Source: Acidobacteriota bacterium (GTDB lineage Bacteria > Acidobacteriota > Vicinamibacteria > Marinacidobacterales > Marinacidobacteraceae). Taken from it: a DNA stretch of 64,000 bases. Below are positions 1 to 64,000 of the stretch, in pieces. The DNA is taken from positions 26,483 to 90,482 of the forward strand of contig JAJDVI010000091.1 in NCBI GenBank assembly GCA_022826195.1. The letters are read 5' to 3'. Both the position numbers and the translations under genes were made by a program. The notes beneath the pieces were generated by a model that was given only the letters and a program-made list of their open reading frames with translations, ran no database searches and was not told the origin of the DNA. The stretch's first letter is position 1. Every line of letters starts with the position of its first letter.

Positions 1-447
1 GAGGAAGTCAAGACGAACGACGTGACCGGCCGGGTCTCGGTCGGAGAGTGCGGCATGACGGTGGAGTTCGGCCGGCCGGGCGTCTCCGCCAGCTTCGCCG
101 ACATGGATCGGGTCACCCGGCGCCTCGCGCGGCTCGGGGTGCACTTCGAAAAGAAGAACCCGGTCACCAACCTGATGAGCGACGTCGCCACCGGAGCGAT
201 CCGGGAAGACCTCCTGGGAGAACGCGTGCTCTCGGCAATCGTGGAGATCAAGGTCCGGACGGAGCAGGTGCCCGAAGTGATGAAAGCGGTGGAAGCGGCC
301 GCCGCTGACTCCGAGACGATCATCTCGGTGGGCGCCGCGACCCGCTGCGGCCCGGAGGGCGAGGACGACCTCGGGGCCATGCTGCGGCAGCACGGCTACA
401 CGGCGTTCCGCGGCAAGACGAACCTCGGACTGGGCCGGGCGGAATAG
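1..447 (+). CDS. C-terminal part of a conserved protein, probably with an N-terminal 4Fe-4S ferredoxin domain (5' truncated)
   Basis: Frame is open from base 1 (EEVKTNDVTGR...EFGRPGV...NPVT...VLSAIVE...KTNLGLGR). The EExKTNDVTGR motif is recalled from a ferredoxin-domain family. Confidence 0.55.
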   Translation, partial: EEVKTNDVTGRVSVGECGMTVEFGRPGVSASFADMDRVTRRLARLGVHFEKKNPVTNLMSDVATGAIREDLLGERVLSAIVEIKVRTEQVPEVMKAVEAAAADSETIISVGAATRCGPEGEDDLGAMLRQHGYTAFRGKTNLGLGRAE

Positions 448-624
448 CGGCGTCCGGGTCCGATCTCTCGGCGCGGGCGGATGGATCGTCCAGCGGCTGC
501 CCCTTCACCGAAGCGGTTCGCGCAACCGTCCGCATCCGTGGCATGGGCAGCGGCCTCGTCACGTATTGTGGCAATAAACACCCGTATTTTGTTACGATAA
601 TGCTGTAAAGAGGCCCCTTTTTCG

Positions 625-2004
625 ATGGATCGCAAACAGTTCTCGCGCCTTGAGGACTGGTTGGCACGACCGGATCGAAAACCACTGATCCTCCGCGGCG
701 CGCGGCAGGTCGGCAAGTCCACCCTGGTGCGCCTGTTCGCCGAACGCGCGGGGCGGCCGCTCGCCGAGGTCAACCTGGAACGACGGCCCGATCTCGCCGG
801 CGCCTTCGCCCGCAACGATCCCGCCTATCTGCTACGAGTACTCGAAACGCTGCCGGGGGTCGGCCCCATCGGTCCGGACAGCGTGTTGTTTCTCGACGAG
901 ATCCAGAGCGTTCCCGAAGCGATCCCGGCCCTCCGCTACCTCCGGGAGGACGTGAGCGCCCTGCCTGTGCTGGCGGCGGGATCGCTGCTCGATTTCGCCC
1001 TCGCCGATCATCGCCTGTCCATGCCGGTGGGACGGGTCGCATACCTGCACATGGGGCCCATGACGTTCACGGAGTTCCTGAGCGCGGCGGGAGCGAAGCA
1101 ACTGGCGGCCCGGATTGCGGCGTTCGAGCTGGAAGAGGGACTGGACCCGGCAATCCACAACCGCCTGATGGGGCTGCTCAGGACCTATCTCTTCACCGGT
1201 GGCATGCCCGAAGCCATTCTTGCGTTCGTCCGTTCCGGCCGGCTAACGGACGTGAGCGAAGTGCATAACTCCATCATCGAGACCTACCGCGAGGATCTGC
1301 CCCGCTACGTCGGCTCAAGGAGCCTGCCCCGAGTCGTCAACGTGCTGAATCTGGCGGCTCGCAACGTGGGCCGCAAGGTCAAGTACGCCCGCTTCTCCAC
1401 AGAGGACCAGGCGGCAACCATCCGGGCCGACATCGAACGGCTCTGTCTGGCGCGCGTGCTGGCGAAGGTGGTCCACAGCCATGCGGGCGGACTGCCGCTG
1501 CACGCCGAGGCGGACCCGCGCGTGTTCAAGCTGCTGTTCATGGACGTGGGCCTGATGAACGCGGTCTGCGGCCTGGGCTGGACCGGCATCGAGAGCCTGG
1601 ACACCGTCCGGCTCGTGAACGAGGGCGCGATGGCGGAACAGTTCATCGGGCAGCACCTTCAGGACCTGCTCGCCGACGCGCCGAATCGCGAACTGACCTA
1701 CTGGCTGCGGGAAGGCCGCTCCGCAAACGCCGAAGTGGACTACGTGGCGGCGTTCGACGGACGCATCGTGCCGATCGAAGTGAAGGCGGGCGCGAAAGGC
1801 AGTCTCCGATCCCTGCACCAGTTCGTGGCCGAGAAGGAGGTTTCCCTTGCCGTCCGCTTCGACGCCGCGCTTCCCTCCGCCCACACCGTGACGGCCCGGG
1901 TCCAGCGGGGCGGCGTCCCGGTGGAGGTGAGCTACCGTCTGCTCTCGCTCCCCCTCTACCTGGTCGAACGCATTCCGTCCCTGCTCCGCGCCCTCCCCGC
2001 ATGA
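625..2004 (+). CDS. AAA+ ATPase with DUF4143 and C-terminal PD-(D/E)xK-like motif
   Basis: Walker A GARQVGKS, Walker [26 protein letters not shown]...PIEVK. Confidence 0.9.
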
Positions 2005-2050
2005 GCCGAAACGAGACCGCGTCGGTCACGCAAGGCAGTCCGCGAGGCGA

Positions 2051-3205
2051 TCACCGCGCGAGCGCCGCCACGAGGGCGTCCGCGACCTCGTCCACCTGGG
2101 CTTCGGTAATCACGAGCGGGGGCAGCAGCCGGATCACCGTTGACCCGGCCGGAAGCGCCAGCACGCCGCCCTCCATCAGCCTTTCCAGGGTGGGACGGCA
2201 ACGCTCCCGGAGCTCGACGCCGATCATCAGGCCCAGTTGCCGGACGGCCCGCACCCGGGCGGGCGGCTTTCGGGAGATCCGTTCCCGGAATCGCGCGCCC
2301 CGTTCCTCCGCCCGCTCCGCCAGCCGCTCGTCCTCCATGAAGCGGATGGCGGTGAGCGCCGCCGCGCAGGCGAGCGGGTTGCCGCCGAACGTGGTGCCGT
2401 GCTTGCCGATGAGCGGCGGCAGGCGGTCACCGGCGAGCACCGCGCCCATGGGGACGCCGCCGGCGATCGCCTTGGCCAGGCACAGGAGGTCCGGCTCCAC
2501 GCCGTGGTGTTCGCAGGCGAACATCCGGCCGGTGCGGCAAAAGCCCGTCTGGGACTCGTCCAGGATGAGCATCGCGCCCGCTTCGTCGCAGGCGGCGCGC
2601 ACCGCCCGGAGGTACCCGGGTTCGGCAGGCCGCACGCCGCCTTCGCCCTGGACCGGTTCCAGCAGGACCGCCGCGGTCTGGTCGCCGACCGCATGGCGCA
2701 GCCTGTCGGCGTCGCCGAACGGCACGAAGGAGAAACCCGGGACGAGGGGCGCGAAGGGTTCCCGATAGTCCTTCCGGAACGTGGCGCTCAGCGCCCCCAT
2801 GGTGCGGCCGTGGAAACCGCGCATCGCGGAGACGATCCCGGTGCGGCCGGTGGCGAGGCGGGCGAACTTGAGCGCCGCCTCCACCGCCTCCGCTCCCGAG
2901 TTGCACAGGAAGGCGCGGGTCAGCCCCGGGGGCGCGATGGAGACGAGTTTCTCGAGCAGCTCCGCCCGCCGGTCGTTGTAGAAGATGCCGGGACAGGTCA
3001 CCAGCAGCCGCGCCTGTTCGGCGATCGCCCGCGCCACCGCGGGGTTGGCGTGGCCCACGCTCGCCACGCCGATGCCCCCGACGCAGTCGAGGTAGCGGCG
3101 CCCCCGGTCGTCCCAGACCTCCGCCCCGAACCCGCGAACCAGGGTCAGCTCGCGCTTGGGATAGACCTCGAGCCCCCAGGTCCGTTCGGCTTCCCGGGAG
3201 TTCAT
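2051..3205 (-). CDS. lysJ: [LysW]-aminoadipate semialdehyde transaminase (class III PLP aminotransferase)
   Basis: [48 protein letters not shown]; lies in the lysW operon. Confidence 0.88.
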
Positions 3206-3993
3206 TCGATCACCGTCCCCCGGCCCGCGAGGGCGTCCCGGACGGGGTGCTCGACCCGCCCGTCGGCGATCACCACACGGGTCGAACCGGCCCGGACCAG
3301 CCGGCTCAGGGCGAGCATCTTCCGCTTCATTCGCCCGCTCACCAGGGCCTCGCGGCGCTCGACCTCGGTGCGCGACATGCGGGGGACGAGCGAGCCGGGG
3401 TCGTCCGGCGCCTCGAGGAAACCGGGCGCCTCGATCAGTTGGACCACCAGCTCGGCGTGGAGCTCGGCGTTGAGCGCGACCAGGATGTCGTCGTTCTCCG
3501 AGTTGATCGCGAAGCCGCGCTCGTCGAGGATGGGGATCGTCAGGACCGGCGCCAGTCCCTGGTCGAGCAGTTGCCGCAGCAGCCCCCCGTTCACCCCGGC
3601 CGGCTTGCCCGACAGGTCGCGCCGAATCAGGGTCTTGCCACCCTCCCGAACGCGGATGCCCGGGTTCCGGCGGCCCCGGACGAGGGCGCCGTCGAGGCCG
3701 GTGAGGCCGATCGCATTCACCCCGCTCCGCTGGAACAGTTCCACGATCCGCTTGTTCCGCAGGCCGGCGTAGGCCATGAGGATGAGGTCCACCGCTTCGG
3801 CGTCGGAGTACACGCTGTCGTAGCCGGACACCGAGGTGAGCACCTGCTTGTGGATGCCGAGGCGCTCACCGAGTTCGTCGCGCAGGGCGTTCGCGCCGTG
3901 GATGACCACGAAGGGCTTTCCGATGCCCGTCAGATCCTCGGTGATCCCCTCCAGGTTCATCGACGCGCCCCCGCCGACCTTGATCAGGAGCAC
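3202..3993 (-). CDS. lysZ: [LysW]-aminoadipate kinase
   Basis: Amino-acid kinase family: IKVGGG, VIHGA, SVSGY-S, GRMKRK; overlaps the lysJ start. Confidence 0.88.
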   Translation of the reverse strand: MLLIKVGGGASMNLEGITEDLTGIGKPFVVIHGANALRDELGERLGIHKQVLTSVSGYDSVYSDAEAVDLILMAYAGLRNKRIVELFQRSGVNAIGLTGLDGALVRGRRNPGIRVREGGKTLIRRDLSGKPAGVNGGLLRQLLDQGLAPVLTIPILDERGFAINSENDDILVALNAELHAELVVQLIEAPGFLEAPDDPGSLVPRMSRTEVERREALVSGRMKRKMLALSRLVRAGSTRVVIADGRVEHPVRDALAGRGTVIE

Positions 3994-3997
3994 GACG

Positions 3998-4666
3998 TCA
4001 CCCGGCCCCGGGTCCGGGGCCGAGCGTGCTGATCGTCCCGTTCGCGATGGGGGTCCACTCGGCCGGGCCGGCCCGCGCCGGATACCTCTCCGAGCACAGG
4101 ACGTGCGCGCCGCCGACGGCGGCGCGGCGCATCTGGAAGTAGTCGGGATCCTCGTTGAAGCGGCTGGCCACGGTGACGCGGAACGCGGCGTCGGTGACGA
4201 CGAGGTTCATGGCCCGCAGGTAGCGGGTGCGTTTCTCGATCAGCGGGAGCCCCCGTTCGAGGGCGCGGCACAGATCGCCGCGATCGAACCGCTTTACGAA
4301 GTTGAAGACCTTCTCGGCCCCGATCCGGCCCTGTTCCCGGATCCGCACCCCGCGGAGCTCGCCGTTGAAGAGGAACATGCGCTCCCCGTCGAAGAAGGGC
4401 ATGTTGTTCGCGACGCGGATCCCCTCGTCGCGGAAGGCGCTCCGGGCGTGGGCGAGCAGGAGGCGGGTTCGGCCCCGGGGCCGCCGGCGGTCCTCCCAGA
4501 TCGGCGTGATGTTCCGGTAGATCCGCCAGCGGCCGTCCTCGAGCCAGGCGCAGCCCCAGCCGTGTCCCTGAAACTCGCGGCTGTTCCTCGCGACCTCGGT
4601 GAACGCCTCCAGATGTTCCCCCAGGTCGAAGGGCTCGTCGCCGCGGACGCAGAGCAGCCGGCACAT
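3998..4666 (-). CDS. Class II glutamine amidotransferase / EgtC-YafJ-like Ntn hydrolase
   Basis: ATG at 4666 gives MCRLL (Cys2 nucleophile); HGWG, LAHARSA, NNMPF, FNGEL and CSE motifs. Confidence 0.85.
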   Translation of the reverse strand: MCRLLCVRGDEPFDLGEHLEAFTEVARNSREFQGHGWGCAWLEDGRWRIYRNITPIWEDRRRPRGRTRLLLAHARSAFRDEGIRVANNMPFFDGERMFLFNGELRGVRIREQGRIGAEKVFNFVKRFDRGDLCRALERGLPLIEKRTRYLRAMNLVVTDAAFRVTVASRFNEDPDYFQMRRAAVGGAHVLCSERYPARAGPAEWTPIANGTISTLGPGPGAG

Positions 4667-4698
4667 TTGGGGGATTCTGCCGTTCTCCTGGCCAGCCG

Positions 4699-5724
4699 CT
4701 AGATCGGGTGGAGGCCGGTGAACTCCAGACCGGCCGTTTCCCGGAAGCCGGACATGAGGTTGAACGCGTGGACCGCCTGTCCCGCCGCTCCCTTCGTCAG
4801 GTTGTCGAGGGCGCTCATCGCCACCACCCGCTTCGTCTCGGGGTCCCGTTCGAACCCCACGTCGCAGTAGTTCGTGCCGGCGAGGATGCCCGGTTCCGGG
4901 TAGCGGTGAATCCCGCTCCGGCCCTTCACGATCCGCACGAAGGGCTCCCCGGCATAGGCGTCGCGGTAGATCCGCCAGAGCTCCCGGTCCTCGAGGGCGC
5001 GGTCCGCGAAGACGTGACAGGTGGCGAGGACCCCGCGCACCATCTCGATCGAGGTGGCGGAAAAGTGGAGCTCCCGCACGCCGAGAGCTTCCGCGATCTC
5101 CCCCAGATGACGGTGTCCGGTGGGCTTGAACGCCCGGGCGGCGCCGCTGCGTTCCGGGTGATGACTTGCCGCGGTCCCCCGGTTGCCGGCTTCGCTGGAG
5201 CCGACCAGCACCTCGATGACGGCCGACTCCACGACTCCAGCGGCGGCCAGCGGCTTGAGGGCGAGAATGGCGGCCGTGGCGTTGCACCCGGCGCAGGCCA
5301 CCAGGTCCGCGCCGCGGAGCGCCTCCCGGTTCAGTTCGGGGATCCCGTAGACGAAGCGGCCCAGCAGGCCCGGGCAGGGGTGCGGCCCGCCGTACCAGCG
5401 CTCGTAGGCCGCGGGGTCGCGCAGCCGGAAGTCGGCGCCCAGATCGACGATCCGCCCGGCGATCCGGCGGAAGTCCTCGACCCGGCGGGAGGACTCCCCG
5501 TGGGGAAGACACACGAAGAGCACGTCGCAACCGGAGAGCTCGTCGAGACCGCGGAACTGCAGCCGGGTGGCGCCGCGCAGGTTCGGATGCACGCCGTGGG
5601 CGAACTTCCCGGCGAGGCGCTCGGAGGTGATCTCGGCTACCTCGACCTCCGGATGGCCGAGGAGCAGGCGCAGCAGCTCGCCGCCGGCGTAGCCGGAGGC
5701 GCCGGCGATGGATGCCCGGATCAT
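4699..5724 (-). CDS. lysY: [LysW]-aminoadipate-phosphate reductase (ArgC family)
   Basis: [45 protein letters not shown]; ATG at 5724 overlaps the lysX stop. Confidence 0.9.
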
Positions 5725-6557
5725 CGGCCGGCGGAAAGGAGGTAGGACACGATCCGCTCCGGGATGTCGACCCCGGTGACGCCGATGCTGTTCCGGAACT
5801 CCATCGTGTAGTTGACCTCGTTGACGAGCAGGCCTTCCGGGGTCTCGAAGAGGTCCACGGCGAGGACGCCGCCGCCCACCGCCTCCGCCGCCCTGAGCGA
5901 CAGCTCGGCGAGCTCGGCGGTGACCGGACAGTTGGAGGTCGTCGCTCCCCGCGCCGTGTTGGTGATCCAGTGATCCGAAGTGCGGTACACCGCGGCGATG
6001 CACTCATCCCCGACCACGAAGCTGCGGATGTCCCGGCCGCCCTTCTCCACGTACTTCTGGGCAAAGAAGATGGAGTGGTGGTAGCTCCCGAGGATCGCCT
6101 TGTGCTCCAGCACCGTCTCCGCCGCCTGCCGATCGTTGATCCGGGAGAGCAGCCGCCCCCAGGATCCGACCGCCGGCTTCAGCACCACCGGATAGTCGAG
6201 TTCCTCGATGGCTTCCAGGGTGGAGCCCTCGGTGAAGGCGACCCGGGTTTCGGGTTGCGGCACGCCGAACTCCTCGAGCGCGACGGCGGTCAGGATCTTG
6301 TCGCCGCACTTGCGCGAGACCTCGTAGCGGTTGACGCACCGGGTGCCCATGCTCTCGAAGAGCCGCAGGGCGTGCATCGCCCGGGAGTGGTTGATGGAGC
6401 GTTCCAGGATGACGTCAACCGCGGGCGGAGTCCGCAGGTCGAACACCAGCCGGCGGTCGTCGAGGAAGACCAGCTCGACTCCCGAACGGCGCCGCAGTTC
6501 CCGGATAAGGAGCTTTTCTTCCGGACGGATCAGGGAATGGAGGAAGCCGACCCTCAT
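5721..6557 (-). CDS. lysX: Alpha-aminoadipate--LysW ligase (RimK-type ATP-grasp)
   Basis: [20 protein letters not shown] and [10 protein letters not shown], which are LysX-type rather than ArgX-type signatures. Confidence 0.92.
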
Positions 6558-6718
6558 TCACCCCAGTCCTCCTCGGCGGTCGGGGCTTCGCCCAGGGCGA
6601 TCGGGTCGAGGCCCAGGATCTCGAGTTCGCTGCCGCACTCCGGGCACTCGAGGAGCTCCCCTTCGACGGGATCGTCGGAGATCTCGACGGCGCCGCCGCA
6701 CACCGGGCAATTCGTCAC
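6554..6718 (-). CDS. lysW: Amino-group carrier protein LysW (54 aa, missing from the ORF track)
   Basis: GTG start with GGAGGAGG SD; MTNCPVCGG...CPECGSELE...EEDWGE, with two CxxC and the C-terminal EDWGE; ATGA overlap with lysX. Confidence 0.96.
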
Positions 6719-6775
6719 TGCCTCCTCCCCTGGTCCGTCCGAAAGGCGAAGGAATCCACCCGACCTCGGGTCCGC

Positions 6776-7435
6776 TCAGCCGCCGCGCAGGATGCGGCAG
6801 GCGCGCGTGGTGTTGAAGATCCCGCAGGAACAGAAGCGCGCCATGGCTTCCGCGCAGTCTTCCGGCGCCCGCCGTCCGGTCCGCACCCAGTCGAGCATCT
6901 TGCGGGCAAAGCCGAACGAGAGCATCCCGTGGCCGCACATCGTGGAGAGCTGAAGCGTGGCGCGGTCCGGCAGCCGGTCCAGGTTCCCGAAGAACCCCAG
7001 GCTGTACTCCACGCTGTGCCGGACGATTCCCGCTTCCCGGGCCAGTTCCGCGGCCCGGTCGGTCAGCCCGCTGATGTTGATGCTGATCCCCAGATCGGCT
7101 TCCTTCAGGTCCGCCAGGAAACCCACCAGCGCCGCTTCGGTGTCGAAGACCGCCGACACCACCGTCGGAGCGTTCACCCCGGTCCGGATCGAGTCGGGGG
7201 CCAGGCGCTTTCGCCGGCGCCAGTGGGCCAGCGGGTTCAGCCGGGAGGACCGGAAGATGCCTCCCTTCGTGGCGTCGCCCAGGTTGATGGGCCCGTGGCG
7301 GAGGGCGATCTCGGTAAACCGCCGCAGCTTCTCCGGTGACCCCTCGTCGTTGATTCCCCGCGCCGCCATCGCGAACACGATGTAGTCGTCCTTGAGCGTC
7401 TCCGGGGCCCCGTAGCGGTGGAGGGTGTTCGTCAT
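6776..7435 (-). CDS. Conserved hypothetical Cys-motif protein (219 aa), probably metal or Fe-S binding
   Basis: MTNTLHRYG...DDYIVF...STMCGHG...CSCGIFN; start reassigned to ATG at 7435. Confidence 0.7.
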   Translation of the reverse strand: MTNTLHRYGAPETLKDDYIVFAMAARGINDEGSPEKLRRFTEIALRHGPINLGDATKGGIFRSSRLNPLAHWRRRKRLAPDSIRTGVNAPTVVSAVFDTEAALVGFLADLKEADLGISINISGLTDRAAELAREAGIVRHSVEYSLGFFGNLDRLPDRATLQLSTMCGHGMLSFGFARKMLDWVRTGRRAPEDCAEAMARFCSCGIFNTTRACRILRGG

Positions 7436-7531
7436 CGGGCGCGCAAAGCATACGGGCCCCCGCGCCGTCGTGTCCCGACGGCTCTCGCGCCGGTTCCAGC
7501 GCGTGTCCGGCCGGTCCTTAGAATCGGCGCC

Positions 7532-8962
7532 ATGGCCTCGAGCGCCGCGGCTTCCTGGGTCGCCTGCCCTGCACCCCCCGCCGACGCGGACACCGCAAAG
7601 GCGGCTCGGACGGTTTCGCCCGCCAATGGATGGCCTGCCCACCGCCCCCCGCCGGCGGGGGGCCGCTGGCGCCTCTTCCTCAGCGGTGATGGAGCGGCCG
7701 CGCGGGTCGCCGCCGCCGAAGCCGTTTCCGGGCAGGGCGCGGTCGTGAATCCGGCCTTGCCGATGGAAGACCTGCCGCTCGCCCTGCACCGGCTGGGTCC
7801 GCTCCCGGATCACGCGGACGCCGTCCTGCTCGCCGACTTTCATCGGGCTTTCCCCTGCCGGGCCGCCGTCCGCCGGCGCGGCGCGCTCGAGGAGACGCCG
7901 CCGCTTCCCGCGATCGCGACGCCCGCGTACGTGCTGGCCCGTCTCGGCCAGCTCGGGGCCGAAGCGCGGACCCTGGTGGTGTCGGCCCGGGAAGACGAGA
8001 TCGTACGGCGGGCCGCGGACCTCCTCGCCGGAAGGGGCGCGGCCTGCCAGTTCGAGGTAGCGCGCGAACCCGTCCCCCCGGCGTCGCCCGCGCCGGTGCG
8101 GGGTCCGGGGGAACGCGAACTGGCCGGGGCCGCGAGCGCTGCGGAACTCAGGAACATCGCCCTTCGGGCGCCGGCCGGCGCCGTGCGGGGCGAGGCGGCC
8201 GCGGCGGCGGCGGAGGCGGAACCGGAGGACCCCGTCGGCCATTTGCTGGCCGGCTGTGCGGCGAACGAGCGGAAGCAGCCGGCGGAGGCCGCGGCGGCCT
8301 TTCGAAGGGCCATCGAGCGTGACGATTCGCTCGCTGCCGCTCATTTCGAACTCGGGAAGACGATGATCGTCCTCGACGACCTCGAAGCGGCGCTCGAGTG
8401 CTTCCGGCGGACTACCGAGACCCTGTCCGGGTTCGCTCCCGGATGGGCGAACGCCGGCGCCGCTCTCGGCGAACTCGAGCGTCCCGAAGAGGCGCTGGGC
8501 AAGCTCGAGCGCGCCGCCGATCTCGACCCGCTCAGCCACTCGCTCGCCTCGAACCTGGGAGTCACGCTGCGGGACCTCGGCCGGCTGGCGGAGGCGGAAC
8601 GCGCTTTCCGGTGGGCGCTGGAACTCGCCCCCGATTTCGTGTTCGGGCACTACAACCTCGCGAACGCGGTCTACCTGCAGGGCCGCCACCGGGAAGCGGT
8701 CGGGTTGTTCGAGAAGGCCCAGGCCATGGACCCGTCGGGTTCCGACCGCCAGCGGCTGCTCCTCGCGGCGGCCCGGCTGGCGGCCGGGGACGTGGAGGAG
8801 GCGCTCGGCGACTACCGGGCGGTGTTCGACTCCCTCGACGGCCAGATGCGGATGGACATGCGGACGGTGGCCCAGTGGGACCTCCGGAGGCTGGCCGAAC
8901 GCACCGGGATCGGCCCCGAGCTGCGCCGCGCCGCCGAGTTCGTGCGGTCGGTCCGCGCCTGA
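7532..8962 (+). CDS. Tetratricopeptide repeat protein
   Basis: About five TPRs in the C-terminal half (AHFELG, GWANAG, LASNLG, GHYNLA); TAGAAT lies 7 nt before the ATG. Confidence 0.8.
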   Translation: MASSAAASWVACPAPPADADTAKAARTVSPANGWPAHRPPPAGGRWRLFLSGDGAAARVAAAEAVSGQGAVVNPALPMEDLPLALHRLGPLPDHADAVLLADFHRAFPCRAAVRRRGALEETPPLPAIATPAYVLARLGQLGAEARTLVVSAREDEIVRRAADLLAGRGAACQFEVAREPVPPASPAPVRGPGERELAGAASAAELRNIALRAPAGAVRGEAAAAAAEAEPEDPVGHLLAGCAANERKQPAEAAAAFRRAIERDDSLAAAHFELGKTMIVLDDLEAALECFRRTTETLSGFAPGWANAGAALGELERPEEALGKLERAADLDPLSHSLASNLGVTLRDLGRLAEAERAFRWALELAPDFVFGHYNLANAVYLQGRHREAVGLFEKAQAMDPSGSDRQRLLLAAARLAAGDVEEALGDYRAVFDSLDGQMRMDMRTVAQWDLRRLAERTGIGPELRRAAEFVRSVRA

Positions 8963-8978
8963 ATTCTCCGAATTCCAT

Positions 8979-9008
8979 TTGACTTGGACCCCGGTTCGGC
9001 CATATAAG
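8979..9008 (+). promoter_or_regulatory. Sigma70-type promoter for the 9074-12202 operon
   Basis: TTGACT-N18-TATAAG. Confidence 0.55.
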
Positions 9009-9073
9009 GGCCTACCCCGCCACGCGTATGTTCCGTGCGGCGGTCATCCCCCGGCGAACGGAGAAATCCCCTC

Positions 9074-10549
9074 ATGCCCAGCCACCTCAACAACCCGAAA
9101 CGCCTGGCGGCCGGACTGCTTGCAGCCGGAGTCGCGTTCCTCCTCCTCGGGGGGTTCGCGGCGGCGCAGGAAGAAGAAGCGGAGCCCAAGCCGCCCGAGG
9201 GCCAGACCCATCCCCTCCTCGAGCCGCACGACGTGCTCAACGAGTTCGGGGTGATCAGCTCCAGCGGGCATGACGACGGCGGCTGGGGGCTCGAGCCCGA
9301 GCTGCGGGTACCCGAGCAGTACCAGTACCGGCGCCGGGACCAGCAACTGAAGGAAGTGGACCTCACGGGGAACCAGCTTCCGCCGATCCTCACCGAGATG
9401 CGGGTGCTCAGCAAGGAAGTGGCGCCCGGCGACGAAGTCCGCGCCATTGCGCGAGTCGTCTCCCCCTACAACGAGGCCCAGTCCTTCGTCTCCCTCTTCT
9501 ACAACCGGGAACTCGGCCGCGCGGCCACCATGTACATCAACTTCCAGCCCCACGAGAGTGACGACACCCTCTTCCTCGGCCGCGGCAAGCTGTCCCGCTT
9601 CGCGGCGCCGGGGCGCTACGTGGTGGGAACCACGATCATCGCCGACAAGGTGGGCGACCGGAAGGCGTACTGGGCCGACTTCCACAAGGCGATGCAGGAG
9701 GACGACGGCTCGCCGGTGGGCTTCCAGGTCACCGAGAGCGACACCGTGGACATCACCGCTCCAACGCTGAAGTCCGTCAGCGTGGAGACCGAGCGCGTGC
9801 GGGCCGGCGGCGGCCTGATCAAGTACAGCGTGGTCGCCGAGGACGACGTTTCGGGCGCCACGGAAGCAGAGACGATCTGGGTGTCGCCGAGCGGCTACCA
9901 CCAGATCCGCTCCACCATGGTGATGGTGGGCGGCCAGCCGGGCCTCTTCAAGGGCGTGCTCCAGATTCCCCAGTGGTACGAGGGCGGCGAGTGGCAGCTC
10001 ATGCGCATCACGCTCAAGGACAACGCCACCAACATCCGCTACTACTTCAACCGGACCGAGCCCATGATGGAGGCCGCCACGGTGCAGGTGGACCAGGAGA
10101 AGGAAATGATCGACCAGGTCCCGGCCAAGATCCTCGCGGTGCAGTTCACCAAGAAGCAGGCGAAGCTGGGCGAAAGGGTCGGGCTGACCGTCCTCGCCGA
10201 GGACAACCTCTCCGGCGTCTTCAGCATCGAGGGCTACGTCCGGTCGCCGAACGGCGCCGACGCGCTCAAGGTGAAGCTCAAGAGCATGACCCCCGAGACC
10301 GGCGAGTTCGTGGACGTGAACCGTCCGTCCAAGCTGCCGGAGCCCAACATCTGGACCGGGAACTTCACGGTCACGGACACCATGGAGTGGGGTGAGTGGG
10401 AACTCGTCCGGCTCGGTGTTTCCGACGAAGCCAGAAATTTCTACACCTACTACGAAGACCGGGATTCCGAGATAGACGGGATCACGGTCAACTTCTACAA
10501 TGAAGACACCGAGGCCGCCGAGGAAGGTGGCGAGGAGGGTGCGCGATGA
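9074..10549 (+). CDS. Secreted protein with three tandem ~125-aa beta-sandwich-like repeats
   Basis: Signal peptide ending AAAQ; repeats begin near 9371, 9749 and 10112 (P-x-L...G...AED-x-SG...SPxG...GxW-x-L...D-x-A-x-N). Confidence 0.75.
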   Translation: MPSHLNNPKRLAAGLLAAGVAFLLLGGFAAAQEEEAEPKPPEGQTHPLLEPHDVLNEFGVISSSGHDDGGWGLEPELRVPEQYQYRRRDQQLKEVDLTGNQLPPILTEMRVLSKEVAPGDEVRAIARVVSPYNEAQSFVSLFYNRELGRAATMYINFQPHESDDTLFLGRGKLSRFAAPGRYVVGTTIIADKVGDRKAYWADFHKAMQEDDGSPVGFQVTESDTVDITAPTLKSVSVETERVRAGGGLIKYSVVAEDDVSGATEAETIWVSPSGYHQIRSTMVMVGGQPGLFKGVLQIPQWYEGGEWQLMRITLKDNATNIRYYFNRTEPMMEAATVQVDQEKEMIDQVPAKILAVQFTKKQAKLGERVGLTVLAEDNLSGVFSIEGYVRSPNGADALKVKLKSMTPETGEFVDVNRPSKLPEPNIWTGNFTVTDTMEWGEWELVRLGVSDEARNFYTYYEDRDSEIDGITVNFYNEDTEAAEEGGEEGAR

Positions 10550-11886
10550 CGGCCAAGACCATCGACCGCCGCGATTTCTTCAAACTGGGCGCCGCAGCGA
10601 GCGCCGGGGCGGTGCTTTCCACCCGGAACGCCGCCGGCAGCCCCATCTTCGAGGCGGGGGCCGGGATCCCGCAGGGAGGCATGGTCCTTCCGGCGAACCC
10701 GGGCTTCAAGACGAAGCACCTGGTGACGGTCATCCTGGGCAACGGCGCCCGGAAGATCGACGTCATCGACAACCCGGAGCACTCGCCCTTCCAGACGAAG
10801 ATGGCCGCCGAGGGCACCGTCTTCACCGAGGACTACGGCGAGACCGCGAACCTCCACGGATACATGTACTCCGAGGTGCTGAGCGGTGTGGACGCTCCCG
10901 CGCAGCGGCCCCGCTACCCCACCTGGTCCGAGTACATCCGGAAGAAGGCCGGCGGGACGGCGACCGACTACTGGACTCTCCAGGGCGCGTCCTACTACCG
11001 GGCCTGGACCTGGGATGTGAAGCACTTCAGCCAGCATCCCGAGTACGGCGTGAAGCACGGCTCCACCAGCCTCACCATGAACCGGATCTTCTATCCGGAG
11101 CAGAAGCTCACCGGCGCCCAGATCGCGGATCTGAACGTGGAGAAGGGCCTCGGACACACGCCGAAGGAGCGGAAGCAGGTCGAGGAGTTCATCGACTCCG
11201 TCCTGGCCTCGAAGTCCTACGTCCCGCCCTCCACCCGGGAGCCGGTCATCAACCGGGAGATCCCCTACGGCGACGCCCAGGTGCTGCACCTGGTGCCCCA
11301 GATCCTCAAGGAGTTCAAGCCGAAGTCCATCACCGCGCAGATCCTCGCCCTCGACGACGCGCACGCCGACTTCGGGTTCTGGGACTACAACACGGACTAC
11401 TGGGAGTACATCAAGCACATCAAGACCACCGATGAGCTGATCGGCAACCTGTGGCGCCAGATCCAGGCCGACGCGTACCTCCGGGACACCACCGCGCTGG
11501 TGATCCGTCCCGAGTGCGGCCGCGACGACGAGGTGAACATCTACGGACAGCTCGGGCACAGCCCGGGCAACTACTACGCCCACTACGTGTGGTTCATGGC
11601 GCTCGGGCCCGACTTCAAGAAGGGCCACACCGTGACCGAGCGGGTGCAGCGGCGGGACGTCGTTCCGACGCTGACCTACCTCATGTCCGGTGAGAACGCC
11701 GAGTTCGCCACCGGGCACGTCCGCACCCAGATGTTCAAGGACGAGTACAACCTGCCGAAGTACATCCTTCCGCCGACTGCCGAGGTCAAGGAGCCCGCGG
11801 TCGACTGGGAGAAGATCGTGGAAGAGCGCCGGACGGCCGAGAAGGTCAAGGAGTTCGCGCGTTCGACCGTCGGCTACGGCGACTGA
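10546..11886 (+). CDS. Tat-exported alkaline-phosphatase-superfamily-like metalloprotein
   Basis: DRRDFFK Tat motif; DDAH, D-ELIG-LW, PECGRD, H-WF and DVVPTL follow the AlkP-fold layout. Confidence 0.65.
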   Translation: MTAKTIDRRDFFKLGAAASAGAVLSTRNAAGSPIFEAGAGIPQGGMVLPANPGFKTKHLVTVILGNGARKIDVIDNPEHSPFQTKMAAEGTVFTEDYGETANLHGYMYSEVLSGVDAPAQRPRYPTWSEYIRKKAGGTATDYWTLQGASYYRAWTWDVKHFSQHPEYGVKHGSTSLTMNRIFYPEQKLTGAQIADLNVEKGLGHTPKERKQVEEFIDSVLASKSYVPPSTREPVINREIPYGDAQVLHLVPQILKEFKPKSITAQILALDDAHADFGFWDYNTDYWEYIKHIKTTDELIGNLWRQIQADAYLRDTTALVIRPECGRDDEVNIYGQLGHSPGNYYAHYVWFMALGPDFKKGHTVTERVQRRDVVPTLTYLMSGENAEFATGHVRTQMFKDEYNLPKYILPPTAEVKEPAVDWEKIVEERRTAEKVKEFARSTVGYGD

Positions 11887-11932
11887 CGAGGGCTCGGGAG
11901 TCCCGACCAACAAAACAAGGAGATCATCGAAA

Positions 11933-12202
11933 ATGGACGACCTGAACCGTCGCGCATTCCTCAGGAGGGCCGGCTTCGCCTTCGCCGGCGCGGTGGGCGC
12001 CGCCTCGTTCGCGGCCGCCCAGCAGCAGGAAGAGGAGAAGAAGGAAGACGAGGAGACCCAGGAAGAGATCGACTACGACGCTCTCTTCGCGGAGGACAGC
12101 GGGGACGAAGACACCCGCGCCTGCCCGCAGTGCGGGGCCCTCATGTACCGGCAGGGCCGCACCTGGACCTGCGAGAACTGCGGCTACAGCTACGTCGAGT
12201 AG
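11933..12202 (+). CDS. Small Tat-exported acidic protein with C-terminal CxxC-x13-CxxC ribbon (89 aa)
   Basis: AAGGAG SD; NRRAFL Tat motif; CPQC...CENC. Confidence 0.8.
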   Translation: MDDLNRRAFLRRAGFAFAGAVGAASFAAAQQQEEEKKEDEETQEEIDYDALFAEDSGDEDTRACPQCGALMYRQGRTWTCENCGYSYVE

Positions 12203-12320
12203 TTCTTCTAGTTCTTCCTGAACCGGCGCCGCCGGGGCCGCTCCTCCGGAGCCTCCGGCGGCCGTCTCATTGGCCCGTTGCCGCGACCGTGGCAGCGGGT
12301 TTCTTGCGTGATCGGATGGA

Positions 12321-13052
12321 TCAGCCCGGCGGCGGGATGATCAGGTGCCCGAAGACGATGAAGAAGAAGCACACGGTGCTCAACATCGCGTACTCGGCGC
12401 TCGCCCGGCGATAGGTCCAGAAGCGGAACCCGGCCGCGGGAGTCCGGCCCTCCAGCACCGCCCGGGTGTAGCAGATTCGCTGCGCGGCGATCAGGTTCCC
12501 GAAGATCGCGACCACGATCAGCGCCGCGTGGACGTTTCCGGCGACCAGCCCGACGACGAGGGCAACCGAGCGTTCCGGACGCTCGAGGAAGCCCACCTCG
12601 CAGGCGGGAATCAGTTTCTCGGCCCGGGAACGGGCGTATGAGGTAGCGACCGTCCCGGCGGTGGCGAGACACCAGACCCCGAGCCAGACGTTCCGTTCGG
12701 GTGTCTCGGTGTTGGCCAGGAAATAGAACAGCAGGCCGAACAGGACCAGCATGTCCGAATAGCGGTCCATCACGGAATCGAGATACGCCCCGAACTGCGT
12801 CACCTCGCGGGAGGCGCGGGCGACGGCTCCGTCGAGGCAGTCGAAGGTGATCGCCAGCAGAACCACCCAGCCGGCCGTCCACTGGTCCCCTTCGAGCAGC
12901 GGCCAGAAGACGAGCGCCATGACGAGCGGGCCCGAGAGCGTCAGGGCGTTCGGGGGAACGCGCGCCCATATGATCCCGCGCGCGATGCCGTCCCGGATCC
13001 ATTCGAGTACGACCTCCCAGAAACGGCCCAGTCGGGAGAAGAGCTTCTTCAT
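12321..13052 (-). CDS. CDP-alcohol phosphatidyltransferase (PIP-synthase/PgsA-like)
   Basis: PNALT; DCLDGAVAR...GAYLDSVMDRYSD signature; SYARSRAE and ERPER. Confidence 0.9.
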   Translation of the reverse strand: MKKLFSRLGRFWEVVLEWIRDGIARGIIWARVPPNALTLSGPLVMALVFWPLLEGDQWTAGWVVLLAITFDCLDGAVARASREVTQFGAYLDSVMDRYSDMLVLFGLLFYFLANTETPERNVWLGVWCLATAGTVATSYARSRAEKLIPACEVGFLERPERSVALVVGLVAGNVHAALIVVAIFGNLIAAQRICYTRAVLEGRTPAAGFRFWTYRRASAEYAMLSTVCFFFIVFGHLIIPPPG

Positions 13053-13241
13053 GGGGCCTCGGCAGGGAACGCGGTCCGGCGCAGAAGAGGCTCGGGGCGT
13101 GGCGAGGGGGCCGGGACGGGCGCCTGCGGAGAGGATTCGGTCAAGGGCGCTCGGACGGAACGGCGGCGGACGTCTCGCCCCGCCGCGCCGCGAGACCCGT
13201 AGCATATTCGCGTTCCGCCGCATGTTCGGAGCCGCAATCGC

Positions 13242-14189
13242 ATGAGCGGTCTTCCGCTGGTGATCGCCAACCCGCAGGCCGGGGGCGGAACCAGCCGGGA
13301 CCGCTGGTGGGCCGCTTCGGAGCCGGTCACCGAGCGGCTTGGTCCGCACGACCTGGTCTGGACCGAGGCTCCGGGTCACGCGGAACGGATCGCCCGGGCG
13401 GAAGGAGGTGCGCGTCCCCTCCTGGTCGCCTACGGCGGCGACGGAACCGCGTCCGAGGTCGCCCGGGGCCTTGTCCTCTCGAGAGGAACCGCCGAGCTGG
13501 GGCTTCTCCCCAGCGGAACGGGCAACGACTTCGCCGCTGCTTCAGGAGTCCCGGCCCGCCTTCCGGAAGCGGCGCGGTTCCTGAGCCGAACTCCGGCCCG
13601 GGCCACCGACCTCGGCCATGTCGAGGACGCCGCCGGAGCGACCCGATTCTTCCTGAACAGTTTCTCGCTGGGTCTGGCGGCCGCGGTCGCCGAGCGAGCT
13701 GCTGCCGGGGGCGGCCTGGGCCGGGCGACCTACGCGGCGGCGGCGGCGCGTGAGGTCGTCGCGTTTCGGCCGGTGCCGCTCCGCGTGGGTCTGAACGAGA
13801 AGCCCGCGAGGCCGCGAACGCTCCTGAACCTCACCGTCCTCAACTCGCGCCGGTTTGGCGCCGGGATTCCGCTCGCCCCGGCCGCCGATCCCGGCGACGG
13901 CGAGCTGGACGCGGTCCTGATCGGGCCCCTTGGCCCCGTGGCGCTGATGGACGCCGTCTTCCGGCTGACCCGGGAGGCGCATTTCGGACGGCGCGAGATC
14001 GAGCACCACCGCGTCACGCGCATGGCCGTCGGCTCGCTGCCCGGCGCGGGCGGCGCACCGGAACTGCTCTCCGAGGTCGATGGGGACGTCATCCGCTGGG
14101 GGGAGGCGCTGACGGTCTCGGTGGCGCCGCGCGCAGTCCGGATCAGGAGAGCCGGGACGCGTACGCCCGACCACGATCCCGGCGCGTGA
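13242..14189 (+). CDS. Diacylglycerol/lipid kinase family protein (YegS/DagK-like)
   Basis: NPQAG, GGDGT, PSGTGNDFA, DGELD and DGD. Confidence 0.88.
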   Translation: MSGLPLVIANPQAGGGTSRDRWWAASEPVTERLGPHDLVWTEAPGHAERIARAEGGARPLLVAYGGDGTASEVARGLVLSRGTAELGLLPSGTGNDFAAASGVPARLPEAARFLSRTPARATDLGHVEDAAGATRFFLNSFSLGLAAAVAERAAAGGGLGRATYAAAAAREVVAFRPVPLRVGLNEKPARPRTLLNLTVLNSRRFGAGIPLAPAADPGDGELDAVLIGPLGPVALMDAVFRLTREAHFGRREIEHHRVTRMAVGSLPGAGGAPELLSEVDGDVIRWGEALTVSVAPRAVRIRRAGTRTPDHDPGA

Positions 14190-14329
14190 ACAGGGTCGGC
14201 CAAGCGCCGCGAGAACGCCGCCGGCTTGGAGCCCCCACCGGGAGAAACCGTCATGATCGGTCCTCCTGCACACCGCGCCGGGCATGAAAGTGCGGGTGGG
14301 GGTACTGAGGCCCAGGGAGGCCGGGACCG

Positions 14330-14526
14330 CTTGGAACGCCGGCTTCAGCCGGCACAGCGGGCCGCAGGCCCGCGGGCGACGTGTCGCCAACTGCCCTGGG
14401 CGACGCAGCTCCGGGAACGTCCCGTCTGCCCGGTGACGCCGAGAGAAGAGCCACCTGGGACGGCTCGGCGTTGCGCAGTGCGCGGTGCTCCGCACCGCGC
14501 GTGCCGGCTGAAGCCGGCGTTCCAAG
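14330..14526. repeat. 197-bp REP-doublet or MITE-like element with perfect 26-bp terminal inverted repeats
   Basis: CTTGGAACGCCGGCTTCAGCCGGCAC (14330-14355) and its exact reverse complement (14501-14526); each arm is itself a hairpin. Confidence 0.85.
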
Positions 14527-14592
14527 AGCCCGGCGCGGTCCGGATCAGGAGGAAAGAGGCGCGCCCACCCGGCCGCGCTCCCGACGCCTGAA

Positions 14593-16521
14593 TCACGAAC
14601 CCGCCCCGGCTCCCAGCTCCTCCACCGCTCCCAGCGCGAAGAGCGGCGCCCAGCTCTGGAAGCGCTGGCCACCCCCTTCGCCGGTGCGGGCGTCGAAGTT
14701 CTCGCGGCACGCGCCCGTCCGCGACCGGTCGGCGAGGAACATCTCCGCGCCCTTCCCGGCGAGTTCGGCGGCGAGGGCGGTGAAGCCGTAGCGGCGGAGT
14801 CCCTGCAGTACCAGGTAGTTCATCGGCGGCCAGATCGAGCCGCGCCAGTACTGCTGGTCCGGAAAGGCGGGATCGTCGCGGGAGATGGTGGGCAGCACCC
14901 AGTCGCCCCAGAACCGGGCCGGGTCGCGGAGGGTTTCGATCATGCGGGCGGCCTGCCGCGCGTCGGGAACCCCCGCGGCGAGCGGCAGGAAGTTCGAGGC
15001 GGCCACGCGATCGGAGGGCCCGGACGGCAGCTCGTCGAGGTAGAGCCCGGCCGCTTCCGACCAGAGCACCCGGTTCATCGTCGCGGCCAGCCGGCGATAC
15101 TCGGCCGTCAGCCGCTCCGCCGTGGCCACCTCGCCGAGAACCCGCGCGATCCGGGACAGGCTCTCCAGATCCAGCGCGCGGTAACTGCAAAGGTCCACGG
15201 CCGACACGGCGAGGGTCTGCCGCCGGGGATCCCACTCGGCCTCGTCCCAGAGCGGCAGGTCGTCCTGGCCCGATTCCCAGGCGGCGCGCTGGTGGCCGGA
15301 CGCGCCCTCTTCCCACGGGGGCACCCTGCCGGGGCCGGGCACGAGGTCGGTGTCGGAACCCCAGGCGAGCAGTCCGGGGGTCAGCCCCTCCCGGCGCGGC
15401 CGTCCGTTCCGGTCCGCGACCCACCAGTCGGCCCAGGCGAGGAGGGCCGGGTAGGCGGCCGCCAGCGCCTTCGGGTCGGGGTGCGCGCGGTAGAGGCGCA
15501 ACGCGGCGAACGAACCGACCGGCGGCTGCGAGCGATCGGGGGTGCCCCCGCGTCGGCTCCGCCAGTTGGGAATGTTCCCGTTCGGGTACTGCGTTCCGGT
15601 TCCCGCGAGCAGCGTAGACCAGGCGAGGTCTCCTGACACGGTCGCGAGCAGCAGGGCGTTGAAGAACGTGTCCCAACCGAAAATGGTCCAGTCGTCGGTT
15701 TCCGGCGCGCTGGACCCGGCGCTTTCCGGGGCCGGGAAGATCCACCGGCGGCCGGCGGGGGTGTACAGCCTGCCGGTTTCCGGCTGCATCAGCACCGTCC
15801 ACATCAGGTTGTCGGCGATGCTCTCCGCCAGATCGGGGTGGCCCGGCACCCGGGGGCGCCGCCGCTCCCAGGCCGCGCGGGCCTCGTCGACCCAGGCGTC
15901 GGCTTCGCCGAGCAGGCGGCGGGGCTCCTTCCCGCCCCACGCGGTGACCATCGCCACCTGCGCGGCGGCCCCGCCCCCGGCTTCGAGGCGCCAGGCCACC
16001 TCGCGGCCGGAGGCTTCCGGGGCCGATTGCTGCCTGGTCCCGCCCGCAAAGGCGGCCAGGATCTCGAGGTCCTCCCCGCCCTCCCCGCGCGGCACCCGGG
16101 CACGCCAGGACGGGGATTCCGTCCCCGCTTCCTCCCATCGCTCCTCCCATCCCCACGGGGCGTCCCCAATCAACTCGAGACAACCCGCCGCCTCCACCCT
16201 GACGCGCAGGGCCACCGCGTCGTCCCGGCGCGACCACTCCAGGACGAGGCGTCCGGCCGGCGTCCGGGATCCTGATTCCGCAGCACCACCCCCGGCATCC
16301 GCTCCCGGCGGCGGCTCCGAATCCACGACAAACTCGACGCGCGCGTAGGAGAAGTCCGGCGCGTGGGGACCGACCCGGGAAACCATCCCGTACCAGTCAT
16401 CCCACTCCCGGCGTTCACCGGCCGGAGTGACGAAGGCGAGGCGGATCCCCACGCCGTGGCCCGGCCCGGGGGAAAAGACCAGGCCCGCCCAGCGGCGGGC
16501 CTCGAGGGCGCCGACCTGCAT
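14593..16521 (-). CDS. (alpha/alpha)6-barrel glycoside hydrolase, GH63/MGH1-like
   Basis: FGWDTFF, SQPP, WESGQDD, YWRGSIWPP and REN motifs. Confidence 0.8.
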   Translation of the reverse strand: MQVGALEARRWAGLVFSPGPGHGVGIRLAFVTPAGERREWDDWYGMVSRVGPHAPDFSYARVEFVVDSEPPPGADAGGGAAESGSRTPAGRLVLEWSRRDDAVALRVRVEAAGCLELIGDAPWGWEERWEEAGTESPSWRARVPRGEGGEDLEILAAFAGGTRQQSAPEASGREVAWRLEAGGGAAAQVAMVTAWGGKEPRRLLGEADAWVDEARAAWERRRPRVPGHPDLAESIADNLMWTVLMQPETGRLYTPAGRRWIFPAPESAGSSAPETDDWTIFGWDTFFNALLLATVSGDLAWSTLLAGTGTQYPNGNIPNWRSRRGGTPDRSQPPVGSFAALRLYRAHPDPKALAAAYPALLAWADWWVADRNGRPRREGLTPGLLAWGSDTDLVPGPGRVPPWEEGASGHQRAAWESGQDDLPLWDEAEWDPRRQTLAVSAVDLCSYRALDLESLSRIARVLGEVATAERLTAEYRRLAATMNRVLWSEAAGLYLDELPSGPSDRVAASNFLPLAAGVPDARQAARMIETLRDPARFWGDWVLPTISRDDPAFPDQQYWRGSIWPPMNYLVLQGLRRYGFTALAAELAGKGAEMFLADRSRTGACRENFDARTGEGGGQRFQSWAPLFALGAVEELGAGAGS

Positions 16522-16541
16522 CCCGACGCGTTCGTCGCTGG

Positions 16542-19259
16542 CTAGCCGATCGGCGTCAACCGCATCGTGGCCGTGCGGCGTCCGCTCCCCGGCGCGAAGC
16601 GGACCCGGAAGCTGCCGCCACCCGTCTCGCCACGACGAGCCCGTCCGGGGCCGGCGTCGGCCTGGGCCGGAGCCGGCTCCACGCCAGCGTCCCCCTCCAC
16701 GATCGCCGCCGCCACCGGGACACCGAGGAGATCCACCAGGTACTCGTGACCGGCGGAACCCTCCGTGACGAGCGTCCAGCCGTCCGCCTCCGAGCGCAGG
16801 TCGATGATCCGCAACCCCGTGCTGCGCTGGCCCGGCTCAAGATCGATCCGGGGCGGCGCCACCGCCAGTCCTCCCTTCCAGGTCACGGTGATCTCCGCGG
16901 GCCGGCCTCCGGTCACCCGGATTGCCCTGGACGGACGCGTCGTGCCCGGCGCGGGACCAGCCGCTTCCGCCCCTACCCAGTCGCCTCCGGTCATCGTCAC
17001 GAGCACGTCCGCGGCACCCGCCGGGGCATCGGGGAGGAACTCGATGGCCGCCGGGGGGCCTTCGCTCGTGATCCGAATCAGGCGCTCCCCGCCCTCCGGG
17101 CCCGGACCGCCGCGGATCTCCACGTCGATCGTCGTCTCGCCCACCCGCAGGCCGCGCACCGCCGCCTCCCGCCAGTCGGCCGGCAACTGGGGCGCGAGGC
17201 GCGCGCTCCCGTTCGGAGCGTCGGGGTCCCAGCCGAACACGCCGCGCAGCAGGGGAGTCACCAGCATCGAACTGGCGAAGAACTGGTGCGGCACCGTCTG
17301 GTCGAGCGGCTGGTAGAAGGTGCCCGAGAAGAGCTCGCCATGACGGCCCAGGCTCCAGTCGTAGGTCATCTGTTTGACCGCATCCATCAGGTGAAAGCCC
17401 GCCCACGGACGCCGGTAGCGGTACTGGGCCCAGGACGCGTAGCCGGTCACGAACGGCCAGACGGTCCCCATGTTGTACTGGAGGGGGTCGTACAGGTCGC
17501 TCTCCGTCGACAGCATGTGCGCGCCCCAGTCGGACGACAGGCGGTCGCCCGCCATCCGGGTCAGCGTCCCGAGGGCGCGCTCTTCGTCGAGCAGGCCGAA
17601 CGCGGCGGCCGTGGCCGGCCAGACCGTCAGGTTGTCGTTGGTGCTGCCGTCCGTGAGGATGCCGAAGGCGTGGTGACCCTCCTCGGCCCGCCAGTAGGCG
17701 CCATTGAGGGTCGCGCGGGCGACCGGGGCGATCCGCGCGGCCTGCTCGGCCACCACCGGGTCCCCCAGCCGCTCCGCCATCGCCAGCGCGCCCTCCAGCG
17801 CCGCGACCCAGACTCCGGCCAGGTAGATGTCCTGGTGGATCGCCGCCCCCAGCCCCCCCACCTCGACGGCCCCCAGGCCCCCGGCGGTGTTCTCGATGAT
17901 GCCGTCACCGTCGGTTTCGGCGCTCAGGCACCACTCGAAGGCTCGCCGGTATGCCGGCCAGAGTTCCTCGAGCAACCCGTCATCGCCGCTCGCCCGCCAG
18001 TACTGGTGGAGCGCCAGCATCCAGTAGGGAGTCGTGTCGGCGTGGTAGTAGGCGTAGGGATAGGCCTCGAACCAGTCGATGTGCGCCGCGCCCTGCGAGA
18101 TCTCGTGGGTGATCTTGCCGTCGTCGCGCTGGTAGCGGGCCAGGAAGCGGAGTTCCTCGGCGACCAGCTCCCACTGGCCGAGGGCGTCCATGGCGAAGGT
18201 GTTCATCATCGCGTCGCCGCCGAAGAACCACCCGAATCCCGGGCGGGCGCCGCTGCCGGAGAGTCCCCAGCCCGCGACCAGGCCGCAACCCAGATCGGGG
18301 TTGCAGACGCGCTGCTCCTCGAGGTTGATCTTCGCCCACTCCAGCGCAAGGTCCAGGGAAGGGTCGGGGGTCTCGATGGACGCGGTGGCGGCCATTGCCG
18401 CGTCGGCCCAGGTCCGCGTGCCCCGGTAGAGCCGCTCGGCGTCCGCGATCAGGCGGGCGTAGTGGGCGAAGACCGTGTCGCGCGGCGCGCTTCCCGCGGC
18501 GATGGCGATGGGAATGAACTCGCGCCGGGCCCGCTCCGGATCGACCGGGATGACCATCGTTCGGGGCGATTCGCCGAGCTGGTGCGCCGGGTGCTCCACC
18601 GAGTTCGTCGCCCAGGGCGAACCGACGACCGCGTTGTGCCGCTCCCGGCTCTCGGAGAGGACGAAGACGCGCCTCCCCCCGTCCCAGAAGGCGTACTGCC
18701 CCCCCAGCGACGCCGGCCACATGAAGTCGAGGACGGGATGGAACTCGGCGACGATCTCGAGCGGGTCCGGGCTGTCCACCTCGAGCAGTACGAGGATGCC
18801 CGGGGTATCGGTCTCCCGGGGGGCGAGGATGTGCTGGCGCACCTGGAAGGCCGCGTGGCTGTAGGTGATCGTGGTCAGCTCCGGCCGCACCTGGACGGTG
18901 CGGGCGACCCGCTCGCCCGGAATGGGGGCGCCGTAGCGGGGTGTTGCGAAGGAGAGCCGGAACCGGCGTCCGACCTTGAGCGGATGGACCCACAGTTCGG
19001 CTTCGCCGGTCTCCACCCCCAGCCACGCCGCGCGCGGGCCGGTAACGCCGAGGTACTCGCCCGGCCGCACGGGGCCGGCGAGTTCGACGGGCGAAGTCGC
19101 GATGGGGAAGCGCGGGACCGACAGCGCGGCCAGATCGCCCGACGGGGGATCGGGGACACGCTGGGGGTGGGCCGGCGCGGCGAAGAGTCCCGCGAGCGCG
19201 ATCACCGCGAAGGCGGTCGCGGCGCGGCGCGCCCGCGGCTCGGTCTTCCGGATGCTCAT
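16542..19259 (-). CDS. Secreted amylo-alpha-1,6-glucosidase/GDE-like glycoside hydrolase
   Basis: Signal peptide after ATG at 19259; WFFGGD, YQRDDGKITHE, ADTTP and YNMGTVWPF. Confidence 0.8.
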   Translation of the reverse strand: MSIRKTEPRARRAATAFAVIALAGLFAAPAHPQRVPDPPSGDLAALSVPRFPIATSPVELAGPVRPGEYLGVTGPRAAWLGVETGEAELWVHPLKVGRRFRLSFATPRYGAPIPGERVARTVQVRPELTTITYSHAAFQVRQHILAPRETDTPGILVLLEVDSPDPLEIVAEFHPVLDFMWPASLGGQYAFWDGGRRVFVLSESRERHNAVVGSPWATNSVEHPAHQLGESPRTMVIPVDPERARREFIPIAIAAGSAPRDTVFAHYARLIADAERLYRGTRTWADAAMAATASIETPDPSLDLALEWAKINLEEQRVCNPDLGCGLVAGWGLSGSGARPGFGWFFGGDAMMNTFAMDALGQWELVAEELRFLARYQRDDGKITHEISQGAAHIDWFEAYPYAYYHADTTPYWMLALHQYWRASGDDGLLEELWPAYRRAFEWCLSAETDGDGIIENTAGGLGAVEVGGLGAAIHQDIYLAGVWVAALEGALAMAERLGDPVVAEQAARIAPVARATLNGAYWRAEEGHHAFGILTDGSTNDNLTVWPATAAAFGLLDEERALGTLTRMAGDRLSSDWGAHMLSTESDLYDPLQYNMGTVWPFVTGYASWAQYRYRRPWAGFHLMDAVKQMTYDWSLGRHGELFSGTFYQPLDQTVPHQFFASSMLVTPLLRGVFGWDPDAPNGSARLAPQLPADWREAAVRGLRVGETTIDVEIRGGPGPEGGERLIRITSEGPPAAIEFLPDAPAGAADVLVTMTGGDWVGAEAAGPAPGTTRPSRAIRVTGGRPAEITVTWKGGLAVAPPRIDLEPGQRSTGLRIIDLRSEADGWTLVTEGSAGHEYLVDLLGVPVAAAIVEGDAGVEPAPAQADAGPGRARRGETGGGSFRVRFAPGSGRRTATMRLTPIG

Positions 19260-19288
19260 CGCGCTCACGTCACTGTATCCACTGGTCG

Positions 19289-20122
19289 TCAGCGAATCCC
19301 CTCCAGCTGGATCCCCCGCACGAAGTACCGCTGGGTAAAGAGGAAGAGGAGCGCGATCGGGAGCGCCGCGACGACCCCCGCCACCATCTGGTACGGCCAG
19401 TTGATCTCGTACGTGGAATGGAAAGCCGCGATCCCCACCTCCACCACCCGCATCTCCATGGAGCGGGTGACGAGCAGCGGCCACATGAAGTTCTTCCAGG
19501 CGTCGATGAAGGCGAAGAGCGCCAGGGTGGCCACCGCGGGCTTCGCGAGCGGCAGCGCGACGCTCCGGAAGATCCGCCAGTGGCCGGCGCCGTCGACCCG
19601 CGCGGCATCCTCCAGTTCGCGCGGCAGCGTGCGGAAGTACTGGCGCATCAGGAAGATGCCCCACACCGAGACCAGTTCGGTCGAGACCAGGCCCCGATAG
19701 CTGTCGATCCAGCCGAGGGCGTCGATCATGAGGAAGCGGGGGATGAGCACGATGACCGCGGGGACCATCATGGTCGCCAGGAAGACCATGAACAACGCGT
19801 CGCGCCCCGGAAAATCGCAGCGGGCGAAGGCGTAGCCGGCGGTGGTGGCGGTGAACACCTGACCGGCGACCACGACCGTGGCGAAGATCAGCGAGTTCAG
19901 GAAATAGCGTCCGAACGGCTGGGCGGTCAGCGCTTCGGGATAGTTCGACCAAAGGGGCGACTCCGGGAACAGCCGGCCGGAACCGAAGACCTCCAGCTGG
20001 CCCATGAGGCTGGTGGCCGCCATCCACAGGAAGGGCGCCGCCATGGCCAGGCAGGCGAAGGCGAGCAGGAGCGCGCGGGAGAACCCGACGGCTCTTCGGG
20101 CAGCCGTCCTCGCGTCAGGCAT
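19289..20122 (-). CDS. Carbohydrate ABC transporter permease (MalG-like)
   Basis: EAA loop LPRELEDAARVDGA; W--FMWPL. Confidence 0.92.
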   Translation of the reverse strand: MPDARTAARRAVGFSRALLLAFACLAMAAPFLWMAATSLMGQLEVFGSGRLFPESPLWSNYPEALTAQPFGRYFLNSLIFATVVVAGQVFTATTAGYAFARCDFPGRDALFMVFLATMMVPAVIVLIPRFLMIDALGWIDSYRGLVSTELVSVWGIFLMRQYFRTLPRELEDAARVDGAGHWRIFRSVALPLAKPAVATLALFAFIDAWKNFMWPLLVTRSMEMRVVEVGIAAFHSTYEINWPYQMVAGVVAALPIALLFLFTQRYFVRGIQLEGIR

Positions 20123-21914
20123 GCGCGCTCCTTCTTTCGAGAAAGCGGAAGTGGAGCCAGGTGGCGGCGAAGACGACGCCGAAGAGGACCCAGCTCATCG
20201 CGGCGGCGTTGCCGAAACGGAGGAACTCCCAGGCCTCCCGGTAGATGTGGTAGACGGCGACGTCCGTCGCGCCGAGCGGTCCGCCCTCGGTCATGACGTA
20301 GACGAGGCCGAAGACCTGGAACGAACCGATCACCGACGTGACCAGCACGAAAAAGAGCGTGTGGCGCAGTCCCGGCAGCGTGACGTGCCGGAAGCGCTGC
20401 CACGGGCCGGCGCCGTCCACCCTCGCGGCGTCGTACCAAACGCGGGGGATGGCTGCCAGCCCGGCCTGAAAGACCACCATCTGGTATCCCACCACCATCC
20501 AGACGCCGATCACCATCAGGCTGACGAGTGCGACGTCCGGCGAGGAGAGCCACGCGACCGGTCCGAGCCCGATGGCGCCGAGCGCCCGGTTCGCGAGGCC
20601 GTAGCCGTCGTTGAGCAGCCACTTCCACACGACCGCGATCGCCACCACGCTCGTGATGCTGGGCAGGAACAGCGCGAGACGCGCCCAGCGGACGGCCCGC
20701 CGGGACTCCCGCGTGAGGAGCGCCAGCGAGAGCGCGACGGCCATCGCGAGCGGGACGTGCAGCGTGAAGACGGCGGTGTTGCCAACCGCCGACCACCAGG
20801 CGCCGTCGCTCAGGAGGGCGCGGTAGTTCTCGAGTCCGGCAAACGGGTGGGCAGGGTCGATCAGGCTCCAGTGGTGCAGGGAGATCCACAGCGAGAAGAG
20901 CAGGGGTCCGAAGGTGAAGACCACGAGCAAGGCTGCCGCCGGGGTGAGGAACGCCCAGGCCGCGAGGGTCCTTGAGAGGGCCCGGGGACGCGCGGCGAGG
21001 GGGAGGAGGAAGAGGACGAGCGAGACGAGAAGCGCAGACCCGAGTGCGGAGGCCATCAGCGCGACGGCCGGGGACGCCGTTTCCTCGTAGCCGAGGAAGA
21101 CGAGGTGCAGGGTGTCGTCCGGGCTTCCCGCCCGAACCGGGCGGTCCGGGGGCAGCACGATGCTGCCGCCGTGGTAGGCGGCGCCGCCGGCCGCCACGGT
21201 GTAGCGCGGGGCGGTCCGGAGGCGTGCGTCGGCGGCGATCGCCTCGCCGACCTCCCGGGGCATCGTCCAGATCCGGTCCGGCTCGTCCAGCGCCGCGCCG
21301 CTCGCCCAGGGAAGGCCGGCCACGCGGGCGGCCGCTTCGGAATCCGCACCGGACGCCCCGGCGATCTCGGCCGCGCGCAGGCCTCCGGTGAGGCGGGAGG
21401 CGCTGATGGCTTCCAGTTCCCCGCGCGCCCATTGCTGCGCGGCGACCGCGACGAGTGCGAACACCACGGCACAGAAGAGCGCGGGCGCCGCGGGAAAACG
21501 GGGCCGAGGCGGAGCAAGGCGCTGTGCCCCCGCCCACGCCGCCATGCCCAGCGCCCCGAGCAGGGCGAAAAGGGAGGCGGCCCACGGCCAGCTGCGGCCC
21601 TCGCCCCGCGGCTCGACCGCGATCCACGCGGCCGGCTCGAGCGCACCGGCCCGGTAGGCATGGACCCCCGGCCCGAACCCGCCTGCTTCCGGCGCCACGA
21701 TCCGCGCGCGACCGTCGAGGAGCGCCACCACGTCCGCCTCCGCAACCCCCGGTAGCTCGTACAGGGCGGCTGCCGCCCGGGCCTCCTCGCGGTTGCGGTG
21801 CTCCCGGGCCCCGGATGGCGCGTCCGCGGCCACCGCGAGGATCAGGGCGGTGGCCGCGGCGACCGCCCCGGCGGCCACCAGGGGGATCATGCCGGCCGCG
21901 CCCGCCCTTCTCAC
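20115..21914 (-). CDS. Carbohydrate ABC permease (MalF-like) with ~300-aa N-terminal extension
   Basis: GLENY, YDAARVDGA and SFQVF in the C-terminal half; extra membrane and extracytoplasmic segments in the N-terminal half. Confidence 0.85.
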   Translation of the reverse strand: MRRAGAAGMIPLVAAGAVAAATALILAVAADAPSGAREHRNREEARAAAALYELPGVAEADVVALLDGRARIVAPEAGGFGPGVHAYRAGALEPAAWIAVEPRGEGRSWPWAASLFALLGALGMAAWAGAQRLAPPRPRFPAAPALFCAVVFALVAVAAQQWARGELEAISASRLTGGLRAAEIAGASGADSEAAARVAGLPWASGAALDEPDRIWTMPREVGEAIAADARLRTAPRYTVAAGGAAYHGGSIVLPPDRPVRAGSPDDTLHLVFLGYEETASPAVALMASALGSALLVSLVLFLLPLAARPRALSRTLAAWAFLTPAAALLVVFTFGPLLFSLWISLHHWSLIDPAHPFAGLENYRALLSDGAWWSAVGNTAVFTLHVPLAMAVALSLALLTRESRRAVRWARLALFLPSITSVVAIAVVWKWLLNDGYGLANRALGAIGLGPVAWLSSPDVALVSLMVIGVWMVVGYQMVVFQAGLAAIPRVWYDAARVDGAGPWQRFRHVTLPGLRHTLFFVLVTSVIGSFQVFGLVYVMTEGGPLGATDVAVYHIYREAWEFLRFGNAAAMSWVLFGVVFAATWLHFRFLERRSAHA

Positions 21915-23215
21915 CGCGCCAGAACCTCGTCCACCCGGCGCGCCACCTCCGCCGCACTGAGTTCGAGCGGTTCCCCTCGCAGCAGCCGCCGATCCATGAT
22001 CTCCAGCGCCAGCCGCTCGACCCGCGAGAAGTCGCGCACGGTCGCGCCCCAGGTCACGCGGGCCCGCTCCGCCAGCGCGATGAACGCGTCCTCCACGCCC
22101 GTGGGATCGGCGGCGGCGATCTCCGCGGCGACGTCAACCCGCGTCGGGATCGCCAGACCCGAGCGCGCCCGGATCCGCTGCGCTTCGGGCGAGGCGAGGA
22201 AGCCGGCCAGGTCGATTGCCTGACGGAGGTTCGCCGCATTCGGGGGCACCGCCCACCCGGACGCGTAGAGGACGCTCGTCGCAGCCGGCTGCGACGGATG
22301 GTGCGGAATCGGCAGGATCGCCAGGTCCAGCGCGCCGGCGCGCACCAGGTCGTGGAAGAGGGGGAGCGTCCAGTGCCCGGACAGCAGGAACGCCTGTCCG
22401 CCCGAAGCGAACCGGGCTTCCCGCGCCGGGTCCGCCTGCTGGATGAACTGGGCGCCCGGCGTCAGTTTCTCCTCGGCCAGTTCGGTGAGGAAGGCGTAGG
22501 CGGAGAGCGCCGCCGGGCCGTCCAGGTAGCCCGTGGCGCGGTCCCCGCCGGGCGCGAGGATGTCTCCGCCAGCCGACCAGACGAACGGCACCCATTGGAA
22601 GAGATTGCGGGGGAAATCGAAGCCGTAGACGTCCGGCCTGCCGTCGCCGTCCCGGTCGGTGGTCACGGAACGGGCCGCGCGGCGAAAGTCCTCCCAGGTC
22701 CAGCCGCTCGCCCAGGCGCCGGTTTGCCCGACCAGGGTCCGGTCGATCCCCGCGCCCGCCAGCACCGCGCGGTTCGCGTAGATCACCATCGGAGTGAAGT
22801 CCTTGGGCAGCGCGAACAGGGCCCGCCCGCGCCGGTACGCCTCGAGGACCTGCGGGAAGACCCGGTCGGCCCGAAAGTCCAGCGCCTCCTGGTAGGGCGT
22901 CAGGTCCACCGCCAGTCCCCGGTCCACGAACGTGGGGATGTCGGGCGAGTCGAGGAGGTACACGTCGGGGGGGTGGCCCGCCGCGATGGAGGTGAGGAGA
23001 CGCTCCTCGTATCCGTTCGGCGCGGACTCGAGAAGGACGCGCGTCCCCGGGCGCAACGCCTCGTAGCGATCGGCGACCTGCTGCTCGATCTCGAGTTCGA
23101 AACCGCCGGCCCAAAGGGCGACCCGAAGGGTGGTGACGCCGGGCGAGACGCCGGAACCCGCGGGGAAACAGGCGACGGCGGCGAGGGACAGGGCGGCCGG
23201 GATGAGGACCCTCAT
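21911..23215 (-). CDS. Sugar ABC substrate-binding lipoprotein
   Basis: Lipobox AAVAC; PPDV, YANR, WTWEDF and DRDGDG motifs. Confidence 0.88.
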   Translation of the reverse strand: MRVLIPAALSLAAVACFPAGSGVSPGVTTLRVALWAGGFELEIEQQVADRYEALRPGTRVLLESAPNGYEERLLTSIAAGHPPDVYLLDSPDIPTFVDRGLAVDLTPYQEALDFRADRVFPQVLEAYRRGRALFALPKDFTPMVIYANRAVLAGAGIDRTLVGQTGAWASGWTWEDFRRAARSVTTDRDGDGRPDVYGFDFPRNLFQWVPFVWSAGGDILAPGGDRATGYLDGPAALSAYAFLTELAEEKLTPGAQFIQQADPAREARFASGGQAFLLSGHWTLPLFHDLVRAGALDLAILPIPHHPSQPAATSVLYASGWAVPPNAANLRQAIDLAGFLASPEAQRIRARSGLAIPTRVDVAAEIAAADPTGVEDAFIALAERARVTWGATVRDFSRVERLALEIMDRRLLRGEPLELSAAEVARRVDEVLAR

Positions 23216-24324
23216 GGACGCGAACCCCGAACCGGCCGGGACGCCGCCCCGATCCGGCCGCCGTCGGCGCCGAAAAGATGCGTCCGCTCCCACGCAACCG
23301 AGACCGCCACCCGGTCGCCGGCGGTGACGTGTAGCGCGGACGGCGCCCGCGCCACCCAGGCGGCATCGCCCGGTCCGTCGAGGTGGATCCGCTGTTCGCT
23401 GCCGAGCGACTCGACGCGCAGCGCGGTTGCGGTGAAGTCGGGGTTCGAGCCGGGGTCAGGCGGGGCGACGACGGCGAGCGCGAGGTCCTCGGGCCGGACC
23501 CCCAACGTGGCTTCGCGGTGGGGCGAGGCTCCCGGGAAGACGAACGGGCCGCCCGCGAGGCGCCCTTCCCGGTCGCGGACCACGGGAAGCCGGTTCATGG
23601 GCGGCGATCCCACGAAGCCCGCCACGAAGAGGTTGGCGGGTCTTCGGTAAACCTCGTGGGGCGTCCCCACCTGCTGCACCCGGCCGTGGTCCATCACCGC
23701 AACCCGCTGGCCGAGCGAGAGCGCCTCGACCTGGTCGTGGGTGACGAAGATCATGGTCGTGCCGAGGCGGCGGTGGAGCGCCGCGATCTCGTCGCGGGTC
23801 TGGAGCCGCAGCGCGGCGTCCAGGTTCGACAGCGGCTCGTCGAAGAGAAAGACGCCGGGATCGCGCACCATCGCCCGTCCCAGCGCCACCCGCTGCTGCT
23901 GTCCTCCCGAGAGTTGGCCGGGACGCCGCGACAGGAGCCCCCGGAGCCCCAGCACGCCGGCAACCTCGTTCACGCGCGCCTCGGTCGCGGCCGTATCCGC
24001 GCCCCGCACCCGGAGGCCGAAGCCCAGGTTCCCGGCGACGGTCATGTGCGGGTAGAGGGCGTAGCTCTGAAAGACCATCGCCACGTCGCGGCCGCCCGGC
24101 GCGACGTCATCCACGCACCGGTCCCCGATCCACACCTCCCCGGCGTCCCGCTCCTCGAGACCGGCGATGAGGCGCAGCAGCGTGCTCTTGCCGCACCCCG
24201 AAGGACCCACCAGCACCATCAGCTCGCCGGGGCGGATCTCGAGATCGACGTCCGCCACGGCCGTGACGTCCCCGAAACGCTTCCGGATGCCCTTCAGCAC
24301 CACTGCCCGCGGCTCGCGCGTCAT
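23212..24324 (-). CDS. Sugar ABC ATPase (MalK/UgpC family)
   Basis: GPSGCGKS, LSGGQQQR, FLFDEPLSNLD and VTHDQ. Confidence 0.95.
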   Translation of the reverse strand: MTREPRAVVLKGIRKRFGDVTAVADVDLEIRPGELMVLVGPSGCGKSTLLRLIAGLEERDAGEVWIGDRCVDDVAPGGRDVAMVFQSYALYPHMTVAGNLGFGLRVRGADTAATEARVNEVAGVLGLRGLLSRRPGQLSGGQQQRVALGRAMVRDPGVFLFDEPLSNLDAALRLQTRDEIAALHRRLGTTMIFVTHDQVEALSLGQRVAVMDHGRVQQVGTPHEVYRRPANLFVAGFVGSPPMNRLPVVRDREGRLAGGPFVFPGASPHREATLGVRPEDLALAVVAPPDPGSNPDFTATALRVESLGSEQRIHLDGPGDAAWVARAPSALHVTAGDRVAVSVAWERTHLFGADGGRIGAASRPVRGSRP

Positions 24325-26531
24325 GGCCGCCGGCCCTCCCCCCGCCGGTTCAACGTCTCCCACTCCACCCGGAGCGTCCGTCCCCGGGGCCCCTCGTGCC
24401 GGGTTCCATCCACGGCCAGCGAGATCCGGCCGTCGTCGAGGTCGACGGTGACGCGGCGCCCGCGGGCGCTCACCGGCCCCAGCCGCACCGGAGACAGCTC
24501 GTGCGGCAGCGGCCGCACCTCGACGGCTTCCTCGTCGAAGTGGAGCCCGGCGATCCCCCGGGCGAGCAGGTCCAGCACCCACGAGTGCTGGTAGTCGTCG
24601 ATGCCGCGGAAGTGGCAGGCCCGGCCGGTATAGGGGTGGTAGTGCTCGAAGGCGTTGGGGCGGCGCGGGTCGCCGTCTTCGAACATCAGGCGCACGAAGC
24701 GGAGGAGCCGGTCGGCGGCCAGCTCGCCGGCGCGCCCGTTCCCCCGCCGCCAGCAGCGCAGCAGTCCTTCGATCACGTGGCTGGTCGTCATCGGCCACAC
24801 CCGGCCGTTCCACGGGCAGTTGCGCCGCTTGCCCCGCCAGATCCCCTCGGCGGAGAAACGGGGGTCGTCCACGCTGGAGGACGGCACCGGAAAGGGGGTG
24901 CCGAAGGTCCGCGGGTTCTCGAGGTGGTCCATCAGGGCGTCGAGGCGGGAGCCGTCCACCAGGCCGGCCAGCATCGGGTAGAAACCCACGGCGGCCTTGA
25001 CGCCGGTACGCTCGAAGGTGCGTCCGTCCACGTCGGTGAAGAAGCGCGCCTCGGGGCACCACATGCGCTCCGTGATCGCGGCCCCGCAACGTAGCTGGAG
25101 CGCCCGCCAGTCGGAGGCGTCCCCCGGCCGCCCGACTCGCCCGGCGAGCCTCGCGAGCGCGCGGAAGAGCTGGTGCGCATAGACCGTCACGTCGATGCCC
25201 TTGAGGCAGAGGCGCGGCCCCCAGCCGCGCACGTCCGCCTCCGGGTCCACCGCCAGGTACCGCGACATGTACTCCTGCCCGGTCTCGAAGTGGTTCACGA
25301 CGGTGAACATGCCCGAGCCCTCGGGATCGCGCGAACGGTCCAGCCAGCGGGCGTAGCGGGACAGCCCGTCGTAGCAGCGCGCCAGGGCCGCGGGGTCGGG
25401 GTGCATCGCGTCCACCGCGAGCAGGGCGTCGCCCCAGTTCGCGTGGTAGAAGTCGGTGCGTTCGAGGTGGTTCGGGTAGAGCCGTCCGTGAAGCGAGCCG
25501 TCCTCCTTCTGGTTGTCGAGGAAGTTGAGGAGCGATCCCCACGCCTCGCGGCCGCCGGCGCGCCAGCGCATCTCCATCATGTGGCACTGGGCGCTGTAGG
25601 TGATCGGGACGTGGAAGTACTCGATTCCCTCCGCGATGCAGGGCTGGCGCACGTTGCCCGAGCGGCCCTCGATGCGGTTGAGGCCCAGGCCGTAGATGCG
25701 GTAGTCGAAGGTGCGATCGAGATGGGCGTCGCCGCAGGTGAAAGCGGGGAAGCCGGCGAAGAAGGACTCCCAGGAGAGGTGATCGGCCTCGACGCGGCTC
25801 CCTTGCCAGGGTGGTTCGGACAGCCGTGGGTCGAGACGCATGCGGAGCGAGAGGGGCGCCTGGCCGGACGCGGGAACCGGGAACGCCACCGCCACCCAGA
25901 GCCAGCCGCTCCGAGCGTTGGCCGGCTCGAGGATGCCGCCCGCGTCGTCGACGTCCCCGGTCTCCCCTTCCGCGAACGGAGACGCGGTCCAATCGGGCCG
26001 CGCACCGCCCTCGGAGAAAAGAACCCGGCGCCACATGGGGGTGCCGGACCCGCCGATCTCGATCCCCACCGACAGCTTCTGTCCGGCCCGGTCGGCGAGG
26101 CGCCGCACCCAGCGCAGGCCTCCGGAGGACGGCTCCAGCTCGCACACCGAGACTGCCGGCTGGGCCGTGAACGCGACCAGGAACCCCGCGGCCGCTCCGG
26201 GCGGGAGCGCCCAGGCGCTCTCGAGGACGCCGCCGGGGAGGACCTGCCGGGTCTCGACCGCCGGCTCGCCCTGCCCGGTCCGCCACTCGGCGACGAGCAT
26301 GTCCGGTCGCCAGCGGAGTCCGTCAGGCCCCGCCGACAGCGGAATCTCCGCGCCCGAACCGTCCAGCAGGGCCACCGAAAAACAGGGTCCCGTCTCGTAC
26401 TGCAGCAGATGGGCCCCGTCCCAGAATCCGGGCCGGTGCAGCCAGCGGGGGAACGGCGGGGCCCAGAGCAGACCGTCGAGTCCCCCCAGGTACCACTTGT
26501 CGGGCCGGGCGAGGGCTTCGATGCGGTCCAC
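24321..26531 (-). CDS. Trehalase/GH63-like (alpha/alpha)6 glycoside hydrolase
   Basis: ETGQE, WNGRVWP and FEHYHP in the C-terminal barrel. Confidence 0.72.
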   Translation of the reverse strand: MDRIEALARPDKWYLGGLDGLLWAPPFPRWLHRPGFWDGAHLLQYETGPCFSVALLDGSGAEIPLSAGPDGLRWRPDMLVAEWRTGQGEPAVETRQVLPGGVLESAWALPPGAAAGFLVAFTAQPAVSVCELEPSSGGLRWVRRLADRAGQKLSVGIEIGGSGTPMWRRVLFSEGGARPDWTASPFAEGETGDVDDAGGILEPANARSGWLWVAVAFPVPASGQAPLSLRMRLDPRLSEPPWQGSRVEADHLSWESFFAGFPAFTCGDAHLDRTFDYRIYGLGLNRIEGRSGNVRQPCIAEGIEYFHVPITYSAQCHMMEMRWRAGGREAWGSLLNFLDNQKEDGSLHGRLYPNHLERTDFYHANWGDALLAVDAMHPDPAALARCYDGLSRYARWLDRSRDPEGSGMFTVVNHFETGQEYMSRYLAVDPEADVRGWGPRLCLKGIDVTVYAHQLFRALARLAGRVGRPGDASDWRALQLRCGAAITERMWCPEARFFTDVDGRTFERTGVKAAVGFYPMLAGLVDGSRLDALMDHLENPRTFGTPFPVPSSSVDDPRFSAEGIWRGKRRNCPWNGRVWPMTTSHVIEGLLRCWRRGNGRAGELAADRLLRFVRLMFEDGDPRRPNAFEHYHPYTGRACHFRGIDDYQHSWVLDLLARGIAGLHFDEEAVEVRPLPHELSPVRLGPVSARGRRVTVDLDDGRISLAVDGTRHEGPRGRTLRVEWETLNRRGEGRRP

Positions 26532-26614
26532 GCTGGTCAGGGGATCGCCATGATACGGCGGCCCACCAACAGCCCTGATGGCGCCGGCTTGGAACGCCGG
26601 GGACGCCGCCCGGA

Positions 26615-27616
26615 TCAGGAGGACTCGCGGCCGCGGAACCAGTTCACGGTCTCGAGGAGCGTGACGCGGCCATCGCGCGGGTCGTGGCCCAGTTCGCGCG
26701 TCGCCTTTTCGGAACTGAAATACCAGTAGCAGGCCGCCATTTCCCGGCTGATGCGGTCCACTGCCGGCTCACGTCCGACCTGGCGCGCGACCTCCTCGGT
26801 GAGCAGGGCGCCCGCCGTGTAGAGACCGCGCGCGAGCCGCAGGCGCGGCGCGGGCGAACCGGACACCTCCGCGAGACGGGCGAAGAAGTCCGCGAAGCTC
26901 CAGTTGTGCCCGCCGAGCAGGTAGCGCTGGCCGCTCCGGCCCTTCGCCATGGCGGCCACCACCCCGGCCGCCGCATCCCGGACATCCACGAAGTTCAGCC
27001 CGCCCGGCGGAATCACGCTGAGCTGGCCGGACAGGAAGCGCAGCACGTCCCCCGTCGAAGACAGCCGCTCGTCCCCGGGACCGAGGAGCAGCGACGGGTT
27101 CACGATCACCACCTCGATGTCGCCGGCGTCGGCGAGCAGCGCGCGCTCCTGCAACCACTTGCTCCGGTAGTAGGGCCAGCGCCCGATCAGCTCGATGGGA
27201 ACGGGCGCCGTCTCGTCGCAGTCGGGTTCCGGATCGCGCGAGACCGCGACGGTCCCGCTGGTGGACACGAGCAGGATCCGCTCCACCCCCGCCCGCCGGG
27301 CAGCGGCCGCCAGCGTGCGGGCGCCGCCCACGTGAACCCGCTGGAGACTGGCGGCCGCATCCGGATCGCGGGAGACCCGTCCGGCGAGGTGGAAGACCCG
27401 CCGGACGCCCTCGAGCGCCTCCTCCAGCCCCGCTCCCGAGACCACGTCGCCGACCACGACCTCCACGCCGCGGGCCGAGAGTCCGGGCGCGGGCTGGCGG
27501 GCGAGCACGCGGACGGGCTCGTCTTCCTCGAGCAGCAGCGGCAGCAGGTGGCTGCCGAGAAAGCCGGTCGCGCCGGTGACCAATACCGGAGCGGTCCCGG
27601 AAGTCGCTTCGGTCAC
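26615..27616 (-). CDS. elbE: NAD-dependent epimerase/dehydratase (ElbE-like)
   Basis: GATGFLG and YYRSK; directly downstream of elbD. Confidence 0.75.
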   Translation of the reverse strand: MTEATSGTAPVLVTGATGFLGSHLLPLLLEEDEPVRVLARQPAPGLSARGVEVVVGDVVSGAGLEEALEGVRRVFHLAGRVSRDPDAAASLQRVHVGGARTLAAAARRAGVERILLVSTSGTVAVSRDPEPDCDETAPVPIELIGRWPYYRSKWLQERALLADAGDIEVVIVNPSLLLGPGDERLSSTGDVLRFLSGQLSVIPPGGLNFVDVRDAAAGVVAAMAKGRSGQRYLLGGHNWSFADFFARLAEVSGSPAPRLRLARGLYTAGALLTEEVARQVGREPAVDRISREMAACYWYFSSEKATRELGHDPRDGRVTLLETVNWFRGRESS

Positions 27617-27620
27617 GCGT

Positions 27621-30600
27621 TCAGCCTACCGGCGTCGGATCGGGCACCCGGTCGTTCGCCGGCGAACCGGCGGCATGTCGGGATTCCGCGCCGGCGGGCT
27701 CGGCGGCTTCGAGGATGCGCGCCGCCTCCTCCTCGAGCTGGATCGGTTCCTGACGCCCCAGACGCTCGACCATGGTCTGGACGAGCGCGGTCACCCGCGC
27801 CTCCGCAACCGCGGCCCGGACCCCTTCCCCACCGAAGCGGAGCAGGAAATCGTGGGAGAGGAACGGCCCGATCCGCGCCGCCACGGTGCGCGCACGGAGC
27901 CCGACGGCGCCGGGAGGGAACGCTCCCCAGGTGTCGAGATGGATCGGCAGGACGCCGACCCGGCAGCGGTACGCCAGGTGCGCGAACCCGCGCCGGAACT
28001 TCTGGATCTGCCCGCTCCGGGATCTGGTTCCCTCCGGAAACACCAGCACGCTGTAGCCCTGGTGCAGATACCCCGCGGCCCGGTCCAGCGACTCGCGGAG
28101 CGAGCCGCGGCGTTCCATCGGGACGAGGTTGGTGAAGTTGCCGAAGAAGGTGCGTTTCACCCGGTTGTCGAAGAAGTAGTCGGCGGCGGCCAGGGCCAGC
28201 AGGTTCGAGCCCGCGTCTCCGAGCGCCATCTTCACGAGTCCCATGTCGAGATGGGAACCGTGGTTCGCCACCACCAGGTAGTTCGTGTGGTTCGGGACGT
28301 GCGCCCGGCCCGTGAAGGTCGGCTCCAGCACCTGGTGGTAGAACCAGTGCTGGACCTCGGTCAGCGCCGCGCGACCGGCCTTGGCCACGGCCGGCGGAAT
28401 CTCGATCTCGTCCTCCTCGCGCTTCTTCCGGGACTCGCCGCGGCGCGGACGGCGGCCCCGGACGCCCCCCGGGGGCGCCCGCATGGCGAGCACCAGTTCC
28501 TCGATGGTGGCCATGTTGGCAAGCGCTTCGGGAGCCGCCGACTCGCCGAACTCGGCGTCGAGCCCGGCCGCGAGTTCGTTGTACATGAGGCTGTCGAAGC
28601 CCAGCTCGGCAAAGGAGGACGACGTCCGGATCTCCGAAACCGGACGCTCGCAGATGGAGGCGATCAGTTCGAGAATCCGGTTCCCCGAGGCGGCCTCCTC
28701 GCCGGATTCGGCGGCCGCCTCGCGGCGCCGGTCGCGCAGCCAGTGCACCAGCTCGCCGCGTTTCACCTTGCGGGTGGCCGTCCGGGGAAGCGCCTCGTCC
28801 GAGAACTCGACGGTCTTGATCCGCTTGTGCAGCGGCAGCCGGGACGAAACGGACCGGAAGTGGGTCTCGACGCGCTGCCGCCCTTCCGGGGTCTTTTCCT
28901 TCGGGACCACCACCGCCGCCACCTGCTCGGCCATTCCGTCGGGAAGTCCCACAACGGCGAGTTCGGCGATCAGGTCCGGCGCGGCATAGATCTCCTCCAC
29001 CTCGTCCGGGTAGATGTTCTTGCCCCCGCTGTCCACGATCACGTCCTTGCGGCGGCCGACGAGGAAGAGGTGTCCCTGCTCATCGAGGCGCCCCAGGTCG
29101 CCCGTGTAGAGCCAGCCGTCGCGCAGCGCTTCCGCCGTCGCCTCCTCGTTTCCGTAGTACCCGGCCATGACGTTCGGGCCCTTCGCCGCGACCTCGCCGA
29201 CCCCCGAAGCGTCGGGGTCCACGATGCGGATCTCGATCCCGGGAAGCGCCTTGCCGACGCTGCCGATGGGAACGGGGCCGTCCGGCGAGGTCACCGTCAG
29301 CACGGGCGCCGCTTCCGTGAGCCCGTAGCCCTGGGCGATGTGGAACCCGAGGCCCCGGAACGCCTTCCAGGTCGCCTCGGAGAGCGCGGACGCGCCGCTG
29401 ATCAGATAGCGGATCCTGCCTCCCAGCGCGGTGTGGACCGGCAGGAAGACCGCGGGCCCGACGTTGACTCCGGTGTCCTCCCGAAGGAGGTGCGCCGCGT
29501 CGATCAGGGCGGTGGCGAGGTCCTCAGCCCGCTGCGACCGGTCCGCGAAGGGCGCCAGGATGCGCCGCCGCAGGAGATCCCACAGCGCCGGCACTCCCAC
29601 GATGCAGGTGGTGTGCCCCTTCTGCAGTTCCGTGTTGATGGCTTCGGGGCCGATCTCTTCCAGATAGGCGATCTGGGCGCCCCGGGACAGCGGCAGCAGG
29701 AAGCCGGTGGTGAACTCGAAGGAATGGTGCAGCGGCAGGATGCTGAGCGCGCCGTCCTTTTCGCCGATGTCGTAGACCGACAGCAGCTTGGCCACCAGCG
29801 AGGTGAAGTTCCGATGCGTCAGCATCACGCCCTTGGGTGTGCCGGTCGTTCCGGAGGTGAACAGGATGGAGGCCAGCGCCGTCGGGCTGGTACGGACGGC
29901 CCTTGGAGGGGCCGCCTCTCCGTCCTCCGTTTCTCCCATCGCGAAGACGTCCCGGAACGGATGGGCGGCGGCGGGTGGCGCGGCGCCGTTGTCGCTGGAG
30001 AGCCCGGCGTGCCGCTCGAACAGCGCGTCGCTCATCAGGACCGCCCTGGCGTCCCCGAGCCGGAGCAGCCGGACGATTTCCTCGCGGCGCAGGTCGCGTT
30101 CGAGCGGGATGGCGGTCGCCCCGATCCGCTGGATGGCGAAGTACGCCATGCCCCACTCGGGGGAGTTCTCGCCGATCAGCCCGACGTGATCGCCGGCGGC
30201 GAGCCCCCGGGCGGCCAGGAACGCGGCCCCCCGGAGCACGCACTCCCGGAGATCGGCGTAGGTGTAGCGCTCCTCCCGGCCGCCGCGGGTGATCCGCATC
30301 GCGACCCTTCCGGCGTGGTTCTTCGTGCAGGCCTCGAACAGCTCGTTGATCGTCCGGTAGGTGTAGACGCGTTTCTGCGCGCGGCGCTGGCCGCGCTCCT
30401 GGTCCTCGAGCGCCGGGAACACCCACTTCTCGAGGCCCGGCAGGTGGACGTGGAGCCAGTAGTCGTACCAGTCGATCTCCTCGGGATTGAAGAAGAGCTT
30501 TCCGTCGTTGCCGTCGAGCCGGGAGAAAAGGTCGTGGGTGTTGTCGGCGCGGAAGATGAACTCCTCGCCGGCGATGAAGGGCCGGAACGTGTGGTACTGC

Positions 30601-32042
30601 CGCTCGCCCTGGACGACGAAGTCCTCGAACGAGTCCACGTTCCGCTGGAGCGCCTCCACCACCCCGACCAGGGGACCGATGGGTTCGTCACCGGCCCGCT
30701 CGAGCACGCCGGACAGCGCGGAGGCGGACTGCCGCATCCACTTGAGGGTGTGTTTTTCGAAGCGGTCGGCGCGGACCGCCTGCGCCTCCATCCGGGCGAG
30801 CGCCTCGTTCCAGAGCTTCACCCCGGTCGGTTTGTCGCGGAAGTGCCGGCGCTTGTAGATCCCGACGATGTCCACGAGCCGCTCCACCCGGGCCGGATTC
30901 CGGTCCCCGCTGGACACCTGGTACACGAGGTGGGGCTCCGCCACGATCGTCTCGGCGGCGACCGCCAGCGTCGCCGAGGCGACCAGGTCCACCGGCACGA
31001 CGTCCAGGACCACCCCCGGACCGACCGGGAACAGGTTCTGGCCGCGGAGCGCCATCCGCACCAGCGGGGCGCTGGTGGTGAAGCCCTCGTTCCAGCCGGT
31101 GTGGGGGAACGAGAGCGCGCTCTCCACGACCGCCGGGCGAACGATGGCGCGCGCGACGCCCTCCGCGCCCGCCACGAGCTGGTCCCCGAGACTCTTCGTG
31201 TAGGTGTAGATGTTCGGCCAGCCCCAGCCCTGCGCTTTTTCGATGCCGAGGTCGCGGAGCCGGCGGCGGATCCACTCCTTCCGCTCGCGGGCGATCGCGA
31301 GCGACAGCGAACGCGCATCGTCCGGATCGCGGCCCTCCTCGGCGAACCGCTTGCGGGCCGCTTCCTGGAAGGCGTCCACCCGCGACTTGTCCTCGGCTTC
31401 GTCGCGCACCCGGGCGGCGAGGCGTTCGCAGTCCTCGATCTCCTTCTCGACCGAGAACTCCTGGTCCTCCCGGTCGCGGCGCGGGAAGTAGCCGATCAGC
31501 GGTTCGTCCTCGCGCACCTCGCCCGACCGCATGCCCGCGACGAAACAGGTGCTGATGTGCACGAGCGCGGGGCGCTTCATGCGGCGCGCGAAGGCGATGG
31601 TGTTCCGGGTCCCGTGGACGTTCGTCTGGAGCGCCGCCTCGAGCGACGGGTTGAAGGTCACCCGGCCGGAACAGTTGAGCACCAGGTCGATGTCGGCGGC
31701 GATCCCGGCGGCGCGTTCTTCCGAATAGCCGAGGTTGTCGCTCGTGATGTCCCCGCCGAGGACGACGATCTTCTCGTCCAGGAAGTCGCGTAGCCCGGCG
31801 CCGTGGCGCTCGCGCAGCGGCGAGAGCGCCGGGGAGTTCTCCATGATGTCCTCGAACCGCACCCGGCTCTCCGCCTCGCCGGCGGCCCGCACCATGAGAT
31901 AGACGCGCCGGATCTCCGGGAAGAACTCGAGGAGCATCCCGAGGCAGACCTTGCCCAGGAACCCGGTCCCGCCGAGCAGCAGGATGCTCCGGCCGGCGAA
32001 GGCTTCGCCCACGTCGATCCGGGGGCGGGCAGGGTCGGCCAC
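27621..32042 (-). CDS. elbD: Ether-lipid synthase ElbD-like: fatty acyl reductase + acyl-CoA synthetase + ACP + acyltransferase
   Basis: GGTGFLGK and YTYTK (FAR), TSGTTGTPKG and GYGLTE (AMP-binding), LGFDSL (PP-binding), NHGSHLD and FPEGTRS (PlsC). Confidence 0.88.
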   Translation of the reverse strand: MADPARPRIDVGEAFAGRSILLLGGTGFLGKVCLGMLLEFFPEIRRVYLMVRAAGEAESRVRFEDIMENSPALSPLRERHGAGLRDFLDEKIVVLGGDITSDNLGYSEERAAGIAADIDLVLNCSGRVTFNPSLEAALQTNVHGTRNTIAFARRMKRPALVHISTCFVAGMRSGEVREDEPLIGYFPRRDREDQEFSVEKEIEDCERLAARVRDEAEDKSRVDAFQEAARKRFAEEGRDPDDARSLSLAIARERKEWIRRRLRDLGIEKAQGWGWPNIYTYTKSLGDQLVAGAEGVARAIVRPAVVESALSFPHTGWNEGFTTSAPLVRMALRGQNLFPVGPGVVLDVVPVDLVASATLAVAAETIVAEPHLVYQVSSGDRNPARVERLVDIVGIYKRRHFRDKPTGVKLWNEALARMEAQAVRADRFEKHTLKWMRQSASALSGVLERAGDEPIGPLVGVVEALQRNVDSFEDFVVQGERQYHTFRPFIAGEEFIFRADNTHDLFSRLDGNDGKLFFNPEEIDWYDYWLHVHLPGLEKWVFPALEDQERGQRRAQKRVYTYRTINELFEACTKNHAGRVAMRITRGGREERYTYADLRECVLRGAAFLAARGLAAGDHVGLIGENSPEWGMAYFAIQRIGATAIPLERDLRREEIVRLLRLGDARAVLMSDALFERHAGLSSDNGAAPPAAAHPFRDVFAMGETEDGEAAPPRAVRTSPTALASILFTSGTTGTPKGVMLTHRNFTSLVAKLLSVYDIGEKDGALSILPLHHSFEFTTGFLLPLSRGAQIAYLEEIGPEAINTELQKGHTTCIVGVPALWDLLRRRILAPFADRSQRAEDLATALIDAAHLLREDTGVNVGPAVFLPVHTALGGRIRYLISGASALSEATWKAFRGLGFHIAQGYGLTEAAPVLTVTSPDGPVPIGSVGKALPGIEIRIVDPDASGVGEVAAKGPNVMAGYYGNEEATAEALRDGWLYTGDLGRLDEQGHLFLVGRRKDVIVDSGGKNIYPDEVEEIYAAPDLIAELAVVGLPDGMAEQVAAVVVPKEKTPEGRQRVETHFRSVSSRLPLHKRIKTVEFSDEALPRTATRKVKRGELVHWLRDRRREAAAESGEEAASGNRILELIASICERPVSEIRTSSSFAELGFDSLMYNELAAGLDAEFGESAAPEALANMATIEELVLAMRAPPGGVRGRRPRRGESRKKREEDEIEIPPAVAKAGRAALTEVQHWFYHQVLEPTFTGRAHVPNHTNYLVVANHGSHLDMGLVKMALGDAGSNLLALAAADYFFDNRVKRTFFGNFTNLVPMERRGSLRESLDRAAGYLHQGYSVLVFPEGTRSRSGQIQKFRRGFAHLAYRCRVGVLPIHLDTWGAFPPGAVGLRARTVAARIGPFLSHDFLLRFGGEGVRAAVAEARVTALVQTMVERLGRQEPIQLEEEAARILEAAEPAGAESRHAAGSPANDRVPDPTPVG

Positions 32043-32049
32043 GGCGGAC

Positions 32050-33648
32050 CTAGGACACCTCGGGGATCATGATCGGCGGGACGTGGAGCATGGTGATCTC
32101 CGCGGAGCGGCCGTGGGTGCTGCGCGCCATCGCGATCGCCTCGGTCACCGTCTCCGCCGATTCCCAGCCGAGGATCTCGGGGACGTGCTGGTTCTTCGCC
32201 CCGGCCACGATGATCCGGCCGACGTGCTGGCGCCCGTTCTCGCCCCAGTACCACATGAAGAACGGATGGGCCCCGTGGTAGGCGTTCCCGTCCCGGTACA
32301 TCTGCACGTAGGACGGGTTGTGCGCGAACTCCTCCTCGTACTTGGTCCGCAGCACGAAGGGGTCCCGGGTCTCCGGGAGCAGCCGGTGGAAGAACTCGAT
32401 GTAACTGGGATGGAACAGGGGATCGAAGTCGTCGTGGCAGGGGTGGGCCAGGATCAGGGTGCCGCCCTTCTTGATCAGGGGCTTGCCCCGGTACAGGTTG
32501 AACAGGTAGCCCGGACCCATGACCTGGACGAGGAGCGGGTTCAGGATCGAGTTCACGTTGTAGGGCGAGATGTAGGGGATCCCGGACAGCAGGATGTCGC
32601 ACTGTCCCTTCACGGGGACCGCGTACTGCTGGAAGGAACGCTCGAGCGTCTTTTCGTGCACGGGCTCCGTCGAGCCCGCGTAGCAGCCGATCAGCTCGAA
32701 GGCGCCCGGGATGCGGTGCAGGAACTGCCGCTTCGCCGGCGCGGGAAGGCGGCTCAGCGACCACCGCGTTCCCGCGAGCTTCAGCCGGTCGAGGTCGCTG
32801 AACTCGTCCTCGTCCTTGCCGAGGAACGAGAGGGCGTCGGAGTACATCCGGTTGTTCAGCACCGTCTCCACATGGAACACGTTCAGGTGCCGGTCCACGA
32901 TCTTGCCCATCCGGTCCACCTTGCGGCTCAGTTCGGACTTGGCCGGATCCATGTAGCCGTCGGAATCGCGGATCGTCTGCGGCTCGTGGTGGGGTCTCAG
33001 GCTCTCGTAGTCGCAAAGCCCCACCGTCACCGATTTGTGACCCCCGTCCATCGGAACGAGGTTGATGTTCAGGTAGATGACGAGATCGCTCTCCGTCACC
33101 CGCCGGTTCACCCGGACCGGCTCGTGATGACGGGTCTTTCCCAGCGCCACCATGCCGTTCGGGTCCTCGGCGTCGTGGTTGTAGTAGCGGTTCGGATAGA
33201 ACGCGTTGTGGATCTCCGGCCCCACCATCCGGCGCATTTCCGATTCGGTCATCTTCCGGTGCAGCGAGTTCGCGATGATCAGGTGGACATCGTCCACGCC
33301 GTGGTCGCCGAGCATTTCCAGCACGATCTCGAGCGCGGTCTGGCGGATGTCGGGGGTGGCCATCGGCGGCAGCGGCAGGCTGATGTCGTCGAGAGCGATG
33401 GTGACCCGCATCCCGGGACGAAGCTGCGCGTAGAGCGGATCGCAGCCCAGGGGGTGGTTCAGCGCGTGCCGGATGGCGCCACGCGGGTTCGGCAGGCCCC
33501 GGATCGGGGGCGGCGGATAGACCACCCGGGTGCCCACCGGGAGGTGTTCTTCCAGAAAATCCTCGCCGTAGTGCAGGACACGGGCGGCCGAGTCGTTATC
33601 GATGAACACGATCCCGGGATCGGTCTTGTGGCGCAGGGCGGGGGTCAT
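32050..33648 (-). CDS. elbC: Lactate-racemase (LarA/DUF2088)-domain protein, ElbC-like
   Basis: [21 protein letters not shown] and GGHKS; position in the elb cluster. Confidence 0.78.
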
Positions 33649-33674
33649 GCAGTGGGCATCCTTCCGGGGTCGCT

Positions 33675-34391
33675 CTAGAGCGCGGGAGTGAGATTCGGCT
33701 GGCTGAGGTCGATGACCGGCCAGTCGTGGTGCCGCGCCGTGCTCCTCAGCCGGACATCCGGGTTGGCCGCGGTGGGGTGTCCGACCACGCTCAGCATGGG
33801 CAGGTCGGACATGCTGTCGGCGTAGGCGTAACTGTCGTTCAACGAGAGCCCCTCGCGTTCCGCGTATTCCCGGATCCAGAGAGCCTTGCTGGCGCTCGCC
33901 ATCACCGGCGGCGCCAGCCGGCCGGTCGCCCGGCCGTCCGCGAACTCCAGGCGGTTCGCGACGAACTCGGTGATGCCGAGGTCGTCGAGCAGGGGCCGGA
34001 CGGACACCTCGAGCGCGCCTGTCACCACGACCTGACGCAGACCGCTCCGGCGCGACTGCTCGATGAGCGCCCGCGTTCCCGGGAAGATGCCCGGACGGAT
34101 CACGTCCCGGTAAAGGTCTTCCGCGAGCGAGCGAAGCCGGTCGTGGGACTGGCCCCGGTACCACTTGAAGAAGAGGTCGTTGAAGAGTTTGCGGCTGTAG
34201 AAATCGGTGGCCAGGAACAGCGGGATCCCGGCGAGCGTCGAGGCGGTGGTCTTCAGGCTCCGCAGCAGCCCCTGGTCGTTCCGGGCGTAGTACGCGAGAA
34301 CATGAACGAGATTCGTGCGGATCAGGGTGCCGTCGAGGTCGTAGAACGCCGCCGCTCTCGCCGGACCGTTCCCGGGTTCGCTGCGTGACAT
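33675..34391 (-). CDS. elbB: HAD-IB phosphatase, ElbB-like
   Basis: [13 protein letters not shown] and [11 protein letters not shown] motifs. Confidence 0.8.
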
Positions 34392-34523
34392 CGGGGTCAG
34401 ATTATCGCCGCGCGCCGGCCGCCACGGTGGCGCGCGGCGCGGCCGGGGCGCGCGTTGACGTACCATCCACGGTCCTCCGCTCGCCTGGAACGCCCCGATT
34501 CGCCCCACGGGGGCGAGAAGTTC

Positions 34524-35590
34524 GTGATTCAACTCCCCACCCCGAAAGCGCCCTCGCAAGCCGTCCGCCGCGTTGCGATCACGGCGGTCGGGGCCTACCT
34601 TCCGGACCGGGTGCTGTCGAACGACGACCTGGAACGGATGGTGGACACCTCCGACGAGTGGATCCGGGAGCGCACCGGCATCAGCGAGCGCCGGATCGTG
34701 GACAAGGGCACCGGCTGTTCTTTCCTGGCCTCCCAGGCGGCCCGGGACGCGCTGCGGCGGCGGGGCATCACCGCCGACGACGTCGACCTCATCGTGGTCG
34801 CCACCGTGACCCCCGACATGAGCTTCCCCGCCACCGCCTGCCTGGTCCAGGACCAGATCGGGGCCAGCCGCGCCTGGGGATTCGATCTGTCGGCGGCGTG
34901 CAGCGGTTTCAACTTCGCGCTCGCCGCGGGGACGCAGTTCGTGGCCAGCGGCGCCGCGGAACGGGCGCTGGTGATCGGGGCCGACGTGATGAGTTCGATC
35001 ACCGACTACGAGGACCGCGCCACCTGCATCCTGTTCGGGGACGCCGGCGGGGCGGTCCTCCTGGAAGCCGCCCAGGACGGTGAGGGCATCCTGGGCTTCA
35101 ACAACCAGGTGGACGGCTCCGGCTGCGACCTGCTCAAGATGCCGGCCGGGGGCAGCATTCGGCCGCCCACCCACGAAACCGTGGATCGCAAGGAGCACTA
35201 CCTCCAGCAGCAGGGCAAGGCGGTCTTCCGCTTCGCCGTGCGCAACTCGGCCGATGCCGCCGAGAAGCTGCTGGACGAGCTCGGCTTTTCGCGCGATGAC
35301 GTTTCCTTCCTGGTCTGCCACCAGGCGAACGCCCGGATCATCGACGCGGTGGCGCGGCGGCTCCAGGTTCCGCCGGAACGCGTGGTGAAGACGATCCACA
35401 AGTACGGCAACACGACCGCCGCCTCGATCCCCACCGCGCTCCGCGACGCGCTCGACCGGTCGCTGCTCGCGCCCGGCGACCTGGTGCTGTTCAGTTCGGT
35501 GGGCGCCGGGCTGACCATCGGCACCGCCGCGATTCGCTGGGGCGGGGAACGGACCGCCGCGGGCGCGGCGGAGACGAATTCCAGCGGCCC

Positions 35591-35594
<4 letters not shown>
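34524..35594 (+). CDS. fabH: 3-oxoacyl-ACP synthase III
   Basis: [21 protein letters not shown] and GNTTAASIP (Cys-His-Asn triad); the start is uncertain. Confidence 0.93.
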
Positions 35595-37704
<2,110 letters not shown>

Positions 37705-37708
<4 letters not shown>

Positions 37709-39255
37709 ACGTCCAGCGGCGAGACGGCGTCGCGGCCGCGAGTTCCGCGCGCTCGGGCGCCGCCCTGCTCTTCCTGCCGCTCCTCGTAGCCTGCACGGGT
37801 GACCGGGCCCCCGGGGAGGACCCGCCACGCCGGCCCAACATCCTCTTCATCGCGGTCGACGACCTGAACGACTGGATCGAGCCGCTCGGCGGCCATCCCC
37901 AGGCCCGGACGCCCAACCTCGCGCGCCTGGCCGGCGAGGGCGTGCTCTTCACCCGCGCCTACACCCCCTCCCCCTCCTGCAACCCGTCGCGGACCGCGCT
38001 CCTGACCGGACAACACACCACCACCTCGGGGATGTACTCCAACTACCAGTGGTGGCGGCAGGTGCTGCCCGAGGCGGTGACGCTTCCGCGCTACTTCGCC
38101 GATCGCGGGTACTGGGCGGGGGGCGCCGGGAAGATCTTCCACAACAACCAGCCCGACCCCGGTTCCTGGGACGACTACTTCCCGTCGCTCGAGGAGCACA
38201 TGCCCACGTCTCCGCGGCCGGAGGGAGAAGGGACCGTGAACATGCCGGCCTTCCCCGACATGTACGGCGCTTTCGACTGGGCGCCGCTCGACGTACCGGA
38301 CGAGGAGATGGGCGACCACCAGTCGGTGGCCTGGGCCATCGAAGCGCTGGAGCGGGAGCACGAGAAACCGTTCTTCCTGGCGGTCGGCATTTACCGTCCC
38401 CACCTGCCCTGGTACGTGCCCCGCAAGTACTTCGAGATGTTTCCGCTCGATGAGGTCCAGCTCCCGCTGCTGCGCGACGACGATCTCGCGGACGTCCCCG
38501 AGCGCGCGGTCGAGATCGCGCACCGCGGCGGCAACTACCACGAACACGTGGTTGCCGCGGATCAGTGGCGGGAGGGCGTCCAGGGGTATCTCGCCTCGAT
38601 CGCCTACGCCGACGCGATGGTCGGCCTGCTTCTCGACGCGCTCGACGCCAGCCCGCACGCGAAGAACACCGTCGTCGTTCTCTGGTCCGACCACGGGTGG
38701 CAGCTCGGCGAGAAGGAACACTGGAGGAAGTTCGCGCTCTGGGACAACCTCACCCGCGTGGTCCTGATGTTCCGGGTGCCGGAAGGGACGGCCGCCCTTC
38801 CCGGAGGCACCCCCGCCGGGGTCCGCTCCGGCAGGACGGTCTCGCTCCTCGACCTCTATCCCACGCTGGTGGAACTCGGCGGGCTACCGGGGAAGGAGGG
38901 CCTCGACGGCCGGAGCCTGGCGCCGCTGCTCCGGGACCCGGACGCCGCCTGGGATCGTCCCGTCATCAGCACCTACCAGTTCGGCGAGTACGCGATCCGC
39001 GACGAGCGCTTCCATTACATCCGCTACATCGACGGGAGCGAGGAGCTATACGACCTGGAAGCGGACCCGGACGAGTGGAACAACCTCGCCGGGGATCCCC
39101 GATACCGGGACGAGACGACCCGCCTGGGCGCTCTGCTTCCGGCCGAGCCAGCCCCCTTCGTGGAAACCGACTATCCCCTCATGCCCCACCACATCCCGCC
39201 GCTGCGCGGACTCGACGACTACCTGGAGCGTAGGGCAGCCGGGGCGCGAAGGTAG
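37705..39255 (+). CDS. Sulfatase lipoprotein (iduronate-2-sulfatase-like)
   Basis: GTGA overlap; lipobox LLVAC; [11 protein letters not shown]; CNPSR formylglycine motif; SDHG. Confidence 0.92.
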
Positions 39256-39323
39256 AAGCGTCCCCGGTTGGTGGGCCGCCGTGGAACCGGACGCTGCCGC
39301 TGCCGACGTAGTCTCAAGCGCAA

Positions 39324-40805
39324 ATGATTGACCGAGGCCGGACGGCCCTGAGTCGAAGAGAGCTCTCACGCCCGGTCCGACTGGCGGTTTCCGACGGCCT
39401 CCTTGCCGGAGGACGGACCTTCCTCGACTACCGCTGCGGCCGCGGAGGAGACGTGCGGCAACTGCTTCGGCTTGGGTTCGACGCGACTGGTTGGGATCCG
39501 GCACACCCTTCTGGCGAAAAGCGCGAGGCGGCCGTGGTCAATCTCGGCTACGTGGTGAATGTCATCGAGGATCCGGCGGAGCGGCTAGCGACGGTCCAGG
39601 ACGCGTGGCGGCTGACCAGGGAGGTTCTAGTCGTGGCCGCCCGGCTGGACACCGACCACCGGGAACTGTCTGGCACTCCCCTCGGGGATGGGGTCCTTAC
39701 CCGGATCGGCACCTTTCAGAAGTACTTCACGCAGGACGAGCTGGTCCGCTGGCTCAGGGACTCCATCGACGAACAGCCGGTGGCAGTCGCCCCCGGAGTG
39801 TTTTACCTCTTCAGGGACACGGCCCGCCGAGAGGCGTTCGCGGCCTCGAGTTTCCGGAGCCGGGTCGCCCCGTTCTCGCTGTCGAAGTCCATCGCGCTTT
39901 ACCGGGAGAACAAGGTGGCCCTCACGGCGCTCGCCGACTTCTTCGACGAGCACGGGAGACTGCCGGCGACAGGAGAGCTCGCGGCAGCGGAAACGCTGGA
40001 GGAGGCGTTCGGTTCGGTGCGGCGAGCGTTCACGTTCCTCCGGACGGCAACTGGCCCCGAGCGGTGGGGTCTCGTCCGCAGAATCCGATCCGCCGACTTG
40101 TTGGTCTATCTGGCGCTGGCCCGTTTGCGGGGCCGTCCGCCGCTGTCGGTCTTGCCGGCAGCGCTCAAGCGCGATATCCGTTCGGTGTTCCCAAGCTATC
40201 GGTTCGCCTGTGCGGCGGCGGACACCCTCCTGTTCCGAGCCGGCAACGCCCAGGCCGTTGAGGCCGCATGCCAGGAGTCCCGGGTGGGGAAGCTGACCCC
40301 CAGCGCGCTCTACGTCCACGAGTCCGCCCTCGCCAGCCTGCCGCCGGTGCTGCGCGTGTACGAAGGGTGCGCCCGGACGCATGTTGGCTCTGTGGAGGGG
40401 GCGAACGTGATCAAGCTCTACCGGCAGCGGTCCCAAGTCTCATATCTGGCGTATCCCGACTTCGACACGGACCCGCACCCGGTGCTCTCCCGGTCGACGA
40501 CAACCCGCCTGGGGTCGCTGGAGATTCACGTGCGGCGCTACGAGCGGTCGACGAATCCACCCATCCTGCACCGGAAGGAACTCTTCGTCCATCCGTCCTA
40601 TGTTCATCACCGGAAGTTCGCTCGCCTGACCTGCCAAGAGGAGGAACACGGTCTATACGAGGGCTCTGCGTCCATCGGACACGCAGAGCAATGGCGCGCC
40701 GCCTTGGCTGAACGAAGACTCGGCTACCTCGGCCACGACCTTGTACCGATCGACTCCATTCGCGCCTCAGACACTGATCCCGTCTCCACGACGACGTGTG
40801 GCTAG
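39324..40805 (+). CDS. DNA phosphorothioation-associated putative methyltransferase
   Basis: RTALSRRELSRPV, FLDY(R)CGRGGD, GWDP, VNLGYVVNVIED, TFQKYFTQ-EL, YPDFD-DPHP and NPPILHRKE. Confidence 0.88.
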   Translation: MIDRGRTALSRRELSRPVRLAVSDGLLAGGRTFLDYRCGRGGDVRQLLRLGFDATGWDPAHPSGEKREAAVVNLGYVVNVIEDPAERLATVQDAWRLTREVLVVAARLDTDHRELSGTPLGDGVLTRIGTFQKYFTQDELVRWLRDSIDEQPVAVAPGVFYLFRDTARREAFAASSFRSRVAPFSLSKSIALYRENKVALTALADFFDEHGRLPATGELAAAETLEEAFGSVRRAFTFLRTATGPERWGLVRRIRSADLLVYLALARLRGRPPLSVLPAALKRDIRSVFPSYRFACAAADTLLFRAGNAQAVEAACQESRVGKLTPSALYVHESALASLPPVLRVYEGCARTHVGSVEGANVIKLYRQRSQVSYLAYPDFDTDPHPVLSRSTTTRLGSLEIHVRRYERSTNPPILHRKELFVHPSYVHHRKFARLTCQEEEHGLYEGSASIGHAEQWRAALAERRLGYLGHDLVPIDSIRASDTDPVSTTTCG

Positions 40806-40944
40806 GCCGTGGCTCCGGATTCCGACTCGAAGCCACGAGACGATGTCTCGCCCGTCCGGCACATCAATCTTCACGGATCACGACGGCCAAGAAGCGGGCT
40901 CCTGAACGCTCTTGGCCCGCCCTCACCCGAATCGCTCCGACGCG

Positions 40945-40974
40945 TTGACCGGTCGCCTCCCGCCCGGCTAGACT
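40945..40974 (+). promoter_or_regulatory. Sigma70-type promoter upstream of the dndA-like operon
   Basis: TTGACC-N18-TAGACT. Confidence 0.55.
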
Positions 40975-41325
40975 CGCCCACATCGGGAAGCACAGGGTGA
41001 AGAGCAGCGCTCTAGCCGTGACACTGGCTTCAGCGGAGCTTTCGTCCTCCTCACCGAAGCTTCCGGCACAACGGATCCGGGGCACAAAATGCGGTTATTC
41101 CGTTCGGCACGTCACGCCGGGCGGCCCATGAGTCGTTCCACCGAGGAGCCCGTGAAATGTTGGTCCTGATGTGCCGCCATGCCCGAGAAAGCGGCCACCC
41201 ATGCACCCGGTCTGACCGGGAGTCGCCATGCATGGGGGCCGCCCAGGCTCGCGGACCATCACGTCGCTGCGCTGGTGCCATCCGGCCTGATCGAGGGCGG
41301 CTCTCGTCCTGATCGGGAAGATCTA

Positions 41326-42534
41326 ATGCAAGAACCCCCATCTGCATCGCGGAGAGGCACTCCAGCAGTAGCAGGCGTCCCCAAGGGCGCGTACCTCGAC
41401 TACGCCGCCACGACACCGGTCGACCCGAGTGTGGCCAAAACCATGAGCCGCTTTCTGACGCGGGGTGGAGTCTTCGGAAACCCCTCCTCCATCACCCACC
41501 GGTTCGGGAACGCCGCTCGGGAAGCCGTCGATCGGGCTCGGGGCCAAGTCGCTGCACTGATCGGCGCAACGCCGGGGGAGATTGTTTGGACCTCCGGCGC
41601 GACGGAGTCCATCAATCTGGCAATCAAGGGAATAATGCTGTCCTCCTCTGTGCCCGGACGGCACCTTGTAGTTACCGCTGTCGAGCACAAAGCCACGCTC
41701 GATGCGGCCGGCTGGCTTGGTTCCTCCGGCTTTGATGTCTCGATCGTGGCCCCGGACCCGGGGGGCCGGATCACTGCGAAACGGATCCAGCGGGCGATCC
41801 GGGAAGACACGGCCCTTGTCTCGCTCATGCATGTAAACAATGAGCTGGGCACGGTGACGGATGTCGGTTCCATCGCCCGCGTCCTTCAGGACGCCGGCGT
41901 TTTGTTCCATGTGGATGCCGCACAGAGCGCGGCTCGGCTTGCCCTGGACGTGTCACGCCTCGGGGTGGATCTCCTCTCGGTCAGCGCTCACAAAATGTAT
42001 GGTCCCAAGGGGATCGGCGCCCTCTTCGTCCGGCGGGGCCTCCAAGCGGCTCTCGTGCCGCAGGTTCATGGAGGGGGGCAAGAGGCAGGCCTACGTCCCG
42101 GCACACTTCCGACCCACCAAATCGCCGGGATGGGCGAAGCGGCAAGTCTCGTCGCTCAGCACCGTGAGGAGGACAGAGCCCGCATCGCAGAATTGGACGA
42201 CTGTCTTCTCCGTCATCTCACCCGGATTCCGGGCAGCGTAGTCAACGGCTCCAGACGCGACCGGATCCCGGGAATCCTCAACGTAGCCTTCGCTGGCGTC
42301 ACGGCGGAGTCCCTGATGGTTGCGCTTGGGGACGTCGCCATCTCGAATGGTTCCGCTTGCACTACGGCGACCCTCGAACCGTCTCACGTGCTGCTCGCAT
42401 TGGGGATGAGTCGAGCAAGAGCGTTCGCGTCGCTACGCTTCAGCATTGGGCGATTCACGACGAGGGCGGAAATCGATCTCGCAGGCGCCCGCGTCCGGGA
42501 AGCGGTGTCTTCGCTCAGGAGCCTCGCGGCATGA
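41326..42534 (+). CDS. dndA: Cysteine desulfurase (DndA/IscS family)
   Basis: YLDYAATTP, GNPSS, SGATES, HVDAAQ, SAHKMYGPKG and SNGSACT; ATGA-coupled to dndC. Confidence 0.85.
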   Translation: MQEPPSASRRGTPAVAGVPKGAYLDYAATTPVDPSVAKTMSRFLTRGGVFGNPSSITHRFGNAAREAVDRARGQVAALIGATPGEIVWTSGATESINLAIKGIMLSSSVPGRHLVVTAVEHKATLDAAGWLGSSGFDVSIVAPDPGGRITAKRIQRAIREDTALVSLMHVNNELGTVTDVGSIARVLQDAGVLFHVDAAQSAARLALDVSRLGVDLLSVSAHKMYGPKGIGALFVRRGLQAALVPQVHGGGQEAGLRPGTLPTHQIAGMGEAASLVAQHREEDRARIAELDDCLLRHLTRIPGSVVNGSRRDRIPGILNVAFAGVTAESLMVALGDVAISNGSACTTATLEPSHVLLALGMSRARAFASLRFSIGRFTTRAEIDLAGARVREAVSSLRSLAA

Positions 42535-43700
42535 GATCGGTGGTTCCGCCTCCCATTCCGAACGGTCTGGTGACACTTCCGCAGCGGCTGATCGGCATCC
42601 GGGAGGTGCTACGGAGGGAATACAGCCGGGAGCACAACCATCCGTGGCTCGTCGCTTACTCCGGCGGGAAGGACTCGACGCTTCTGCTCCAGCTTGTTTG
42701 GGAGATGCTCGCCAAGCTTCCGCCAAGCAACCGGCGTCGCGAGGTCATTGTGGTCGGCAATGACACGCTCGTGGAGTCACCTCTCGTGATCGAACACCTT
42801 CGGGAATCGCTCCAGGTCATCCACGCCGCCGCTCTCGACAACGATCTGCCTTTCGAGGTGCGCATCACCACCCCGGCCATTGACCAGACGTTCTGGGTGA
42901 GCGTCATCGGACGCGGGTACATACCGCCGACCCGGAACTTCCGATGGTGCACCGATCGGATGAAAATCCTTCCCACGACCCGGCTCCTACGGAACATCGT
43001 CCGGCACAGCGGCGGTGCCGTGCTGCTCATTGGGACCAGGCGGGCGGAGTCGCAGCACCGGCGGCGGGGCATGGACAAGCGGAACGTGTCGGCAGCTTCC
43101 GTGAACCAGCACGACTCGGTGCCTGAATGCAAGATGTTCGCGCCTCTCGCCGATCTCGCCGACAACGACGTGTGGATGGTCCTCATGCAGCGGGATCCAC
43201 CCTGGGGCGGCACCCACCGGCGTCTCATTACCCTGTATCGGAATGCCGGTGGCGGAGAGTGTCCGCTAGTGATGTCTCAGGAAGATGCCCCTTCTTGTGG
43301 CAGTTCATCGCCCCGGTTTGGCTGCTGGACCTGCACGGTCGTAAAGAAGGACCGGAGCCTGCAGGGACTGATTGACTCCGGTCGCCACGACACCGGGAGA
43401 ATGGAGGCCTTGTCCGACTTCCGGGAGTGGCTGCTGGAACTGAGGGAAGACAATGCCAACCGGCTGTCGGTGCGCCGGGACGGCAACCCGCGCAACCGTC
43501 CCGACGGTTCCCGCGTCTTCGGTCCGTTTCGGTTGGATGTCCGCCGCCAGATCCTTGACCGGCTCCAGGCGATGGAGCGTGCTTTGGGGGAACCGCTCAT
43601 CACGCCCGCCGAAATCGAGTGTATTGAGGATGTCTGGTGGCGCGACGAGATCCACGAGTCGGGCCGTGCCGCTCTGCGGGAAGCGGTGGCCGTCGGATGA
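42531..43700 (+). CDS. dndC: DNA phosphorothioation sulfurtransferase DndC (PAPS-reductase family, Fe-S)
   Basis: PWLVAYSGGKDST, DTLVESP, IGRGY-PP--FRWCTDRMKI, ECPLV, RFGCWTCTVV and GPF. Confidence 0.9.
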   Translation: MRSVVPPPIPNGLVTLPQRLIGIREVLRREYSREHNHPWLVAYSGGKDSTLLLQLVWEMLAKLPPSNRRREVIVVGNDTLVESPLVIEHLRESLQVIHAAALDNDLPFEVRITTPAIDQTFWVSVIGRGYIPPTRNFRWCTDRMKILPTTRLLRNIVRHSGGAVLLIGTRRAESQHRRRGMDKRNVSAASVNQHDSVPECKMFAPLADLADNDVWMVLMQRDPPWGGTHRRLITLYRNAGGGECPLVMSQEDAPSCGSSSPRFGCWTCTVVKKDRSLQGLIDSGRHDTGRMEALSDFREWLLELREDNANRLSVRRDGNPRNRPDGSRVFGPFRLDVRRQILDRLQAMERALGEPLITPAEIECIEDVWWRDEIHESGRAALREAVAVG

Positions 43701-45460
43701 CGCAGATCCGGTCCAAGGTCCGGCTCGTCTCCAAACTCTTCCTACAGGGACGCTTCGCTGTGCCTTGGCACCAGCGGTACTACGACTGGACGGAGGAACT
43801 AGTCGAAGAATTACTCGTGGATCTGAAGGAAGCTGTGAACGAGGATCGCGCCTCCTACTTCTTGGGGTCGATCATGTTGATCGCGCGCGGAGAGAACGAG
43901 TGGGAGATCAACGACGGACAGCAGCGCCTGATCACGCTCTCGCTGATCTTCGCTGCTCTAGGTCGGCGGTTCGGAGTCTGGGGCAAACCGGAGGCACCGC
44001 GTGAAATTCAGTGTTTGCGGCATTTGTTCGCAGTGGAACAGCACGACCTGCCTGACCCGGCCGATACGACGCGGAATGAACCGCGGATCAGGCCGCCTCG
44101 GAAGGATCGACTCCAGTTCATGCAGATCATCCGGGGCAACGATATCGGGACCAACGGCAAGATGACGGCAGCTTGGAACCGCATTGACCTCTTCGTCAAC
44201 GCGATGAATCGGCCCGACGTTGTGCAGTTCTTTGAGTTTCTGACTCGCAAGGTCGAGATCGCCGTCCTTGATGTGCCTCCGGGCGAGGACGCCAACGCGG
44301 TGTTCGAGGCCCTGAACGGACGAGGAAAGCAGCTCGATGACCTAGACCTGATACGGAACCACCTGTATTCGTATTTCTCGGCGTCAGATGACCACGTCCG
44401 TCGGGGCACGATTCACGATGCCCTCGAACGCGCCGTGATCCGTAATCGAACGAGCCAACGGGCGCAGGAGTACTTCCGATGCTTCCTTCAACGGCGCTAT
44501 GGCTATCTTCAGAAGGCACGTTTCTATCGAGAAACACGTACACGAGTCCGCGCCGAGGCGTCCGGCCCAAACGGTGTGGCGCGTGTGTACGAACTCATCA
44601 ACGCCTTGGCTGACCCAGCTGGGATCGAGCTGTTCCGCACGATGACAGCGACCAATCCTAGCCCTGACCTCGTGTCCGGCTTCCAAAGGGCATCCGGCAC
44701 ATCAGGCCGCAAACGCTCCTTGCCGGATTTTCTATCCGAGCTGCGGACGTACCGCGTGGTCTACCCTCTACTGTTTGCTTTGCTGTACCGATATGTCACG
44801 GCGGGCGACGCTGCGAAGAGAGCCATCGCCCGCGCAGCACATTCTGCGATCCGCGACATGGCATCTTTCGTAATGCGTGTCGCGTTCTCGACTGCCAAAT
44901 TCGAACCATCCCGCTATGAGGCAGCATTCGCCAATCACGCTCGCGAGGTTGCAGACGCCAAGAGCATCGAGAGCATGCGCCTCCGTTCCCTGCTGATGGA
45001 TTGCGATGAGGATGGAGTCATGAACAACGTCCGGTTCCTAGCCAGGATGCAAGGCGTCCAGATGAAGGATGAGCGTCGCGCCAAGCGCTACTTGTTCGCC
45101 ATTAACGCGAACGAACAGGCGGATGCCAGCGCGCTGAGCTTGCAGGGCTGTACCCTCGAACACGTGTTGCCCAAGTCGAAAGAGCACTGGGCCGATTGGA
45201 CCGGCTTTCGGGATATCGGAGTAGACCTGACGGACTGGACCCTCCGACCGGGCAACCTGACGTTGATGGGAAGGGGTGACAATCACCCCGGCAAGCGGTT
45301 TAACTCCAGTTTCGATGCCAAACGCGCCGCGTTCCGTGAGAGTTCGTTCTCAATCACGCGGCGTCTCGCAGAATTGGAGGAGTGGACACCTCAGATGATT
45401 CAGGATCGGTCGACGGAACTCGCCAAGGCAGCCGCGAGGATCTGGTGTTTCTCGAACTAG
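43697..45460 (+). CDS. DUF262-DUF1524 (GmrSD/SspE-like) NTPase-HNH nuclease
   Basis: QRYYDW, DGQQRL, FEALNGRG; C-terminal TLEHVLP...GNLTL...N; ATGA-coupled to dndC. Confidence 0.88.
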   Translation: MTQIRSKVRLVSKLFLQGRFAVPWHQRYYDWTEELVEELLVDLKEAVNEDRASYFLGSIMLIARGENEWEINDGQQRLITLSLIFAALGRRFGVWGKPEAPREIQCLRHLFAVEQHDLPDPADTTRNEPRIRPPRKDRLQFMQIIRGNDIGTNGKMTAAWNRIDLFVNAMNRPDVVQFFEFLTRKVEIAVLDVPPGEDANAVFEALNGRGKQLDDLDLIRNHLYSYFSASDDHVRRGTIHDALERAVIRNRTSQRAQEYFRCFLQRRYGYLQKARFYRETRTRVRAEASGPNGVARVYELINALADPAGIELFRTMTATNPSPDLVSGFQRASGTSGRKRSLPDFLSELRTYRVVYPLLFALLYRYVTAGDAAKRAIARAAHSAIRDMASFVMRVAFSTAKFEPSRYEAAFANHAREVADAKSIESMRLRSLLMDCDEDGVMNNVRFLARMQGVQMKDERRAKRYLFAINANEQADASALSLQGCTLEHVLPKSKEHWADWTGFRDIGVDLTDWTLRPGNLTLMGRGDNHPGKRFNSSFDAKRAAFRESSFSITRRLAELEEWTPQMIQDRSTELAKAAARIWCFSN

Positions 45461-45479
45461 ACGAACCCTTCCGCTCCAA

Positions 45480-46853
45480 GTGAGGCCGATGGACGCGCGC
45501 CGATTGGCCGGTTCGCGGCCTGCACTGCCTGCCCCACTCCACAAGTTTCAACGGGAGGGTATCTCCTTCCTCCTCGAGTCCGAAGGCGCCCTGCTGGCGG
45601 ACGAGATGGGCCTGGGGAAGACAGTGCAGACATCCGTCGCCCTTGATCTGCTCTTGGCGAGGGAGCGAGCAATCGAGCGAGCTCTGATCGTCGCGCCGGC
45701 TTCCCTTGTTCCCAATTGGATGGAAGAACTGGCCCGTTGGGCACCATCGCTGACGGTGAGGCGCGCCGACGGGGGGGCTACGAATCGACAGGCCCTCTAC
45801 ATGCTCCCGGTCCCAGTACTGGTGTGTTCTTACGAGCAGCTGCGTGCTGATGCCCTGGAGCGTATTCCGTCGGGGACCTTCGACATCGTCGTGTTAGACG
45901 AGGCACAGCGCATCAAGAACCCAGACTCCACAACGGCGCTCGCGTGCCGCATCCTCTCTCGAAAGCGGTCATGGGCGCTTTCCGCGACGCCGTTCGAAAA
46001 CAGTGACCGGGATGTCGCGTCGATCCTTGCCTTCGTTGCCCCCAAGCTGGACGTCGAGTCGTCAAGGTCCCATCTCGCGGAGGCCCTGAAAGCAGTGATG
46101 CTTCGCCGCCGGAAGGCCGAAGTCAGACATGAGCTACCGCCGGTAATCACCCAGGACCTCAAGCTAGAGCTGTCCGTCCCGCAGCACCGGGCCTACATCG
46201 CGCTGTGGGCGGAGCAGGAGGAAGCGGCTCGCAACGCCGCTGCGACAGGAGAGGCGGCAGTGCTCCTCGGCCTGATCACGCGCCTGAAGCTGGTGTGCAA
46301 CTTCGATCCCGAAACCGGAGGTTCGTCGAAGCTTGAGGCTCTCCGGGACGTGATCGACAGTGCCGGGCCGGATGCCAGAGTCCTGGTTTTCTCCCAGTTC
46401 GTGAGGACCCTGAAGAGGATCGCCAAGGGCATTGGCGTGGACCACGACTTCCTCGTTGGGTCGATGCGATCAGCGGCACGGCACGGGGCCATCGCGCGCT
46501 TCCAGACCGGTCGAACCCCACGAGTCCTGTTGGCGTCGCTTCGCGCAGCCGGGGTGGGGCTCAACCTCGGTGCGGCATCCCATGTGGTGCTCTTCGACCG
46601 GTGGTGGAACCCTGCCGTGGAGTCCCAAGCCGTATACCATGCCCACCGCTTCGACCGGGCGGCCCCCCTTCATCTGGTGCGATTCTTGGTGGTGGATTCG
46701 GTCGAGGAGCGCATCGCCGCCATCCTCGACGAGAAGGAGGCTCTCCGAGATAGACTTCTGGAGTCTGCCGACGGTTCGAGACGGCGTCCGACGGCGCGTG
46801 AGCTAGCGAGAATTCTGGGCCTCCCGGTTACGGAACCGGGGTTGGATTCCTGA
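45480..46853 (+). CDS. Minimal SNF2-family ATPase
   Basis: LADEMGLGKT, DEAQRIKN, SATPFEN, LRRRK, VFSQF, GVGLNL and DRWWNP; start is 45480 or 45489. Confidence 0.9.
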   Translation: MRPMDARRLAGSRPALPAPLHKFQREGISFLLESEGALLADEMGLGKTVQTSVALDLLLARERAIERALIVAPASLVPNWMEELARWAPSLTVRRADGGATNRQALYMLPVPVLVCSYEQLRADALERIPSGTFDIVVLDEAQRIKNPDSTTALACRILSRKRSWALSATPFENSDRDVASILAFVAPKLDVESSRSHLAEALKAVMLRRRKAEVRHELPPVITQDLKLELSVPQHRAYIALWAEQEEAARNAAATGEAAVLLGLITRLKLVCNFDPETGGSSKLEALRDVIDSAGPDARVLVFSQFVRTLKRIAKGIGVDHDFLVGSMRSAARHGAIARFQTGRTPRVLLASLRAAGVGLNLGAASHVVLFDRWWNPAVESQAVYHAHRFDRAAPLHLVRFLVVDSVEERIAAILDEKEALRDRLLESADGSRRRPTARELARILGLPVTEPGLDS

Positions 46854-46881
46854 CTGAGAACCCAAGAGGAGGTACGGAGTC

Positions 46882-47712
46882 ATGGCGAAAGTCGTTGAAA
46901 CACGGGACATTGCGCTGGATGAGCTGACGATCGGAAAGGGTCAGGTTCGCACTCAGGAGGTTGGTGCCGAAATCGACGAACTCGCGAGAAGCATCGAGGC
47001 TCAGGGCCTTCTTCAGCCTATCGTCGTGTCCGAGGCGATCACACCGGGGAAATTCGAGATCCTGGTTGGCCAGCGCCGTTTCCTCGCGCACAAACTGCTC
47101 GGACGGGCGACGATCACTGCCCGGATTCTCGACACTCGGGTGTCGGAGGCGGAAGCGAAGGCCATCTCCATCACCGAGAATCTCATCCGCCGGAAGCTCT
47201 CCGGCAAGGAGCTCACGGACGGCCTCGGCTACCTCTACAAGATCTACGGCAGCATCAAAGATGTGGCGGCGGCGACTGGCCTGCCGGCGGGGAGGGTAAG
47301 CCCTCACGTGAGGTATCCACGGTTGATTCAGCCGCTCAAGGATCTCGTCGACAGCGGCGACGTTTCGACACCGGTCGCCGTGAAAACCCAGGATGCCGTC
47401 GGTGGGCCGGACGGTACGGCGAACCCGGACGCAGCCGTGACTCTCGCCAGAGAGATGAGTGGCAGGACCGGGGTGCAGCAGAAGATCATGGTGAGAACGG
47501 TCAAGAAGGATCCTCGGCGACCGATCGACGAAGCGATCGAGGAGGCGACCACGGGCCCGAAGATTCACCAGATCTACGTATCCTTGACCGAGGACGCTCT
47601 ATACGCGCTCAAGCAGTTCGCACACGACGAACAGGTCACCCAGGACGCCGCGGCCGCTGATCTCATCCAGGAAGGTCTGATTTCTCGCGGGCTTTTGAAC
47701 GACGACGCCTGA
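46882..47712 (+). CDS. ParB/Srx-domain protein with HTH and C-terminal ribbon-helix-helix-like tail
   Basis: GGAG SD; ELARSI---GLLQPIVV, GQRRF, ENL-R; C-terminal IYVSLTEDALYALKQFA. Confidence 0.85.
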   Translation: MAKVVETRDIALDELTIGKGQVRTQEVGAEIDELARSIEAQGLLQPIVVSEAITPGKFEILVGQRRFLAHKLLGRATITARILDTRVSEAEAKAISITENLIRRKLSGKELTDGLGYLYKIYGSIKDVAAATGLPAGRVSPHVRYPRLIQPLKDLVDSGDVSTPVAVKTQDAVGGPDGTANPDAAVTLAREMSGRTGVQQKIMVRTVKKDPRRPIDEAIEEATTGPKIHQIYVSLTEDALYALKQFAHDEQVTQDAAAADLIQEGLISRGLLNDDA

Positions 47713-48422
47713 TGTTCCCGGGCCTGGACGCGCTCGGCCTAGGGCGGCTCCGAATGTCCGTCGGATACGGTCGTGCCAAAAGACACCGTCCGTTTTCCCC
47801 GGTTGAGGTCGCGGAATACCTAGATAAGGCTCGCCGTGAGGGGTTGTCCGCCAAGGCCAGTGCAGCGTTGATAGGCATCGACGTGACCGGAGTTGGCCGC
47901 TTTCTGCGCCTTCTTGAACTGCCGGAGGAAACACAGCATCTGGTGGACTGGGGGTCGCGCACCGGCTTCATCGCCTTTTCGGCGGCCACCGAAGTCTTGC
48001 GCCTCCCGAGCACGGATGACCGGCGGCTCCTAGCCCATGAGGCGGTCCGCGCGAACCTGAACTCAAAGGAGATTCGCCAGGTTGGCCAGCTCCGGATTCG
48101 ATCTGGTCGCCCGATCCGTGAATGCGTGGACGAAGTGCTGGGGATGCGCCCGACCTACAAAGTGACCTACGTGTTCGTGGGGTCGGTCGGTGACCCGGCG
48201 CTTCAGCAGCGCCTTGCCCAAGTGAGCCAAGCCGAACGGGACGGCATTCTTGAGGACGCGCTTGGCCGAGCGGACCTAGCCGATGTCGGTGGTCGCCTCG
48301 GCAAGCGCTTTTTCACACTCGTCGGCGACGAACGGTTCGGTGAAGCGATGAAGAAACACGGTAAGGGGAGACTGGAATCCACAATGCGTGAGTACATTGA
48401 CCAAGCCGCAGCCCCGGGGTGA
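47712..48422 (+). CDS. Hypothetical protein with ParB-central-like HTH
   Basis: TGATG coupling; FSPVEVA...GLS----AALIG-----VGRFLRLLELP. Confidence 0.65.
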   Translation: MFPGLDALGLGRLRMSVGYGRAKRHRPFSPVEVAEYLDKARREGLSAKASAALIGIDVTGVGRFLRLLELPEETQHLVDWGSRTGFIAFSAATEVLRLPSTDDRRLLAHEAVRANLNSKEIRQVGQLRIRSGRPIRECVDEVLGMRPTYKVTYVFVGSVGDPALQQRLAQVSQAERDGILEDALGRADLADVGGRLGKRFFTLVGDERFGEAMKKHGKGRLESTMREYIDQAAAPG

Positions 48423-49419
48423 CGGGTCCGTCGACGTCCTCGACGGGCGCGTGATCCGCCTCGGTGCCCGAGTCGTTTGCGACGCTTGGGAGTCGGACTG
48501 CCCGTACCGAGTCCAGACCCACATCCATGACGACCACATGGCTGGCTTCGAGACCAGCACAGGGCTCCAGGATCTGATCATGAGCCCGGCGACATTCGAT
48601 CTACTCGTGGCGGAGCGGAACGCTGCACTCCCCTATCGAGACAACATCCATCGCATCCCTTATGGCGAACCGCACGATTTGGATGACGGGTCCACCCTCT
48701 TGCTCCAGAACGCCAATCACATGCTGGGCTCGTCCCAGGTCGCCCTGACGCTGCCAAATGGGGTTCGGGTCGGCTACTCGGGAGACTTCGGCTGGCCCCT
48801 TGACTCCATCATGGAAGTCGACGAACTCGTAGTGGATAGCACATATGGGAGTCCCGAGAGTATTCGACGGTACAGCCAAGGGGACGCGGAATCAGCCCTC
48901 CTGGAGCTGGTGTTCGAACGCCTTCGACATGGACCAGTCCATGTCGTGGCCTTTCGGGGGACCATCGAGCGCGTCGTCCAGGTACTCGCCGAGGTGACGG
49001 AACCCATCATGGCGAGCGAGGGGCTGATCAGGACGCTTTCGGTGTACCGTCAGAATGGACTTGCTCTCCCCGATGTGGAGGACGTTGCCTCCGATGCGGG
49101 AAGGCACGCTGAGGCCCTCGGGCGGTATGTGCGGCTCTACACGAAGGGTGATGCGCTGGGAAACGCCGAGGCTTCGGGAACGAAGATCGTGTGTCGGGCA
49201 TTCTCGCGTGAGCGCCCGGTCGAGACCTTCTCGGATCGGAGTCATCGGGTAGGTCTCTCGAACCACGCTGATTTCGAGGAGACGATGGCATTCATCGAAG
49301 GAACCGGTGCGCGACGCGTGGTGACAGACAACACCCGAGGACACGGCGTTGAACTCGCGTTCGCCATTCGCGAGCGATGGCCCCACGTCAAGGCGGAACC
49401 GCGGCCGTACTCGGCCTGA
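48388..49419 (+). CDS. MBL-fold beta-CASP-type nuclease
   Basis: THIHDDH, ANHMLGS, YSGDF, VDSTYG and SNHADF. Confidence 0.85.
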   Translation: MSTLTKPQPRGDGSVDVLDGRVIRLGARVVCDAWESDCPYRVQTHIHDDHMAGFETSTGLQDLIMSPATFDLLVAERNAALPYRDNIHRIPYGEPHDLDDGSTLLLQNANHMLGSSQVALTLPNGVRVGYSGDFGWPLDSIMEVDELVVDSTYGSPESIRRYSQGDAESALLELVFERLRHGPVHVVAFRGTIERVVQVLAEVTEPIMASEGLIRTLSVYRQNGLALPDVEDVASDAGRHAEALGRYVRLYTKGDALGNAEASGTKIVCRAFSRERPVETFSDRSHRVGLSNHADFEETMAFIEGTGARRVVTDNTRGHGVELAFAIRERWPHVKAEPRPYSA

Positions 49420-49485
49420 CCGCGGCCGTCCGCCTCTCGCGCGCCTCGAGGCTGCCTGCGGCTGTTCCTAGTGACGGCCGGCGGC

Positions 49486-49956
49486 TTAAGGATCGTCCCC
49501 GTCGGACGCCAGGTGGGCGATGAAGTAACCGAGCGAGACGAGTTCGAGCGCGACCCCCGCCCCCAGGAGCAGCTTGGTGGGGGTTTCGAGACCCTTCCGC
49601 TGGCCGTCCTCCTCGTAGCACTTGACGTATTTCGTGTTCTCGGTGGCGTTCTGGCTGAAAGTCGTGCTCACGTTGCGGCAGGGGAGCCAGCGCCAGAGCG
49701 CGGCGCCGGCGAACGCCGCCACTCCGCTGATCGCAAACGCGAGCGCGCTGCGCTTCTTGTCGCCCGGCCGGATCCGGCCGGTGGTGATCGTCGAGGTGTT
49801 CTGGGCGCGATAGACGCCGCTCGCCGCGGCGATCTCGGCAGCCTCCAGGAGCGACGGCGCTCTCCCGGTTCCAGCCGCGGCCGCGGGGAGCGTTCCCGCG
49901 TGGAGGGGTGTCGCGACGAGCCCGTAGCAGACTGCGATGGCGAGGGCCTTCCTCAT
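49486..49956 (-). CDS. Exported/membrane protein, paralog A
   Basis: Signal peptide (TPLHA); two hydrophobic helices around a Cys-bounded loop; paralog of 49965-50459. Confidence 0.75.
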   Translation of the reverse strand: MRKALAIAVCYGLVATPLHAGTLPAAAAGTGRAPSLLEAAEIAAASGVYRAQNTSTITTGRIRPGDKKRSALAFAISGVAAFAGAALWRWLPCRNVSTTFSQNATENTKYVKCYEEDGQRKGLETPTKLLLGAGVALELVSLGYFIAHLASDGDDP

Positions 49957-49964
49957 GGCAGCGC

Positions 49965-50459
49965 CTACGGTGACGAGGCCTGCGCGTCGTCCTGCTGGCG
50001 GTCCTCGCGGAGGTGCCGCACCAGGTAGAAGAGAGACACGAACTCGAGGGCGACGCCGGCCCCAAAGAGGGCCTTGGTCGGCGTGTCCCATCCGAGCCGC
50101 TGTCCGTTGTCGTCGTAGCACTGGGCGTCCTGCCATTGCTGGAAGCCTTCGTACTGGTCCACGAAGCCGTGGGCGTCCTGGCCACGGCAGGGCAGCCACC
50201 GCCAGAGCGCGGCGCCGGCGAACGCCGCCACTCCGCTGATCGCAAACGCGAGCGCGCTCCGCCGGTTGTCGTCCTCCCGGATTGTTCCGGTCGTGATGCC
50301 GGCCAGGTTCTGCGCCCGATAGACGCCGCTCGCCGCGGCGATTTCGGCCACTTCGAGCAGGGAGGGCGCGGCTCCGGAGGCCCGAACCGCCGCCGCGTGA
50401 GCGTGCATCGGGGCAACGGCAATGCCGAACACCAGGAACAGGGATGCGAGTGTCTTCAT
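49965..50459 (-). CDS. Exported/membrane protein, paralog B
   Basis: Signal peptide (PMHA); shares APSLLE-AEIAAASGVYRAQN and RSALAFAISGVAAFAGAALWRWLPCR with paralog A. Confidence 0.78.
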   Translation of the reverse strand: MKTLASLFLVFGIAVAPMHAHAAAVRASGAAPSLLEVAEIAAASGVYRAQNLAGITTGTIREDDNRRSALAFAISGVAAFAGAALWRWLPCRGQDAHGFVDQYEGFQQWQDAQCYDDNGQRLGWDTPTKALFGAGVALEFVSLFYLVRHLREDRQQDDAQASSP

Positions 50460-50497
50460 GCTGAACGTCCTTGGCGGGAAGGGCGGGATCGAGTGGT

Positions 50498-51022
50498 TCA
50501 GTTACGGATGCGGACTACTACATTGCCCGCGATCACGGTTTCGCCGCTTCGCTGGAGCCGGAGCCAGACGCGGTAGGTGCCCGGCAGCGAGAAGCGGTGA
50601 CTGCCGAAGAAGAAGGTCTCGATTTCGGAGCCCTCTTCGTAGGGATCGCAGTCCGGCTCGTACACGGATTCCGTGTCGTCGTCCCAGTCCCAGACCTCTT
50701 CCAGGCAGTAGTAGTCCTCGAGGTTCTCCGCGGTATCCAGGTCTTCGAGACGGGCGCTGACCTCGACATCGAGGGACGGCCGGCGCGTCTCGCCGGGCAT
50801 TCGCGGACGGAGGAACAGCTGCCGGGGCGCCCGCAGCGTCAGCTTCGGCTCGGCGGCGGTTGGGGCCCCCGCTTCAGGCGCCTCCCCGATCACGATGATC
50901 CGGGCGTCCTCTTCCGACGCGGCGCGCTCGGAGCCGCCTCCGAGAAGCGCCGTGGGCGACAACGAAGCGGCCATGAAGCCGGCAACCCCGACAGCGAGGC
51001 CGCGTGCAGCCCGAGTACGCAT
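50498..51022 (-). CDS. Secreted PKD-like domain protein
   Basis: Signal-like N-terminus; WDWDD...H-F--PGTY-V-L PKD-like pattern. Confidence 0.6.
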   Translation of the reverse strand: MRTRAARGLAVGVAGFMAASLSPTALLGGGSERAASEEDARIIVIGEAPEAGAPTAAEPKLTLRAPRQLFLRPRMPGETRRPSLDVEVSARLEDLDTAENLEDYYCLEEVWDWDDDTESVYEPDCDPYEEGSEIETFFFGSHRFSLPGTYRVWLRLQRSGETVIAGNVVVRIRN

Positions 51023-51031
51023 CCGGGCATT

Positions 51032-51457
51032 CTACGACTGTGCCTTGACTTCCGCCTCCGCGGCCCTGAGACGGGCCTCCGCACGGGCTACCGCCTGCTG
51101 CGCCTGGTCGACGTCGTAGGCGGCGCCGAATTCCTCGAGACGGGCCTTCGCCCGGTTCAAGGCGCTCTCGGCCCGCGCCAGGTCGATGTCCTGGGGACGC
51201 TCGGCGGTTTCGGCGAGCACCGTCACGGTGTCGTCCAGGACCTCGAGGAACCCCCAGTGCACGGCCAGGTAGTGCTGCTCCTCGCCCTGGCGGTACTGAA
51301 GCTGGCCGCTCCGGATCTGGTAGAGGAGCGGCGCGTGACCGGGCAGGATGCCGATGTAGCCGAAGACCGCCGGAGCCTCCACGTAGTCCACGTCGTCCCG
51401 GAACACCACCCCGCCGGGGGTGATGACCTCGAGCCGCAGCCGCGATGGAGTACTCAT
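51032..51457 (-). CDS. atpC: ATP synthase epsilon subunit
   Basis: LEVITP, GILPGHAPL, GFLEV and LAETAE. Confidence 0.95.
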   Translation of the reverse strand: MSTPSRLRLEVITPGGVVFRDDVDYVEAPAVFGYIGILPGHAPLLYQIRSGQLQYRQGEEQHYLAVHWGFLEVLDDTVTVLAETAERPQDIDLARAESALNRAKARLEEFGAAYDVDQAQQAVARAEARLRAAEAEVKAQS

Positions 51458-51471
51458 GTCCGCCGGGCCCG

Positions 51472-53800
<2,329 letters not shown>

Positions 53801-53819
53801 GGGACGGTGTCGGAGGGGC

Positions 53820-55382
53820 TTACGCCGGGACCGGCTCCCGCGCCTCCGCCGCCGGCGTGACCGCCGCTCCGCCGGCGCGGAAGGCGTCGCGCTTGAACTC
53901 GGCGATCGCCTCCCGAAGCGCGGCGGTCAGTGACTCGTCCAGCTTCCGCTCCTTGCGGACGCGGGCCAGCGTGTCCGGGTGGCGGGTCTCGAGGAACTCG
54001 TAGAGCCCCCTCTCGAAATCCCGGCAGTCGGCCGGCTCGAGGTCATCGAGGAAGCCCTCGTTCGCGGCGAAGATGATCGCTACCTGCTTCTCCACCGGCA
54101 GCGGCTCGTACTGGTCCTGCTTCAGGACTTCGGTCAGGCGCTCTCCCTTGGCCAGCTGGGCCTGGGTGGCCTTGTCGAGGTCCGAGCCGAACTGGGCGAA
54201 CGCCGCCATCTCCCGATACTGCGCGAGCTGCAGCCGCATGGTGCCGGCGACCTGCCGCATCGCGCGGATCTGCGCCGAACCCCCCACCCGGCTGACCGAG
54301 TTGCCGACGTTGATGGCGGGGCGGATGCCGGCGTTGAAGAGGTCTCCCTCCAGGTAGATCTGCCCGTCCGTGATGGAGATCACGTTCGTGGGCACGTAGG
54401 CCGACAGGTCGCCGGCCTGGGTCTCGATGAAGGGGAAGGCCGTGAGGGAGCCGCCTCCCCGCTGGTCGGAGAGCTTGGCCGCCCGCTCGAGCAACCGCGA
54501 ATGGAGGTAGAAGACGTCGCCGGGATAGGCCTCGCGGCCCGGCGGCCGCCGCAGGAGGAGCGAAATCTCGCGGTAGGCGGCGGCGTGCTTCGAGAGGTCG
54601 TCGTAGATGCAGAGGGCGTGGCCGCCGTGATCCATGAAGAACTCGCCCATCGCGCACCCCGAATAGGGCGCGAGGTACTGGAGCGGCGCCGGTTCGGACG
54701 CCGCGGCGGACACGATGATCGTGTGGTCGAGCGCCCCGTGGTCTTCGAGCGTCTGCACCACCTGGGCGACCGTCGACAGTTTCTGGCCGACCGCGACATA
54801 CACGCAGACCACGCCGGTGTCCCGCTGGTTGATGATCGCGTCCACCGCGATCGCGGTCTTTCCGGTCTGGCGGTCGCCGATGATGAGCTCACGCTGGCCG
54901 CGGCCGATGGGAATCATGGCGTCCACCGCCTTGACTCCCGTCTGGAGCGGCTCTTTCACCGGCTGCCGGGCGACGATGCCCGGAGCGATGCGTTCCACGG
55001 CGCCCGTTTCGGTCGTCTCGATGGGTCCCTTGCCGTCCAGCGGCCGGCCCAGCGCGTCCACCACGCGTCCCTTCATCGCCTCGCCCACGGGTACCTGCAG
55101 GATCCGCCGGGTGCGCTTCGCCGTGTCTCCCTCCCTGATGGAGGTCACGTCGCCGAAGAGAACGAGTCCCACCGACGACTCTTCGAGGTTCAGCGCGAGG
55201 CCGAACACGTCGTTCGGCAGTTCCACCAGCTCGCCGTACATGACCCCTTCCAGGCCATGGACGCGGGCGATCCCGTCTCCCGAAGAGACGACGGTTCCGA
55301 CTTCCGCGACATCGACGCCGGTGTCGTGGCCGGCGATCTGTTCCCGCAGCAGGGCGGCGATCTCGTCTGCTCGAATACTCAT
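53820..55382 (-). CDS. atpA: ATP synthase alpha subunit
   Basis: GDRQTGKT and [21 protein letters not shown]. Confidence 0.98.
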
Positions 55383-55425
55383 GGGTCTTCCTATAACGTG
55401 TTGAATCCAGGGGTTTTATGCTGAG

Positions 55426-55971
55426 TCAGGCGCCGTATCGCTCCTCGAATCGGGAAAGCTGGCGGCTGACGCTGGCGTCGTAGATGCGATTACCGATCCG
55501 GATGACGAATCCACCGAGCAGCTCCGGGTCCTCGCGGAAGTGCAGCCTCGGAGTGCCGGAAAAGGCGGATGCCAGCGCCGCCCGGAGGCTCGCGCGGTCG
55601 CGCTCGTCGAGTTGGCGCGCGGACACCACCTCCGCCTCGACGATCCCCCGATGCTCATCGAGCGCCGCCCGAAACGCCGCCGCGGTCTCCGCCAGGTGCC
55701 CGGACCGCTCCCGGGCCACCATGACCGACACGAACCTGCCCAGCTCGGAGTCCGGCAGGATCCGGTCGGCGACGGCCTTCGCGACCGCGGCGCGCCGTTC
55801 CCGCGCGATCGCCGGCGAGGTCAGCGTCTTGAGGAGTTCCGGGGAACGCTCCAGCGATGCCGCGAACTCCTCGAGACCGCCCGCGAGCGGCTCCAGGTTC
55901 TTCTCGCGCCCGGCGGCGACCACCGTGTCCAGGAGGACGCGCGCGTAGTGGCGGGCTACTTCGCTGGACAT
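55426..55971 (-). CDS. atpH: ATP synthase delta subunit
   Basis: A--YA, DPELLGG and DASV; operon position. Confidence 0.92.
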   Translation of the reverse strand: MSSEVARHYARVLLDTVVAAGREKNLEPLAGGLEEFAASLERSPELLKTLTSPAIARERRAAVAKAVADRILPDSELGRFVSVMVARERSGHLAETAAAFRAALDEHRGIVEAEVVSARQLDERDRASLRAALASAFSGTPRLHFREDPELLGGFVIRIGNRIYDASVSRQLSRFEERYGA

Positions 55972-55989
55972 CGGCGGTGCGCCTCCCCG

Positions 55990-56595
55990 TCAGTCGCGGC
56001 GGATCGCCGTCATCCCGGCGTCGATGAGGCGCCGGTGGTCTTCCTCGGACATGGTGTCGCGGAGCCGTGTCCGCGCGATCTGGACGGCCGCCCGCGCCGC
56101 TCCGGTGGCGAGGCGGCGCTCCGCGACCCGTACTTCCTGGTTCAGCTCGGCCTGGGCCGTGGCGCCGATTTTCCGGGCCTGTTCCTCGGCGGCCGCCACG
56201 ATGCGGCGGCCCTCGGCGGTCGCGGCCTCGGTGATCCGCTGACGCGCCGCTTCCACCTCATCGTCCAGTTCGCCAGACCGCGCCGCCGCTCTTTCGGCCG
56301 TCCGGGCAGCCGCCTCGCGGTCGGCCCGCGCCGCGGCCAGCTGCTCCCGAATCTGGAGCGCGCGCGCTTCGAGGTAACCGGCGATCGGCTTGCGAAGAAC
56401 GATGACCAGAATCGTCGCCAGGATCGTGAAGTTGACGATCTTGGGCAGATTCGAGGCTCCCTCCTCGGCAGCGAATGCCGGCGAGCCCACGGCGAGCACC
56501 ATGACGGCGACCGCAGCGGCCAGGATCACTCGCCCCGAGAGGCGGGTCGGCATGGCGCGGGCGCTCGGGAAGTCGTTCCGGCGTGCCAGCTTCAT
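55990..56595 (-). CDS. atpF: ATP synthase F0 subunit b
   Basis: KIVNFTIL membrane helix followed by an Ala/Glu-rich coiled coil; ATGA overlap. Confidence 0.85.
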   Translation of the reverse strand: MKLARRNDFPSARAMPTRLSGRVILAAAVAVMVLAVGSPAFAAEEGASNLPKIVNFTILATILVIVLRKPIAGYLEARALQIREQLAAARADREAAARTAERAAARSGELDDEVEAARQRITEAATAEGRRIVAAAEEQARKIGATAQAELNQEVRVAERRLATGAARAAVQIARTRLRDTMSEEDHRRLIDAGMTAIRRD

Positions 56596-57020
56596 GAGGC
56601 GCGGCGCAGGACTCTGGCGGTGAGATCGCTGGCCAGACTCTCCGCCACCTGCTCGAGCTCGGAGGCGGCGCGGGCGCTTTGCTCGCGGAGCGAGTCCTTT
56701 CCGGCTTCCAGGGTGGCGGCAGCCTGTTCGCGAGCGGCGGCCAGCGTTGCCTCGGCGCGTTCGCCCGCCTCGCGCCGAATCCGGTCCATCTCCCGATAGC
56801 CCTCGTCGCGCACGGCCGCGACGGCGTTCGCAACCCGGGTTTCCGCGGCCACGGCGTCGGCCTCCGCCGCTTCCCGGGCCTGGCGGGCGCCGCCGGCCTC
56901 CTGCTCCCGCGCCTCCATCGCACGCGCCAGCGGCTCGAAGAACTGCCGTTTCAGGACCAGCGTCAGGCACACCACGATCACCGACACGATCAGCGCGGTG
57001 ATGTCAGGAATGATGGTCAC
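56592..57020 (-). CDS. ATP synthase F0 subunit b'
   Basis: PD-T membrane anchor, FFEPL---M--R, coiled coil. Confidence 0.85.
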   Translation of the reverse strand: MTIIPDITALIVSVIVVCLTLVLKRQFFEPLARAMEAREQEAGGARQAREAAEADAVAAETRVANAVAAVRDEGYREMDRIRREAGERAEATLAAAREQAAATLEAGKDSLREQSARAASELEQVAESLASDLTARVLRRAS

Positions 57021-57148
57021 GAAACCTGCGGCCTACAGAGGACAAGGGAAGCGCGCCGCCCCACCAGGAACGGGAAGACACCGGTCGGGAAACCGGGGGC
57101 GGCCGGATGCGTGCGGTCTAGCGAACTAACCCGCCACGGACGGCGGGA

Positions 57149-57177
57149 AGGCTATCACCCGGCACCGGGGTTGCCAA
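57149..57177 (-). promoter_or_regulatory. Promoter of the atp operon
   Basis: TTGGCA-N17-TAGCCT with an extended TG. Confidence 0.55.
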
Positions 57178-57201
57178 GGAATCCGGCGGCCGGACAACCC
57201 G

Positions 57202-57630
57202 TCAGGCGCTGGCGCTATCGGGTTCGCTCGCCGGCGGTGGCGGAGCCGGGTTGGCCGGCGCCTGGGACGGCGAGCGCTGGTAGTCGCGGTGGACCCGAAA
57301 GTGAGCGCCGTCAGCGTCGCTCTTGGCCTCCAGGGTCAGGTTGGCGGCCTGGACCGCCACCCCCGCGATGGACCCTCCGGAATGCACGATGACATCCTGA
57401 GCCGCGATCTCGCCGCTCACCCGGCCTCCGCCCTCCACGACGACCCGCTGGGCGTAGATCCGGCCGTCGAAGTTCCCGGAGCCACCCACCGAAACCTCGT
57501 CCTCGGAGTGGATCTCTCCCACGAACTCCCCGTTCACGTTGAACGGGCCCGGGGCGTTCAGCCGGCCTGAGAGACGCGACCCGGATCCGACATATCCGCT
57601 ATGGGCGTCCCGCGATGGATCTCGCGCCAT
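57202..57630 (-). CDS. Bactofilin (polymer-forming cytoskeletal protein)
   Basis: Beta-helix repeats (V-G-F-GEI, G-V-GEI-A); directly downstream of parB. Confidence 0.8.
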   Translation of the reverse strand: MARDPSRDAHSGYVGSGSRLSGRLNAPGPFNVNGEFVGEIHSEDEVSVGGSGNFDGRIYAQRVVVEGGGRVSGEIAAQDVIVHSGGSIAGVAVQAANLTLEAKSDADGAHFRVHRDYQRSPSQAPANPAPPPPASEPDSASA

Positions 57631-57634
57631 CGTT

Positions 57635-58495
57635 CTATTCGCTCACTTCCCGTTCACTGGTCAACACGACGAAGATGCGGTGCAGGTCATCCTCGGAGAA
57701 AAATTGTATCTGGACGGCGCCACCCCTGCCACGCCGCCGGATCTGGACCGGAAACCCCACCGCCCGCTGCATGCGCTCCTGCGCATCGCGCGTATTCGGA
57801 TCGAGGCCGGACGGCCGGGACGCCTTTGGCTGTCCGGGCTCGTGATCCCCCCGGGCCCGCTTGACCCGGCGTTCGACTTCCCGAACCGACAGATCGCCCC
57901 GGATGATCTCCTCGGCGAGTTGGGCCTGCGCCGCCGCGTCGAGGGGAACGAGGGCCCGGCCCGCCGCGGCGCGCAGCTTCCCCGTTTCCACCAGGCGCCT
58001 CACCTGGGGCGTCAACTCCAGCAGCCGCAGCGTGTTGGTCACCGCGGTGCGGCTGCGCCCGACCTCCGCGGCAATGGCGCCGTGGGTCATTCCTCCCGCA
58101 TCGGCGAGCCGGCGAAAGGCGAGCGCCTCCTCGATCGGGTTGAGGCCCTCCCGTTGCAGGTTCTCGACGAGCGCAAGCAGCCCGACATCCTCGTCGGAGG
58201 CCTCCCGGACCACGACCGGGACGCGCTCCAGACCCGCCAGTTGGGCGGCGCGCCAACGGCGCTCGCCGGCGATGATCTGGAATCTTCCGGCCTGCGGCCG
58301 AACGACGATCGGTTCGATGACGCCGCGGGCGGCGATGGAGGCCGCCAGCCCTTCCAGGTCCTCGGCGGCGATCTGCGAACGCGGCTGCGCGGGGTTCGGC
58401 GCCAGCTCCCCGACCGGCACCGAACGGGGCCCGTCGGTCGACGCGGCCGATGGAAGCAGGGCATCGAGGCCGCGGCCCAGACCACGTCGCTTCAC
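57635..58495 (-). CDS. parB: Chromosome partitioning protein ParB
   Basis: LGRGLDALL, NP-QPR, AGERRWRAA, ENLQRE-LNPIEEA and SR--VTN-LRLL. Confidence 0.96.
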   Translation of the reverse strand: MKRRGLGRGLDALLPSAASTDGPRSVPVGELAPNPAQPRSQIAAEDLEGLAASIAARGVIEPIVVRPQAGRFQIIAGERRWRAAQLAGLERVPVVVREASDEDVGLLALVENLQREGLNPIEEALAFRRLADAGGMTHGAIAAEVGRSRTAVTNTLRLLELTPQVRRLVETGKLRAAAGRALVPLDAAAQAQLAEEIIRGDLSVREVERRVKRARGDHEPGQPKASRPSGLDPNTRDAQERMQRAVGFPVQIRRRGRGGAVQIQFFSEDDLHRIFVVLTSEREVSE

Positions 58496-59268
58496 CGGGA
58501 AAGAACCTCCTGCGCCAGGTCCGCGTAGGCGGCCGCCACCCTGGACCGCGGATCGTGGATCTGCAGCGGGACCCCGTAGGAGGGCGCCTCCGCAGCCCGG
58601 ACCGATCGCGGAACGATGGTGCCGAACACCCGGTCCCCCAGTTTGCCCCGAACCTCGGCGATCACGTCCCGCGCGAGGTTCGTGCGCCGGTCAACCATGG
58701 TGAAGAGGACTCCCAGCAATTCGAGCCCCGGGTTCCACGAGCGGCCGATGCGGGTGACGGTGTCGAGCAGCCGGGAAAGCCCCTGCATCGCAAAGAACTC
58801 GCATTGCATGGGGACGACAACGGCGTCCGCGGCCACCAGAGCGTTGACGGTGAGCAGTCCCAGCGACGGAGGACAGTCCAGCAGGACGAACTCGGTGCTT
58901 GGAGCGTCCCGGGTGTAGTCCGAGAGACTCCCGCGGAGCCGAAGCGCCCGGCGTTCGGGGTCCGGATCGTCGGCCGCGATCTGAAGGTCCGCGGCGGCCA
59001 GCGACGGATCGGAAGGACACGCGATCAGATTCGGGAGTTCGGTGTCCAGAACGGCACGACCGAGCGGTTCCCGGTCCACGAGCACGTCATAAACGCTGTA
59101 TCCGTCCTCGGCGATCTGAAGCCCGAGGCTGGTGGTGAGATTGCTCTGAGGATCCAGGTCCACGACCAGGCATCGATGCCCGCTCATCGCGAGCGCCGCG
59201 CCCAGGTTCACCGTGGTGGTGGTCTTGCCAACCCCCCCTTTCTGATTGACGATCGCCAGAATCCTCAT
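58492..59268 (-). CDS. parA: Chromosome partitioning ATPase ParA/Soj
   Basis: NQKGGVGKTTT, DLDPQ-N, DCPPSLG and EAPSYG. Confidence 0.96.
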   Translation of the reverse strand: MRILAIVNQKGGVGKTTTTVNLGAALAMSGHRCLVVDLDPQSNLTTSLGLQIAEDGYSVYDVLVDREPLGRAVLDTELPNLIACPSDPSLAAADLQIAADDPDPERRALRLRGSLSDYTRDAPSTEFVLLDCPPSLGLLTVNALVAADAVVVPMQCEFFAMQGLSRLLDTVTRIGRSWNPGLELLGVLFTMVDRRTNLARDVIAEVRGKLGDRVFGTIVPRSVRAAEAPSYGVPLQIHDPRSRVAAAYADLAQEVLSR

Positions 59269-59313
59269 CTGGAGGGTTCCGAGACTACCATGGGGACCAG
59301 CGGCCTCGCCGGT

Positions 59314-59329
59314 TGTTTCACGTGAAACA
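59314..59329. promoter_or_regulatory. parS: parS site
   Basis: TGTTTCACGTGAAACA is a perfect consensus and sits inside a 26-bp palindrome at 59309-59334. Confidence 0.95.
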
Positions 59330-59341
59330 ACCGGGCGTCCG

Positions 59342-59992
59342 TCACGACGCCGGGCGGGGCCGCCCGACCCAGACGATCCCCCGGTCCGCGGGAACGAATT
59401 CCTCGTCAAAGAGGCCACTCTCGAGTCCCGCGCGCTCCCGGGCGGGACGGGACGTCGGCCAGATCACCGGCGCTCCGGCGGACATTCCGGCCGCGAGCAG
59501 GCTCCACTCGCCCGCCTGCAGTTTGACGGCGCGCATCGTCACCGCCGAAACGCGCGCGAGCTCCGTCCGTCCTGTCTCGGATCTCAAGAACTTTTTGAGT
59601 CTTTGCCTGACGACGCGAACCCGGGGGCTCATCCCAAGTTTGTCGGCGGCCATCTCGAGAAAGGCGGCAGAAACCTGCCGGGGCTCCAGCAGGAGCCAGT
59701 TCCCGCCTCCAGCGATCGCGAGCGGCAGCGCCGGGGTTCCGCCTCCGCTCCCGATGTCCAGGAAGGGGCCGCGCTCCGGCAGCAGGCGGCCCAGGACCAG
59801 CGCCTCGCGAAAGTAGTACCGCGCGAGGTCTTCCGGTGAGCGAAAACCCGTGATGCCCGCTCCCTTCCAGGCGCCGAGCATCTCGAAGAGGCGCGCCAGC
59901 TTCTCGTGCGCTTCCGGAGGAATCGGCGGCTCGATGCCGGCCAGCGCTTCGGTCAGGGGGCCAACCGGCGCGGTGGCCTCGCCGTCGCTCAC
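59342..59992 (-). CDS. rsmG: 16S rRNA m7G527 methyltransferase
   Basis: LDIGSGGG-P-LPLAI and TMRAV; canonical position before parA. Confidence 0.82.
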   Translation of the reverse strand: MSDGEATAPVGPLTEALAGIEPPIPPEAHEKLARLFEMLGAWKGAGITGFRSPEDLARYYFREALVLGRLLPERGPFLDIGSGGGTPALPLAIAGGGNWLLLEPRQVSAAFLEMAADKLGMSPRVRVVRQRLKKFLRSETGRTELARVSAVTMRAVKLQAGEWSLLAAGMSAGAPVIWPTSRPARERAGLESGLFDEEFVPADRGIVWVGRPRPAS

Positions 59993-61743
59993 CTCCCGGC
60001 CGTCAGTTTTCGTCTCGAGCCGCCCTTGTGCCGCTTGCCCTTGCCGGACGCCTCCACCACGCTGGCGTCGGCCTCCCGGCGGTCCATGATCCGGCTGGTC
60101 ACCGCCTGCTGCCCCATGGAGATCACGTTGTTCGCGAACCAGTAGAGCACCAGGCCGGACGGCGCCCAGGCCATGATCAGGACGAAGACCACGGGCATGA
60201 ACATCATGATCTTGGCCTGGATGCCCTCGACCTGCGTCGCGGTCATCTTCTGCATGATGAGCTGACTCGCCCCCATCAGTAACGGCAGGATGAAATACGG
60301 ATCCTCGCGGGACAGGTCCTGCACCCAGAACACGAACGGGGCGTGCCGCAACTCGACGGAAACCACCAGCAGGCGGTAGAAGGCGAAAAAGAAGGGAATC
60401 ATCAGCAGCATGGGCAGACAGCCGCCGATGGGCGAGACGTTGTGCTCCCGGTACAGGGCCACCATCTCCTGGTTCATTTCGCCGCGTTTCGGATCCGTCG
60501 GCTTCATCCCCTTGTACTTTTCCTGGATCCGCTTGACCTGCGGGCTGATCTTCTGCATCCGCCGGATGGAGACGTAGCTGTAGTGCTTCAGCGGTGCGAG
60601 CAGGAGGCTGATCAGGATGGTCACCAGCACGATGGCCCATCCGTAGTTCCCGAGCAGATCGAAGGCCCAGAGCAGGCCCTGCCGAATCGGAACCACCAGG
60701 AACCGCAGCCAGGCGCCGAATTCCACGATGTCCACCCCGAGCTCGGTGAGCAGCTCCACCTGCTTCGGACCGGTGAACAGCGTGAACTCGCTGGCGCCCG
60801 CGGATCTCAGGTGCGCGACCAGGAGATTCCGGGAGCCGGTCGGGTCCTCCGCGGGGATCTCGAAGCTCTCCCACGGAATGGCCAGCGCCTCCAGCCTCGC
60901 CTCGTAGCGCTGGCCGGGGTCGGCCACCAGCAGTCCCGCGAAGTAGTGCGACGCGACGCCGACCGCCTGCGCTGAAAGGCTCGCCGCCTCGCCTCCGGCC
61001 GCCTCGGCAAAGGAAAAGAGCCGGCTCTCGCCACCGGACTCGATGACCCCCTGCTCGGCGCCCTGATATCTCCCGATGGAGCTTTCGTTCTCGATCCCGG
61101 GACCGAACAGGACCTCCTTCAGTTGCTCCGCACCACCCCGGATCGCCGAGACCGACACCCCCATCCGGTAGTCGCCCCCCTGTACGCGCACGGTCTTGGA
61201 GACCTCCAGGCCATCGGCGGACGCCCAGCGGAACTCGATCTCGCGGGTTTCTCCGTCCCTCAGCTCCAGCCGGACGGGGCCCGTGCGAAGCTGCCCATCC
61301 ACCGCGACCTCGTGCAGCGCGGTCGTGAGGCGGGCAGGCGCGGGCTCACCGGGGAGCACCACGTCGAGCGGCCGCACCGAGTTGACGAGATCGTCGCCCT
61401 GAGGCAGCGCCTCGAGCGGCGCGCCCAGCGAATCGGTGTGCTCGAGGAGTCGCAGACCGAGCAGACGGCCGCCGCGATTGGAGAACTCGGCCACGTAGCG
61501 GCTCGTCTCCACCGCAACCGTCTGCTCGCGCTCGGCCTCCCGTACCTCCGTGGGGGCCTCGGGAGGGGCGGTTTCGGCCGCCGCGACGGGGACGTCCGGG
61601 ACCGGGGATGCCGCTCGGCTCGCGGCGGCCGGCGTTTCCTCGGCCGGCGGCGCCGGCGGCGCGCTCTCCGGTCCGAAGAAGCGGACGAAGAGGAGAAAGA
61701 CGAAGAACGACAGCAGGAACGCGAGGAGAACGCGGCGTTCCAT
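59989..61743 (-). CDS. yidC: Membrane protein insertase
   Basis: GPK, NYGWAI, GGCLPML, WVQDLS--DP and GLVLYW. Confidence 0.96.
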   Translation of the reverse strand: MERRVLLAFLLSFFVFLLFVRFFGPESAPPAPPAEETPAAASRAASPVPDVPVAAAETAPPEAPTEVREAEREQTVAVETSRYVAEFSNRGGRLLGLRLLEHTDSLGAPLEALPQGDDLVNSVRPLDVVLPGEPAPARLTTALHEVAVDGQLRTGPVRLELRDGETREIEFRWASADGLEVSKTVRVQGGDYRMGVSVSAIRGGAEQLKEVLFGPGIENESSIGRYQGAEQGVIESGGESRLFSFAEAAGGEAASLSAQAVGVASHYFAGLLVADPGQRYEARLEALAIPWESFEIPAEDPTGSRNLLVAHLRSAGASEFTLFTGPKQVELLTELGVDIVEFGAWLRFLVVPIRQGLLWAFDLLGNYGWAIVLVTILISLLLAPLKHYSYVSIRRMQKISPQVKRIQEKYKGMKPTDPKRGEMNQEMVALYREHNVSPIGGCLPMLLMIPFFFAFYRLLVVSVELRHAPFVFWVQDLSREDPYFILPLLMGASQLIMQKMTATQVEGIQAKIMMFMPVVFVLIMAWAPSGLVLYWFANNVISMGQQAVTSRIMDRREADASVVEASGKGKRHKGGSRRKLTAGR

Positions 61744-61745
61744 GA

Positions 61746-62084
61746 CTAGCGGCCCCTGGTCGAGGTGAGGTCGGCGGTGAGACCGCCGGTTTGGCCGGGC
61801 GGCGCCGGCACCGCGTCATATCCGGACCCGCCGAACGGGTGACAGCGCAGCAGCCGCCGGGCGGCTAGCACGATCCCGCGTCCCGGGCCATGAAGCCGGA
61901 TGGCTTCCTCGGCATAGTGCGAACACGACGGCTGGAAGCGGCAGACCCCCGCGAACAGCGGGCTGAGCGCCACGCGATACAGCCAGATGAGGCCCAGGAA
62001 AAATCCGGCGAGAGCGCGGCGCACGAGGCCCGGCGCCGGAATCGGCTCGGCGAGCGCCGTGGTTGCGCGGGTGACGGTTGCCAT
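61746..62084 (-). CDS. yidD: Membrane protein insertion efficiency factor
   Basis: CRFQPSCS-Y...RCHPF--GYD. Confidence 0.93.
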
Positions 62085-62085
62085 T

Positions 62086-62529
62086 TCAGGCAGGCCGGCC
62101 GCTTCCTTCGGAGCCACGGCGTCCGTGCCGGCGGCGGCGGCTTCCGGCCGCCAGCCGGGTCGCGGTCCGGTAGGCACGCTGCAGGTCCGGCCAGGAGGCC
62201 TCGCCGATTCCGCGGCGGGCGATCAGGATGAGGTCGCCGGCGGGACGTTCCCCACGCCGGTACACCTCGCGCAGCAGACGCTTGGCCCGCGATCTCTGGA
62301 CGGCTCCTCCGATTTTCCGGCTGGCCACCACTCCGAGGCGCGAGGGCGCGCCGCCGCCAACCCCGGTCGGCCGGATCGCCACGAGGTATGGGGAAACGCC
62401 GCGTGCTCCGGAGGCCATCACCGCGCGGAACTCGGAGGATCGGGAGATCCGCTGGTCCCGCGGCAAAGCCCCGCTCCGGCAGGCGCCCGCGGCAGCCGGG
62501 CGACGAACGTTCGCGCGCTCCTCACCCAT
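62086..62529 (-). CDS. rnpA: Ribonuclease P protein component
   Basis: [25 protein letters not shown]; the start is uncertain. Confidence 0.9.
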
Positions 62530-62609
62530 GACGACCTCCCCGGCAGCCGTCGCCGCCGGCGCCAGGTCGGACACCCCCAGCAGCACGCACGGAACGGCCG
62601 ACCGGTGGC

Positions 62610-62744
62610 TCAGGCCGACAGCCTTCGACGGCCCCGGCGACGCCGGCGGGCGATGACCGCGCGGCCGCCGGGAGTGCTCATGCGCGCCCGGAAACCGTGC
62701 TTCCGCTTCCTCCGCCGCCTATTGGGCTGAAACGTCCGTTTCAC
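62610..62744 (-). CDS. rpmH: 50S ribosomal protein L34 (44 aa, missing from the ORF track)
   Basis: GTG start; [44 protein letters not shown]; GGAGAGGA SD. Confidence 0.97.
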
Positions 62745-62829
62745 GGGATTGTCCTCTCCAAGTCGTTGAATCTAAACGAAAACTCGGTGGTCGTGGCCGC
62801 TGCCGCCGCCCCGCTCCACCGAGCGCGAC

Positions 62830-62859
62830 AGTATACCGCCAACGGACGTTTCACGTAAA
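62830..62859 (-). promoter_or_regulatory. rpmH promoter
   Basis: TTTACG-N18-TATACT. Confidence 0.5.
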
Positions 62860-63064
62860 GTCAGTTCCGGTTTCCCCGGGGGCGGCTGCGTGTCGTCCAT
62901 GGCGCTGTACGCGTTCCTCGGAGGGCGCCAGCAAGTGGAAATGTCGTGCGTCCGAAGCGGCGGTACGGCATTCCCCGCAGGCCAAGACCGGACCCCCGGA
63001 CCCCCCGGGGATCCACCTGGCGTTGGCTTTTTCTCGGGGATTTCTTGGGATTGTCACAACCGGG

Positions 63065-63095
63065 TTGACGCACTCCGAAAGGGCGTTGCTACATT
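63065..63095 (+). promoter_or_regulatory. dnaA promoter
   Basis: TTGACG-N19-TACATT with an extended TG. Confidence 0.5.
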
Positions 63096-63203
63096 CCGTC
63101 CCGGTCGTCGAGAACCGCGCTGCCGCGAGCCGGGCGGGCGGTTCTTTTCCCTTTTGCGTCCCAGCTACTGCTGCGCCTCCAGCCCCAATCTTTCGATCTT
63201 TTC

Positions 63204-64000
63204 TTGCACCCACATTCGCGCCTGACAACAGCCATCGAAGCGCCGGAAACCGCCGAGGATCCGTGGGTGGAGGTGCTGTCCACCATCCGGACGAGCCTTT
63301 CCCCCCACGAATTCGACACCTGGTTCGCTCCGGCCCGGTTCGTGGAGGCCGAAGGCGACGTCGTCGTGATCCGGGTTCCCAACGCCATGTTCGCGAGCCA
63401 TCTCGAAGGTGAATACCGGGACCGGATCCTGAGCGCATTCGCGGCAACGGGCAACCCCATGGCCTCGATTCGGTGTTCGATCTCCTCGGGTCCTTCCGCC
63501 ACCCCCGGAGGAACCGCCTTCCCGGCCGGGAACGCCGGCGCTTCTCCGGGCATCGCGGGCGGCTCGGCGGTGGACGATGTGCCAACCGGCGCCCATCACG
63601 TCCGGAACGGCGAGTCACCCCGGACGGCCTTGCAGAGCGACGCCGTTTCCGCTTCGTTCTCCTTCGATTCCTTCGTTGTCGGCGCGAGCAACCGGTTCGC
63701 CCACTCGGCGGCCCTGGACGTGAGCAATCCGGGAGTCGAGAACTCCCCCTACAACCCACTCCTGATCTACGGAGAGGCCGGGCTCGGCAAGACCCACCTC
63801 CTCCAGGCGATCGCCCGGCGGTTTGTGGAACAAAACCCGGGACGAACGGTCCTCCTGACCAGGGGGGACACCTTCAGCACGCAGGTGGTCAGCGCCATCA
63901 AGTCGCACGATCTCTTCGGTTTTCGCCACGAGTGCGCCCAGCTCGACATGTTGCTGGTGGACAACATCCAGTTCATCACCGGTCTCGACAACTTCACCCG
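63204..64000 (+). CDS. dnaA: Chromosomal replication initiator DnaA (3' truncated)
   Basis: Open frame from TTG at 63204: FDTWF, VPN, SFDSFVVGASNRFAH, YNPLLIYGEAGLGKTHLL; divergent from rpmH. Confidence 0.93.
   Translation, partial: MHPHSRLTTAIEAPETAEDPWVEVLSTIRTSLSPHEFDTWFAPARFVEAEGDVVVIRVPNAMFASHLEGEYRDRILSAFAATGNPMASIRCSISSGPSATPGGTAFPAGNAGASPGIAGGSAVDDVPTGAHHVRNGESPRTALQSDAVSASFSFDSFVVGASNRFAHSAALDVSNPGVENSPYNPLLIYGEAGLGKTHLLQAIARRFVEQNPGRTVLLTRGDTFSTQVVSAIKSHDLFGFRHECAQLDMLLVDNIQFITGLDNFT

Follow-up and report, generated by a model that had tools for sequence, protein, structure and literature searches.

The lysW operon and its embedded 222-aa gene

The window, by which we mean the whole analysed stretch of 64,000 nucleotides, belongs to an Acidobacteriota genome of 3.85 Mb that is 92.95% complete. 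On its minus strand, six genes are tightly packed in the order lysW, lysX, lysY, a 222-aa gene whose product begins with MCRLL, lysZ and lysJ:

6554..6718, minus strand: lysW, amino-group carrier protein (54 aa, ending in EEDWGE; PF21344, 61.8 bits; TIGR01206, 57.3 bits, cut-off 53.2)
5721..6557, minus strand: lysX, ATP-grasp ligase (TIGR02144 LysX, 318.7 bits, cut-off 275.6; RimK and LysX_preATP_grasp domains)
4699..5724, minus strand: lysY, ArgC-type reductase, 341 aa (argC TIGR01850, 368 bits, cut-off 233.6)
3998..4666, minus strand: putative Cys-Ntn amidohydrolase P0001, 222 aa, candidate hydrolase of LysW-gamma-lysine and/or the corresponding ornithine adduct (EgtC-like Ntn fold, conserved residues, operon context)
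3202..3993, minus strand: lysZ, [LysW]-aminoadipate kinase, GTG start (NF010659, 235.7 bits, cut-off 223)
2051..3205, minus strand: lysJ, class III aminotransferase (TIGR00707, 425.5 bits, cut-off 410.05; PF00202, 365.5 bits)

LysW, LysX, LysZ, LysY and LysJ each exceeded a family cut-off, LysJ through TIGR00707; against NF042418, the equivalog model of Thermus LysJ, it reached 467.7 bits, under the cut-off of 700. The open reading frame of the embedded Ntn gene runs from an ATG at 4666 to a TGA at 3998-4000 and encodes 222 aa with the N-terminus MCRLLCVRGDEPF. ATGA overlaps were observed at three junctions (lysW/lysX, lysX/lysY and lysZ/lysJ), the start ATG of lysY at 5724 overlapping the lysX stop. 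The Ntn gene is preceded by a 32-nt spacer with AGGAGA and is separated from lysZ by a gap of 4 nt; these gene junctions are the layout of a single operon. The reading frames and the family profiles confirmed the gene order described in the initial annotation, in which the Ntn gene sits between lysY and lysZ and the lysW operon of the window is devoid of any M20 gene. Across the whole genome, this lysW was the sole LysW over the cut-off, and tblastn recovered no paralog of lysY or lysZ, no other homolog of P0001 and no close paralog of lysX, for which one other match was obtained (65 residues, 38% identical, C19, E 3e-4).

Contigs from a sponge metatranscriptome library covered 29 of the 30 bins of the region 1800-7000 at ~98-99% identity, and the junctions on either side of the Ntn gene were each bridged by one RNA-library contig (3410-4249 for lysZ/Ntn and 4302-4872 for Ntn/lysY). 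The RNA runs X2 and X9 accounted for only small parts of the stretch. Immediately beyond the operon, the bin at 1800-1973 was left uncovered by contigs in three RNA runs, which is not evidence of a transcript end.

A pattern scan of 185,579 species genomes with a 20-row alignment yielded 576 loci that tblastn confirmed, from which the best 80 were kept. In these best 80 of the 576 loci, which span three phyla, lysY or lysX lies directly upstream of the Ntn gene in 79, the exception (L090) carrying lysX elsewhere on its chromosome; all six genes occur in the window's order in 66, and in none does an M20 gene lie 7 kb or less from the Ntn gene. The association with lysW operons was likewise observed in all 13 Ntn loci of the Acidobacteriota sample that could be read. 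The LysK-type operons of Acidobacteriota exhibited the order W-X-Y-Z-J-K in 10 of the 12 fetched loci. Three acidobacterial genomes (G043, G063 and G144) hold a divergent Ntn member, 26-31% identical, as the last gene after lysJ, and in these operons the Ntn gene occupies the terminal slot of LysK. In the LysX tree, the 31 operons with an embedded Ntn gene formed a single clade (99/93), and the window's copy nests with those of Gemmatimonadota and Gammaproteobacteria; genomes of its own class carry LysK-type operons. The operon, including the Ntn gene, looks to have been inherited or transferred as a unit, and because it moves as one unit, few independent events, perhaps two, would stand behind the co-occurrence counts reported here.

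Fold and conserved residues of the 222-aa protein

The AlphaFold model of P0001 (pLDDT 94.8) found its closest PDB structures in EgtC (4zfl, 4zfj and 4zfk; E 9e-12, TM 0.77, 19% identity), followed by 3mdn, 1te5 and the glutaminase domains of GlmS and PurF. EgtC was also the best NCBIfam match, though below the cut-off (TIGR03442, 34.8 bits against 218.65) and with only residues 35-108 aligned. The match to Pfam GATase_4 (PF13230; 16.3 bits, E 0.0049) stayed below the gathering score of 23, and a few P0001 homologs carry a precomputed match to this family. Among the Pfam and NCBIfam profiles, P0001 gave no M20, ArgE or DapE matches. Because P0001 fails the EgtC and Pfam cut-offs despite an EgtC-like Cys-Ntn fold, its group is a family separate from EgtC, the likeness being one of shared fold and not of membership; the initial description of the gene as EgtC-like hence holds for the fold and does not extend to the EgtC family itself.

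Of 3041 candidates, 2413 proteins matched P0001 at E <= 0.001, with 90% identity in the top matches, and 322 representatives at 50% identity were obtained under the same E-value; by sequence comparison, the 222-aa gene is a real one. Automated annotation currently labels its relatives 'hypothetical protein' or 'glutamine amidotransferase'.

Across 59 diverse homologs, down to 26% identity, the residues C2, R3, R75, N101, G113, G116 and S192 were invariant, and M1, H73 and G102 nearly so (G102 in at least 90%). The catalytic set of class II amidotransferases, consisting of Cys, Arg and Asn-Gly, is present in the P0001 family as C2, R75 and N101-G102, which in alignments with EgtC and 3mdn fall on the RSA and NG motifs. 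Their roles as the class II Cys, the alpha-carboxylate-binding Arg and the Asn-Gly oxyanion hole are presumed here from GlmS and PurF. The class II Asp for the free alpha-amino group, located in the S/T-D-S/T-E motif, is not present in the P0001 family: in the profile alignment, 'STDSEV' of 3mdn stands opposite 'eIGAeK' of the family, and the Asp position is that of the invariant G116. We take the replaced Asp to be the equivalent of GlmS D123 and PurF D127, the residue that binds glutamine by its free alpha-amino group. In a Glu at the C-terminus of a protein, the alpha-carboxylate is free but the alpha-amino group is not, and the change of Asp to Gly with the Arg kept is a hint, read from the alignment, that the substrate may be such a residue.

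LysK and the Ntn family across genomes

Pfam Peptidase_M20 returned 19 matches in the whole genome. None of the six whole-genome matches to TIGR01902 (LysK) reached the cut-off of 163.1 bits, the best scoring 76.7. The best LysK candidate, a 337-aa ArgE/DapE-like M20 protein on contig C86, stayed under every NCBIfam cut-off, with 97.8 bits against the [LysW]-lysine hydrolase model NF003367 (cut-off 363). Full-length orthologs of this protein (41-44% identity) occur in three genomes, one of which (G248) also has a true LysK, and in the other two (G073 and G110) the searches detected no LysW and no Ntn gene; by these comparisons, the C86 protein is not tied to LysW. For this one genome, a lysK may lie in the part missing from the 93%-complete assembly, and a promiscuous enzyme among the 19 M20-family matches could release lysine.

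The distribution of the two genes was compared in a sample of 402 genomes (251 Acidobacteriota and 151 Gemmatimonadota), of which 24 carried the Ntn gene, 17 carried LysK and none carried both. Among the Acidobacteriota, 16 had a strong Ntn match (E <= 1.8e-45, a threshold set after seeing the gap in E-values from 1e-45 to 1e-20), 15 had LysK over the cut-off and none had both; the corresponding counts for Gemmatimonadota were 8, 2 and 0. The 23 Acidobacteriota genomes with a LysW over the cut-off consisted of 13 with LysK, 8 with the Ntn gene, one with a degenerate operon and one with a solitary lysW, and LysK over the cut-off was found in none of five further Ntn-carrying genomes. Weak LysW HMM matches (30-47 bits) were considered as possible operons devoid of both LysK and Ntn and were rejected: of the 16 loci fetched, 15 encode zinc-ribbon proteins that stand alone and have long acidic tails, LysX, LysY, LysZ, LysJ, LysK and Ntn all being absent within 7 kb, and the remaining one gave no tblastn match. 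These weak matches are not counterexamples to the complementarity of LysK and Ntn.

The initial annotation had proposed that the Ntn gene performs the LysK step, and had suggested that the genome be searched for lysK and that the association with lysW operons and the mutual exclusivity with lysK be surveyed. The search returned no lysK over the cut-off, the association proved to be conserved, and the exclusivity was borne out in the genomes sampled. Context, exclusivity and the lack of a lysK over the cut-off, taken comparatively, support the Ntn gene as a candidate for this step.

The end product of the operon may differ from lysine. The genome has lysA (388 bits) and argG-argH, and no ArgB or ArgC paralogs were found in it; because of this combination, the operon may supply arginine, either in place of lysine or in addition to it. 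The search for the aminoadipate pathway recovered a single clear leuA plus a divergent HMGL-like gene, the latter below the cut-off against IPMS (190.7 bits), nifV homocitrate synthase (181.7 bits) and LysS (166 bits), together with a fused LeuD-like and aconitase-large-subunit protein (hacA_fam, 247.6 bits, below 385.7). In pairwise BLAST, both HMGL genes were alike in their identity (25-26%) to the operon-embedded homocitrate-synthase-like gene of G043. The best dapA match in the 93%-complete genome scored 104 bits, below the cut-off of 206; its sole carbamoyltransferase is pyrB, located in a pyrR-pyrB-pyrC cluster, and argF was not found.

Proposed release of the amino acid from LysW

LysX loads the substrate onto the gamma-carboxyl of the C-terminal Glu of LysW. 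We consider it likely that the 222-aa protein is a Cys-Ntn amidohydrolase and a candidate for doing the job of LysK in this operon, and most likely it would cut the finished amino acid off LysW by a chemistry other than that of LysK. In the proposed mechanism, removal of the initiator Met would expose Cys2 as both nucleophile and general base, and the enzyme would bind the acidic C-terminal tail of LysW, with the last residue held at its free alpha-carboxylate by the invariant R75 and the oxyanion hole provided by Asn101-Gly102. Cys2 would attack the gamma-glutamyl isopeptide through which the finished amino acid is bound, by its alpha-amino group, to LysW-Glu54; the amino acid would leave as lysine, possibly as ornithine too, and hydrolysis of the gamma-glutamyl thioester would regenerate LysW. 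We infer in this scheme the substrate, the bond cleaved and a discrimination against the early intermediate LysW-gamma-aminoadipate. In related operons with a Gln-ending LysW, the same chemistry would first deamidate this Gln to Glu, a step that is not needed in the window because its LysW ends in Glu.

Co-folding of Ntn residues 2-222 with LysW, which had been put forward in the initial annotation, resulted in a median score of 0.56 (runs of 0.56, 0.63 and 0.53) against 0.05 for the best of three controls, with a contact agreement of at least 98% between runs and a partner pLDDT of at least 83. The threshold applied asks for a score of 0.32 or more that also exceeds each control by 0.20 or more; 116 of 157 solved complexes passed it, as did 2 of 215 mismatched pairs. 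At scores of 0.60 or less, it was passed by only 18 of the 157 complexes and by both mismatches; the model lends weak support to a pairing of the Ntn protein with LysW.

The last residue of LysW bears both on this reading and on its strongest competitor. LysW ends in Gln in 14 of 83 Ntn-type operons against 0 of 11 LysK-type operons; for Acidobacteriota the counts are 7 of 11 and 0 of 11, and among the best 80 loci, 7 of the 72 complete LysW sequences end in EDWGQ and the other 65 in Glu. A Gln-ending carrier needs a gamma-amidase at the exact position of the proposed cleavage, and the Gln-terminal carriers point to an amidase acting on the last residue of LysW. Their presence only in Ntn-type operons of the sample would also suit an enzyme that merely matures the carrier (Gln to Glu of a pro-LysW), or has another accessory role on LysW such as clearing wrong adducts, lysine then being released by an unrecognised hydrolase, for instance an M20 enzyme, for which the 19 M20 matches of the genome and the 337-aa protein with its similarity to NF003367 would offer candidates. 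We regard this explanation as unlikely, since the LysW of the window and 65 of the 72 complete sequences end in Glu and need no maturation, yet the Ntn gene is kept with all catalytic residues. Moreover, the C86 protein is far apart from the LysK model (97.8 vs 363 bits) and is found both in two genomes with no detected LysW and alongside a true LysK, none of the best 80 loci has an M20 gene at 7 kb or less from its Ntn gene, and LysK and Ntn never occur together in the 402 genomes, which is unexpected for an add-on.

Considerably less probable is that the protein acts as the glutaminase partner of an amidotransferase, or as an amidase of free glutamine or gamma-glutamyl small molecules, and owes its place in the operon to regulation or history. 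The weak GATase_4 similarity, the name 'predicted glutamine amidotransferase' given to relatives by one source and the GlmS and PurF glutaminase domains among the fold relatives are in line with such a role, but P0001 has no synthase domain and no conserved adjoining partner gene, carries an invariant Gly at the position of the alpha-amino-binding Asp and is distributed in a manner complementary to LysK; furthermore, because LysJ is present, the LysW pathway has no step needing ammonia from glutamine. We give almost no credence to P0001 being EgtC proper, the gamma-glutamyl-hercynylcysteine sulfoxide hydrolase, working with the adjoining egtB (481.5 bits) and egtD (324.9 bits) genes on contig C1, both over their cut-offs: EgtC is the top structural and NCBIfam match and tblastn found no second P0001 homolog in the genome, but the TIGR03442 score is far below its cut-off, the gene lies in the lysW operon and the egtB-egtD pair on another contig with no adjoining Ntn gene, EgtD at E <= 1e-5 was detected in 0 of 5 other genomes with the Ntn family, and EgtB of the acidobacterial type works with cysteine itself and does not require EgtC.

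The preferred reading, in which the Ntn enzyme releases the finished amino acid from LysW, can be widened into one that we hold tentatively, at somewhat short of an even chance, namely that the Cys-Ntn family is a dual-purpose 'LysW gamma-amidase', at once a general non-orthologous LysK substitute in one widespread operon type and the deamidating activator of a Gln-capped pro-carrier. One enzyme would in that case switch the carrier on and recycle it, and ornithine may be released as well as lysine in genomes that, like this one, have no ArgB/ArgC paralogs. The LysW route, which leads to both lysine and arginine, is a textbook example of pathways that share an origin, and to our knowledge the M20 enzyme LysK is so far the only one assigned to its last step. 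If the proposal is true, an apparent pathway gap would be closed in the species genomes with the Ntn family (the 576 confirmed loci in 185,579), the automated annotation of this family would be corrected, the Ntn superfamily would gain a protein-directed gamma-glutamyl isopeptidase, and an explanation would be at hand for those carriers whose encoded terminal Gln could not be used by LysX. Our literature search found no published description of an Ntn or amidotransferase-like LysW hydrolase; the matching passages of PMC12998189 and of the GapMind 2026 preprint (10.1101/2024.10.14.618325) make no mention of an Ntn-type LysW hydrolase.

Among known systems, LysK of Thermus thermophilus and Sulfolobus (TIGR01902, NF003367) would share with the Ntn enzyme the reaction, on the gamma-glutamyl isopeptide by which lysine or ornithine is attached, through its alpha-amino group, to the C-terminal Glu of LysW, as well as the position in the pathway, and it has the same last-gene place as the Ntn gene of three related operons. 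In contrast, LysK is a di-metal M20 metallopeptidase, whereas the Ntn protein is predicted to be a Cys-Ntn alpha-beta-beta-alpha sandwich of unrelated sequence and fold that would use metal-free covalent thioester catalysis, and its gene is embedded between lysY and lysZ in the window, unlike LysK genes at the operon end. EgtC (4zfj, 4zfk and 4zfl) resembles the Ntn protein in being a stand-alone domain of ~220-230 aa, in the Cys2 nucleophile and the GWG, RSA and NG motifs common to both within the aligned part, and in a chemistry, gamma-glutamyl amide cleavage, that is the one proposed here; however, the sequence alignment is limited to approximately residues 29-115, the proposed substrate is a protein C-terminus as opposed to a small molecule whose alpha-amino group is free, and the Ntn family is not linked to egt genes. 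The uncharacterised stand-alone Ntn domains 3mdn (Silicibacter pomeroyi), 1te5 (Pseudomonas aeruginosa), YafJ-like and GATase_4 are of the same general kind as P0001, and 3mdn is the best PDB profile-to-sequence match of its family (E 1.8e-10, profile positions 21-213). Proteins of the 3mdn/1te5 type have no known link to LysW, and 3mdn keeps the Asp of 'TDSEV' where the P0001 family has an invariant Gly.

Organization and conservation of the lysW operon

The minus strand of the window (2051-6718) encodes six genes in operon-like packing, in which ATGA overlaps join lysW/lysX, lysX/lysY, and lysZ/lysJ, and the Ntn gene is separated from its neighbors by 32 nt ahead and 4 nt behind:

6554-6718, minus strand: lysW, 54 aa, C-terminal EEDWGE; TIGR01206, 57.3 bits (cut-off 53.2)
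5721-6557, minus strand: lysX; TIGR02144, 318.7 bits (cut-off 275.6)
4699-5724, minus strand: lysY; argC model, 368 bits
3998-4666, minus strand: Ntn gene, 222 aa, N-terminal MCRLL; below the cut-offs of its only family matches
3202-3993, minus strand: lysZ; NF010659 ([LysW]-aminoadipate kinase), 235.7 bits (cut-off 223)
2051-3205, minus strand: lysJ

No M20 gene was present in this operon, and the genes and their family scores bear out the order lysW-lysX-lysY-Ntn-lysZ-lysJ without an M20 lysK, as described in the initial annotation. Contigs of a sponge metatranscriptome library, ~98-99% identical to the window, covered 29 of the 30 bins of positions 1800-7000, and single contigs bridged lysZ/Ntn and Ntn/lysY; such contigs cannot reveal strand or level, nor establish that one transcript is involved, and carried-over DNA may contribute. 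Elsewhere in the window, an AAA_14/DUF4143 ATPase gene (625-2004, plus strand, 459 aa) converges on the lysJ end, and within 39324-49419 the G+C content drops to 0.60-0.65 at 40-48 kb vs ~0.70 elsewhere.

A pattern scan of 185,579 species, each represented by a single genome, yielded 587 matching stretches, 576 of them confirmed by tblastn, and the window's six proteins were placed by tblastn on the best 80 loci, which came from Acidobacteriota, Gemmatimonadota, and Gammaproteobacteria. Among these best 80 of 576, the nearest relatives at the window locus exhibited 97% identity and were labeled Vicinamibacteria or Acidobacteriota. The expected association with lysW operons was conserved, with the Ntn gene immediately preceded by lysY or lysX in 79 of the best 80 loci; all six genes followed the window order in 66, and an M20 gene within 7 kb of the Ntn gene was found in none. 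The other 14 include at least three loci that end at contig ends (L058, L088, L102) and eight gammaproteobacterial loci with non-adjacent lysZ and lysJ. At locus L090 the Ntn gene stands alone, and the same genome holds lysX elsewhere (81% identical). In nine gammaproteobacterial loci (L083, L087, L094, L095, L098, L099, L101, L104, L105), the Ntn gene was the last operon gene detected, with no lysZ or lysJ found by tblastn within 7 kb downstream; at L087, only lysY and the Ntn gene were detected. In another locus (L029:4961-5254), the lysW frame extends to 98 aa after ...ELEIS, probably through a frameshift or assembly error in the metagenome-assembled genome.

Two kinds of lysW operon were distinguished in an evenly drawn sample of 251 Acidobacteriota genomes. 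The LysK-type order, lysW-lysX-lysY-lysZ-lysJ-lysK, was found in 10 of 12 fetched loci (those of genomes G168 and G059 being the other two), and the Ntn-type order, lysW...lysX-lysY-Ntn-lysZ-lysJ, in 10 loci; the Ntn locus of G027 stops at a contig end. In three genomes (G043, G063, G144), a divergent Ntn member, 26-31% identical to that of the window, closes the operon after lysJ, which is the place of LysK. The G043 operon also carries, between lysY and lysZ, a gene whose best NCBIfam match is homocitrate synthase (TIGR02146, 280 bits, below the cut-off of 413.55), and G063 has a similar-sized gap at the same place; the homocitrate-synthase-like gene links the G043 operon type with the aminoadipate pathway. 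In G104, a cluster of argD-like, argB-like, and M20 genes (L111:1-3682) is located within a few kb of the Ntn-type operon.

A LysX tree (43 rows) grouped the 31 operons with an embedded Ntn gene in one supported clade (99/93) and the two operons of the G043/G063 type in another. The window LysX nested among Gemmatimonadota and Gammaproteobacteria, whereas LysK-type operons were carried by sampled genomes of the window's own class. This pattern suggests that the Ntn-type operon is passed on as a single unit, both by inheritance and by horizontal transfer. The co-occurrence counts are accordingly not very independent, with few origins behind them. The data show long-term retention of the Ntn gene in the operon (Ntn identity down to 26%, LysX identity down to 46%), two different Ntn insertion points, and, within a class, the substitution of one operon type for the other.

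Mutual exclusivity with LysK and alternative assignments

The Acidobacteriota genomes were searched with the Ntn family profile and the LysW and LysK models. Strong, near full-length Ntn matches (E <= 1.8e-45, a threshold chosen after a gap between 1e-45 and 1e-20 was seen) occurred in 16 of the 251 genomes, the window's own included, and five others had partial matches only (1e-11 to 1e-13). LysK exceeded its cut-off in 15, and no genome held both (G024, flagged unpublished, is counted in these tallies and belongs to neither positive set). The 23 genomes with LysW over cut-off comprised 13 with LysK, eight with the Ntn gene, one with a degenerate operon bearing lysX and lysK fragments (G168), and one with a solitary lysW (G059). 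Among 151 Gemmatimonadota genomes, eight carried the Ntn gene, two LysK, and none both, so that the anticipated mutual exclusivity held in both samples; five additional carriers of the Ntn gene, drawn from two phyla, likewise gave no LysK over cut-off.

Many weaker LysW matches in the Acidobacteriota sample were possible operons with neither enzyme, and 16 were fetched. One gave no match, and the other 15 were rejected as such operons, each being a lone zinc-ribbon protein (55-83 aa) that resembles LysW, with no LysX, LysY, LysZ, or LysJ within 7 kb (L137-L151, from genomes G034, G199, G113, G016, G050, G221, G210, G220, G149, G238, G009, G129, G087, G201, and G178). Their tails consist of a long Asp/Glu run, often with a final Tyr or other aromatic residue, instead of EDWGE, and they seem to form a small-protein family of their own that is apparently widespread.

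The window genome (3.85 Mb, 107 contigs, 92.95% complete) has 19 Peptidase_M20 matches, and a genome-wide search for lysK found six TIGR01902 matches, none reaching 163.1 bits (best 76.7). It is possible that an M20 protein encoded elsewhere in this genome releases the product through promiscuous activity. The best candidate for a hidden LysK, a 337-aa M20 protein adjoining fabF on contig C86, matches the DapE, ArgE, and LysK models, but far below all these cut-offs (e.g., NF003367, 97.8 bits vs 363). Since its full-length orthologs (41-44% identity) occur in G248, whose lysW operon encodes a true LysK, and in G073 and G110, where LysW and the Ntn gene were not found, the C86 protein is, on this comparison, not linked to LysW. 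The M20 protein of the L111 cluster is 31% identical to it.

An identity as EgtC was rejected: egtB (481.5 bits) and egtD (324.9 bits) are indeed neighbors on a different contig of the window genome, but no Ntn gene adjoins them, EgtD was found in none of five other genomes with the Ntn family, and the family fails the EgtC model (TIGR03442) and resides in lysW operons. Neither egtA nor egtC adjoins the egtB-egtD pair itself (contig C1:4987-7415, L153), whose members both exceed their NCBIfam cut-offs, and the gene that follows (309 aa) has no family match. This arrangement suggests a two-gene ergothioneine route in the window organism.

The Ntn family and the terminus of its putative carrier substrate

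The "EgtC-like" label of the initial annotation stands for the fold and fails for family membership. The AlphaFold model (pLDDT 94.8, pTM 0.91) best matched the EgtC structures 4zfl, 4zfj, and 4zfk (E 9e-12, TM 0.77, 19% identity), followed by 3mdn and 1te5, which are uncharacterized class II amidotransferase-domain proteins, and then by the GlmS and PurF glutaminase domains. The protein scored below cut-off both with TIGR03442 (34.8 bits vs 218.65) and with Pfam GATase_4 (16.3 bits, gathering score 23). Its relatives, 2413 at E <= 0.001 among 3041 candidates, are called "hypothetical protein" or "predicted glutamine amidotransferase" where the source names them, and the cluster representatives number 322 at E <= 0.001, including 65 at E <= 1e-30. 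This is a distinct, large, and mostly unnamed family within the class II amidotransferase/Ntn superfamily.

In an alignment of 59 full-length members, with identity down to 26%, C2, R3, G38, W57, R75, P90, N101, G113, G116, and S192 were invariant and M1, H73, F100, and G102 nearly so. With these residues and the EgtC/class II fold matches, the protein has the catalytic set expected of a Cys-Ntn amidase, namely the N-terminal Cys, the Arg of "HARSA", and the Asn-Gly of "FNG". Profile alignment to 3mdn placed "eIGAeK" of the Ntn family opposite "STDSEV", with the invariant G116 at the Asp position. In glutamine-using relatives this Asp (GlmS D123, PurF D127) binds glutamine through its free alpha-amino group, and the conserved Arg binds the alpha-carboxylate. 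Since a protein's C-terminal Glu offers a free alpha-carboxylate and no free alpha-amino group, retention of the Arg with loss of the Asp would be the pattern predicted by a LysW-tail substrate.

The last residue of the carrier points to the same position. Among 72 complete LysW sequences in the best 80 Ntn loci, 65 end in EDWGE and seven, all gammaproteobacterial, in EDWGQ; eight of the nine loci with a terminal Ntn gene have LysW, and seven of these are exactly the Gln-ending ones (L098 ends in Glu). In the Acidobacteriota sample, LysW ends in Gln in 7 of 11 Ntn-type operons and in Glu in all 11 LysK-type operons. LysX, as established for Thermus, attaches its substrate at the gamma-carboxyl of the C-terminal Glu of LysW, so a Gln-ended LysW is unusable until deamidated. 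Class II glutaminase-type enzymes deamidate Gln, and this deamidation would take place at the very atom that later bears the lysine isopeptide. The Gln ends lend independent support to the view that the enzyme acts at the gamma position of the last residue. The window LysW ends in Glu, and therefore only the release role applies there.

Ntn residues 2-222 and LysW, each supplied as an alignment, were also co-folded, giving a median score of 0.56 (runs 0.56, 0.63, 0.53) against 0.05 for the best of three controls, with contact agreement of at least 98% and partner pLDDT of at least 83. Of 157 solved complexes, 116 passed the mark used (score >= 0.32, with every control at least 0.20 lower), as did 2 of 215 mismatched pairs; those passing at scores <= 0.60 were only 18 of the 157 and both mismatches. 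The co-fold thus lends weak support to the predicted binding of LysW.

Product of the operon and comparison with known systems

The NCBIfam assignment of LysZ as an aminoadipate kinase and the homocitrate-synthase-like gene in the related operon are in favor of lysine as a possible product. In the window genome, arginine/lysine gene sites lie on contigs C94, C24, and C58; lysA (388 bits) and argG-argH are present, no clear dapA was found (best match below cut-off), and homocitrate synthase and homoaconitase are represented by ambiguous candidates only. No ornithine carbamoyltransferase was found there, the only carbamoyltransferase being pyrB, and tblastn with LysY and LysZ detected no paralogs, that with LysX only a marginal match of 65 residues. 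Bifunctional Lys/Orn LysW systems occur in Sulfolobus and Thermococcus, and such a system is possible in the window organism, in which case the Ntn enzyme would release both lysine and ornithine.

In the window genome, the leuA gene (C58:48584-49792) matches the ~500-position LeuA models only up to about position 385, and a separate 178-aa ORF lies between leuA and leuC (C58:47972-48508), so that the two may reflect a split or frameshifted regulatory domain. A 671-aa protein (C42:23362-25377; L136:3363-5378) carries a LeuD/DmdB-like small-subunit domain (48-205) fused ahead of an aconitase/homoaconitase-type large subunit (231-657) and is a candidate homoaconitase, below all cut-offs.

Together, the operon linkage, the exclusivity with LysK, the occupation of LysK's slot, and the Gln ends support the claim that the Ntn gene performs the LysK step, an activity that we infer, and comparison gives good support to the putative takeover of the LysK role by a non-orthologous Cys-Ntn amidase. 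No published description of an Ntn-type LysW hydrolase was found in the literature searched, in passages of a 2025 Thermus LysW paper (PMC12998189), or in passages of the GapMind 2026 preprint (10.1101/2024.10.14.618325). The Ntn protein would do the same job as LysK without belonging to the LysK family, and it has its fold in common with EgtC but is not EgtC.

Follow-up and report, generated by a model that had tools for sequence, protein, structure and literature searches.

What can a DNA phosphorothioation (PT) locus do when it keeps the sulfur donor and DndC but has lost its usual companions? The question is raised by eight co-oriented open reading frames on the + strand, at 39324-49419 of the window (the whole 64-kb stretch of DNA analysed here). 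A sequence-only reading had described these genes as coupled and as lying on a lower-GC island, and both descriptions were borne out. GC content is 0.59-0.64 over 41-49 kb versus 0.67-0.74 in the flanks. ATGA overlaps at 42531-42534 and 43697-43700 and a TGATG junction at 47710-47714 were read directly from the sequence, and a GTG start at 48388 lies inside the preceding frame, whose stop codon occupies 48420-48422. With gaps of 19 nt upstream of 45480 and 28 nt (containing AGGAGG) upstream of 46882, the genes from 41179 to 49419 are tightly spaced in a single orientation. The flanking genes are of the housekeeping kind (a sulfatase, DUF255 and FabH upstream; ATP synthase beta, gamma and alpha downstream), and no tRNA was found within the window.

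The island pairs a sulfur-modification enzyme with a DndI-like nuclease instead of the usual partners, and adds a four-gene helicase/ParB/nuclease cassette; this combination suggests a form of sulfur-based anti-phage defence that has yet to be described. Neither the nuclease-linked DndC arrangement nor the cassette was found described in the main texts of the searchable literature. We consider it somewhat likely that the island is a horizontally acquired, PT-type restriction-modification locus made of two separable units and one loosely linked gene, a reading that builds on which genes are present, how conserved they are, their synteny, the DndC clade, the lack of DndD and DndE, a predicted complex and natural fusions, all of them established here.

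The candidate sulfur donor, encoded at 41179-42534, is a DndA/SspA-type cysteine desulfurase and PLP enzyme (Pfam Aminotran_5, 1.2e-80; PADLOC SspA, 7.5e-146, and DndA, 1.9e-142), with scores below the NCBIfam equivalog cut-offs. Its true start is probably the in-frame ATG at 41326, since homology begins only at residue 71-72, and its TGA overlaps the ATG of the next gene. That gene (42531-43700) encodes a short DndC of 389 aa, a PP-loop ATP pyrophosphatase/sulfurtransferase. The sequence-only reading had called it a clear DndC, and rightly so: it scores 328.7 bits against TIGR03183 (cut-off 290.4; profile positions 10-333 of 447), and PADLOC scores it as DndC (1.8e-107), not SspD (2e-06). It aligns with residues 22-384 of a 493-aa DndC at 39% identity, leaving the C-terminal ~100 aa of canonical DndC missing; by alignment, the missing part is the counterpart of the stretch through which E. 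coli B7A DndC docks with DndD, and which the available portion of PMC12193691 places at residues 433-482 plus the last helix. SGGKDS (44-49) and cysteines C140, C200, C244, C256, C265 and C268 are invariant among 26 sequences, and the window copy deviates at 2 of 161 conserved columns. In a quick IQ-TREE phylogeny of 94 rows, the nuclease-linked, DndD-less DndCs group together in a 30-row clade (SH-aLRT 99), of which they make up 28 rows, with two other rows beside them; the clade nests among short, DndD-linked DndCs.

Upstream of DndA, beyond a 374-nt gap, lies a gene at 39324-40805 that had previously been left unnamed. Its 493-aa product belongs to the TIGR04096 'DNA phosphorothioation-associated putative methyltransferase' family (538.1 bits in NCBIfam, cut-off 150), a name also borne by its Atlas neighbours with a score of 0.99. 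Homologues occur in 15 dnd loci spanning all three DndC types, in varying position and strand, and the gene is loosely linked to the island.

Directly downstream of DndC, at 43697-45460, lies the gene for a 587-aa DUF262-DUF1524 protein. It had been likened to SspE; the domain make-up stands (Pfam GmrSD_N, 1.3e-25; GmrSD_C, 3.5e-16), but the protein is nearer to DndI and HEC-06 than to SspE. Its best PADLOC match is the single-gene candidate HEC-06 (5.1e-67), and it also matches the DndI model 'Orf5' (2.1e-49) and SspE (1.7e-12), the SspE models covering just ~70 N-terminal residues. Against PDB chains, a profile of the clade matched DndI (9JFL) at 2.6e-28 and SspE at 1.3e-16, while the single sequence reached DndI at an E-value of 8.6e-9 in its N-terminal half only, a remote similarity. 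It combines a ParB/Srx-fold NTPase domain with a His-Me/HNH nickase domain. DGQQR (73-77), E488, H489, P492, N520 and N536 are invariant in 23 sequences, and the window copy deviates at 3 of 120 conserved columns. Where DndI has its PT-sensing Tyr25, this clade has His25 in the alignment.

Structure prediction points to the nuclease as the physical partner of DndC. Three runs gave ipSAE values of 0.74, 0.75 and 0.74, with at least 96% of contacts in agreement and a nuclease pLDDT of at least 83, whereas the best of three controls gave 0.00. Among solved complexes 58 of 80 attain this mark, and among mismatched pairs 2 of 110; the calibration holds only roughly here because the complex was modelled with custom alignments. 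Since DndC has no sequence relative among PDB chains, a memorised solved complex is unlikely to lie behind the result. A natural DndC::DUF262-nuclease fusion also exists, as a single protein on a single contig (P0125).

The pairing recurs widely. Among the 33 closest DndC loci (L002-L034, 55-74% identity, at least nine phyla by record titles), examined over +/-10 kb, the DUF262-DUF1524 gene lies directly downstream of DndC in 30 and DndA is present in 23, and a DndD-cluster gene in none. DndA, short DndC and nuclease are thus a conserved triad, in which the nuclease is a constant stand-in at the place of DndD and DndE beside this DndC clade. The island had been said to lack DndB, DndD, DndE, SspB and SspC, and a genome-wide profile search agrees: the 3.85-Mb assembly (107 contigs, 92.95% complete) holds a single DndC and gave no match for DndD, DndB, DndE (TIGR03184 and PF08870), DUF4007/SspB or DUF499/SspC-BrxC. 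Four of five genomes carrying the same island have no DndD over the cut-off, and the fifth, a sister genome (G001), has one ~45 kb away from the island. DndE was found in none of four same-island genomes, while a positive-control genome (G006) gave two matches.

In the mechanism that we infer for the triad, DndA would draw sulfur from cysteine, and the short DndC, with its PP-loop and conserved Fe-S cysteines, would pass it to the DNA backbone. The DndI-like protein, whose gene is translationally coupled to that of DndC, would bind the C-terminal helix of DndC and, at the place of DndD and DndE, probably provide NTPase, nicking and DNA-scanning functions; as a PT-reading restriction nickase, it would spare PT-marked self DNA and nick unmarked foreign DNA. 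Salmonella DndI has been shown to discriminate in this way and is described in the accessible text of PMC11662687 as a PT-sensing nickase that is toxic without PT. PT writing without DndD or DndE has a precedent in tdpC, which the available text of PMC12914056 reports to be enough by itself for PT synthesis. The accessible portions of PMC10853773 and PMC12707154, on the other hand, regard DndD/E (or SspBC) as necessary for PT installation, and in the former Rakesh et al. (2024) describe the module as non-functional without them.

That description of DndD/E as an obligate core speaks for an alternative in which the triad writes no PT at all: DndC would be inactive or vestigial, the nuclease a lone GmrSD-like Type IV enzyme directed at modified phage DNA, and the cassette an unrelated defence. 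The HEC-06 match and the loss of the PT-sensing tyrosine fit such an arrangement, and defence genes gather in islands for reasons besides joint function. We nevertheless regard it as unlikely, given that DndC keeps its PP-loop and all cysteines across many phyla, that DndA is retained in most triad loci, that an ATGA overlap couples DndC to the nuclease, that the two are predicted to form a complex and occur as a fusion, and that the clade is monophyletic with a constant partner.

The four remaining genes form the second unit of the restriction-modification locus that we favour, and their domain assignments held up. The gene at 45480-46853 encodes a short, 457-aa SNF2-family translocase consisting of the helicase core only (Pfam SNF2-rel_dom, 5e-43; Helicase_C, 1.8e-16); its PADLOC matches are to the C-terminal halves of DpdE and ZorD (best DpdE, 5.7e-60), and GLGKT and DEAQ are conserved. 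Next, at 46882-47712, comes a 276-aa ParB-family protein with an N-terminal CTPase-type domain and an HTH (ParB_N, 3e-15; TIGR00180, 72.2 bits, cut-off 58.45, profile positions 6-166 of 186), in which G63 Q64 R65 R66, E99, N100 and R103 are invariant in 31 sequences. The 236-aa product of 47712-48422 is a ParB-type HTH protein that lacks the N-terminal NTPase domain (Pfam HTH_ParB, 7.6e-07). In its AlphaFold model (pLDDT 94.1), ~105-110 residues superpose on the DNA-binding domains of Noc and ParB with an rmsd of 2.2-2.8 A (E ~2e-3 in Foldseek), and its C-terminal alpha/beta domain gave no match; the family numbers 342 representatives at E<=1e-30. The last gene, at 48388-49419, encodes a 343-aa MBL-fold, beta-CASP-like nuclease with a weak Lactamase_B_2 match (5e-05, 23.4 bits, below the cut-off of 27) and similarities to TIGR04122 (1.7e-15) and aCPSF1 (4.6e-07) far below the cut-offs. 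H45, H47, D49 and H50 (HxHxDH), H111, D133 and H293 do not vary among 11 sequences. Its relatives fill 1138 clusters at E<=1e-10, and among the best 120 listed only four are named, as 'hypothetical protein' or 'putative mRNA 3-end processing factor'. A natural HTH::MBL fusion joins the last two proteins (P0137). The ParB, HTH and MBL genes are not covered by any PADLOC model, and HMM comparison did not assign the island to a named system, in line with the sequence-only reading.

The cassette leads a life of its own. Of 56 metagenome loci, 26 have it complete with the gene order kept; 20 of these 26 hold DndC, DndD or DndE and 17 have DndD alongside, mostly with DndB, DndE and full-length DndC (duplicates, L101=L116 and L131=L132, make the effective counts lower). 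Five of the other six have flanks of ~1 kb or less on each side, and the sixth (L109) has 6.2 kb of upstream sequence from which dnd genes are absent; L117 and L120 each have an MBL homologue on its own, in different surroundings. The cassette associates with three different DndC types, and about two thirds of triad loci do without it. The gene set does recur: its full order, from DndC and nuclease through SNF2, ParB, HTH and MBL, is found besides the window in 10 of the 33 close genome loci and in two metagenome loci. A DGQHR DndB-like gene instead of the cassette occurs in 18 of the 33, and both occur together in just two. As it stands mostly beside complete DndBCDE operons, the cassette is best read as a mobile accessory module, and its proposed role as a replacement for DndD and DndE is not supported.

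This module is probably a restriction effector, most likely a second PT-dependent one, in which the ParB pair would bind or clamp DNA, SNF2 would translocate and the MBL nuclease would cut. In the window genome it may be impaired, because SNF2 carries H387 at the motif VI position that is arginine in at least 90% of 36 homologues, and the cassette proteins rank towards the divergent end of their families (MBL 42/48, SNF2 30/36, ParB 30/37). Alternatively, it might regulate, repair or maintain PT DNA, dealing with nicks, oxidised PT or, like DndB, PT density. The NCBIfam family that the MBL protein resembles most, TIGR04122, bears the name 'ligase-associated DNA damage response exonuclease'; four loci (L083, L087, L107 and L129) carry the cassette within the modification operon, between DndE and DndA; and in the triad clade it alternates with the DndB-like gene. 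We find such a role quite unlikely, because other restriction-like nucleases (HARE-HTH+Mrr, DUF262-DUF1524) adjoin the cassette and its combination of translocase, nuclease and DNA binders is of the same kind as in DndFGH and TdpAB.

The chemistry of the mark might also differ, with DndA, DndC and the nuclease installing a sulfur modification other than PT or acting on RNA or a nucleobase. The nearest solved folds to the DndC model (pLDDT 70; Foldseek) are the [4Fe-4S] tRNA thiolases TtuA and NcsA, and the usual DNA-scanning partners are absent. This is very unlikely in our view: DndC exceeds an equivalog cut-off and nests among DndD-linked DndCs, its partner belongs to a family of DNA nickases in which DndI and SspE, the members characterised, are PT readers, and TIGR04096 and DndB-like genes, typical dnd companions, accompany the clade. 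Finally, the sequence-only proposal of one eight-gene system, with SNF2 and the two ParB-like proteins replacing DndD, DndE and DndB in modification and the DUF262-HNH and MBL proteins as effectors, could draw on the tight co-oriented spacing, on the recurring full order and on the ParB-superfamily proteins DndB and DpdB acting in DNA-modification systems (accessible parts of PMC10853773 and PMC12839542), but it is highly improbable, since most complete cassettes adjoin DndD, most triads lack the cassette and the predicted DndC partner is the nuclease.

Read as a PT-type locus of two separable units, the island has its nearest characterised relative in IscS-DndBCDE-DndI of Salmonella enterica Cerro 87 (DndI being ORF5 of the dpt cluster; 9JFL). 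In both, a cysteine desulfurase and DndC would write the mark, and a reader/effector of ~590 aa combines DUF262 (DGQQR NTPase) with DUF1524 (HNH-type nickase). The island differs in lacking DndB, DndD, DndE and the C-terminal DndD-docking part of DndC, and its nuclease, remotely similar and with His for Tyr25, has a gene translationally coupled to that of DndC and is the predicted binding partner of DndC. SspABCD-SspE likewise combines a desulfurase, a PAPS-reductase-like sulfurtransferase and a member of the DUF262-DUF1524 PT-sensing nickase family, but the genome gave no match for SspB (DUF4007) or SspC (DUF499), and the sulfurtransferase scores as DndC, not SspD. TdpABC reportedly uses a translocase and a nuclease as its effector. 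PT writing without DndD/E or SspBC would be a further likeness (An et al. 2025, via the available text of PMC12914056), drawn by description. No PDB chain matched the island DndC by sequence, and its top Foldseek matches were tRNA thiolases; Tdp is reported from extremophiles, whereas island-type loci come from mesophile-type MAGs.

For the cassette, the closest parallels are DndFGH, PbeABCD and SspFGH, likewise optional multi-gene modules beside dnd modification genes that join an ATP-driven motor, DNA binders and a nuclease. None of the four cassette proteins matched DndF/G/H, Pbe or SspF/G/H in PADLOC, however, and here the motor is SNF2, the DNA binders are of the ParB family and the nuclease is of MBL type. 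The Dpd 7-deazaguanine system also brings a ParB-superfamily protein (DpdB) and an SNF2 helicase (DpdE) into modification-based defence, but the DpdE match covers the helicase core only, DpdA and DpdC are absent, and the cassette ParB is of classical ParB/Noc type with no PADLOC match to DpdB. Like the CTP-dependent ParB/Noc clamps, the 46882 protein, a putative CTP binder, has an HTH and retains both the GxRR and the ENLxR motif, and the modelled 47712 protein superposes on their DNA-binding domain; unlike them, the cassette splits ParB into two paralogous proteins with no ParA partner and places the pair in a defence operon with a motor and a nuclease.

Reading every junction off the sequence confirmed the eight co-oriented ORFs (39324-49419, plus strand) put forward in the sequence-only reading. 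Following a first gene at 39324-40805, which lies 374 nt from the next, DndA (41179-42534), DndC (42531-43700) and a nuclease gene (43697-45460) form a triad joined by ATGA overlaps at 42531-42534 and 43697-43700. In the downstream cassette of SNF2 (45480-46853), ParB (46882-47712), HTH (47712-48422) and MBL (48388-49419) genes, the two ParB-like genes share a TGATG overlap (47710-47714), and the GTG start of the MBL gene at 48388 lies inside the HTH gene, which ends at 48422. The remaining gaps measure 19 and 28 nt, with AGGAGG ahead of the ATG in the 28-nt gap. GC content is 0.59-0.64 across 41-49 kb vs 0.67-0.74 outside, and the flanks consist of housekeeping genes upstream (FabH, a DUF255 thioredoxin-like protein and a sulfatase) and of F-type ATP synthase beta, gamma and alpha genes on the opposite strand downstream. 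No tRNA was found in the 64-kb window and no integrase match among the flank ORFs scanned, which cover the small ORFs of 49.4-51.0 kb in part. About 1.6 kb (49420-51030) separates the island end from the ATP synthase operon, and the ORFs scanned there had no Pfam match. Promoter and terminator scans stayed at chance level (1 promoter-like site vs 1.5 expected; 5 terminator-like sites vs 6.6 expected).

The first gene matches TIGR04096, 'DNA phosphorothioation-associated putative methyltransferase', at 538 bits (cut-off 150). The second, adjoining DndC, encodes a DndA/SspA-type cysteine desulfurase (PADLOC DndA 1.9e-142, SspA 7.5e-146), which scores 397 bits against TIGR03235, under the cut-off of 480, and is outscored there by IscS models. 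Because homology begins only at residue 71-72 of this ORF, the first ~70 residues (41179-41389) being without homology, the in-frame ATG at 41326 is the likelier start; it would give a DndA of ~402 aa, homologues having 390-420 aa. The third gene encodes a DndC of 389 aa, which reaches 328.7 bits against TIGR03183 (cut-off 290.4) while covering profile positions 10-333 of 447, and is matched by the PADLOC SspD model at 2e-06 vs 1.8e-107 for the DndC model; no sequence relative of it was found in the PDB. It aligns with residues 22-384 of a canonical 493-aa DndC, whose extra C-terminus bears the Pfam Sp-DndD region. Passages of PMC12193691 place the DndD docking site of E. coli B7A on DndC residues 433-482 and the last helix, and this docking part is missing from the short window DndC. 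Two database proteins, P0121 and P0124, represent further natural DndC fusions: one is DndA::DndC (Aminotran_5 + PAPS_reduct, 1043 aa), the other a 703-aa DndC relative with a precomputed DndB-family domain (PF14072).

To place this short DndC among its relatives, we scanned one genome per species with the DndC protein, compared the resulting 80 loci by tblastn and ORF clustering, and annotated representatives. The closest 33 loci, at 55-74% identity to the window DndC, come by record title from Alpha- and Gammaproteobacteria, Acidobacteriota, Gemmatimonadota, Thermodesulfobacteriota, Latescibacterota, Chloroflexota, Nitrospirota, Nitrospinota and Binatota, and candidate-taxon names (Spongiihabitans, Poriferihabitaceae, Porisulfidus) suggest, as far as names go, a sponge association for several of them. 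A DUF262-DUF1524 gene lies directly 3' of DndC in 30 of the 33, and DndA is present in 23. The DUF262-DUF1524 protein, the constant partner of this DndC clade, stands in the place of DndD/E. What follows the nuclease varies. The full SNF2-ParB-HTH-MBL set occurs in 10 of the 33 loci and a DGQHR DndB-like gene (~425 aa) in 18, preceded in 13 loci by a GIY-YIG gene of ~115 aa (the pair lies, for example, at L005:12891-14560), and the two options largely alternate, with both present in two loci, L003 and L021.

In a quick maximum-likelihood tree of 94 rows, restricted to DndC ORFs of at least 330 aa, the nuclease-linked, DndD-less DndCs group into a single 30-row clade (SH-aLRT 99) that sits among the short DndCs linked to DndD. 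The window DndC, which is not itself a row, is placed by its 74% identity to the DndC of L002, a locus within the clade; alignment A2 leaves out L008 and L009 (over-long ORFs) and a few more. DndCs at 43-52% identity are also short and are followed by DndD and then by DndE fused to a HerA- or FtsK-type ATPase. This architecture (e.g. L041:426-5405 and L074:10001-14903, among the more distant loci L035-L081) comprises a DndC of ~370-400 aa, DndD and a DndE::HerA-type (c3) or DndE::FtsK-type (c11) fusion, often continues with a small protein and a DndB- or DpdB-like protein, and is found in cultured Paracoccus, Rhizobium, Kingella, Caballeronia, Paraburkholderia and others.

We then searched for the components that canonical systems would supply. 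No DndD-like gene or DndE lies within +/-10 kb of DndC in any of the 33 closest loci. The window's own genome (3.85 Mb in 107 contigs, 92.95% complete) has one DndC, and at that completeness yielded no match to DndD (TIGR03185), DndE (TIGR03184, PF08870) or DndB; the DndE search was validated on a control genome, G006, in which it returned 2 matches. Nor was there a match in this genome to PF04465 (DUF499, SspC/BrxC) or to PF13182 (DUF4007, SspB), the latter being a weak test, as the PF13182 control matched nowhere. Among five genomes carrying the full island, DndD exceeded its cut-off in one, and DndE was absent from all four searched genomes without DndD. The exception, G001 (the genome of L007), encodes a canonical DndD (487.8 bits) on contig 1 at 537459-539333, ~45 kb from its island, and since it holds both, two phosphorothioation (PT)-type systems may coexist there.

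The partner of DndC, at 43697-45460, combines GmrSD_N (DUF262) with GmrSD_C (DUF1524) in ~590 aa, the architecture of DndI and of the PADLOC 'Orf5' family, whose models match it with E-values as low as 2.1e-49. Across 23 nuclease sequences DGQQR (residues 73-77) never varies, and neither does the nuclease motif EHxxP...N...N, with EHxxP at 488-492. In a single-sequence search its sole PDB relative was 9JFL, and a profile of the nuclease clade matched 9JFL at 2.6e-28 across both domains and SspE at 1.3e-16. This structure shows DndI from Salmonella Cerro 87, which corresponds to ORF5 in the dpt cluster (from parts of PMC11662687 and PMC2978375), which explains the 'Orf5' matches. Passages in PMC11662687 describe DndI as a PT-sensing NTPase and nickase that restricts PT-free DNA and harms cells without PT. 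In an HMMER alignment its PT-sensing Y25, in an N-terminal hydrophobic patch, aligns to His25 rather than Tyr in the nuclease clade, where His25 is at least 90% conserved and has Trp24 beside it.

Structure prediction of the DndC-nuclease pair gave complex scores of 0.74, 0.75 and 0.74, the best of three controls scoring 0.00; 58 of the 80 complexes with solved structures attain this mark, as do 2 of the 110 mismatched pairs, a calibration that holds only roughly here because we used our own alignments. At least 96% of contacts are shared between the runs, with partner pLDDT of at least 83, and the modelled interface joins the DndC C-terminal helix (359-389) to the nuclease helical region between its two domains. 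A natural DndC::DUF262-nuclease fusion also occurs as a single protein on a single contig (P0125).

In the cassette, SNF2 (45480-46853) is a bare helicase core with GLGKT and DEAQ; it has His at residue 387, where at least 90% of 36 homologues carry the first arginine of motif VI, and it also carries Ala357 at a conserved Gly. The cassette may be weakened in this genome. The window cassette proteins are among the more divergent members of their families, and the window DndA, nuclease and HTH proteins are typical. ParB (46882-47712) has an N-domain and an HTH (TIGR00180, 72.2 bits, cut-off 58.45), and its G63 Q64 R65 R66 (GxRR, box II) and E99 N100 R103 (ENLxR), motifs that we take to serve CTP binding, are invariant in 31 sequences. 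The next protein (47712-48422) is a ParB-type HTH only: in its model (pLDDT 94), ~105-110 residues superpose on Noc/ParB DNA-binding domains, and the C-terminal alpha/beta domain is unmatched. At E<=1e-30 its family has 342 representatives in a set of 1.84 billion proteins, one of them a natural HTH::MBL fusion; the HTH protein itself had no match in 50,697 phage records.

The last gene (48388-49419) encodes an MBL-fold protein (Lactamase_B_2, 23.4 bits, under the cut-off of 27) with weak beta-CASP similarity, the beta-CASP models falling far under their cut-offs. HxHxDH (45-50), H111, D133 and H293 are invariant. Its family spans 1138 clusters at E<=1e-10, and among the best 120 of these four are named, as 'hypothetical protein' or 'putative mRNA 3-end processing factor'; 72,556 plasmid records contained a single weak match to the MBL protein (27.8% identity). 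No PADLOC model matched the ParB, HTH or MBL proteins. In two metagenome loci (L117:10001-10861 and L120:10001-10861) a 397-aa MBL homologue, 48% identical across residues 49-330, occurs by itself: its neighbourhood is conserved but unrelated and has no SNF2, ParB, HTH or dnd genes.

The sequence-only reading had proposed that SNF2 and the ParB/HTH pair replace the missing modification subunits. A metagenome scan with the MBL-protein alignment returned 56 loci (L101/L116 and L131/L132 being duplicates), of which 26 contain SNF2, ParB, HTH and MBL, all in the same order. DndC, DndD or DndE is also present in 20 of these 26; five of the six dnd-free loci are flanked by no more than ~1 kb on either side, and in the sixth, L109, the flanks measure 6.2 kb upstream, where there are no dnd genes, and 0.3 kb downstream. 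DndD itself accompanies 17 of the 26 complete cassettes, typically in complete operons with DndB (PF14072, 2.3e-135), full-length DndC, DndE (PF08870, 1.1e-21) and DndA. The cassette sits between DndE and DndA or upstream of DndB, in the latter case sometimes followed by a HARE-HTH+Mrr nuclease, and the window-type arrangement was seen among the metagenome loci in L084 and L114 only. It follows that the cassette moves between dnd modification modules of at least three kinds. It cannot be a replacement for DndD/E, and we reject that proposal. In L102:4952-6375 and its homologues (L098, L101, L104, L105), cassette and dndB are separated by a small ORF of 87-92 aa and a gene of restriction-endonuclease type (HARE-HTH+Mrr_cat), and a convergent DUF262-DUF1524 gene follows dndA in L097, L102 and L104.

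In the mechanism that we propose, DndA would mobilise sulfur, and DndC would activate the backbone phosphate and transfer the sulfur. The DndC-bound DndI-like protein would read PT and nick unmarked DNA, and would probably provide the NTPase and nicking functions of DndD/E. The cassette would serve as a second effector that depends on PT, combining a pair of ParB-type clamps with an SNF2 motor and an MBL nuclease. We put forward only tentatively, as a joint proposal rather unlikely to hold in all its parts at once, that DndC and the DndI-like protein form a self-contained writer/reader/nickase complex of two proteins, which writes PT and polices it without a DndD/DndE or SspB/SspC scanning module; that, independently, SNF2-ParB-HTH-MBL is a PT-dependent restriction machine of a new class, its translocase and MBL nuclease being guided by a nucleotide-gated DNA clamp of the ParB type; and that both units are spreading horizontally through very diverse uncultured bacteria, many apparently sponge-associated. 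If true, this would overturn the view of DndD-DndE as an obligate core, a ParB/Srx-fold NTPase-HNH protein having been swapped in at the DndC C-terminal docking site.

PT is, to our knowledge, the sole natural DNA-backbone modification, and these loci bear on how PT sites are chosen and which proteins PT writing truly needs. An and colleagues reportedly described, in 2025, TdpC together with the TdpAB translocase-nuclease. A widespread and conserved DndC clade with a DndI-like nuclease and without DndD/DndE would give a minimal, tractable three-gene system for probing DndC itself. It would also test the published claim, found in passages of PMC12707154 and PMC10853773, that DndD/E are indispensable for PT, the DndD/CxC ABC ATPase paired with DndE being termed an 'obligate core' in the latter; tdpC, a DndC-like enzyme, writes PT alone according to work cited in part of PMC12914056. 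Part of PMC6790972 records dndA/dndC with 'dndB-like' DUF262/DUF1524 genes in sponge Thaumarchaeota. Elsewhere in searchable main texts, dndC beside DUF262 genes receives passing mentions only; these texts hold no detailed account of a DndD/E-less DndC-DUF262/DUF1524 system, and none of SNF2-ParB-HTH-MBL beside dnd genes, although such neighbourhoods may be tabulated in the supplements of PMC10853773 and PMC12914056. The cassette is a candidate fifth kind of PT-linked effector and suggests that ParB-type clamps may have a part in defence. The PADLOC models scanned include neither unit, so that current annotation pipelines would miss them.

Unlike the Ssp system (SspABCD-SspE), the genome carrying the window gave no match to SspC or, in the weak PF13182 test, to SspB, and its sulfurtransferase fits DndC far better than SspD. 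The island shares a DndC with the Dnd system (DndABCDE) but lacks the DndD and DndE pair. Salmonella DndI works with DndBCDE and is co-transcribed with dndFGH, whereas the genome carrying the window has no DndB, DndD or DndE. GmrSD Type IV enzymes have a domain architecture like that of the window nuclease, but they are stand-alone and cleave modified (hmC or glucosyl-hmC) DNA; the window nuclease is instead coupled to DndC, and because this translational coupling recurs in 30 of 33 loci its context is not a stand-alone one. Within the cassette, the ParB protein at 46882-47712 has the GxRR and ENLxR motifs and the HTH of the ParB/Srx CTPase clamps.
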